From Guillardia theta CCMP2712 (lineage: Eukaryota; Protista; Cryptophyta): a stretch of 64,000 nucleotides of DNA. The DNA lies in assembly GCF_000315625.1 (NCBI RefSeq), contig NW_005434624.1, positions 451,100-515,099 of the forward strand, written 5' to 3'. Positions 1-64,000 of this stretch are shown piece by piece. How positions within the stretch are numbered: the stretch's first letter is position 1; the number at the start of each line of letters is the position of its first letter. The position numbers were made by a program, and so were the translations under genes. The notes beneath the pieces were generated by a model. That model had not been told where the DNA came from, searched no databases, and saw only the letters and a list, made by a program, of their open reading frames with translations.

Positions 1-2313
1 TCTCACCTTTTCTATTTTCTCTCCTCTCCTAGACCTGCCTTCTCCTCCCCTCCTCTTCTTGCTTCGTTTCTCCTCTCCCCTCTCTTACATCTACCAACCC
101 CTTCCAGTCCTCCCCCACCATACTGGCCGTTGCATGATCGCTGCGCCAGGTTCGGCTGGACGAGACGTCGAGAGAGGTCGAGCGGCTCAAGAAGGTCAAC
201 GCGGAGCTGCGGGAGAGGCTCGAGGAGGCGCCAGGAACGAAACTGGAGGCAGAGGCCGCGGCCCTCCGCGCGCAGGTGGAGACGCAGGAGAAAGACCTTG
301 AGCAGACCCGCACGCAGCTGAAGGAGCTGAGGGAGGCGGAGAAGAAACGCTCTGAGAGGATGCTCTCGGCGCTTGGACAGGTTCCTTCCTCCTCCACTGA
401 CATGAAGTTTCTCTCTTGCCCTTCCCTTACTGCCCTTACTGCCCCTCGTGCTCTTCCTGCTCCTCCCCCATCCTGCATATCACTTCCACTCTTACTACCT
501 CTGCTCGCACTCTCCTCATCCTCCTCTTCCAGGGCTCTGAGAGCGGGCTCGCCAAGGACCTGAACGAGCTGCTGAGCATGAAGCTGGAGAAGAGCTCCTT
601 CGACTCGGCGCTGAGGGAGGCGCAGGAGGACGCGGCAGCTGCTCGTCTTGCCCTAGAGGACGCGAACGTTCTGCACGAGCAGCACCTGGCGATGGTGCAC
701 GCGGCAGCAGCAAAGCGGGAGGGAGAGCTGGAGGCGGAGAAGGGGGAGCTGCAAGGAGAAATCGACAGGCTGATGAAGAGCCTTGAGGAGAAGTCGGGCG
801 AGCTTGCAGCTGCTGAGGAGAGAGCAAACAAGGTGTGTTCTGCATGCCGCATTGACAACATCCTCGCTTCTTCAAATGCTCACCGCTCTTTCCTCTCCCA
901 ACTCCTTCCTCCTCTTCCTCCCCTCTTCTCTCCCTCCTTCTTTCCCTCCCTTGCGACGTCTTACAGTGCCTCAGGCTGAAAACCAGCTGTCACTCCTGCG
1001 GTCAAGGATCGCGAGCCTCGAGGAAGACCTCAAGAAGGAGCAGCAGAGGAGGAGGGACGAGATCGACGAGCTCCACCGGTCGAAGGAGCTCGCGGTCGAA
1101 GAGCTGGAGGCCCGTCAGCGGGAGCTTACCGACGCAGTGGAGGAGGTGAAGGAGCAAGGATGAGAGCGGTGCCGTCTGACAGGCAGCTGCAGTGGAAGGG
1201 GGTTGCGGAGAGAGGAGACTATGGGACTGTTAAGCAGCTTCGGGAGGACCTGGACCAGCTCCGAGAGGTCGGTTCCTCCTGTTGCTTGTTGTGACTATCC
1301 ATCCTTGTTGCTCCTTGCTCTCCCTCGATCTCCTTCCGTCCCCTCACATGCCTCCTTCTCTCCCTCTACTCCCCCCGTCCTTTTCTGCTTCCTCTCTTCT
1401 CGAGACCCTCGTTGCTCATGATTCTCTACAGACGGCGGAAGAGGAGGTGGCGAACTTGACCATCCGCCTTCAAGATCTTGAATCTGCCAGAAGGAAAGAG
1501 GTCTCCTCTTTCTCTCACTTCTGCTCCTTTTGCTTTTGTACCTACGCTCTCTAGATCTCACGATCGTCTCTCCTCTTGTCTTGATCTTTCAGCTGTCCTG
1601 ATCTCCATGTTGTAGGTCGGCAAGCTACAGGCTTCCCTCACAGCCAAGCAGAACGAGATGAGCGCTACAACGACGAAACGTCAGTCTCTATCCTTCTCTT
1701 GCCGCATTGTAACCCTCAGGCCCCAGTGAAGCAGCAGGTGGACAGTTTAGAGCAGCGGGCCAAGGAGAAGGAGGCAAGCAGCGCGAGAGGAGAGGAGGGG
1801 GAGTGACAAGCTGAGCAGAACGCGAATCGACAACTTCAGCGTCAGGTCGCGACCTACGAGTCAGCACTGACCGAAGCAAATTCAGAGATCGAGGCACTAA
1901 GGGATAAGGTGCCCCCAACACCCATCAGCGCCACCACCGTTCCCTCCTCCCCTCCCTTCCTTCCTCCTGCCTTTCCGCCCTCCTCACATTCCCGTCAGGT
2001 TTCGAAGCTACAGAAGGAGGTGGGTGAAGCCGAGGTCGACATGCTCAAGAAGGACCGCGAAGTACCGCCTGTCCCTCCCCTTCCCTCTTCTGATAAGTGT
2101 CGCAGCTCCGCAGCCTTCATGGCGATGCAGCGGCGGCGCAGAAGGAGGTTTGACGTGTTTGACCCCTAGAGCGACTTGACTGATCGATATCCTCAGGTTC
2201 TGGAGGAGCTAGCGAAGGAGGTGGGAGGAACGCCTCCCATAGAAGCAGGGATCTCAACCGGCAACACGAAGAAGTCCAAGGGGGGAGGGTGGCTGGGCCT
2301 GAAGGGCAAATGA
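1..2313 (+). CDS. 3' part of a multi-exon coiled-coil protein of unknown function (starts upstream of the window)
   Basis: Successive E/K/L/A-rich heptad exons (e.g. ETQEKDLEQTRTQLKELREAE, ENQLSLLRSRIASLEEDLKKE) separated by pyrimidine-rich GT-AG introns. The final exon ends ...GGGWLGLKGK-TGA at 2311-2313. Confidence 0.75.
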
Positions 2314-2401
2314 ACTGAAGGGTCAGTAGAACGCGGCCAAGCTAGATAGAAGGCAATCTTTTATGGACCAGAGTAGGGCGTTAATTGTACAGCTGTAGTG
2401 A

Positions 2402-2958
2402 TCAGTGAGTAGCATCCTTCTCAGCTTTCGTGAAGTCCTTCAGTTGCTGTGAACACACGAGAATCATTCTTGTTCAAACTCGCTCCTCAATCCCTCACCT
2501 TGGCCTCATCGTTGACCCCCTTGAGAATGTTCTTAATCTCCTCATCGTATTTCTTCACATCATTGTACTGCCATGACGTCAGTTCAAACCTTACAGAATT
2601 GAGAAATTCATGTTACCAGCACGCCAGAGTCAAACTGCTTCAGGGCCTTGATTTCAGCATCGTCCTTGCTCTTCAGGAATGGAGTGAAGGCAGCGATGAC
2701 GGCATGGGCGTTTTCCTTCTCGAAAGCTTCATCGAGCTTCATGGACCTGGTGAGCTTGTTGACGGCTGGGAGGATGTTCTTGATGGAGTCGCTCTCCTTC
2801 TCTGCCATGTCGGATCTTCCCGCGCTGCCCGCAACAAAGAGGACGGCGCAGATACCCAGAACCATCACTGCCAAGACTGCAGCGACCTGAATGCTCCTGA
2901 TGAGCAGAGCTTTCTCGAGAGAAACCAGCACATACCTGGCGGAGGCTGTTGGATCCAT
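2402..2958 (-). CDS. Small secreted or membrane-anchored protein, at least 3 exons; true start uncertain
   Basis: Hydrophobic N-terminal stretch (VAAVLAVMVLGICAVLFVAG) followed by a charged helical region. Downstream exons TSWQYNDVKKYDEEIKNILKGVNDEAK and QLKDFTKAEKDATH* lie between short GT-AG introns. Confidence 0.55.
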
Positions 2959-3867
2959 TGTTAACCGAGACAGGAGACACGCGCTGCAACAAGCTTGCTG
3001 TCAGATCCAGAAGTTTCTGTTATTTTCCTTGTTGCTGAAACTCGACAACATCCTTGCAACGAGCCCTATGGTGGGCGGATTTCCATCCCCTCAACAAACA
3101 AGGACTACTTGAAAGGCATCATCATTGTCTTCTTTCTCTTCCTCCCTTTCCACCTCTCGACTCGCTTCTGTCTCATTGCCTACCTCAACTTCACTCTCTG
3201 CCTCTCCCCTCTCTCCTTTTCACTCAGTCTCAGTTGTCCCTCAGTCTAACATCCCCCTTCCTCTGTTTCTGCTTGCTTTCCTTTCCTTCCCTTCTCTCCC
3301 TCCCTGTGCTCCATCCATCTCGATTCCTCTCTCTTCCCCTCCTTCCTCCAATCCTCCGCCCTTCACTTTACCTGCATGTTCTATTTCCGGAGGCGCACAA
3401 CTTGACTCATCACTTATCACCCCACCCCTCTAATCTCTACATCCTCAAAGTCTACATCACCCCACCCCTACCTGTCAATTCAGCTTCAAACTTGAAACTT
3501 GAATCACTTTAAATCCATGATTTAATCGATTGAATTTTGCAACCGTTGAACCGATCCACCGGCACACTGGCGGCTCAGTTGTGGATCGCCGGCCACCAAT
3601 CACCCGCCGTCGGAAGGCCTTTCATTCGGGTGATAGGCCCATGGTGCGCCAGGGCCCGCCTTGCGAGATCGGCTTACTGATGCCTTTCTGCTCCATCTTC
3701 TTGTCGAAGGCTGCCAAGGCGCCGCTGACAGCGGAGTGGGATGGCTGCGCTGGATTTTGCTGCCTCCTCTTTTTTCCTAGTGTTTTATTGAGGCGGGTTT
3801 GTTGGATTGATCTTACGGTCCTCTGTTGTTTGCTCCGGTTTGCCGGGTTTTCTTTTCCTGCCGCAGT

Positions 3868-3900
3868 GCGGCGGGGGGGCCTGCCGCTGCACGGACTAGT
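3868..3900 (+). mobile_element. Possible Helitron-type 3' terminus (GC hairpin then CTAG|T)
   Basis: GCGGCGGG...CCTGCCGC hairpin (3868-3887), an 8-nt spacer, then CTAG (3896-3899) followed by T. Confidence 0.3.
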
Positions 3901-4246
3901 TAAGTGAAGGTATCAGTTAAGTTGGAGGGACAGCAGCAGGCAGCGGTCGGAGGCTTGCGCCGGCCACTTTCGCTGAGGCAAACGCAGCCCGGGCCGGGGC
4001 CGGCGGGCCGCCCGGCGGCATTTGACAATTACTACGGTTGCTGAGCCACACTCAGGTACCTAGGTACCGTACGGCCGTTCAGAGGGGCTGCGGGCCCTGC
4101 TAACCTGCGGCCCACTGCGGCAGCAGAGTCGCTCTGCAACTCCAAGGCATCAGATCTGAAAGACACGGTGAAGCTAGGTTGTCACGTCATGAATTTATTG
4201 CTCTGGTGAAAAATGGATCGCAAGTTACATGTCACAATCACTCCGT

Positions 4247-7200
4247 TCAGTAAGCCTTGTGTTGTATGAAGGAAGTTTTCACTTCCTTCTCTATCGTGTC
4301 GGCGAACAGCTTTGCCATGTTTGTTTCCGTCACATTCGAGAAGTCAAGAGTGGAGATCTCTTCGGCGCCAGCACGCGTCAGGTAGTTGTTGACAACTGCG
4401 ATCATCTTGTCTGTGCACGAGTTGATCTTGATGAAGTAAACCTTACACTGAAGGTGCTTGACGAGCTGCAAGACTTGTTGCTCCATTACATGTCCTGCCG
4501 GGTCTCCTGATGGAAAGTGATCCTCCAAGTCATGATACTGTCTCCCATGGCAAGGCGCGTCGGCTATCAGAAACAGGTACCGAGCATTCTCCTGCCACGT
4601 CAGCCCGCAAGCCTGCTGTAGTCCCCCGCAGATGTCTTCCGGGCCGTCGCTTCCTCCGGATGCCGTCTGATTCCCCACTATCGTTTGAATGTGCGAGATC
4701 TCTTGCGTGAAGTCACAGACGGCGATGCCTGGGTTGTCGTACCCGCCGCTCGCAAGATAATCGCGATATGCCACAAACGACATCTTGACAGTGCTTCTCT
4801 TGCTGCAAGATCTCACAAACTCTTCGATGTTGGCAGCAATCTGCAGGACCTTCTCCTTGCAGCTCGTGATCCAACTTGCCATGCTTCCAGTGCAGTCCAT
4901 GACAAAGCAGATCTCGACAGATTTCGAAGTCGATGCCATGAGGGATACAGAGTCGCGAGAGATGTCGAGAAACACTTGTCTTGCTTTGTCAAAGATGCCT
5001 GCTTCCACAAACTTGACTGCCTTCATGGATCTCTTGTGCCTCTCCATTCCTTGCACGTGCTTGTCCTCAAGCTCTCGGTACCTCTGGCTCAGCTGATTCT
5101 CGCGTTTCATCTTGAGGTACGGCCACCATTCCAACCCCTTGGACTCCTTCTCGAGGTATGTCGCGTCCAGGTGCTTAAGGTCGTCTTCCAACAGAATGAT
5201 CTTGGCGCTTCCGGGATCGTCTTGTCGGCACGTTCGCCCGTAGATCTGCTTTGCTTCTGATTCATCTTCAGGCAGAAACGTGACGACGATATGCACCCCG
5301 CCGTATTTGACAAGAGCTTTATCGTAGCAGGCGAAGTCAGTTCCCCTCCCATAAGACCTCGTCATCAAGGTAACGGCGAATGGCCGCGTGGCATTCAGGA
5401 TGATCGTCTGACGGTCGGAGGATCTGAGAGCATCGGAGAGCTTCTCGAAGCCTTTGTACTGATGCAACTTAGACTTCTCGTTCTTCAACTTTCTTGCAAA
5501 CATCTCCATGGCCGCATGATCTTTGAAGATGACGATGGTCGCTCTTCCTTGCTCGAGCATTCTTTCAACCTCCTTCCTCACCCGCACAAAGAACTTGTCG
5601 TAATCTTCCACCACAACCTCCAGCTCCTCGTGCTGCACTTTCTGTTTGTTGAATGTGGACGGCAGGAACGTCTTGTGCTCGAATTGATACTTGCGTAGCA
5701 GCTTGTTCTGCGCGTCGGACAGACAGTCGAGGGTGCCTGTCATACCCAGACAGAAAGAATAACACTTGGGGATCTGCGAGTAGAGCAGTTCTCCGCAAAC
5801 AGGGGAGATCTGCAAGACTGGTTTCACCTGGTCGATGTTAAGATCCTTCTGTTCGCAACAGTACAAGTAGGTGAAGGATGTGATGTAGCCAAGAGTCATA
5901 GAGTAGTTGGGCACACCACTTAGAATGTCGATGTATGCTATTCGTTGACGAGTCTTGTCCACGAAATAGTCAGGGTAACCTTCCAGGTTCGGCTTGGAGC
6001 TGACAGGAAAGAGAGAAACGGATTTGAGCATCTTCTGCAGCTCAATCTCGACAAAGTCGCGAGTCAGAGCAGGGAACATTGACAGAAGCCTCTTCGTCTC
6101 GGGGAGCGACAACAACTCTTTGATGCAGCTTGCATGGTTCCTCAGCCGATGACGGTTGCTCCACACAAAACTGAGGAGCGCGAAGCTTGCCTCCGTCTTG
6201 TTGCCCGGGGGCTCAAGATCTTGTTGAGGACGGTAGAGGTTGCCGTAGCATCCTTCCCCGAAGAACACGTCTACCTCGTCCATCAGCAGCACTGACGGCC
6301 TTGTGTCTGCCTCAACCGCCATCGCCGATTCAATCTTCCCATGTCTGCGGCCATCGAGAAAGTCCTGGAAGTGCCTCCTGACGTTGGGAAAAGAGTCAGG
6401 GAAGATCTCATCACGCATGATCTTGAGCGACAGCTGGTCAAAGTCCGAGTAGGAGATGAACTGTTTGACTTGCAGCTCCTTGAAAACCGCGGCGAACGCC
6501 TGCATGTCTCGTTTGGATAGGTAACGGCTGTAGCAGACCACGTCAACGCGGAACCCGAGCTGAGCGAGGACGATAGCAGTGAAGCCGAGAGCAACAGACT
6601 TGCCCTCCCCCGTGTTGATCTGGATGAGATGGTTCTTCATGTAGTCTCGATCCACTCCCAGCAGTCGAAGGATCCCGAGGATCTGAGTGCTGTGCGGCTG
6701 ACGAACTTTGCTCTTCTCGACTCCCACCTGACTCACAGGGATCGAGAGGAACGTCCAGTGCCCGCAGATCAGCCCCAGCAGTTGGCCGAGGTCCTGAGGA
6801 GCTCTAGAAAGGCACCGGGCGTAGGGCTTGAGCTTATCAGACACGAGTCGAATCCTCTCAATCACATCGGCCTTCTTGCGCTCGTAGTCTTGCCGGTCGC
6901 TTATGATGGCGTTGATGATCAAGTCATAGGTCGACTTGTACTCATCGTAGCAACGCTGCAGCAGCTTTCTGTTGACGTCTTCGGGCTCTGACCGCATCTT
7001 CATGAGAGCTTCCATGAAACCCACCCCTGCCGCCTTTTCGTTGAACATCTCGATGCTGAACATCTCAAACTGAGGGAACGTTGACAAGATCGACTGAGCG
7101 ATCCGAGCGATCCCGTTGGGCAGGTCGGAGTCGCAGTATCGCTTCAGTGCCACGCCAACCTTGTAGTTGTCGGGGCTGTGCATGTGATCTAGCAGCTCCC

Positions 7201-10200
7201 TAGTCACGCACAACTTGAACGACTCAAGCAGGCCGAGCTCCACCGAGACTCCGAAGCTCTTGATCAAGAGCCTTGAGATGGTTTCCTCGACCTTCGACGC
7301 CATTGCAGAGTCCTCGGAGTACTGCAGCATGTGTCGAACTTTGCAGATGTTGATGCTGATCTCCTTCTGCGCCTTCTCTTTCACCTGCTCCTTAGTCAAG
7401 GCCAGCTCGTGGAACTTGGGTTGGAGGGCCGAGTAGGCATGCCAGAAGGAAGTCAGCTGCTGGAAGTCAAGGTAGTATTGATCCGAGATGTCTCGATCGA
7501 TCTCCTCCATCACCAGTCTCTCCATCTCCTTCATCCAGCCAGACACGATCTCACTGATCCCGCTCACATCTACCTTGCAATGTGATGCCAGTCCGTTGCG
7601 AAGGTTGATCAACATGTCGTATCGGTCGATCAGCTGGACAAACTGCTTTGTTTGGATGAAGTTGTAGATCTCAGGTTGTGTTTGTACCATTTGCAGACCT
7701 TTAGCAATCATCGGCATCTGATCTTTGTACACCTGTGACTCCGAACCTTCAAGGTCTCGCAGCTCGTTCAGGTACTGGACGAGCTTGTCTTGATCTTCGC
7801 GATTATGGTTGGCGAGCACAATGACAAGCTCAGAGATCTGACGGCAAAGTGATGCTCTCTTCTTCGCTCTCAACTTCTCTTGCGCCTTCATCTGTACCTT
7901 ACGGAAAGTCTCCTCAACCTCGCCAACTCTCTCATAGTAGTCATCTCCCAGTGATTTGAACATGCGCAAAAAGTCTCTCAGCTCTGACACAACACTCTCC
8001 GGATAGCCGAGGTCCAGCAGCTCGTAAAGCTTGTTGACGTTGAAGTTGAAAGAAGTCAAGACCTCGAACATTTCCTCGATCACGCTGCTTGCGTTCTCTA
8101 TCGACATCAGAAGCTTCGCAAACTTGTGATGGGTGATCTTTCTCTGCATGTCGAGCTCTTTCATGTGCCGCTTCGCATCTTCCTCAAGGTCTCTCAGCAT
8201 GTTCATCTTGTTCCTCTCGATTTCACTCTGCGCAGACTTGGCGTGCGACACTGCCAACTTCATTCTGGTCAACTTGTTCTCGGGTCCATATCGCAGCTTC
8301 TGCTCCAACCGCTGCGAGAGAAAATGAGGGCTGGAGCGAGTGATGTCAACAGCCAGTTCAGACATTCCGTGACGAACGTCATCAGCAAAGATCTTCAAGT
8401 CTTCCATGATGGTTTGTCGAGTATCGTTGATGACACACATCTCCACAAACGTCTCTAGGAATTCATTTGCTTGGCTTGCCTTCTGCTCTTGAAGACTTTC
8501 ATCCTTTTCCTGAAGGTCTCCCAAGATTTGACCGACTTGAGCGATGAGTTCAGTTTCGAAACCAAAGCTCGTCAAGCTCGCAAATTCATCGAGAGTCGGC
8601 GGAGCTTGCAAGATCTGCTTGTAGTGCCTCATAGCCGAGGTGTACATTGACTCCCTCAGCTGGTTCATTAGGTTGTCAAACTTGGCCACTATCTGCCTGC
8701 ATTCAGCATCAAGTTTGCTACAGAATTGTTTTGCCTCCTCAATGAGAGCAGAAACGATAGTGCTCTTCTCGATCTCGAGCTTCTTCAACTTCAGCTGAAC
8801 TCCAGGCAAGTCAGCCTTGAGGCTTATTGTTTCCCTCAGCCTCTCATGCTCTGGCACTGAAGCGATCAGCAGATCCTCAGCTGACTTCCCTTTCGCAATC
8901 TCAGCGGCGAACGACTGCATGCTGTTTCTCGTTCGCTCCAGGAAGGCCTTGTAGGAGTCGGAAAGCTCTCTGAGACCTTCCTCTGCAAAAGCTCGACCCC
9001 TGACTGCCACCAAGAACTCGTTGATTTCATTCAGACGCGCGTCCATAGCGCTGCTGTCCGTGTCTTGTAACTTCCTCATGGCGTCAGAGAGCTGAGAAGT
9101 TGAGCTTGCATCGAAGCCGAGCCCGCTCAGACCCGCTAGCTCCTCGACAAGGACTGGAGTCGTCAGGTTTTTGAGAATCGTCATGTACGCCGAGTCGATG
9201 ACGTCAGCAGCTTGCTTGTCAAGGGAAGCTAGTCCATGGGTGACTCGATCCTCTGCCTCTCTCTTCTCTCTCTCCTTTCCTTCCAAGAACCTTTTGGCTG
9301 CATTCAAGACGTCCTTCAAGCAGTCGTCCCTTTCAACCTCCAAATATTTCTCTAGAGTTCGCGCCTCTTTGAAACTGTCGTACCTCCGAACGCTCTTCCA
9401 TGATGCCTCGTAACTCTCGTGCTCTGTCAGCACTTGCAGCAGGAGGGCAAGTGGATTCTCGCTTGAGAGAGTGTTGGCAGCAGTACAAGCGATGTCTTGT
9501 TGTTGTCTGTCCTTGAACTCCTCGTGAATCTTACGAATGTCTCGCGCACTACTATTGATTTTGAGTCCCACTGCAGTCTCATACACCTCCCTGTAAACGG
9601 CCTGCAGTTGTTTTGACTTGACATCGTAACTCTCAGGATGATCTTTCTGCAAACTTTCTAAAGTTTCCCATACATCGAAAGTTTGAAAAAAGCTCACCTG
9701 CGGGCAAACGAGCGATCAGGTTGAAGAGAGAGAGAAAAGAAGCAAGTCACTTACTGAGGGTGTAGCAGAGACGTCGATTTCCCCCTCACATAGAGACTCG
9801 AAGTTGTGCTGCACTGTCTGCCGAGCATCTGTCTCTAGCTTCTGCAGACTTTCATCGAACCTCTGGCACAAGACTGTTCTCTTGCTGATGTGAACAACTT
9901 CTGTGAAGAGCAGGACTATTGCCTCCTCATACTTCCTGATTGTCTCTCCAAGCGAGCATTGGTCGCCATACAGGTACCTGTCATTCGAGGCTCGCTCTGA
10001 AAGGAGGAGGTTTGCTCTTGCAAAGGCGTTTGCGAACTGTTGGACTTCTTCGATGGTGGAGTATTGCCGCAACAGCCCCTCCATACCTTGTTGCACATCG
10101 CAGTGAAAGAAGCTCTCAGGGTCTGACTGGGCAAGCTGGTGCATCTTCTTGTTGAAGTACGAGGAGCATGACGCAAAGACGTTTTTCAGCTCAAGGTTCT

Positions 10201-13200
10201 CTCTCCTTTGCTCCCTCCCCTCCTCGTCTCTGATTTCCTTGGAGCATTTGTCGAGCCTGCTTTCAATGTCCAGATCCGGCACCAAGGTGTCGAGACTCTC
10301 CGCGTCTCTAAGCAGGGTCAGGTGATCTCTCAGAGTCTTTCTGCCCTCACTCGTCAAGTCCGATGCCTTGGACCTTATGATGACCTCCCACTGCGTGATG
10401 ACATCTTTGACCATCTCGACGATCTTGCTGTAGTTCATCTCTACCTCTTGGTTCCTGATGACCCTCAGGCTCTGAAACGTGTAGAGCAACTGCTGGACCT
10501 GACTGAAATCGCCTTCTCTCATGGCGACTGCAATGTCTTCGGAGGTCACCTGGGCGATCTTTGACACGAGGAGCATGTCTCTGTCTGTCAGAGGCGTCTG
10601 GAACGAGCGCTCACTCGCGCGGATGGGTGCGATCGAGCCCAGCAGAGATATGAGCTGGGCTCGAGTGATGCCCTCGGGGTTGCGATCAAGGGGGTCGTAG
10701 ATTTGAATCAGATCCTCGTTGCCCTCCATCGACAGCCCGTGACCGTTGAGGAACTTAATCACGCTGGCCCTCACGAAGGAGATCGGGAACTCGTCGACAT
10801 TGGAGGCCTTGGACACGCACCAGAGAATGCTGTGAAAGTGTTGTTGGATCCTCTTCTCCTCTCCTCCAAACAGCTTCTTCAGGATGCTGATGGTGTTCTG
10901 GATGCTGGAGCCTCGGCCGGTATCGATCGAGTGCGCGTCAAGAACACAGATCATCGTTATGCCGTTTTCCTTAGAGGCCTCCAAGAGCTTCGAGAGGTTC
11001 ACCGCGTTGGATATGTTGACCTCCGGCCCGTTAGTGTCGTCAAACCCTGGGGCATCCCATAGCAGCAAAGCGCTTTCCGTCATGCTGATGGGGCGAAGAA
11101 CTTCAGTCTGCGACTGACCCAGGACGTGACCGATGTCTGTCACCGCGTCAAGGGGACCTCCCTCGCTCACTCCGACGACGCAGAGAGAGTTGGGCTTGAG
11201 ATGCTTGCCCTCGCATTCTTCCCTCGTGACCCTTCTCAGCTGGCATCCAGCAAGGCTGTTGGTCAACGTGCTCTTACCACTACCAGTCACGCCAAGTATC
11301 ACAACGTTGCGTTTCCCATGCGCGCTGACGTTCTCGTCGATGGTTCCACCGCAAGATATCAAGTCATGGATCTTGGAGATGCTGCCGCGAATCTCTGCCT
11401 TGTCGCAGTGCCTCAGCATCCCTCCTGCTCCTTGAACTGCAGTTTGTGACCAAGGGTCCGAGGACTCTAACAGGAGTCCTTCTGTCTGCACAACCGTGTG
11501 TGGAGGGTTGTCTTGATTGATCAAATCCAGATGCTCATGGGTTTCATCGGCCTGCATGAAGTCTTCGGGCATGATAAAAGTGTTTGCCTCTGGGGTTACT
11601 TGTTTCGATGCAAAGTCTTCGAGCAAACTTGTGGGCAACTTGACATCTGGTAAGCAGCAAGAAAATGCGGATATCCAGAGACGATACCAAATCACCACAA
11701 GATACTTCGAGGTGAATTCAAATGTCCTCGTTTCCAGCATCCTGCAGAACTGAAGCTGCAACTTGCGCGGAATGTGAAATCTCAAGCCTTCAAAGACGAG
11801 TTGGACATCTCTGGTACTTTCAAAGTGTTTTTCATGCAAGTCATGCACTAGTGCATGGATTGCCAGTGCTGTTAGCATGCTTGGCTCTACCATCACTTCC
11901 TCGAAAGCCCTTCGCGTGAATCTGACGAACTCAAACTGAGGAGCTTCCGGAGTTGAAAGAACCTTGCGGTGCTTGTCAGCTTCCACACTCAGATAATTCA
12001 TCGCCAAGTGTCGATCTGCGGTGGCGAATTGTTCTCGGAGGAGATGGAGAGCTTGAGTCGCTTTGCCCTTGACGACCGCTGACCCCCAGCATGCCAGCTG
12101 CATGAGAACTTCCACGTTCTTAGATCGAATTCGCCGGATGAATTCTTCTTCCGAACGCCAGAACATGAGAGCTCGACTGAGCATTCCACTTTGATTGAAC
12201 TCAAGAGGAAATTCAAGGAATTCGACGACCTCGTCCTGCAAGTCTGGAAATCGAAAGCTGGCGTTTAGTGCGAGCTCGAAACAAGTGAAGCAGATAGTCC
12301 AATCCTTCCTGGGCTGACCTCGAGCAGCGCACAGCCTTAGGATGTGGAATGTTTCATGCAGCCATGCCCTACATGAATCCTTGTCTACCAACCCACTAGA
12401 GTCAGGCTCATTCAAGATGATCTCATTGTAGAGCTCGACCAGAAGCAGCTTCACTGAACTTGCTGTCTTGTCGTCCTGCGCCGCCGAATCAACAACTCGA
12501 ACACAATGTTTGAGTCCACGAGTAGCAAGCCAAGTCACGTCCTCACACTTTCCGTGCCTTGCACCTTCAGCTCTTGACATCAACTCCGTCAGTCCATTCT
12601 TGAGCAGTCCCTTTGACGTGCTTTCCAAGAATTCTTTGGTCAAAATAGCGTAATGGAGCGCGTTGTCAATCACGAAGAGATTCAGTCTGCAATCTGCTAT
12701 GTCTTGAAGATCACTTGAACTTCGCAGGTTTTTAGCAGCCGTAAAAAGAGCTTTCATACGGCCAGAAAGAGACTGAAGGCACTGCTCCTGGCAACTTCGC
12801 GAGTCGTCGTTAAGTTGTGCGCAATGCAAAGCTAGTCGTTTCGTGATCCCGAAGATCCGCAGCATAATTCCTGGCCGGAAATCATTCTTCTCCATGCTGC
12901 TTGCAAGAGAGCTCAATTGGATGATCATGGTTCTGTTTGATGCATCTTGCGCACTGCTGAAACGTTCCAAACTCGAAAAGTGAAACAATTCTGCGAGAAT
13001 TTCTTCATTGGATGCAATTTTCATCATGCTCTGTAGTTGTTCAAGGCAGCATATCATTCCAGATTCCTGAGGGTTCGAAGTCGAAAGGATCAGATCTGAG
13101 ATTTTCTTCAGGCGATTCAAGCTTACGAGGACCTCAACACCGATCGAAGGGATTCCAAGTTCTTTGTTGCCACCTTTCATTCCACTGCCATTTTCGATCG

Positions 13201-13363
13201 CAAGGTTCGCATTTCTTGCTTCGTTGTTGGTTTCGAAAGTTTCCTTGCCTCTTTGATCTTTGAGCATGTTGTGTGAGGCCTCCAAGTCAATCTTGGGTCT
13301 CTTCGTGGAGCAGCTCTCGTCTGCCAGCAAGTCATTAGTACACGACATGGCGATATCGTTCAT
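4247..13363 (-). CDS. Giant ~3019-aa protein: TRAFAC-like P-loop GTPase + coiled coils + SecA-like SF2 helicase + C-terminal vWA; 2 exons (13363-9755, 9697-4247)
   Basis: A single phase-0 57-nt intron (9698-9754, GTAAG...CAG) joins the 1215-aa and 1816-aa ORFs. GTPase motifs: GVTGSGKS, LWDAPG, CVSKA. SecA-type helicase motifs: QINTGEGKS, LLMDEVD, GMTGT, YGRGTDF, QIYGRTCRQ. vWA motifs: CFVMDCTGSM, VAYRDY, GGSDGPED. Confidence 0.85.
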
Positions 13364-14128
13364 CTGGACTCACCCCTGCTCGATCCCAGCTCACCCGCCA
13401 GCTTCGCATCAGCTTCGCATCTATCTTCTGGAGTGTGAGAGCCCTCCAGCTGCTTGTCCTCGATCTGCCCGCCATGCCGTGAGCGCTTCATGCCTGACAT
13501 GCACGGGTTCTGAGCTAGGAAGTTGCTCAAGACACCTCCGCCTCCCCCGCAACAAAAGTACTGATCTTTAACTTAACTTTCAGTTCGTGGCTCACCGGCC
13601 CAAGCGGCGCCAGCCTACTCTCACTGAGTCACTACGGTAAAAGCCGGGCGCCGGGCCCGGCCCGAACTTTGAGTTAAACCTCGGACTCTCGGAGACTCTG
13701 GAGAAAAGTTGGCTCAAGTGACTCGCCGGTCCGATCACGCGGGGCCGGGCCGCTCTGACGCGGCTTGGGCCGGCGGGCCCGGGCCGCCGCACGGTTAATG
13801 AGTGGCGGAGCCTGCCGCTCTCCTTCTCTTTGTATTTCCTCCTCCTTACCACTATCTTCGCTCTGAAATCATTCAAAACATTTACTCGAAGCTGGGTCGC
13901 TCACTAGCTATCAGTGCTGGAGTACACTCAGGCATGCCTTGACTTGTACATCCCTCCAAGCCCCCAAGTGTTCAATCGGCTCTAAGCGATGCATCATCAG
14001 ACTATGATGACAGATCACGCGACTTGTCATTGAAAATTGAAGCCTTCAACCAATCTCATCTCATCTCATTCCATCCCATCCCATCCCATCCCATCTCTTT
14101 TCGTCTCTTTTCTTCTCTTCTCTTCTCG

Positions 14129-17100
14129 TTATAGCCGGATGATGGTTCTCCCCTTAACGGCGGAGTGCTCTATGGATGAGGACCCGTTCATCCTTCCCTT
14201 CCTTAGCGTCACCTCGCCTGGCTCGACCTGCTTCTTCTTCTTCGCCTCCTTCCTCTCAGTTGCATTGCGCAGCTCGTCTCGCAGGCACAGCATCGGCTTC
14301 CCCTGGTGCAAACGCGTCAGTGGCAAGGAGGGAGGAGGGGGTCGTCAGCGGCAAGGAGGGAGGAGGGGGTTGTCACCAGGGCCCTGCGGAGGCTCTTGTT
14401 GATCTTGTAGGCGAGCTTGGCGTTGTCGCCCAGGTCGCGCCACTCGAAGCTAACGGAAGGGTCGAGGCCGTACTTGCCGACCACGGGGGCCTCGAGGAAG
14501 TCGAACTTGGAGTAGAACTTGATGAACTTTCCTATCGCCTCCTTGTTGCGGAACAGACCCGTCGATTGCAAGTCCTCAAAGCTGATGGCAAACTTTGCCT
14601 GCCACTCTCCCAGCACCTTTCCCAGCTTCTTGGAGGAGGGCCAGCCGTACACACAGCGGTAGAAGAGAGAGTGGAAGCAGTCGAGCAGGTCAGTAAGAAA
14701 CTCTTGCTCGGTCTCCAGCTCCATGACGGCAGTTCTGAGACCCATATAAGCTTCGACAATGATGGCGAGGAGGAAGTTAAGGATGAGCAGGAAGACGATG
14801 AGCGTGTAGAGCACCGTGAACAGCTGCCATGTGATGTTAGTGATAGCCAGAGCGCAGGCTCGAGAAGAGCAAAAGACGCAGGAGCAGGAGAGGGAGCAGG
14901 AGCAGGGCAGGCACCTGCATCTCTCTCGTGGATGTCCAGTCAGCAGGGAACTGACCGAAGAGCATCTCAAACTCCGTCTGCAGCGCCACCTCGAAGGTCC
15001 CGAAGTCGTCGCGGGTGTTGCCGAACTTCCACGTTGCGATCCCCGCGAAGCACATCATGAGCACCCCCGTAAGCAGCGCCGCGTGCCAGAGGTCGTCAAG
15101 CGCTCGCTGTAGCGTCCCAGTGAGGAGGGCGAGGCGAGGGTGGAGGGAGGTGCACTGGATGACTCGGAGGAGGTTGACGACGAGGATGATGTTGCAGAGA
15201 GTGTTGAGACTTGCCTCCCACTCGATGGTGGAGAGAAGGTCCGAGACGTAGCGGAAGAAGGAGACCTTCTTGCTCTCTATCGACACCTCCGGGCTGGCCC
15301 AGGGGATGCTGCCGAATTGCTGCAGGAGCGACTTGGTGTAGTTGGCGGAGTCGATCTTGTTGCGGAAGCTCAAGCAGATGTAGACGAGGACAGCGCCAGC
15401 CGAGAGGATCTCAACCCACGTGGTGAACCAGGAGCTGTAGGAACCCTCCTTCTCCTCCTCCTCTCCTCCCCCTCGTCTCTGAACTCGCCGAGCCATCCAC
15501 AGCAACACTCGCTTGGCGTTGGTCAGGAGTATCGCAACGTTGATGAGCACAAGCGCCTGTGCGGTGATGTAGCCGATCAGTCGCCCTCCTTCCAGCGCCT
15601 CGAAGTGCTGGATCTTGTACGAGACCGAGACGGTGGCGGTGCTGGCGAAGTCAGCGGCGATGGAGAGGACGGTGGTGATGCCGTTGGTGGGGGTGAAGAA
15701 GACGAGGATGACCTGGACGCTCTCTGTGAGGCTGTCGATGAACGAGCTTGTCATGAGGATCTCCCCCTGCCCGTCGGAGTTGCTGCGGTACAGGAAGTCG
15801 TTCTCCGTGATGCTGTACAGGAAGTCCGAGTAGCCCATGCTCCCGCTGAAGTCCACGGGCTTGAGCCCGAAGAACACTGACAACGACGAGCTCTCCATCG
15901 GGCAGGATATGAGGGAAGTCGGTTCGCTGAGGGTTGCGGCGCTACACAGGAAGGGAGCGGCGCACTTTTGCTGGATGGCTCGCTTGTGCTCGTTCTCGAT
16001 CCATGTCGTGCTGTAGTCAAATCCGCACTGAAGGCTCCCGTTGCCCCTCCTCGTGAAGATGACGGGAGCTGCCATGAGTGCCGAGCGAGGAGCGAAGTCT
16101 TGTTTGACCACCGGGATGGTCGTCGAGACCCGCACGCGGTTGTCAACGGTCGGGCCCGAGCGAATGTCCATCTGCTTCTGGTTCTGAAGGAACTGCTGCT
16201 GCACCACCGCCATGGGAAGGGCCTGGGGAGTGAGCATGATGGGCGAGATGAGCATCGGGTAGTTGATCTGAGGGCTCGTCAGGAGAAGCGCCGAGAACCG
16301 GTCAGGACAAGAGAGGACAGCAACAAAGATCCAAAAGAAAGGGAATGACGTGCTGTGCAATTTGCTCAAGGCACAGACATCATCGTATCACACGCAGCAA
16401 GCAAGTATCATACCTCGATACCCATAAAGAATGCCGAAGAGTTGAACAAGCACAAAGGAAACTCGTTGTTGTATTCCGAATTAGACTGAAGGTTAGTCAC
16501 AACTTGGCTATAATATCCAAGGTTTGCTTGGGAATGATTGTTCAGAGAGATGGAGACAAAAGTCCATTTAGTGTTGGAAGCCTTTTCCATCTACATCGAG
16601 AGTTAGCTCACTCGCTTGCTGACTAGCTCAGCAGCCTTTTCCTCCTCTCCTCCTCTCCCTCTTCTTCCTTTCGCCTCTCCTCTTCCCTCGAGCTCGTTCC
16701 CCTTCCTGCTGCTCACCTCGATGTTCCAGTACGGGTCACGCGAGCCTTTGCCGTAGCATTTCGAGGTGATCCTTGCTTCTCCGTTGGGGTTGGCCCATAG
16801 ACCGAACAGCTACAGCTCAGCATCAGCGCCTACCGCGTGGCAGCCTCCTGCTCACCAAGCTCTCTTGCGGGGGAGAGAAGGAGGAGAAGAAGTTGATGTG
16901 CGGGAAGAACCTCCCGGTGTCTCCCAGCATCGAGTTTGTGCCCACCGGCCTCACCCAGAAGGAGATGGTGAAGTCTCCACCCTCAGCCAGCATCTTCTTG
17001 GTGAACTCCTCCACCGGCTTCATGTCGAACCCGCAGTACTCATCGATCGAGGCCTCGAGCTCGTCACAGACCGTCACGTTCACTCGCCTTGCTCGCCTTG

Positions 17101-19781
17101 GGGCTTTCCCCGTGGTTTCCATGCTCGCCTTCCACGACTCGGGGAACAGCTCCTGCTTGTAGCTCGCGCCGCTCGCCCACTTTCGGCATTCAGCCACCAC
17201 GCTGGCCTTGGAGTAGCTGCTGCCCAGACAGATGGTGCCGTTCGGCGACTGAGCAGGGATCAACCTTGTTCGGTCCCACACGAAGAAGGAAGAGGTAGCG
17301 ACAAAGTCTTTGAAGCACTGCTGCTTGCTCGCACACGAGTTTGGGCAGTTTTGCTGAGCCTCGGAGGAGGAGCAGACGGCAGGAGTGCTCTGCTTTGCCT
17401 GGTAGTACCACGAGCACTCGTGTCCGTAGGGGTCTGACCAGATGCCATCGTCCTGCATGTCAGGGCTGGAGATATTCAAGCAGTGATGATTTCCCAGCAC
17501 AGGGGCGAACTGGATCGACTCCCTCCAAATGTCCTGGGCGGTGAGGATGCCGCTGATGCTGTGAACGTACATGCGAACATCGTAGAGCTCGATCGGAGCC
17601 CCGTAGGTGTAGCCCGGGGCTGCGTGACCGATAGAAATCTCCTTGTAGGGGCCAAGGCAGTCAGCCTGTGCGGGCGAGTCAGCTGAGGGAAGAGGGGAAG
17701 GAAGGAGAACCTGAGCGATGCTTCCTCCCCAGTCCTTCTCCATGGCGAGCTTGCCGTCGAGGAAGAAGCGAACCTTGTTGTTGGTTTCGTCCAGCTGATA
17801 TACCACGTGCCTCCAATACTTGTCGCCCGAGAAACCAAACTTGGGGTCGATGCCGTAGTCAGCGAAGTGAAGGTATCCCGAGTTAGGAGCGCCGTCAATC
17901 CAGAAGGCCTGGTTCTCGATCCACAGGCTCCAGCACCACGAGTTGAAGTTCGCGTTCGCTTGCGAGGCCACTGAAGGAGGAGGGAACTGTCCCGCCTGGA
18001 AGACGTAGACGCCGCACGTGTCGGCCAGGCAGGGGACGTGGCGGTACCAGAAGCTGAGAGTCATCCCAGTGCCATGGAACGAGGGCACGTTGTTGAGGTA
18101 ACGAGCATCAGTGTCGCTGGTCTTGGAAAGGCGCGCAGGGTCTGATATGAGAGAGTAGTAGGATCGCTTGATGAGAGAGTCCCACGACAACTTCAGCGTC
18201 CCGTTGTGCGAGCAGTTGGTTTCCGTTACCCCTACAGGGTACGTCTGAGATGCGTACGATTGAACAGCAGGAATCGGAAACGAGTCAACAGTCTGGCGAG
18301 GAGGAGGAACAGGTCAGAGGAAGCAGCTGGCTGGCTGACGCAACACGAACCTGCGACAGGAGCGCCTCGCCCTGCAGCTGCTGGCGTTCGCCGATGAGGG
18401 ACTCTACCTGCGCTATGGATCCAAGGATCTCCTGCTTCGTTGCCAAGCTCTCGCTTTCGCTCACATCCGATGCCTGTGATCCTGTCGACATGTCCGACAA
18501 GCGCATACCGTACTGGAAGATCTCAGTAATGTCTGAAACCGTCAAACTCTTGGGATAGAAGCGAAGCTGACCCAGCTCCATGTTTGCCTGGCCAACCAAG
18601 ATTCCTTCCGTGTTGTAGCATTCTGTGAGTGGCCGAGGGAGAGAAATATTGCCGAGAAGCACTGTGTTCCTGTAGAACAGGACGACCTGAAGGAAGGTGA
18701 GGAAAGTACGTGACATACGTGCACTATCACTCGCCTTCTGCGTCACTATCATAGTCATCAGAGCAAACTCATCAATGATCATCGGGCGAGGTTTCGGGAG
18801 CTTAATTTCTAGTTGCCTGACAAGCAGTCAGGTCTCAGAACCACAATTTTCGTGCAAGAGATCCTCTCACTCAAGTCTGTTGTTAATGTTCCAGATGTCG
18901 ATCGGAAACGTATCATGCATCCCGTATCGGAATTGGGGGCCCGTAAAGCGATCGAAGTACCACCCCCAGCAACTCTGCAGGCTCAGCTTAGTACCACCCG
19001 TCCTCCCTCATCATGAAGACCAACCAGATCTGATCCTGGGCCTGCAGATACAAGCCGCTTACGAAAGACGTACCCGCTGGTGAAGTCCGCGCTGACCCTC
19101 ATCCACGTCGTAAAGGAGATCTGAGCAGAAAGTGAGCATATCCCGATAACGCTCTCTCACTCGCCTCGGGCGCTTGGATGCTCAGCTGCACACTGCCGAG
19201 GACAGCAGGAGCAGTGAAAGATCGCAGAGACCCCAATATCTGTACATTGCCCTGATCTTGCGTGTCGAAGTACTGCAGACAGCAGTCATCGTGGGAATAT
19301 AGCACCAGGGAACCAGACATGGGAGGAAAGGATGAAATGCTTGCGAGATTCTGAAGATATCGATTGGAGGGCTTGCGTGAAATCAGCTCGCGACTGCGAA
19401 GATTGTTAGGAGGAGCAAGATTGTTGGTCGGAGTGAGACTACCTGGATTGTAGCGACCTCTTCAAGGTTGAAGGAGCTTGTGAGGTAGTTGTAAATGCCT
19501 CTTGTTGCTGTCCCATTGTTGGCAAATCCAAGAGCGATCAGGAGCAGAGCGAAGACCATTGCTTGATTCAGCAGCTTCAGCATCCCTGTTATGAACTGGT
19601 GCTCAATCTCAAGCCGCTCCACTAAGTTGGCGCAGTGCAGCCGCTCTTTGTAGATCTTTCGACGAATGCAAGACTGGAGGGCAACAAGAGAAGACATCTG
19701 TCGATCCTGCAGCTTCCCAATCTCCTTCCCGACATGTGCTTCGCCTACTTCGCCTAGCATGACCACTTCGGCGGTTGACAT
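14129..19781 (-). CDS. Polycystin-2/TRPP-like cation channel with large extracellular region containing LamG/concanavalin-like domains; multi-exon, start approximate
   Basis: PKD-channel-like segment LRVIQCTSLHPRLALLTGTLQRALDDL...FGTFEVALQTEFEMLFGQF...LNFLLAIIVEAY. LamG-like motifs MTLSFWY...WRHVVYQLD...RFFLDGK...LYDVRMY. N-terminal TM helix AMVFALLLIALGFA. Confidence 0.75.
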
Positions 19782-20001
19782 TGGAGGTGAGGTAGGGCGG
19801 CTGGTCACTCCAATAATGGCCCAAGTGCTCCGATCAAGGAAACACATAGGGTGGGGTGGTTGTGCGGTGAAGGAGGGGTCTTCGGGATGAAGGGAGGAGG
19901 GGTCAGGGTTGATTGGGGAGACCTCTTGGCCAGTGATGAGCACCGCAATCACACATGTCGGGGAGGGGAGGGGGTGGGGGTACCGTAAAACTTATCATTA
20001 A

Positions 20002-21612
20002 GTAGAGCTATGGGATCTAGGTAGGATTCAATGTATTACACATTTTTTTCTGTGAGGTTTATAGTTCAAACTATAGATTGGACTTGGCGAAAATTCATGC
20101 CGGTGGCGATCGAAGGAAGATAGATCGCAATTGTTCTCAGTCTGCTGTTTGTTCCTGACAAACCAAACAATGCATAACATAGGGAAATCATTTCTCCATC
20201 GATTGTCTAGGCTTGTATTCTCTAATTATGCAATATGAGAGTAACAAACAGCATTGAACCTCGCTTGATGGAAGAAAACCTCTACGACATATGCTTGTTC
20301 TGAACCTTGTAGTCATCTGATCATGGCATGGGACGTTTGATCGAAGCAATTCAAAAAGTTATTCTGGAAACAATGCACTGACTTCCATGATCATGGCTGA
20401 ATATCGACAATCGTTCAGCGTATTCAAGTACTTTTATTCCATGTTCAAAGAAAACATCATCCTGACTATTCTCAACGACTTGATGCAGATGAGCCTGAGT
20501 TCTTCTTGAATTTTTTCCTTAACTTCTTCACGAATGTATTCCATTTCAATTGCCCTCTGCGGAAACTGTAGCCCGAGTCTACATTGATCCAACTGTAGAA
20601 AGACGACTCATACTTGACAAAAATCTCCTGCGATTCCCTGAACATGCGCCTGACTCCGGTTCCTCTTTTCAACTCTTCAAACCTCCTTAGTTCTGTATCC
20701 CTCTCGTCTGCATCCTTGTCAGCTAGCACGTTGTTGATATGCTGCTCAAAACATTTCACGAGAAACTTCACGTCTGAACGTCGCTTTGTATTGCTTTGTC
20801 CAGGCTTCAACTCCCCTGCACAAACATTTTTCAAAGGGGGAATTTGTCTTTTCTCGTTTCCACAGAACCACAAATTCCATGCCGATAATGGGGTTTCCAG
20901 CTCTTCTGTCAAAAGTACTTCTTCCAGAGCCGACGCGCTTGCCCCAACTGCTTCATCAATGGAACCACCCGTGTCTCTGCTCTCATTCACTCCAACAGTG
21001 TCTGCCGGTATTACGGTGCGCTCCTCTCTCCTGCGACCAGACTCAACAACACTCTGACCTGAAGCCTCGGGGTCCCTTTGCTGAACATCTCTCTGTGATC
21101 CACTTGCTTCCCCTCCCGTCTCCATAATCACCTCCCGTATGATAGCTTTGAACTCATCTCGATTCTCTAGCAAGCCTTGGCGAAAGAAATCCTTTGCTGA
21201 TTGTCCACACTCATTTGGTATGAAACCAACTTGTCGCCTCTCCGAACTTGAAACTCCTTCTGCCAATGCCTGGTTGCCCCGGCTAGATTGCTTGAACTCC
21301 AGAACTTCTCTTTGTATTTTTTCTAGGGACGCCACAACCTTGTCATTGTGGACATATTGATGAACGTGTGGAGGAATGCCTGTCGCTTCCATTCTGCCTC
21401 TTGCTTCCTTTGGCATGCAGCAAACAACCTTTGATTTCAAAGTATTCAGCATAGCTTCGTCCTGAAACAAGGTTGACTTCCAAAGAGGATGATTCCTCTG
21501 CAAATTCGTTCTGAGGAAGTCTGCATGGTATAACACGGATGCGAGTGCAAACTCCGCAACTCCATACATGCACATGGGTAATGTTGGGAACAGCATCTGA
21601 ATCGCACTTGTG
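20002..21612 (-). mobile_element. Truncated copy (3' 1611 bp) of the Crypton at 28786-32218, lacking the catalytic domain
   Basis: Near-identical to 28786-30396 (constant offset 8784) with only a handful of substitutions. Identity stops abruptly after ...ATCGCACTTGTG at 21612. Confidence 0.9.
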
Positions 21613-21792
21613 TCCGTCCTAGAAGACTTGAGAAGTGGAGACAGTGAGGGGAGAATGACAAGATGGAAAGGAGGGAGAGATGACCCTGGAATAGTACGTG
21701 GGTAAGAATCATCGCGGGGATGGGGAGGACGAAGACGATGAAAAGGAAAAGGATCGGAAGGGAGGTACGAGCTGAGATTAATATGAGATTAG

Positions 21793-21892
21793 NNNNNNNN
21801 NNNNNNNNNNNNNNNNNNNNNNNNNNNNNNNNNNNNNNNNNNNNNNNNNNNNNNNNNNNNNNNNNNNNNNNNNNNNNNNNNNNNNNNNNNNN
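21793..21892. other. Assembly gap (100 N, size probably unknown)
   Basis: Run of 100 N. Confidence 1.
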
Positions 21893-24519
21893 TACCTGCC
21901 CTTACCTTCGTTGCTTGCCCCATGTCCACCTCATTTATTTCTTCCTCCTTCCCCCCATGGGGCCAACAGCTCCGCTCCGCCTCTTGTCCACCTCTAAGAC
22001 TTGACTCGAGCCTCAAGCGCGCGAGGGGCCTGCACCGGCCTCCTCCTCCTCGCCCTCGCCCTCCTCAGCCTCCATGTCGACTTCCTCCCTCATCATCAGC
22101 CGCAGTCGGTCTTGCTTGTCGACCTTGCCCGTGCAGCTCAACCCATGGTGCTCAGCAAATTTACTGATCGCAAGAAACAAGAGGCTTACAGATCGACTCT
22201 CGATGTCATCGCTCTCGGCCTCCTGCTCAAGCGCATCAGTCGCTGCTGCCCTTGGAGAGAAGGCGCTGCCCCTCCTCGCTGCCTTGTTCCCTTGCACCCG
22301 AGTCCAGCGCTGCTCGCCGAGGTACGCTCTGAGCTTTTCTTTCAACATGTTTCGCTTCGATCCCAGCGTCGGCGTGGCTGCCCAAGCTCCGAGCGTCATG
22401 AACTCCACGTTGCCCGGCGAGCAGAAGGTGTCATGCAGCTTCCCAACACTCTTGTCTAGCTCCAGAGAGATCGGCTTGCCAGCTAGCAGCTCCTCCTCTG
22501 ATGTCTCCAAGAGCATCGTCGAGAGGTCGACCAAGACCTGTTGATCGACTGGCCCTGACGGCGACGCTGCTTCCATGGTGATCCTGTCGATGTCGCTGAG
22601 CTCCAGCCATCCAGCGCCTTGCTGCTGCCCTTGGGGCTCTTGGGCTTGCTCCTCGCTGCTCGGGCTCCTCTCCTCCTCATGCTGAGGCCCGTTGAGCTTG
22701 AACCCCACCGCTTCGAGCTTGACTTCCAGGATCCCTTCCAAGTAAAAGGGCATGTCGTCCATCAGCGTCGAGCGTCTGCCTTGGTCGCCAGGGAGAGAGC
22801 TATCGAGCTTCCGTCCCAGCTGAGCGTGTCACGATCCTCCTCGACCTCGACGCTGACCGGCGTCACGCCTATCCTTCTTGCTAACTCCAACATGGCTCGC
22901 TTGACTCTCGTGATCGATGTGTTACCTCCTCCGCACAGCGCTTCCATCTCCTTCCTCGAGAAGCGGCCTGTGCTCATGCTTGACCTCGACTTGATCTGCA
23001 CTCTGAAGCTGCTGCGCCCCGCATGATCTCTCTCGCGAAGTGCCCTCCTCTGCTTGGCGATCTTTCCCCTAGGAACGAAGGTGTCGGCTGTGAGCTCGAC
23101 TGCAAACGTCTCTCTGAGCTTGGCGTCGTCGCTGATGAGAGTGAGATGCACCCCCTCCATCGCCTCGCTCTCTCTGAACGAGGCCAAGGTCTGCTCGCAA
23201 CTTGCCGTCGAAGGCGAGCTGAGCACCCACTCCAGCTCTTTTTGCTGGAGAGTTCCCGTACTTGCCCCAACAGCGACATACGTCTTCGGGCTCGGCCCCT
23301 TGCGACCTCTCTGCCCAGCACCCTGCACGAGCATGCCTGCAAGCGGTTGTACCTCTGCGGCTGCAAGAGATTGCGAGAGCAGCTGAGATCGATAAATCTG
23401 AGCGATCTCGGCCGTCGACATTCCTCCGAGAGCTAGGAGCTGTGATAGCTCGGCAAGGCTCCCTCCCTTGCCCCAAGGTCCTCGCTTGGCTCGAAGCTTG
23501 AAGGACCGGTCGTGTGCTATGCTCACCTCTGTGGCTCGAAAGACTCTCCCTTCGATAGTGTATTCTCTCCTGCCTTCCCATAGCTCCATGGCTGCTTCAT
23601 TCCGAAGGAAGGAGACGGTGACTGAGATGTCGTCTGCTCGTGCTATCTCAGGTCTGTAAGGTGCTTTCCACATGATGGCCTTGTCGACTCCATCGACTGA
23701 GTCTACCATGAGACCTAGGTCCATAAGCTTCGTTTTCAACTTTTCTTCTTGTCGAACAAACATCGAGGAAATCCCTAGGAGAGTCATGGAGATGAAGGAG
23801 GTCCCCTCGGTGCCTTCGGTGCCGATGTATGTCTCGACATTCTGCTTCTTGGCCTCCTCCATCTGTTGAATAAACCATGCTTTCGACTCTGAGCTCCATT
23901 CGCTCAGAGAGTCTTCAAACAGGTCGCGTCTCGCCTGCCGACATGTCGAGCGGATGGCTTCAGCGATAGCGTCGGGAGTGCATCCCCCCTCAGCTCTGCA
24001 AGCATAAGCTGTCCGACTATTCGGATAACGCTTGGTGAAGTTCTTCACCTTCTCGACGAGGTCGGCGGCCTCCTCGACGTGGCCTCCTGAGCGCTCACCC
24101 TGCGTGTATTGGCATGATCTCCGATACAGCAGGTTGCGAACGCTCTCATCATACTGTAGTACCATGCTTAGAAAGCTGTTTGAACTATATGAACCTCTTG
24201 CTCGCAGCTTCCACCGGTCCCCTTGCGCTCTCCCTACGCGCCGCAGGGCCGCATGCTCTTACTAAGGGCCGGCTCTGCTCTTACTAAGGGCCGGCTGCTC
24301 TTACTAAGGGCCGGCTTGCTCTTACTAAGGGCCGGCTGCTCTTACTAAGGGCCGGCTCTGCTCTTACTAAGGGCCGGCTGCTCTTACTAAGGGCCGGCTG
24401 CTCTTACTAAGGGCCGGCTGCTCTTACTAAGGGCCGGCTGCTCTTACTAAGGGCCGGCTGCTCTTACTAAGGGCCGGCTGCTCTTACTAAGGGCCGGCTG
24501 CTCTTACTAAGGGCCGGCT
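21893..24519 (-). mobile_element. 5' portion of a probable non-LTR retrotransposon: 5' tandem array, short leader, and intronless ORF1-like region (24165-22762 and 22762-22013) running into the gap
   Basis: Long intronless coding region in an intron-rich genome, with an E/G-rich tail and a tandem array at the 5' end abutting telomeric repeats. No RT or endonuclease is visible (would lie in the gap), so the class is inferred. Confidence 0.5.
24255..24519 (+). repeat. Tandem array, 13 copies of GCTCTTACTAAGGGCCGGCT (20 bp)
   Basis: Direct reading. Units are identical, with CT, T and CT inserted after units 1, 3 and 5. Confidence 0.97.
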
Positions 24520-24612
24520 CCTAAACCCTAAACCCTAAACCCTAAACCCTAAACCCTAAACCCTAAACCCTAAACCCTAAACCCAAAACCCTAAACCCAA
24601 AACCCTAAACCC
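24520..24612 (+). repeat. Interstitial telomeric tract, ~13 x CCCTAAA with two CCCAAAA variants
   Basis: Direct reading. Variants at 24582 and 24596. Confidence 0.97.
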
Positions 24613-25012
24613 TTTCCTTCCACTTCTGTCGCCCTGGCGATGCATGCGATGCGATGCATGCTGTTATGAACGCTAAAATCTGATGGTTACGTGAATAGGT
24701 CGGCTAGAGCAGTATCTGCATGAAATATTAGCATAGCGAAGTCATCTAAAGTTGCATGCAAGTGGGAACATACCTTGAGGGAGGAGCATGAAGGAAAGAC
24801 GCTGGACAGTGCCCGAGGACAGTGCTCGAACTGTACAACGGCACAAATTCAAAGTGAAGTTGGGGTTGACTAAACATTAGTATTGGAAATTCAAATTTCA
24901 CTGACCTGATGGGTAGATTTGAAAGTATGTCGGTTGAATATTTCAACACTTCATAGGAGGTTTGCAAAAAAGTTCAGGGCATGACGAAGTTACATATATA
25001 CATCCAACGCGA

Positions 25013-25615
25013 TCAATCTTTATAAAGAGGGGGGGATAAGATTTTTGGAATTTCTTTTAACTCATATTTTTGCTTTATTGCATAGAATCCATCATCACGC
25101 AACACACCCGCACCAATAGCGCATCCGCCTTCATTGCGAAAGTCTATATAATCGAGGAAATTTGATGAAGTCTTTATATACGGGCAATAAAGAAAGTAAT
25201 GATGTGAGCCGTTGGGCGTTGAGACTTGAAAGGTTTGAACATCATCAATTAGTTTTTCAATATCATTATCTCGTTCTTCAGCTTTGGCAATGTCAAGATC
25301 GATGACGGTTAAATTATTGACCTTACCAGTAAGGACAGCATATTTAACTGCCTTCTCTCTATTGATCGTTGATTTAATTTCTTTGTGCCATATCTTTAAT
25401 GTCTCTTTGATGTGTGTCTCATCCTTTTGCCACTCAGCAGGAAAGGCATATTTCTTTTTGATGATCATATTTGACTTGAATTTTTTATTTTTTGGATCAT
25501 TTGGGTCTTTGGGATAAAGTGGCATACATTTAAAGCCTAGCTCATCCCTGATATATTCAAAGTCTTCAATGGCCTTTTCAAGGAGATATTCAGCAGAGGG
25601 CAATTTTTGGGGCAT
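25013..25615 (-). CDS. Bifunctional primase-polymerase (Prim-Pol/AEP) domain protein, probably C-terminally truncated
   Basis: Motifs YAVLTGKVNNLTVIDLD, VSTPNGSHHYFLY and IDFRNEGGCAIG are typical of Prim-Pol N-terminal domains. No helicase follows. Confidence 0.8.
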   Translation of the reverse strand: MPQKLPSAEYLLEKAIEDFEYIRDELGFKCMPLYPKDPNDPKNKKFKSNMIIKKKYAFPAEWQKDETHIKETLKIWHKEIKSTINREKAVKYAVLTGKVNNLTVIDLDIAKAEERDNDIEKLIDDVQTFQVSTPNGSHHYFLYCPYIKTSSNFLDYIDFRNEGGCAIGAGVLRDDGFYAIKQKYELKEIPKILSPPLYKD

Positions 25616-25767
25616 CCTTTTATTTATAGGTGAGATTTTTATTTTGTTATTTTATTTATCGATTTTATTACTTTATATCATTTTTTCCTCAAAATCGGCA
25701 AAATTCTTGCAATTTATTTTTGTTACTATTATACAAGTAACAAAATAAAAAAAGACTGTATCAATGC

Positions 25768-25968
25768 TTAATCTGATGATCTATTTTCTTTTTCTGCCTT
25801 CTTCCTATAATAATATTCTAAGGACTTTTGTTTGATCATATTTCTATATTCTTCGTCATTTAAATATTTGTTCTTTCTGAATTCCTTAATCCTTTCAACC
25901 TCTCTATTGTGAAAGTCTTCATCGTTGTTAAATCTCTTATAGTAATATCGAGCTTGTGCTTTTGCCAT
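25768..25968 (-). CDS. Small K/R/Y-rich viral-type hypothetical protein (66 aa)
   Basis: ORF with YYYKRF...EEYRNMIKQKSLEYYYRKK, co-oriented with neighbours and preceded by a TATATA-rich spacer. Confidence 0.6.
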   Translation of the reverse strand: MAKAQARYYYKRFNNDEDFHNREVERIKEFRKNKYLNDEEYRNMIKQKSLEYYYRKKAEKENRSSD

Positions 25969-26075
25969 TGATCGAGTTTCTACTTATATATAAGTAAGAA
26001 AGTTTTTTCACTTATATATTAAAAAAATAATCAAATCATTTTTATATAAATTGGGGGGTTTAGGACGAATTGACC

Positions 26076-27965
26076 TTATAATAATCTTGATTTCCATATA
26101 TTGCCTTCTTTGTATAGTTGATATGTTATTGTGCTTGCGGTTGTTGGCTTGGCATTTCCACCAGTTGCAATGATATCATTCAATCTTTTAACTATCTTTC
26201 GAGCTGTTATTTTGTCCTTGTTATTTTCGTATTGCTGTTTTTTCCTATCTAATATATCGGCTTTCTTATTATCATAATATTTCTTTTGTCTTTCGCGCTC
26301 TGATATGCGAGGGTCTTTTATAGGTGGTTTTATTGGTTGCCTTATTGTTGGCGAAGCCAAGCGTAGCGTAGGTTGTACTGACTCGATAGATTGAATCTCA
26401 TCGGTTGGCTCTTGTTTAATTCTCACAGCTGCAGGGGGTGCAGGCTCAAGCTCAATCAATCCTTTCTCTTGCTTTATTGTTATCATCTCATTTTTAGACA
26501 ATGATTTTTTATATGTTGCTTGTTGTTGCATAACTGAGTTCCTCATTTTTAGGGCGACGTCCTGCAAAATCTTGTTTGGTGTATTGTTCTGATATAACCA
26601 CGTAATAAATGAAGATCTGAACATATTGACGTTCAATTGATGCTTATCAAACATATATTTTAGATATGTTTGCATATTTGCCTTTGCTGGTTTATTTTTA
26701 TCTTTTATTTGTGTTATGAAATATTCACGAGGATATAGGGCATAGCTCTCACGAATGAAATCACTTAATTTAAAAGCAAATGATGAAAGATTCTCGCTTA
26801 TCTTTGCTTTGGTGTTAATCATATAGCCGACAAAGTACCTTATAGCTCCGTGCTTTTTCTTATCCTTATTGAATACATATTCACATAGCTTTGATTTGTC
26901 ATTTGGAATATAAATATAATCTGTGTTGTTATTAAGATTATTCAATGTGCTTGTAAATTTACAATCTGACAATTCAAGCCTTACCGGTGGCGTGTATAAA
27001 TACGCTTGTAAAATTAAGGCATACATATGCAGTTTATAAGTTAAGGGGTCATTTTTACCTTTGTTTTTGAGTGATTCTCTAAATTGTTTATTCATTTCTT
27101 CAACAAGGTCAAGCAATGCACCATAAGGAATAAATTTTAATTCTTCATACTTATTGAGTTGATTTTTTCCTTCTTCATCCTTAACAATTGCAAAATCGAA
27201 ATCGGTCGCAAGTATCACAAGTTTTTTATGCAATTCATTATCTGGACCAAATGCAATCTTAAACAATCTAGCAAAATCGTATATATCATTTCTAATTGTG
27301 GCGACTGATTGGCCCTTGTTAAATCTGATGATTAATATCCTATTTAAAAGTTTTCTATGGTTCTCTATAATCCATTTAAGATCTTGCAAATCTTGCGGCA
27401 CATCAGGAACATTCTTTATTATAAAATTCACCATCGAGACAACCCTTTTATCAGATTTCACGGGTCCAACATTGGCATATTTATTTTGTTTCAAATCTTC
27501 CAATGTAGGCACAACATTATATTTTATCTTCTTATATTGTTCTGGTGTATAGTCTAGCTTATATATTCCATTAGTCCAGGCGTTGGGGCCATTAATATAT
27601 GAATTAATACTTTCAACCATAGCCTCGAATTTATCCCATAGTGTAAAGGCTTTAGTTGCATCCGAGAATTGATTGAAATCAAGCAATTTTAAAGAGTTTT
27701 CATAAGCTTGAGAGCTGGCATCATTCATAAGCTTAAGCTCTTTGTAAAATTCAATATCACGGGGCGCCTTGTTGATGCTCTTTGCTTGTGCTGGTTTGGG
27801 TTGGCGCAGCAAGGCTGCTTCGCTGCCGCGTGTTTGCTTTGGCTGATTTTGTTTTGGTTGCTTTGGTTGATTCTTCGATTTCTTGGGCTTTTGTGCCTTT
27901 GGAGCTTTAAAGTTGTCTGGCTTGAACTTCTGAACTGGTTGAGGGTTTCTTTTTTGGCGATTCAT
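26076..27965 (-). CDS. Tyrosine recombinase of the virophage/PLV (OLV11-like) type, 629 aa
   Basis: YTPPVR (catalytic R), FNKDKK (K), NVNMFRSSFIT (HxxR-equivalent), ALKMRNS and ATYKK (Y). Basic N-terminus and C-terminal KKYYDNKKADI-type basic repeats. Confidence 0.75.
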   Translation of the reverse strand: MNRQKRNPQPVQKFKPDNFKAPKAQKPKKSKNQPKQPKQNQPKQTRGSEAALLRQPKPAQAKSINKAPRDIEFYKELKLMNDASSQAYENSLKLLDFNQFSDATKAFTLWDKFEAMVESINSYINGPNAWTNGIYKLDYTPEQYKKIKYNVVPTLEDLKQNKYANVGPVKSDKRVVSMVNFIIKNVPDVPQDLQDLKWIIENHRKLLNRILIIRFNKGQSVATIRNDIYDFARLFKIAFGPDNELHKKLVILATDFDFAIVKDEEGKNQLNKYEELKFIPYGALLDLVEEMNKQFRESLKNKGKNDPLTYKLHMYALILQAYLYTPPVRLELSDCKFTSTLNNLNNNTDYIYIPNDKSKLCEYVFNKDKKKHGAIRYFVGYMINTKAKISENLSSFAFKLSDFIRESYALYPREYFITQIKDKNKPAKANMQTYLKYMFDKHQLNVNMFRSSFITWLYQNNTPNKILQDVALKMRNSVMQQQATYKKSLSKNEMITIKQEKGLIELEPAPPAAVRIKQEPTDEIQSIESVQPTLRLASPTIRQPIKPPIKDPRISERERQKKYYDNKKADILDRKKQQYENNKDKITARKIVKRLNDIIATGGNAKPTTASTITYQLYKEGNIWKSRLL

Positions 27966-28047
27966 CCTTTATAATATATATAGATAATTATTTTTCTTAT
28001 GTAGTTTTATGTCTCCTTACATACAAAACAAAAATAAGATCATTTTT

Positions 28048-28159
28048 TTATTTATCATATTCTTTTGATCCTTTTTTGACTATGCACCAAGTGCCAGAAT
28101 GACCTTTATTGAACTCTTTGAGAGCTTGAATCCAGGTGTTGCCTTTTCTAGGTACTCAT
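28048..28159 (-). pseudogene. Frameshifted small PLV/virophage-type ORF (VPRKGNTWIQALKEFNKGHSGTWCIVKKGSKEYDK)
   Basis: Manual translation. The ATG at 28159 is one base out of frame with the W..ALKE.N.G...WCI.KKG..EY motif, and the stop falls within an A-run. Confidence 0.5.
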
Positions 28160-28244
28160 TTATAATAAAGAAAGATAGATAAAAAATATAGTTTTATTAA
28201 GTTAGAAATAATATATATATAGTATAATAGAGTATATTTTGTTA

Positions 28245-28595
28245 GGCGAAGGGAGGCGAAGGGGTGGCGAAGGGGAAGGCGAAGGGGGACCGTCAGTATG
28301 TTTTAGCTGGGTACAAGGGTAAAAGAAGGGTAAAAAGAGGATATATAGACGTTAGGCGAAGGGGCGAAGGGTGAAACTCAATTTTTCAGGATAATATATA
28401 TTTTTGTTACTTCATGAGGTATATAAAATAGAATATGAAAATAGAATTTCACCCTTCGCCCCTTCGCCTCCCTTCGCCTAAATAAATTATGCAAGTTATA
28501 GAGCCAAAAAATAAAAGAAAAGAATAATTAAGCCGTGTGTGTGGGCGAAGGGTGAATATTGGCGAAGGGTGAAATTCAATTATTGCCCCTTCGCC
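28245..28595. repeat. 12 copies of GGCGAAGGG in both orientations, including a perfect 23-bp inverted repeat around an AT-rich spacer
   Basis: Forward copies at 28245, 28255, 28266, 28278, 28355, 28363, 28544 and 28561; reverse copies at 28452, 28460, 28470 and 28587. Inverted repeat arms at 28354-28376 and 28447-28469. Confidence 0.9.
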
Positions 28596-28785
28596 TCTTT
28601 TGTTACTTATATAACCCTTGAAGGATTCATAATTTTCATAGATATTATGTTTGCTCTGGCCCACTCCGTGGGTACGCTCGTTTATATTTGGTTATATTGT
28701 GTAATAATGCGCAGCAATGTGCAGCCACGATTTACATTAGGCATTTTTGTTACTTATATAATATCATAATTTGCATTGATATTAT

Positions 28786-31700
28786 GTAGAGCTATGGGAT
28801 CTAGGTAGGATTCAATGTATAACACATTTTTTTCTGTGAGGTTTATAGTTCAAACTATAGATTGGACTTAGCGAAAATTCATGCCGGTGGCGATGGAAGG
28901 AAGATAGATCGCAATTGTTCTCAGTATGCTGTTTGTTCCTGACAAACCAAACAATGCATAACATAGGGAAATCATTTCTCCATCGATTGTCTAGGCTTGT
29001 ATTCTCTAATTATGCAATATGAGAGTAACAAACAGCATTGAACCTCGCTTGATGGAAGAAAACCTCTACGACATATGCTTGTTCTGAACCTTGTAGTCAT
29101 CTGATCATGGCATGGGACGTTTGATCGAAGCAATTCAAAAAGTTATTCTGGAAACAATGCACTGACTTCCATGATCATGGCTGAATATCGACAATCGTTC
29201 AGCGTATTCAAGTACTTTTATTCCATGTTCAAAGAAAACATCATCCTGACTATTCTCAACGACTTGATGCAGATGAGCCTGAGTTCTTCTTGAATTTTTT
29301 CCTTAACTTCTTCACGAATGTATTCCATTTCAATTGCCCTCTGCGGAAACTGTAGCCCGAGTCTACATTGATCCAACTGTAGAAAGACGACTCATACTTG
29401 ACAAAAATCTCCTGCGATTCCCTGAACATGCGCCTGACTCCGGTTCCTCTTTTCAACTCTTCAAACCTCCTTAGTTCTGTATCCCTCTCGTCTGCATCCT
29501 TGTCAGCTAGCACGTTGTTGATATGCTGCTCAAAACATTTCACGAGAAACTTCACGTCTGAACGTCGCTTTGTATTGCTTTGTCCAGGCTTCAACTCCCC
29601 TGCAGAAACATTTTTCAAAGGGGGAATTTGTCTTTTCTCGTTTCCACAGAACCACAAATTCCATGCCGATAATGGGGTTTCCAGCTCTTCTGTCAAAAGT
29701 ACTTCTTCCAGAGCCGACGCGCTTGCCCCAGCTGCTTCATCAATGGAACCACCCGTGTCTCTGCTCTCATTCACTCCAACAGTGTCTGCCGGTATTACGG
29801 TGCGCTCCTCTCTCCTGCGACCAGACTCAACAACACTCTGACCTGAAGCCTCGGGGTCCCTTTGCTGAACATCTCTCTGTGATCCACTTGCTTCCCCTCC
29901 CGTCTCCATAATCACCTCCCGTATGATAGCTTTGAACTCATCTCGATTCTCTAGCAAGCCTTGGCGAAAGAAATCCTTTGCTGATTGTCCACACTCATTT
30001 GGTATGAAACCAACTTGTCGCCTCTCCGAACTTGAAACTCCTTCTGCCAATGCCTGGTTGCCCCGGCTAGATTGCTTGAACTCCAGAACTTCTCTTTGTA
30101 TTTTTTCTAGGGACGCCACAACCTTGTCATTGTGGACATATTGATGAACGTGTGGAGGAATGCCTGTCGCTTCCATTCTGCCTCTTGCTTCCTTTGGCAT
30201 GCAGCAAACAACCTTTGATTTCAAAGTATTCAGCATAGCTTCGTCCTGAAACAAGGTTGACTTCCAAAGAGGATGATTCCTCTGCAAATTCGTTCTGAGG
30301 AAGTCTGCATGGTATAACACGGATGCGAGTGCAAACTCCGCAACTCCATACATGCACATGGGTAATGTTGGGAACAGCATCTGAATCGCACTTGTGACCA
30401 TCCCTGACGAGTCAGCTTCTTTGAAATGCGGCGGAAGAATTGCAAACTCTGATGAGTCGATGGGAAGCCCTGTTATAGTACGTCCAACAAATGCATCACC
30501 TGCTGCTTCATATCGTAGATACGTGTTGAAAACTGCTCCATTGGACCATCCCGCTCGCTCCGACACGGCACTGCTCGATGGACAGTGAGTACTCCCGGAT
30601 GAACAATAAGTTGCTGCCCCCTTCCTAATAGAGTGACTTCCAAGATCCTCTGGTTGTAAACCGAGTGAACGCAGATGGGCAGTAACTGCAGTCTGAACTG
30701 CATCCATACCATTATGATCATCATGCCTTTCCGCGGTCTCGTCAGTGTCAGAGGGACTCGGGGCTGCTGATTGATTCGGTGGCATCATTATTTTTGAAAG
30801 AACCTGCATGAAACGCTTGTATTGTGATCTGCCTGGAAACAGGGACAGTTCATCTGGTAAATAGCAAAGCAAATAGATTCCTAATGCCAATATGGGACAG
30901 ATCTCAGGATAAACTGGATTTGCATAGACTCTCCTGGGGTCTCTAGGCTTGTCACCGCTCTGATCTGTTTTCGAGTGAGCAAAGAAAATTTGGAGATGAT
31001 CTTCATTCCAGCACATGTGGTTGAACTGAATAGATTCGGCGTTTCCAGCGCGACACATAAGATTCCAACAAATGATGAGAAAGGTGCGAGCGAAAATGTA
31101 ATTTCTCTTGTCGGAAAACATCATGGTTTTGCAAAACAAACGATAGGTTGTCATGCTCATAGGTTCTTTGCCTGTTGTTATCTTCAGTACACCCGTTGCA
31201 TCCATCTGATTCAGATCTTTCTTGAGGCCAACATAGAATTCTTGAAGAGCATTCTTGAATTCCACCGGTAGGTCTTTCTGAAAATCTCTGAAAAAGCTGT
31301 TTATTGCCGATCGATGATTACTGTAAGTTGCAAAACCATTGTTCGGTGAAACGCTGAGCAGATGCGTGATCCACATACAGAAATAGTCTGCGTCTAATTG
31401 ATCGAAATGAATCGGGTAAACTCTTGGGGCATTCCCTGTTTCAATGCTTCAGAGAAAAAAATGCCATAAATGGCAACTTCTAACCTGTCCAAGATACAGA
31501 ATTCTCGTCCAGTACCGTTCGTATGATCCTCTTCGATGGTAATGGTGGATCTCCTTCTTCCATATCTCTTTCAATCAAATCTTTGAATTCCATTGTCAAC
31601 AGAAAAGGATTGTTTCGATACACGAACTGTATAAAACGGACAACGCTAGATGTATATGCAGCTCTTGAATTTTGCGAAACCCTTTTCGATCGGATTTCTG

Positions 31701-32218
31701 AGATTCTTTGTCCCACGAGCTGCATCCAATGGTTGTCGGGCCTCGTTACCTGTTCTCTGACGTTTTCTTCGGCCCCCGATTTGAGGCCTCGGTGTGGCCT
31801 CTCCTGGAATTACAACTGCTTCCTGGACCTGCATGTCCTCCAAAGGATCGCCTTCATCTTCGTTGACATTCGGAGACTCTACTTGGCTTACCTCCTCCAT
31901 TTCATCTTCAACTTGTCTCTCAGCCTGTGCTTCCATCCCACAAAGAAATGTGCGCTCTGACTCCTACCAGAATCCTCCCCGTGTTGAAATGAACCCGTTT
32001 GCACGAGCAGACAGAGTACCCTGGGTACCCTAGTTAACTCCTTCCAAATTACCCCTCCTGAGTTTGGTTTCAGCATAATGACCTTAGTAGAGAAATGAGA
32101 GTTCAATATTTGAATATTTACTTGAAAAGTTTCAAAAAACACTCCCAAACAACAAGAGCTTCAACCTAAAGACATGTCCTAATCCTAAACTGTAGGATTC
32201 AAGCTAAAGCTCTAGTAG
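28786..32218 (-). mobile_element. Full-length Crypton (tyrosine-recombinase DNA transposon, CryptonS-like); right boundary inferred
   Basis: Left end defined by identity with the second copy. Right end suggested by TAGAGCT...AGCTCTA inverted ends, a GTAG direct repeat and GTAGGATTCAA near both ends. Confidence 0.8.
29256..31936 (-). CDS. Crypton tyrosine recombinase with C-terminal GCR1-like DNA-binding region; 3 exons (31936-31750, 31697-31485, 31435-29256)
   Basis: Motifs WNLMCR, HSKTDQ, YANP..PEICPILALG, LGSHSIRKG, RAGWS and NTYLRY. C-terminal AWNLWFCGNEKRQIPPLK. Introns 31698-31749 (52 nt) and 31436-31484 (49 nt) restore one continuous frame. Confidence 0.88.
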
Positions 32219-32233
32219 GCCTGATTAGGCCCG

Positions 32234-32399
32234 CCTCAGAACAATCCGACTCGTCCCGAGGCGGGCCCGTGTAAACCGGTAGGATATTTTCCTTCTTGGA
32301 ATCCTCCCAAAGTACTATAAGTTTTCGCAAGTTGCGACGCATGGAGAAGAGGGGTGGTTCGTTGAGCGAGACCGAAATGATCATCGGATGGTTCTGAGG
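32234..32399. repeat. 166-bp element bounded by 16-bp inverted repeats (MITE-like or structured RNA)
   Basis: CCTCAGAACAATCCGA (32234-32249) versus TCGGATGGTTCTGAGG (32384-32399), 15/16 complementary. Confidence 0.45.
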
Positions 32400-34731
32400 G
32401 TGCTGTACGGTAGTAGGCTGAGGGGCATATCGCCACAGGACCGGGCCCGGGCAGGCTGCCGCGGCCTCACTCAGGCTAATAAAAAGTAACTTTACTCAAA
32501 GTATCTAGTACGGAGGCTGTCATATCGAACCTTTATTGAAATATTCAAAGCCAACTATACTTTTAAATCATTGGCAATGTAAAATGTAATATAAGTTATC
32601 GATCACTTTTCACGGCTGTATTCAAAGCCGCGGCATGAGGCTGACTGAGAGAGTCGGCGGGGGCCTAAAGTTGACTAAAGAACCTCAGTGAACGGTTAAA
32701 AATAACTCAGTTAAAAATCAGGCTCACTGTAGTAGTCACCTCCCAGCCTACCGTACTGACTCGGATGGCAAACTTGAAAGTTTGAACCGGGGGTGACCGG
32801 CCGTCACGGTGATGCCACTGATGAGTGATCGGAGAGTCTTTACAGTTATGGCCCGGGTTACCGTACGTGACTAGGCTGGTGAAAAATTCATGCAATTCCA
32901 AGTTCAATGATTCTATCAAGCCGCTTAACGTGGCACAACTTGACGACGGTGGCACCGTGCCGGACCGGGTCACCGTGCCGCGGCGGGCCGCCCGCCGGGA
33001 CTCGAGACTCGAAAAGCGGCTGATATTTCATATTGAAGTCTGAGAACTTGATACTGTGACAGGCCGCTTTTACCGCGGCGGCCAGGCTGGCCGCATAATT
33101 CGATCCGGTACGGTCACCGGCCCGACGCCGTCCGATCACGGTGCCGGGCGCCCGGCCCGGGGTGACTCCCGGCTCCGGGGACGCGGCGGCGCCGCCGCGT
33201 TCAACTTGATAGCCGTTGGCGAGCCTGAGAGATCTCGTTCCGAAGGTCGACCATCATTGGATCGGATCTTAACTCTCACCGTGCCATGGGATCAAACCCG
33301 GGGGGGCGGTTCCGGGCCTCGAGTCCGGGCCCGGCGAGGGCGGGCCGGCCAGACTATCAAAAATCCCACTACTACCCCTCAGAAAAGCAAGTACCCTACC
33401 TTTCTCTTGGAAAATCGTATGCCACTACCCCTATAAAATACCTACCCCACCCTGCGAGCGTCAGACCTCATCCCTTCCTTGAATAACACTGCCCTTTTGC
33501 TAGCGTGACCCTTCGGGGAGAGCTCATACCACCGGTACTTTACCATGCACCTGTTCTCCTAGGGGTAGTTGACAAGCTTTGGATGGGTAGGGTACGTGGA
33601 CTGTTGGCAATCCTGGGGTAGTGATAAATAGAAAATCACAGAATTCGTAGGGGTACTAGAAATTACATGAGACAGGGGTAGGGTAATTAGTTGTGGTGCG
33701 TAAGGGTGGGTGGTGGAGACATCGCAATGGTGTGGTCGACGAGGAGACAAGACTCGAAGTTGATCGACGTATGCGCTGGTGAGATGAATTAGGATGAAGG
33801 AAACGAAAGAAATACATTGATAGAGGAAAGTTGACCAGGAAGCGATGATGAACTCTATGAGAGAAGTCCAAAACATGGTGGTAGCTTTGAGAACTAATGA
33901 TAGGAGAAAACCCACGTGTGATCGTGATGTCGTATAGGAAGTTCCAATAGGTAAATTACTGAAAATTCAAGGCATATCAAGTGTAGTTTATCATCCAATC
34001 CAGATTTTGTATAGTTTATGATTGCTTTAACCCCGATGCTATCACCCAGTCCATAGTGCTAAATGCGGGAGAAATGAATTTCATCAAATGAAACACAAAA
34101 TGGATTTATGGACACATCCCCGTTCACAGAAGACAATGGTGTGCAATAAGTATTGTGAGGGAAACTATGTCTAAGATTGTGGACAAATCAGCTTCCTGCC
34201 ATGCCCTCTTGGACAATTACAGTTGGTAGATAAAGAATCTTGACGCAGTCAGGTTATAGTGCATCGATAGGAAGCAGAACAGCAGAACAGTTGCAAAGCA
34301 GTGGAGATTCTCTCGTTGTAGCGCTAGCGAAGAATGAACGATGTGAACACTAACGTTGATTTATGGCAGCCAACTCTGTAGGATTTGAGCAGACTAAGAA
34401 GTGCATCAATACGTACAAGATGCATCCTGCGGTAATTCTGATGTAGTCTACGATCAGCAGCATGTGAAAAGAAAATATCACAGGCTCGATTAGCGTATCT
34501 AAGGGAGTATGCGAATGGCAATCCGTACAAATAGGTATGCAGTGAACTTGCTCTTTCGGTGTCTTCCAACTTATGGCTTGTTTCGCAGTGCTTCCTCTGA
34601 TGGAAGCTTTGTGTGGAGAGAAGCATAGATTGATTGTCAATACATTCCAACAAGAATATCAATGTGCCAGAGTTTGATTTCAAAGTTTACACTTGCCGAC
34701 GAGGAAATTTGAAATGTTCAGATTTCATCCT

Positions 34732-36810
<2,079 letters not shown>

Positions 36811-37894
36811 ATGCTATTCGTACGATGGTATCTTTGCCCTGTGTGTTCGCACGTCCTCTACTTCTTTCTTCCTCTCCTCTCTTCTCCATCCTGCGCTCGT
36901 TCCCGTTGAGAACCCGCATTATGGAGTAGCTGTCATTTTTGGGCAATATTGAAATCAGGCATGAAATTTCGACCACTTTTTAAACTTTGAGCCCGACCGC
37001 ACCAGACTCGGGGCCCCGGGCCAGTCGGGCCAGGACTGGCGCGGGCGGGCCTCCGATCGGACGGGTGAACATTCGATGATCGGACTGGCACGACGTTAGT
37101 ACGTTACAAGCCAGCCTGGGCCAGGCCGGGCGGCCCAGTACCGTGACTCACGTGCCGTCATGCGGCAGTGCGGACGGGGTGACGGCAGTGCCAGTGTGAT
37201 CCGGCGCCGATGATAATCGCTACCAGCCGTGCCAGTCATCTAGATTATCTTAGTAGTATTCGCGAGCAAAAACCGTCACAGGCTCCGCCGAGGCTCAAAC
37301 TCAGATCTCAGTGTTGCAGCTGAGGTCGCCGATGATCTGCCCGGCGCACTGTGACTGATCATTAGTGACTTCGCCGATGAAGTTCGGCATACTGCTGAGT
37401 ACAAGCCTAACTTGACAAATGCCGCCAACCAGTGGCATGCTCCGACTATCGGCAGCCGCCCGGCCCCGGTACCGTCTGGCAGCGGCGGGCTGTTTGAGCC
37501 GCTGAGCCTCGGAGCCCTGCCGCCCAGCTGCCCCACCGTGCGCACCGAGGGAGTTTAGAGGGGGTACTGAAGCCTTCAACTGAACTGCCAGCCTTGAAGC
37601 GGCCTGTCGGCGGCGGCGGCTGCTGCCAAGTCAGTGGCAAGAAACAATATTAGCAAGAAACAATATTATCACGAGTCAACAATATTATGACGAGTTATTC
37701 TTTAATTAAAGTGAAGTGATTGTCATAGTACTTTGAGCGGCAGAGATGCACTGATGGGGGGCTCTCAGGCTACCCTGGCATAGTAAGATGATGCAATATG
37801 ATTGATTCAACAACTGTGACGGTCACTCGAGGAATCTTCAAGCAGCAGACATTTCACTACCTGCGGGCCCCGCACTGCGGCACTGCATGCCTCT

Positions 37895-49988: not shown

Positions 49989-52900
49989 ATGTTGAGTTTG
50001 AGAATCTTAATACTGCTTTCAATCATTCTCAATGCTGTATCGCAGTGAGTTATCGATGCTTGTTTGATTCTTTGAGGGGTTAAGATGCACTTCAGATATT
50101 CATTCTTCGTTCAGTTCCCGAAAATCTCTGTCACAGAAGACCAACCGCATGGTGAGTGATGTACCCCTTGCATGATTGCTTGACACCCTTCTAGTTGTAT
50201 GCTCAAGTGCCCAGAGTCAGCCAAGAATAGCTGCTGCATGTTTTGTAATATGATAAATCGTTTGAATCGTGCTGAAGTACTCACTTGCGCACGACAGAAT
50301 TGTACAGAAATATCACAAGTTCCGACATGTATCAACAACTTCAAAATCTTGACAACGCAGTTGAATGTTCTCTCTGGGCTGCAAGAATTGGTTACAATTT
50401 GTAATCCAACGGTAACGTTGCACTGCCTCAGTATTTGTCGATGTCCTTGACGAAGACTGCGTCAGGATACAACTGGTGTTACCACAAACCTCAACAACAA
50501 TCAGTTCCAAATCATATTCCAAACAAAAGCGCCATCTTACAACGCGCCAAATGGCCACACATTGACGATTCCATCAAGTGCAGTCCAGGTCTGTTGTACT
50601 TGACAAGCAAGGAAAGGTGTGTGACTGAGATTTCTCATTTGCAGTGTGTCAATGGACAGTGGTTCATTCAGTACATCACAACAATAGCAGGGCAGTATCA
50701 ATTACAAGTTTCTCTCAACACCGGTGTCTCCACGAATGGACAGGTTGAGGAACTGTTTTGCATGAAACGAATTTATAGCTCTAATCAATGTCTTAGACCA
50801 TTTGGACACCTTTGCAAGAATACGGCGGTGGCTCAACAAGCCCGTAAGGCAGTGAAGGTTGCTCTGCCTCGACATGATTTGCTGTTTTAGTTTTGAGAGC
50901 TCCTCCACATATGTTGTGGCTGGCCCAAGCCGGGATCAAACATACTTCATTGATACTGTCTTGAGCTCGAGGCCGCCCTGCACACAGTCATCTCCTGCTT
51001 GCAGGTGAGTTTGAATTGACCCTCTCGATCAACTCGTTGAATCGCCGTCTCACAGTTATTGCCTGAATCCTCAACTCAATGGAGGATGCGCTGGAAATAC
51101 ACAAATTCCAGCTGCAAACGCGCTCTCTAAAATCTTCTTCACCTCTGGAGATGCTTTCTCAAATCCAGCAGCGTCAGCAAGTTGCTCCGCTGCCTCGGCC
51201 AGCAGTTTTGTCAGTAACCTGCAGGCCATCAAGATTTCCTACCTGGTGCCTACGAACTGCCAGGAGTTGAGGTGCGCAAGTGCTGAGGTGCAAGGGAATT
51301 CAGTCGCTGTTCCCGTTCCGTCTTCAATATCTTGCGCATCGACGCAGTACGCGGTATACTTCACGCCTTCAAGAAGTGGTTTCTACAGCTTGCAAATCAC
51401 TCTTTTGGCATTAGTCATTGGGCCTCAACTCAACTCGATCAATGCTGGTCCTGTAGACTTCAATCATACCTTTGCATACGGGAATGGTTTGTTTGGGTCA
51501 ATCCAGAATGAGCAAGTCACCTTTTCTATCATTCCGACAGATCAGTTTGGAAACCAGCACACAAGCGGGATGTTTGTCTTTCAAATCTTCCTTACTCCTG
51601 TCAGTTACCTCGGGCTTCAACAGATCATTCAGCCGGTATCGTATGGCAATGGTCCCGTCGAAGTCACATACTCCATCTCAACCACAGGAACATACAGTCT
51701 CGAAGTCCACTATTGCAAAGACCTCACCCACTACCCCCCGTACACTCCTAGGGAAAACCAGCTCTGCGATCTCGCGACGGCTTCGAATGCTGGTCCGCAG
51801 ATTCTTGGGAGCCCGTACACCATCACGGTGGTTGGAGCTCAATTTGTGGTCACGGGCGGCAACCAGCCAGGAATGATGAGCACATTCCGAACCGCGCAAG
51901 TGGGGGTACAATACTTCTCTCTCCTCCAAAGTAATTTTCAGAATGGCCCTTGCGGGCAAACGTATGGAACTCCAGAGGTTCAAGCACGGTACCTTCCGGT
52001 CATCCGTTTTGATATTGCCTCTCTACAGTACACCAGCTATCCCCCCAGCAATCCAACTCTTCAGCCTACAGATGTCTCCCCTACAGACGTGTCTGACGGC
52101 CTTTACTATGAGACGAGGTATGCTCAGGTCACAGGACAGTGTCTGAATGGGGCTTATGTCTTCTCGTTTGTTTTGACGATCAGCGGATCTTACAATGTCT
52201 GGATATATGTCGACACGGTCAATCCCCAGCTCGCTGCTGGCAGCCCCTTGTCGCTTGTTGTAACTCCAGACCCACAAGTCATCTCAAACTTTCGGGCAGC
52301 AGGCCCGATATTATCTTGCACTGACACTACGTTGTGCATGGCGAACCAGAACATGGTTTTTTATGTACTTGCAAAAGATAAGTACTTGAATGACGCGACA
52401 GAATGTACAGAAACAATAAGCATACAAGTTCAACCTGCGCAGTATTCGTTGGATCACTTCAAACTTACGAACATCGTAACGAATGCTACAACAGGGATAA
52501 GTACAGAAACAAATCAAGTGCGTTATGAGTCTCAAACGATTCAAGGCTTTCAAGGTGTTGTGCAAGGTTGCAATCAAGGGAAGTATCAGGCCACAATCTT
52601 TGCCACTTTGTCTGCTGATTACATAGCGAACATATATGTTGGGAGTAATCTCTTGTTTGGGAGTCCATTCAATTTTCATATCTACCCCCAGCAGATTGAT
52701 CTTACGCTTGGCTCAACACAGCAAGGGCTAGTCACCTACACCAGGTAAGTTTGAATTGATATTTGATGCTTTCAGCTGAAAATGACACAGGTGGTCATAC
52801 TTTCGTATTTACATTCCCAATCCTTATGGATTTCAAGTCAACGTAATCAAAACAGACTCCAACGATGGGCAACCTTGGACATTCTTGAGGTACAATCAAG

Positions 52901-55361
52901 TGTTTGAAGTCTTTGAAGAGCCAGACTCTCGAAATAGTTATCCTGTCGCTGCTGCACAGTATTACTGTCAATCTTGTAGACTGCATCTGGCACCAGAGAA
53001 GTGCAAGGTTGGCTATTGGTATGTCTCGGTATATGGATTTCAAGATGATTCATACTTTTCAATCAATGTGATCCAGTATTCATCATCGAACATTGTTTCT
53101 TCTGTGCCCGCATTAGGTCGTGTCGAGCCAGGGTTTTATCAGTATTTCCATTTCAACGTGACCTCAAACGCTGGTTTCCAGGTGCGTGTAAGCTCTACGA
53201 CGAGCACGCAAGGCTCGTTGGTGACGACGCTCAAGAAAGGCAGTTATCCTCTCACCGAATTTGACGCAAGTAGCTCACTTGGCCAAGCTCTGATCTCAAA
53301 CGGGTGTCTCGATTGTATATTGGATTTCTTGCCGTCTACCAGTGCTCCAGGGGTGTGGTATCTTTCAGTAATCGCATTTTCATATGCTGTTGATTTTCAA
53401 GTTCTCTTCCTTGAGTTCGATAAACAACAGATCAATTTCGGCAGCAAACAATCTCAATTCACTTTAGCACCATATACCTGGGGTTACTTTTTCTTCGACA
53501 TCACACCTGACATAACGCCCGACGGTTTTCGACTTTCTGTAATTCCAATGAGCGCCAAGTACAACCTAACGACAGTGCTCAAGAAGGCGGACTTTCCGAT
53601 CTCTTTAACAGACAACACCTTCAGAGAGCTTCCTTGTTCCAGTTGCCGTGTAACGGTGATGTCAAAGTTGCCGTTGCAGTCGACGTGGTATGTGGGAGTT
53701 TACGCTGGTTCGACAGGAGGGACATTCAATATCCGTGTCCAGCTGCTCCAGACTTGCCCCAATCAATGCTTTGGCAATGGAGTGTGCACCCAACAGAAGA
53801 TCAAGAACTGCGTGTGCTTTCCAGGATACACGGGAGTGGACTGCTCCAAGGTGGTGAAGGAGAAAGTGTTTGCTTGGTACCCTCTAATCGACACTATCGT
53901 CGATTATTCGGATAACAAGACTCCCATGTTCTTCTTGATGAACAATGGCTCCAATCTGAATTTTGACTCGAATGGGATCTTGATATCTGACTCGTATATT
54001 GCCATCCCGAAGCCAACGCCGGCTGTTGCCTGCTCCATGTTTCTGAATTTGGATCAACCCACCAAATCAGACCTGCAATGGGGTGAGCAGATCGTTGTGA
54101 ACGAAGGGACAGCAGCTTCCAACAAGGTGCAGAAAACCATCCCGGAAGTGGGGGAATGGTACAGGTGGAATCAAATCGGGAATCCTATGGGAAACCCGTT
54201 CACAAACGAGACCTGCGCCGAGTACAACCCTCGTCGAGAGCTCACCGTCATGTTTCGATTCCGAATGGACAACATCTTCCCTTCACGAGGCAGCCTCATG
54301 TCACTTGGACGCGCGTCCAGCATCATCGGCCGTCAAGATGTCGACAAGAATGGGATGTGGAGCTGGCAGCTTGCTCCCTATGAGCACCCGAACGGAGTAA
54401 ATGTCGTTGTTGACTTATACCTCCGCAACGCAACTCATGAGATCAGCGTGAGGGAGCATTCGATCTATCCAATCGATGGCAAGGACATCTTCTACAAGGC
54501 CAACCGGCGCACGACTACGTTCCCCAACGGATGGTGTATAGACGGACTTTACCCTGATCCTGTGACAGGTGTCACCATGTTTCTTGTTCCCATCATGAAT
54601 ATGGTTGTGTTGGCAGGCACTTGTAAATACTTCGAGCTCGGGAAGAACTATCACCTTGCCTTCACTTTCGGGCCGAGGAGAGTAAATCTCTATGTTGACG
54701 CCACCCTCGTCGCTTTCATGGACCTCGGGCTGTGGAACATAACTCACATTCCCTCCGGCCGCATCGAGTTCGGCCATGATCCAAGATACGCGTCGTTTGA
54801 GAGGCTCTTCTTCGGGAGGGTGAGGGAGGAGGCCCTGCGACATTCGGTGACGACGAGCATGGCAGGTGCGAGACATCCGGATCTTGAGATACGTAGCGTC
54901 GCACAACGAGATTCTGTCCATCTTCACCCAGGGTGACTTGTGGTTCCAGTGGCAGCGCAACTTGCAGGTCACCACGTCCTCCAACGCGAGTGAGGGCTCG
55001 TGGGAGTCGCCAATCTCGTGAGTTCCTGCAACAGAGGAGCTGCGGGGCACAGGAGCTGACTGTGCTACCAGGCTGACAAGCCTTGACGACGGCTCTCTGG
55101 ATCCTGACACAGCATATCACGCCAAAGTGTGCCGGGAGTACCGGAACCCCAACGAGCCCTCGTCGATGCAGCAAGCGGCACACTGCCCGTGATTGAAAGT
55201 CAACACCTCTCACCGCTCTGACCAGACGCTGCAGGTTTGTGGACACGCAGACCTCCTGGATCTTAACGACGGACAACCATGCCGTCAATCCGGACTACAC
55301 CACAACTCGCACGCCATACGGCCTTGGAATCGAGATTGTTGTTTTGCTAGACACTCGTTGA
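49989..55361 (+). CDS. Large secreted or surface protein with filamin/Ig-like repeats, beta-sandwich repeats, EGF-like domain and LamG-like domain; multi-exon
   Basis: Signal peptide MLSLRILILLSIILNAVS at 49989. Repeated G.Y.L.V.....I.GSP(Y/F) filamin motifs, EGF-like CPNQCFGNGVC...CVCFPGYTGVDCS, and YHLAFTF...LYVDA. The last exon ends ...VLLDTR-TGA at 55361. Confidence 0.75.
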
Positions 55362-55442
55362 CGTAGTTTATCTCAGATCTTGAAACTTGTATGATAAAGA
55401 ATTTTTATGATTGTCTTACTAGAGCGAATTCCACACTTACAT

Positions 55443-56987
55443 TTACAAAGTTGGGTACTTCATGGTCTTGACGTCAAATCCAGGCATGGGCTTGCTGGTG
55501 GCCAACTGCTCGGCCTTCTGCTTGAGGGCAGCAATGTCGGGATTTCCTTCAAGGGCCGGGATGAAGTCCTTGAGAGCCTTGCCAGACTTCTCCTGCACCT
55601 TGATGCAGATCTGAATGCCCTCGTGGATGAGGTCAGCAACCTTGATGAAGTCCTCCTCGAGGAAGCCGCGGGAGGTCAAGGCCGGGGTGCCGATGCGGAT
55701 ACCTCCAGGCATCAGGGCGCTGGTGTCGCCAGCAACGGCGTTCTTGTTGAGAGTGATGGAAGACAACTCGAAGACCTTCTCGGCCTTGGACCCGGTGAGG
55801 CCGTGAGGGCGAAGGTCGAGGAGGATGAGATGGTTCTCAGTGCCGTTGGAGATCAAAGTGTGTCCGTGCTCCATGAGGCGCTTGGCCATGGCCTGAGCGT
55901 TCTTGCGGATCTGCTGGGCGTAGTTCTTGAACTCGGGGGAGTTGACCTGCTTGAGGGCAACACACAAGGCAGCGATGGTGTGGTTGTGAGGTCCACCCTG
56001 ATCTCAACCGTAAGAACAAGAACCTTTGAATGAGCGAGCAGGGCAGTGGTTTTCAAGTGCATGGATGAGGTAAGGGAACGGACGCAGTACCTGGAGCGCA
56101 GGGAAGACAGCCTGGTTGATGTCGGTCTCAAAGTTGTAGTCCTCTCCAGTCTTGGCGTTCTTGCCCCTCCTGAAGAAGATGATGCCCGAGCGCGGACCGC
56201 GGAGCGACTTGTGGGTCGTGGAGGTGACAATGTCGGCCAAGGCAAAGGGTGACTTCTGCTCTCCAGCAGCGACAAGACCGGAGATGTGTGCCATGTCCAT
56301 CATCATGTAAGCGCCAACCTTGTCGCAGATGTCCCTGAACCTCTGGTAGTCCCAGTCCCTGTTGGATGGGTCACTACATGGTCAGGAAAAGAAATCGATC
56401 ACGTACCGGGGGTAGGCGGAGCCTCCAGCGATGATAATCCTGGGCTTGAAGAGCATGGCCTGCTCCTCCAACCTGTCGTAGTCGATGTATCCAGTCTTCT
56501 CGTCCAACCTGTAAGGAAGGGACTCGAAGTAGATCGACGACGCTGAGATACGCTTCTTGGCGGTGTAGAACCCGTGAGTCAAATGTCCTCCATGGGGGAG
56601 ATCGAGACCCATGATACGATCGTGGGGGCGCAAGAGGGCAGTGTACACGGCGAAGTTGGCAGGAGAGCCGGAGTATGGCTGAACGTTGACCCCCCACTCC
56701 TCAGGCTTCAATCCAAAGGCAGCTAAGGCCCTGTCCTGGCACAGCCTCTCGATCTTGTCGACGTTCTCGTTTCCTCCGTAGTACCTGGCACCGGGAAGAC
56801 CCTCAGAGTACTTGTTGGTGAAGCAAGAGCCGTTGGCCTCCATCACAGCCTGGGAGGTGAAGTTCTCGGAGGCAATCAACTCAAGTCCTCTCCACTGACG
56901 GTTCTTCTCCTTCTCAATGAGGTCCGCGACATCAGGATCAGCCTCAGTGATGGGCATGTTGCCCCATGGGAACATAGGATTGGACAT
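55443..56987 (-). CDS. SHMT: Serine hydroxymethyltransferase (no obvious targeting peptide), 3 coding exons
   Basis: [66 protein letters not shown] (PLP lysine) and [13 protein letters not shown]. Confidence 0.97.
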
Positions 56988-58302
56988 GCTGCAAATACAA
57001 GAGTCAATACGATAAGATCATGCAGACAGATCAGCTACTCAGTAAAGCCTTTTCAGGTTGGCCATTTCCTCCAACCCTTTCACAATCACTACAGTGTTCC
57101 TTTGCCTTTCAACCGTTTTTCCACACTAAACAGTAATACATGGTTTCAGGGAAATAAAGCAAAGAGCGGAGATGAAAGACACGATGCTCGGACATTGGAG
57201 ACCATCGATACCAAATCAGCAGATGTCAATGTTTCTCATCAGTGCAACAGATGTTGCAGGAAGTCAATCTCTACATCATAGGAAGCACGGGAACAATCAG
57301 GTTTGTGTCTTCACAAATTTTCATCAACATCAAGTCTAGTCATCGACCTCTCCTCGCCCTTTATCCACCTCAACCCATCTTCATTTTCTCCTCTGCCCGC
57401 ATGTGCGGCATCATCCCACAATCATCGGTCACCCCTACCCCCTACTTATACCCACCCCTTAGCAACACCGACTGACCCCAATATCTTCCCGGTCTCTACC
57501 CCACCCCTTGGATCATTTCCAAACCACCTCTTTACCTCTATCATATACCATTTAGAAATTGTGAGTCGACCACCCCTACCAGTCTATTTGATATTAAAGT
57601 ACCCCGTTCATGATGCCTTACACGGTTTTGTTCTACCCCCACCCTCAATCAATCATTTGCACGACCCTACCGGGTATAGTGGAACTTTCTAGATGTGGGA
57701 AGTCTACCCCCTTTCCTAGGCTCTTCCTCCTAGGACCCTCCCCACCCTACAGCCGCATCTCGTGCTTGGGCTTTACACCGTTTTTTTTTCTTTGACCTAC
57801 CGAAGAGGTGGGTGAAACGGATCTATAGGTCCAAGCAAAAAATCAATAACTGAAATATTATTGATTAAAATTGTACCAAAGTTTTGAGTTAATATAGTAA
57901 CTTACTGGTATATAGGGTGGGTCACTTCCAGCAAACTATGCAAGGGTCCAGGGATCCAAAAATACAACCTCTTGCTAAAAGTCCTGGTACTGAAGGAGGC
58001 GCATCTCGGTACTATTTTGTACAGAGTATAAAATACCTGAGGTACCTTTTAAAATAATTTTTGATATTTTATAGCACAAGTTGTAATAGAAGCTACAAGT
58101 AGTTGTACAATTTCAATAAAGTCATCAAAGTGGTACGAGTTGCCAAAGGATTTGAAATCTTACAATAAAGTAATAAATATACAATTGGTACTTTAATGTT
58201 TACTTAATCCCCCGTACCGTCAGACTCCCAAAGGAACTTGGAACATCGTCTCCTGAGGCAGGCCTCATCTCGTTGTTTGCAAAGCAACGGAAATTACTTA
58301 GC

Positions 58303-58376
58303 CGTTACAATAATTTTTTGGCGTTACGTTATTCGTTACAAAATGTTTTGTAACGTACACATGAAAGGAGTAACGA
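58303..58376. promoter_or_regulatory. Clustered CGTTAC/GTAACG motifs upstream of RPS20
   Basis: Three forward and two reverse copies, including the palindrome CGTTACAAAA-TG-TTTTGTAACG (58334-58355). Confidence 0.4.
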
Positions 58377-58430
58377 ACAGTAAAAAAAAGGGCCGCGTGC
58401 GTGTGCGCAAGAAAGTCCAGCAGCAGGACA

Positions 58431-59107
58431 ATGGCGACAGCAGTCAAGAAAGTCGAAGGAGGAGAGGGAGGAGCTCCCGCCAGGATCAGGATCACCCTTT
58501 CCACCTCCAAGAGCGTTGCGAACTTGGAGAAGGTTAGAAGATTGGCATGCTAGATGTTGTTCCTTGTCCCTTCTTGTGCGTTGCTGCTCCGTTTGATTCG
58601 TCGCATGGCCGAGCTTGCCTGAATCCTGTTGGCTTATCATCCATTTGATTTCTATCTTTGTTTTCGTGGTTTGTGGTGTAAATTCAAGTATGTGTGATGT
58701 CCTGTTCCTTGTAGTGAATGGCATGCAAGGAAGTTACGAGATTTGACTCCTGTGAGTGTTTTCTGAGATATCGCTTTTGCCTTCTCACTGTATGTTTTCT
58801 GTTTATGCATTATACAATCACATATATCTCACAATCTCGTTAGGTTTGTGCCGATCTCATCAAGGGTGCCAAGGACAAGGAGCTCCGTGTCCGCGGTCCT
58901 GTCCGCATGCCTACTAAGGTTTTGAGGCTTACCGTCCGCAAGTCTCCTTGCGGAGAGGGAACCAACACCTGGGATCGTTGGGAGATGCGTGTGCACAAGC
59001 GCATCATCGACCTTTACTCTCCTCCAGAGACCGTGAAGCAGATCACTTCCATCTCCATCGAGCCCGACGTCGAGGTCGAGGTCATGGTGGTCGACCAGGT
59101 CAAGTAA
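58431..59107 (+). CDS. RPS20: 40S ribosomal protein S20 (uS10); exons 58431-58532 and 58844-59107
   Basis: [14 protein letters not shown]|[54 protein letters not shown]. Confidence 0.97.
58694..58766 (+). ncRNA. Candidate intronic box C/D snoRNA
   Basis: GTGATGT (box C-like) to CTGA (box D) spanning 73 nt within an unusually long (311 nt) ribosomal-protein intron. Confidence 0.35.
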
Positions 59108-59249
59108 GCATGCAGATCGGGGAAGATAGGTTGTGAAGTTCCTCGCGCTCTTCACATGATGCTGCCTCTGTCGAGAGCGTGCGTGGCGAAGGAGCTTGTA
59201 ATTAAATTACGGAAAAGCCAAAAAACAAGCAAGTTTAATTTTCTTTATG

Positions 59250-61463
59250 TCAGTAAAGAATTCTTCGTCAAGTTCTCGTTCATCTCTCCCGCGGAAACTT
59301 GTTTTTCTTGAGCAGTCGCTCTGTAATCAGCTCACGAATCTGCATGCTATCTCAGACATGTTGAGCCGCGTGAGACGCACCTTCTCTTGTTCCGCTGCTT
59401 GTATTACTCTCACGTCGGCCTGGTTGTTGGGTCCTGAGTGCCTCGGTCACGGTGCGAACCCTCCTCCTAGTTAACACTATTGCACGCGCACCTTTGTTAG
59501 GCAGGAGACTGACGGAGATGTTCTCCGTGAGCTGGTCGCACACGATCATCTTACAATCTCCTTGTTTCTCCCCTCAAACCTTCTTCACGGGAGAAAGGCG
59601 AAGCTTCGCCAAGCAACGAGGCACTACAGCCTGGATGCGGCTGGTGTAGTCACCTACACGAGCTTGTCAGTCTCCAATATTCTCCTCCTCATCTCTCACT
59701 ATCGAGAGAAGAGTCTGGAAGGCACTCAGCAGCACTCAGCAGCGCCTTTCCCATTCCCTGAACTGTAAACATGCGTGAGAACATCCCACTTAGCCCCTGG
59801 TTGTCACATACTTGCATGAGCCGCTGCTACTGCACCCAGCTCCATCGCAGCGTCACCATGAACACCTTCAAAGCCAATCTGTGAAGATAGTGAGGAGATC
59901 GAGACAAAGGTGCAGCCCATACTCACATGTTTGGCGTACTGGTAGGCTACTAGTGTCATGCACCTCAGAGCTACTTCTGATTCCATTGCTTCATCTTCTG
60001 TCGCTGGATTGTCGCTATCTGCATAGTCCCCGTGTCACCTCTTCTGACTTTCTCAGCTACTTTGACAACCAGCAGTCGCATCGTGGCAGAGGGGAAGGAA
60101 TACGGGAGGGACACTTGAATCCGACACCAGGCTCTTGGCAGCCTTGCGATCTGTGAACTTCAGCTGCCAAGCACATCAGCCCGAAGCTTTGCTTGCATCA
60201 GATCCGCGCAAACCCTCCGATCTGCCCTCTCTTGCCATCCTTCGGCTGACGCCCCTCTAGAATTCAGTCTTCCTACCTCTCTTTCCTCTCTCCCATTCCT
60301 GTCGTCTTCCCGTCGCTTGCTCGCTGCGTTTCTGCCACAAGTGTGAGCAAGCGACTGTGGCATGCAGAGTCAAAACACGGTCAACCTCCACTCCGAGACC
60401 AAATTGTCAAGGGGAATGACGGGAGGAGCTGGGCAAAAACTGTCATAACGGCGTGAGAAACGGAGGAGACAAACCTGCTCCAGCCTTCTTGTCAGCCTTG
60501 TCATCCACGGATGCAGGCGCTGGCATCTCAGGAAGCTCCTTCAGCAGCACATCGGCAAGTTTGACAATGCATTCTGAGCGTCGAGGTCAGACATGACGAC
60601 ATCAAAGAGTTGTCGACGAGCCTGGAGTTGTTTCGGGGTTTAACAGAGCTACCAGTTCATCCTCGAACTGCTTTTTACACTTCACGTCCAAGTACCAATT
60701 TCCCAACAGCTTGTCTCTCATTTCTCGTATCTTCTTCACGACCTTGTCCTGCGTGTAGGGTAAGTACCTTACAAGAGTTGAGCCACCACCGACTGACCTT
60801 GTTTTCGCTTGTCATTCTATTCGCGTCCTCCCCCGACGAGGAGTCTTCATTCCCCATCCGGCAGGCTGACTCCTCCAGGGCATCGAGCAGCAGGACTGCA
60901 TGCTCTCGCCATGTCTCTCCTCCGGCTTCTACTCTAGGATAGGATGGATCAGGTGCCATGGTTGCGACAGTCTTCGCAGGAGCAAGGAAGAAGTGGATCC
61001 CTGCTGCGTCGACGCCCTCACCATCCTCTTGCTCCAGCTCATCGATCATAGGCTCAGCGTCGCTGTCTTGCGATGCTTCGCTCGTCATGAAGTCTTGCAG
61101 GTGAGCTCGCAGCCGTAGCGCATGCAGCGAATGACGATGGCAGAACTTGGCCAGGTCGTCGCCATTGGACGTCGGGACCTCATTCGGCTTCAAGTCCGGC
61201 AGGATCTTGGCAAGGTTTCCGTTAGACTGTAGCTCACGAAGTCTGCCTATGAATCGCTGCAGATGCCTCCCATCTTCCGCTTCGCCACTTTCTTCCGATG
61301 AGGATGGAGCTTTCCTCTCATCTGTTTCCATGATCTTGCTGCCCTTGTTCCACTTGAACACTTCCAACCCCGCCCTAGCACGTTTGGTCGGTCCGCTCTC
61401 AGTGGGGCTTCTTGTGTTCGCGCTTTCATCGTTCTTCTCGACCTTCACTTTGATTTCATTCAT
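59250..61463 (-). CDS. Multi-exon hypothetical protein, possibly with a bromodomain-associated (BTP) histone fold; 3' end uncertain
   Basis: 262-aa acidic ORF plus downstream exons. The spliced ALRCMTLVAYQYAKH/IGFEGVHGDAAMELGAVAAAH resembles TAF8/Spt7-type histone-fold helices. Confidence 0.4.
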
Positions 61464-62017
61464 CGTTAAGATACTCCTCAGAACGACCTAGAAACAGTAC
61501 GATTCAGCGGCGTTTGATGTGGTATGCGCATGATCCATGCAAGAGACGCTACTTACAGTTTTCTTTGCATGTACACACAGCCTACGGACATCAACAGCAG
61601 AACCGCAAGACATCAATAGTCGTGAACATAATCAAATGAGTTTTCTTGATATCATTTCATTCTCTGCAAAATGCTCTGTTGGGGACCACCTCCTATCTTC
61701 AACCACGTATGCATTGCGACACGCCTTTCAAACCTTCCCCAGCCGCAAACAGCTGTTCCATTTCCTTACATCTCACGGTGACAACCTTTTCTGCTCATCT
61801 CACTTCTAGCACGCTCATCCTCTCCTCACAGCCTCCTCCTTGTCCTCCCCTCCTCCTCTCCTCTTAATCCTCTGCATGGCCTCTCCCGGCGCAATGGCGA
61901 GATCAATTTTCGTCGGGCCAACCGGTGGCGGGGATGAGGGCCTGATGAGGGCAAGGACGAGGGCGGGGATGAGGGCCAAGCACAGGGACACAAGGAAGGC
62001 TGATACAAGGTACCCAC

Positions 62018-63572
62018 ATGGCAGCGCGAGGGCTCACGATCGTCGTTCTGATCCTCTCGCTATGCTCGCCCTCCTGGTGCTTCTCTTCCCTGCTGACTCG
62101 CATCTTTCAGCTCCGAAGCTCTCCTTCCTCCAGACCCTCTCCTCCTCCTCGTTGTGTCAGCATGAAGGTTGCGAGTGACGCCATGGTGTTGCGCGGGCAG
62201 AGGGTCTTGGTAACAGGCGCCGGGAGAGGGATAGGACGGGCGATTGCTCTGATATGTGCAGAGCAGGGAGCAAAGGTGATGCATCAATATCTTTGATCTG
62301 CTGCCTTCCTGTCCTTCAGTCCCATGACCCACTTTGCTGTTCGATCCTCGTTTTTCCTTCTGCCCCGATGGTCTTCCTGTGCTGACCCTGCTGTCGTCAT
62401 AGGTAGCGCTCATGTCTCGCACAGAGGAGGAGCTCAAGGCGGTAGCTGAGGAGGTGAAGAAGGCGCATGGCGAGGAGGCGCTTTACCTTCCCGTCGATGT
62501 CACCAACGAGGGGCAAGTGGAACGAGCTGTGCAGAGCGTGGTGGAGAAGTGGGGGGGGATCGACATTCTGGTGAACAATGCAGGAGCCGCCTGCGAGAAG
62601 AAACCAGCGTACGAGCAGTCGGTGGAGGAGTTCCGTAAGCTGTTGGAGATCAACACTGTGTCTGTGCTGTCAGTGACCAAGTCGGTCATCAACCAATCGA
62701 TGCTGCCGAATAAGAAGGGAAAGATAATTAACATCTCCTCTCGAGCCGGGAAGGTCGGGTACAAGAACATGCTCCCATACTGTAAGTCATGGCGGGGAGG
62801 GTGGATGTGTGTGGAAGTTTGATAGCGATAGCGAGTGTGCGTGTGGATGTGATGTGATGTGATGTGATGTTATGTGATGTGATGTGATGTGATGTGATGT
62901 GATGTGATGTGATGTGATATGATGTGATGTGCCAAAATCTGAAAGCCGCCTTGCAGGTTCTTCCAAGTTTGCGCTCGAAGGTCTCACGGCCGCTCTGGCT
63001 CAGGTGAAGTTGAGAGGGCGGGTGGAAGATGCTGAGGAGACGTCAGGATGTCAAGGACCTGGGAATCACCGTCAACTCAATCTCCCCTGGGATGGTGGAC
63101 ACTAAGAGTTTCCCCAAGGCTGAAGGGCAGGCAGGGGTAAGATTTGATGACGGAGAGGAGGAGGAGAGGAGGGAAAGGGGAAAGGAGGAGAGGAAGAGGG
63201 AAAGGGGGAAGAGGGATATGGAGAGGAGAAGAAACAAAAAAAGTGGTTGAGGAGGAGAAATTGGAGAAATTTGTGTAGAAAGAGCTATAGTGAAGGCTGA
63301 GGAGTTTTCTGAGGCTTTTCGATGCAGGTCAGGACAGCGGAGAGCATCCGAGATGGCCTACTTGCTCTGGTATGGCTTATCAAAGTTTAACGCCAGTGTG
63401 ATCATGGCGGCAGATGCTGAGTGATGAGACTGGGAAGTATATTCACGTCGACGAGTTCGATGCCGCAGTCGAGAAAGTACGAGGAACTACAAGAGGACAG
63501 TCTTCTGACATGTCACAGGGCGACATGAAGAAGGCATTCAAGAACATTCATGAAGATGCTTTCCAGGTCTGA
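62018..63572 (+). CDS. Short-chain dehydrogenase/reductase with bipartite plastid-targeting-like leader; multi-exon
   Basis: VLVTGAGRGIG, DILVNNAG, IINISS, YxxSK across an intron (PYC|SSKFALEG) and VNSISPGMVDT. The signal peptide is followed by Phe and an S/P/R-rich transit-like stretch. Confidence 0.9.
62847..62930 (+). repeat. (GATGT)n microsatellite in SDR intron
   Basis: Direct reading. Confidence 0.95.
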
Positions 63573-64000
63573 TCGACAAGGGCAGTCGCCAGTTAGTCAA
63601 GGAACTTGCAGCTTGCGATGTGGCTGTCGTTTATAGATGAAACGATTTGCGAACTGAGATCGAGTCAAAATGCATCTGTTGTTGTAACCCTCAAGACATC
63701 TAAAAGAAGTTGGCAAACATGAAGTGATCGGCCTCTCTTGTCTGCGGCCTTGGTGGGTCTTGTCGTTCTTCTCCTCTTCCCGTCCGCGTCTTCCTCTCCT
63801 TGTGCTGTCCCGCTTTTTCCCTCGACTGCTTCCCTCCCTCTACTTCCGCGCTCTTTCTCGTTCCTCCCTTGCTCTGCTCTTCCCCGTCTCCCTTGTGCTT
63901 CTCTTTCTCACTTTTCCCTTTCCCTTCTCCTTTTCCCCACCGACTGGACAGCGGCGTCAGCGACGGAGTCCAGCTTGCGATAGCCTGCGATGCTGAGGGT

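What the first reader, a model, noticed from the sequence alone, without database searches (positions are those of the whole stretch)
25013..28785. Endogenous PLV/virophage-like module: Prim-Pol + tyrosine recombinase without capsid genes
Seen: an abrupt shift to AT-rich, intronless, tightly packed genes encoding a Prim-Pol domain, a 629-aa tyrosine recombinase and tiny basic ORFs. Known: this gene set is typical of Polinton-like viruses and virophages that integrate using an OLV11-like tyrosine recombinase, and such elements can protect protists from giant viruses. Inference: either the terminal fragment of a provirus or a minimal capsid-less integrative replicon (origin + recombinase + primase), analogous to a transpoviron.
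Basis: partly seen in the sequence, partly recalled or inferred. Interest (0 to 1): 0.7.

Follow-up and report, generated by a model that had tools for sequence, protein, structure and literature searches.

The report
Broken end of Polinton-like provirus
A 3.75-kb AT-rich stretch in a protist genome holds an intact recombinase gene and only the first fifth of a primase-helicase gene, and is likely the broken-off end of an integrated Polinton-like virus of a kind already known from cryptophyte algae, so the lack of capsid genes here says little.

Summary
In detail: a 33% GC island (25037-28786) carries, on the minus strand, a repeat-rich end, a 629-aa tyrosine recombinase (Cre-like fold), a 66-aa basic ORF and a Prim-Pol ORF. 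The Prim-Pol is not a whole gene. It breaks after residue 193 of a ~900-aa Prim-Pol/PriCT-2/SF3-helicase (88% identical relative) and is joined to an unrelated repeat 420 nt from a telomere tract. So this copy cannot replicate itself, and the missing capsid genes are uninformative. The recombinase is not OLV11-like in the strict sense: it belongs to the family of the Guillardia theta PLV recombinases, which the literature calls distinct from OLV11, and whose three complete PLVs carry capsid, ATPase, primase-helicase and recombinase. One metagenome contig shows that in a close relative the helicase gene is followed by a second, direct copy of the end repeat, bracketing a ~5.7-kb unit; the same layout is published for the PLV Gezel-14T. 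Best reading: a truncated PLV end module (0.65). A capsid-less, repeat-bounded element stays open (0.25), because no full-length relative could be read. The recombinase gene to the right is a separate Crypton-like transposon.

The parts
25037..28786 (-). Whole viral fragment (PLV-type end module), 33% GC; left end is a break, right end abuts a Crypton-like element
   Evidence: GC; left junction; right boundary from the repeat shared with 20003-21612
25013..25615 (-). Truncated primase-helicase gene: Prim-Pol domain only (residues 1-193 of about 900); last 7 codons and stop are flank DNA
   Evidence: Pfam PF09250; P0009 901 aa, 88% identical, with Prim-Pol, PriCT-2 and SF3 helicase; the missing part has no match in the window
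25718..25745 (.). Short palindrome made of a 9-nt motif that recurs three times in the end region (28402, 28598, 28745); role unknown
   Evidence: 5 of the 6 exact copies in the 64-kb window lie in the module
25768..25968 (-). 66-aa basic helical ORF
   Evidence: 40% identical over 60 aa to the C-terminal extension of G. theta GUITHDRAFT_145933, so the order recombinase then small ORF is conserved
26076..27965 (-). Intact 629-aa tyrosine recombinase of the G. theta PLV family
   Evidence: Fold; R329, K370, R450 in 54 of 54 and Y485 in 52 of 54 aligned homologues; tree
28236..28597 (.). Repeat and hairpin region, likely the origin and/or recombination site; a second direct copy follows the helicase gene in a relative
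   Evidence: 12 copies of a 9-mer, 0.45 expected; hairpin z -7.4; joint 28536 to 25036 in run X6
28651..28708 (.). Short terminal motif found with many unrelated flanks in other contigs
   Evidence: loose ends on both sides in X6 and X7, highest depth bin in all of X1 and X6 over the module
24614..25036 (.). Neighbour, not part of the module: multi-copy repeat between a telomere tract and the break
   Evidence: two X1 contigs leave it at 25037 into other sequence; telomere tract 24520-24613
28787..32275 (-). Neighbour, not part of the module: Crypton-like tyrosine-recombinase transposon (right end approximate)
   Evidence: second partial copy at 20003-21612, 99.4%; Atlas hits with NDC10_II and GCR1_C, score 0.96; no Pfam or PDB hit

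Best explanation
This stretch holds an end repeat, an intact tyrosine recombinase, a small basic ORF and a cut primase-helicase gene, and is likely the terminal replication-integration module of an endogenous Polinton-like virus related to the Guillardia theta PLVs, left behind when the rest was lost. Shown: the gene content, the break after codon 193, the family of the recombinase, related copies in the host-labelled DNA run, and a second direct repeat after the helicase in one relative. Inferred: in the intact virus the primase-helicase would load at the hairpin/repeat region, and the recombinase would act on the ends to excise, circularise and integrate the genome; capsid, minor capsid and ATPase genes would lie beyond the second repeat. 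Inferred: this copy was cut by a break that joined it, over a 2-nt overlap, to a subtelomere-like repeat. It cannot replicate alone, though its recombinase could still act in trans.
For: Break: identity ends at residue 193; nothing of residues 194-901 in the window; flank continues elsewhere. Family: P0004 (GUITHDRAFT_145933, 40%) and Hanusia phi P0006 fall with the window protein in a 10-row clade, SH-aLRT 100, quick tree of 40 rows. A second G. theta homologue is split into an N-half (EKX38471, query 1-268) and a C-half (EKX38473, query 287-626) two accessions apart on a 410,101-nt scaffold, which fits the Copia-interrupted recombinase of a G. theta PLV in PMC4642659. That paper puts these recombinases near the element ends, with AEP-S3H in 2 of 3 elements. 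Table S6 of PMC12220804 lists capsid, minor capsid, ATPase, primase-helicase and recombinase in 3 of 3 G. theta PLVs, PF09250 in 1 of 3. A distant member of the recombinase family sits beside an SF3 helicase and a capsid gene in L012. The direct-repeat bracket is published for Gezel-14T (PMC11296320). In X6 the two repeat copies differ and have equal depth (76.9, 77.8), near the primase (77-83) and recombinase (100) contigs, which fits a linear element with two copies rather than a one-origin circle. In X7 a contig leaves the repeat into 1,126 nt of other DNA. P0002 and P0009 each lie on a 12,236-nt contig, twice the cassette.
Against: No capsid gene was seen linked to any close relative (66-90% identity): none of their contigs could be read. 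That the split G. theta gene is the one in the paper rests on the matching description, not on a locus view. Close relatives mostly sit on short contigs (1.5-3.2 kb; 6.6-7.4 kb for P0159 and P0005). In viral collections the family is mostly a lone gene: 21 of 22 loci had no primase-helicase or capsid match with the queries used, and most look like giant-virus DNA. Contig depths are rough, and the X7 exit could also be host DNA.
Confidence: 0.65

Rival explanations
1. The family is a capsid-less mobile replicon of about 6 kb: direct repeat, recombinase, small ORF, primase-helicase, direct repeat. It would excise as a circle, copy itself with its primase-helicase, reintegrate, and travel in the capsids of helper PLVs or giant viruses. 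The window holds a cut copy.
For: X6 contig: primase 25189-25036, then 2,235 letters (2,127 needed for the rest of the gene), then a direct match to 28536-28357. Several divergent copies in X1. Repeats that bracket replicase modules and possibly mobile AEP-SF3 genes are reported in bioRxiv 10.64898/2026.10.13.758929.
Against: The same bracket occurs inside a capsid-coding PLV. The named relatives belong to capsid-coding PLVs. Short contigs are expected when repeats break short-read assemblies. The joint rests on one contig of one run.
Confidence: 0.25
2. The DNA is a fragment of a giant virus (Nucleocytoviricota) genome taken up by the host.
For: Distant homologues (27-40%) are lone genes in contigs labelled GVMAG or of giant-virus content; top BFVD structural hits are algal giant-virus proteins.
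Against: The closest relatives form a separate clade with cryptophyte proteins; in those loci the recombinase has no primase-helicase beside it; the flanks here are host genes.
Confidence: 0.05
3. The recombinase is a hairpin-telomere resolvase (protelomerase) and the element a linear hairpin-ended replicon like phage N15, the hairpin region being its resolution site.
For: TelA ranks first in Foldseek (E 1.1e-3); long inverted repeat upstream; primase-helicase partner.
Against: On realignment Cre and XerA lead (Z 13-14) and TelA is not among the 50 entries shown; no Pfam telomere-resolvase hit at E<=1; the hairpin is an imperfect stem with a 52-nt spacer, not the perfect palindrome such enzymes use (recalled).
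Confidence: 0.03
4. The segment is contamination or a misassembly.
For: A 100-N gap lies 3 kb to the left; both neighbours are repeats; no contig bridging either junction appears in the rows shown (tables cut).
Against: Held at 0.54-0.83 of words by 5 runs of 2 studies under one species label; zero-difference contigs at depth 111-181 against 67 for a 12,272-nt flank contig in X1; no phage or prokaryote homologue of the recombinase. X1 may be the source of the assembly.
Confidence: 0.02

Closest known systems
Guillardia theta PLVs, elements 1-3 (PMC4642659; PMC12220804 Table S6)
   Same: Same recombinase family (40% to GUITHDRAFT_145933), small basic ORF right after it, recombinase near the element end, primase-SF3 helicase replicase.
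   Different: A separate subfamily (40% identity); this copy is cut and has no capsid, minor capsid, ATPase or second end.
PLV end modules: Gezel-14T (PgVV), CBEV_PLV1, AHEV_PLV2 (PMC11296320)
   Same: End repeat, tyrosine recombinase and primase-helicase clustered; direct repeat in the terminus and again just after the module (Gezel-14T).
   Different: Gezel-14T has an OLV11-like recombinase, a TVpol-type replicase and a GIY-YIG gene; in the entomopoxvirus PLVs the helicase lies between the repeat and the recombinase.
Transpovirons (PMC3671162)
   Same: Small size; capsid-less, if the rival reading holds.
   Different: Transpovirons are linear plasmids of mimiviruses with an SF1 helicase, a Zn-ribbon and a transposase subunit; here an SF3 primase-helicase and a tyrosine recombinase.
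Crypton transposons
   Same: Eukaryotic tyrosine recombinase; a Crypton-like element is the right neighbour.
   Different: Not similar in sequence to the module's recombinase (no window self-match; not hit by the L012 recombinase); the module also codes a replicase.

Membership tests
Polinton-like viruses | Major capsid, minor capsid and packaging ATPase genes | tested here: not met
   None in the window with L012 queries or Pfam; but the copy is cut, so this is a fragment and not a whole PLV.
Polinton-like viruses | Capsid module in full-length copies of this subfamily | not testable with these tools
   No whole genome held; no close locus in 8 viral and 2 metagenome scans; contigs of P0002/P0009 could not be read.
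Polinton-like viruses | 15-30 kb with terminal inverted repeats | tested here: inconclusive
   One repeat-rich end only; no second copy in the window.
PLV end module | End repeat, tyrosine recombinase and primase-helicase clustered | tested here: met
   helicase part from relatives.
G. theta PLV recombinase family | Homology and common clade with the G. theta PLV recombinases | tested here: met
   40% identity, clade support 100 in a quick tree, split G. theta copy as described in the paper.
OLV11-like recombinases | Close homology to OLV11 / PgVV ORF3 | tested here: inconclusive
   No OLV11 sequence was compared. PMC4642659 calls the G. theta family distinct and only distantly related. Structural hits include Aureococcus virus and a Qinghai Lake virophage protein at 14-15% identity.
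Tyrosine recombinase superfamily | Cre/Int fold with R-K-(H)xxR-(H/W)-Y residues | tested here: met
   Z 13-14 to Cre, rmsd 7-8.6 over 250-280 residues; R329, K370, R450, Y485 conserved, both His positions Asn (role of each residue assigned from the recalled motif order).
Transpovirons | SF1 helicase, Zn-ribbon and transposase subunit | tested here: not met
   The helicase of the close relative is SF3/D5-type; no such genes in the island.
Virophages | Virophage capsid, ATPase and cysteine protease | tested here: inconclusive
   None in the island; full-length copies not seen; relatives point to PLVs.

The most novel reading that the evidence does not exclude
A family of about 6-kb capsid-less elements in cryptophyte-like algae, bounded by direct repeats and coding only a tyrosine recombinase, a small basic protein and a primase-helicase: the PLV end module living as an autonomous or satellite replicon, multi-copy in its host and found in freshwater and marine samples. 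It would be the free form that models of PLV replicase turnover predict.
Probability: 0.25. Interest if true: 0.6.

Novelty: new member of a known kind. Interest (0 to 1): 0.27.

Why it matters
As a cut PLV end it is ordinary: protist genomes hold thousands of such elements. Its value is as a pointer to a multi-copy subfamily that capsid-based searches would miss in fragments, and as a second case, after Gezel-14T, of a recombinase plus primase-helicase cassette bracketed by direct repeats. If full-length copies turn out to lack capsid genes, it would give a culturable system to test whether PLV end modules move on their own.

Tried and rejected
No whole genome is held. Scans of viral contigs for close relatives found none: recombinase alone, P0009, the P0009/P0010 alignment, two DNA motifs of the end region. 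Metagenome scans: none for the recombinase alignment; 2 loci for P0009, both phage-like at 28%. Prokaryote genomes: none; phages: none for the recombinase, 775 records at about 25% for the helicase domain only. PDB sequence search gave nothing. Rfam gave only sub-threshold miRNA hairpin matches to the inverted repeat, rejected as generic. The tblastn extension of P0009 to 24818 crosses two stops and is spurious. RNA: no RNA holder listed; in raw reads of X14 (about 6 in 100 read) the module had depth 0-0.43 against 27 at the Crypton end, with no host gene as control and strain unknown, so no claim on expression. X7 had no cover on the primase: no claim. The careful tree did not finish; the quick tree is used. 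An estimate of gene proximity from accession arithmetic was considered and left out. Earlier-findings look-ups by sequence and place were empty. The host lineage was not tested with host genes; 'cryptophyte-like' rests on the viral proteins only. A capsid query against the contigs of the close relatives could not be run, so their gene content is open. Supplements of the bioRxiv preprints were not seen and may list such elements.
Full report
Observation. GC drops to 0.32-0.35 over 25-29 kb: 0.334 for 25036-28786 against 0.50-0.54 for the host flanks, which carry eukaryotic genes such as MYST and KAT11 acetyltransferases, SHMT and a polycystin channel (7 of 9 ORFs... 8 of 9 scanned had a Pfam hit). 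Three minus-strand ORFs are real: 629 aa (26076-27965), 66 aa (25768-25968) and 200 aa (25013-25615). The last 820 nt are non-coding and hold 12 copies of a 9-mer (0.45 expected, 0 of 100 shuffles) that fold into a long hairpin (z -7.4).

The recombinase. Pfam, NCBIfam and PDB sequence searches give nothing. The AlphaFold model (mean pLDDT 66, 9 sequences) matches Cre, XerA and lambda integrase (Foldseek E from 1e-3; Z 13-14). In 54 aligned sequences (the window, 7 hits, and the 46 hits P0012-P0069 that have 400 aa or more) R329, K370 and R450 are invariant and Y485 is in 52. The two usual His positions are Asn; the roles are assigned from the recalled motif. The gene is intact.

Its family. 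One search found 8 homologues: three unnamed at 66-89%, G. theta GUITHDRAFT_145933 at 40% and Hanusia phi at 41%. One search found 183. A quick tree of 40 rows puts the window protein in a 10-row clade with these (SH-aLRT 100). A second G. theta homologue is in two halves, EKX38471 and EKX38473, on a scaffold of the same length. Yutin et al. 2015 (PMC4642659; passages, sections 5 and 8, a search of the supplements and part 1 of file 2 read) say that the three G. theta PLVs code a distinct recombinase only distantly related to OLV11, near the element ends, one copy broken by a Copia element, and that two have AEP-S3H. I infer that these are the same genes. Bulzu et al. 2025 (PMC12220804; abstract, passages, section 11, rows of Tables S5 and S6) list capsid, minor capsid, ATPase, primase-helicase and recombinase in 3 of 3 G. 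theta PLVs. The 66-aa ORF matches the C-terminal tail of GUITHDRAFT_145933 (40% over 60 aa). So 'OLV11-like' should read 'G. theta PLV type'.

The primase is cut. A search for longer proteins found P0009 (901 aa, 88%) and P0010 (938 aa, 74%) with Prim-Pol, PriCT-2 and, in P0009, a D5/P4-type helicase. Identity stops at residue 193; residues 194-901 have no match in the window. Two X1 contigs follow the left flank to 25037 and go on into other sequence, so the flank is an independent repeat, joined over a 2-nt overlap (read). A telomere tract of 13 units lies 420 nt further left. On the right, 28787 begins a Crypton-like element with a second partial copy at 20003-21612.

What follows the helicase in relatives. 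One 2,578-nt contig of run X6 runs through the primase, goes on for 2,235 letters (2,127 finish the gene) and then matches 28536-28357 in the same direction. The cassette is thus bracketed by direct repeats about 5.7 kb apart. A second X6 contig enters the same region from 28627 at equal depth (77.8 against 76.9), and the two copies differ, so each element seems to have two copies; a one-origin circle fits less well. In X7 one contig runs from the repeat into the recombinase (depth 11.3) and another leaves the repeat at 28243 into 1,126 nt of other DNA (depth 8.6); only 30 letters of it are shown, AT-rich. This may be the body or other end of a PLV, or host DNA. Barth et al. 2024 (PMC11296320; passages, section 8 and part 1 of section 9) describe PLV end modules and a direct repeat of over 300 bp in the Gezel-14T terminus and again after its module. 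A 2026 preprint (10.64898/2026.10.13.758929; passages and section 13) reports repeats bracketing replicase modules and suggests that they move alone. The layout is therefore known; of 5 paper searches none listed a paper on a capsid-less element of this family. Passages only were read of PMC10120064, PMC3671162 and 10.1101/2022.07.28.501842.

Wider context. Of 22 viral loci with distant homologues (ORFs listed for 16), one, L012, is PLV-like, with a capsid hit (Capsid_N, E 1.5e-4, below cut-off), an SF3 helicase and GIY-YIG beside the recombinase; its ATPase is my reading of a Walker A motif. The other 21 had no helicase or capsid match with these queries, and those viewed look like giant-virus DNA.

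Reality of the locus. Five runs of two studies under one species label hold half or more of its words. In X1, exact contigs have depth 111-181 and divergent ones 57-79, against 67 for a long flank contig: several related copies, as far as contig depth can tell. No shown contig bridges a junction, so local misassembly is not excluded. No phage or prokaryote homologue of the recombinase was found.

Verdict. A cut PLV-type end module, 0.65; a cut copy of a capsid-less, repeat-bounded element, 0.25; others 0.10. This copy cannot replicate alone. New member of a known kind; interest 0.27.

Noticed in passing
window 22013-24613: Interstitial telomere tract (7-nt unit x13, 24520-24613), a 20-nt tandem repeat x13.5, then two stop-start-coupled minus-strand ORFs (467 and 249 aa) with no Pfam, NCBIfam or confident Atlas hit, running towards a 100-N gap. 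May be the 5' part of a telomere-associated retroelement.
   Followed up: partly
window 28787-32275 and 20003-21612: Crypton-like transposon with an intact-looking recombinase ORF and a partial second copy; multi-copy with internal deletion forms in X1, about 97% identical contigs in freshwater run X6, and a pile of sense-biased short reads at 28772-29068 in RNA run X14. One paper search for Cryptons in cryptophytes listed only a PLV paper.
   Followed up: partly
window 28651-28708: A 58-nt motif with a small hairpin appears with many unrelated flanks in X6 and X7 and at the highest depth in X1; it could be a terminal or attachment motif shared by several elements. No exact match in viral contigs.
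   Followed up: partly
L001-L004, L007-L011, L013-L024: Members of this recombinase family occur as lone genes in giant-virus-like contigs, at a conserved position in several (L002-L004; L013, L016, L020, L023), suggesting a fixed viral role such as genome resolution.
   Followed up: no
window 4247-13369: Two adjacent, very long intronless ORFs (1822 aa with SecA-like helicase and VWA domains; 1217 aa with a P-loop GTPase-like motif), possibly one gene or a mobile cassette.
   Followed up: no
P0006, P0014, P0033, P0053: Four Hanusia phi entries match the recombinase (32-41%); these entries are, from recall, transcriptome-derived, which hints that relatives are expressed.
   Followed up: no
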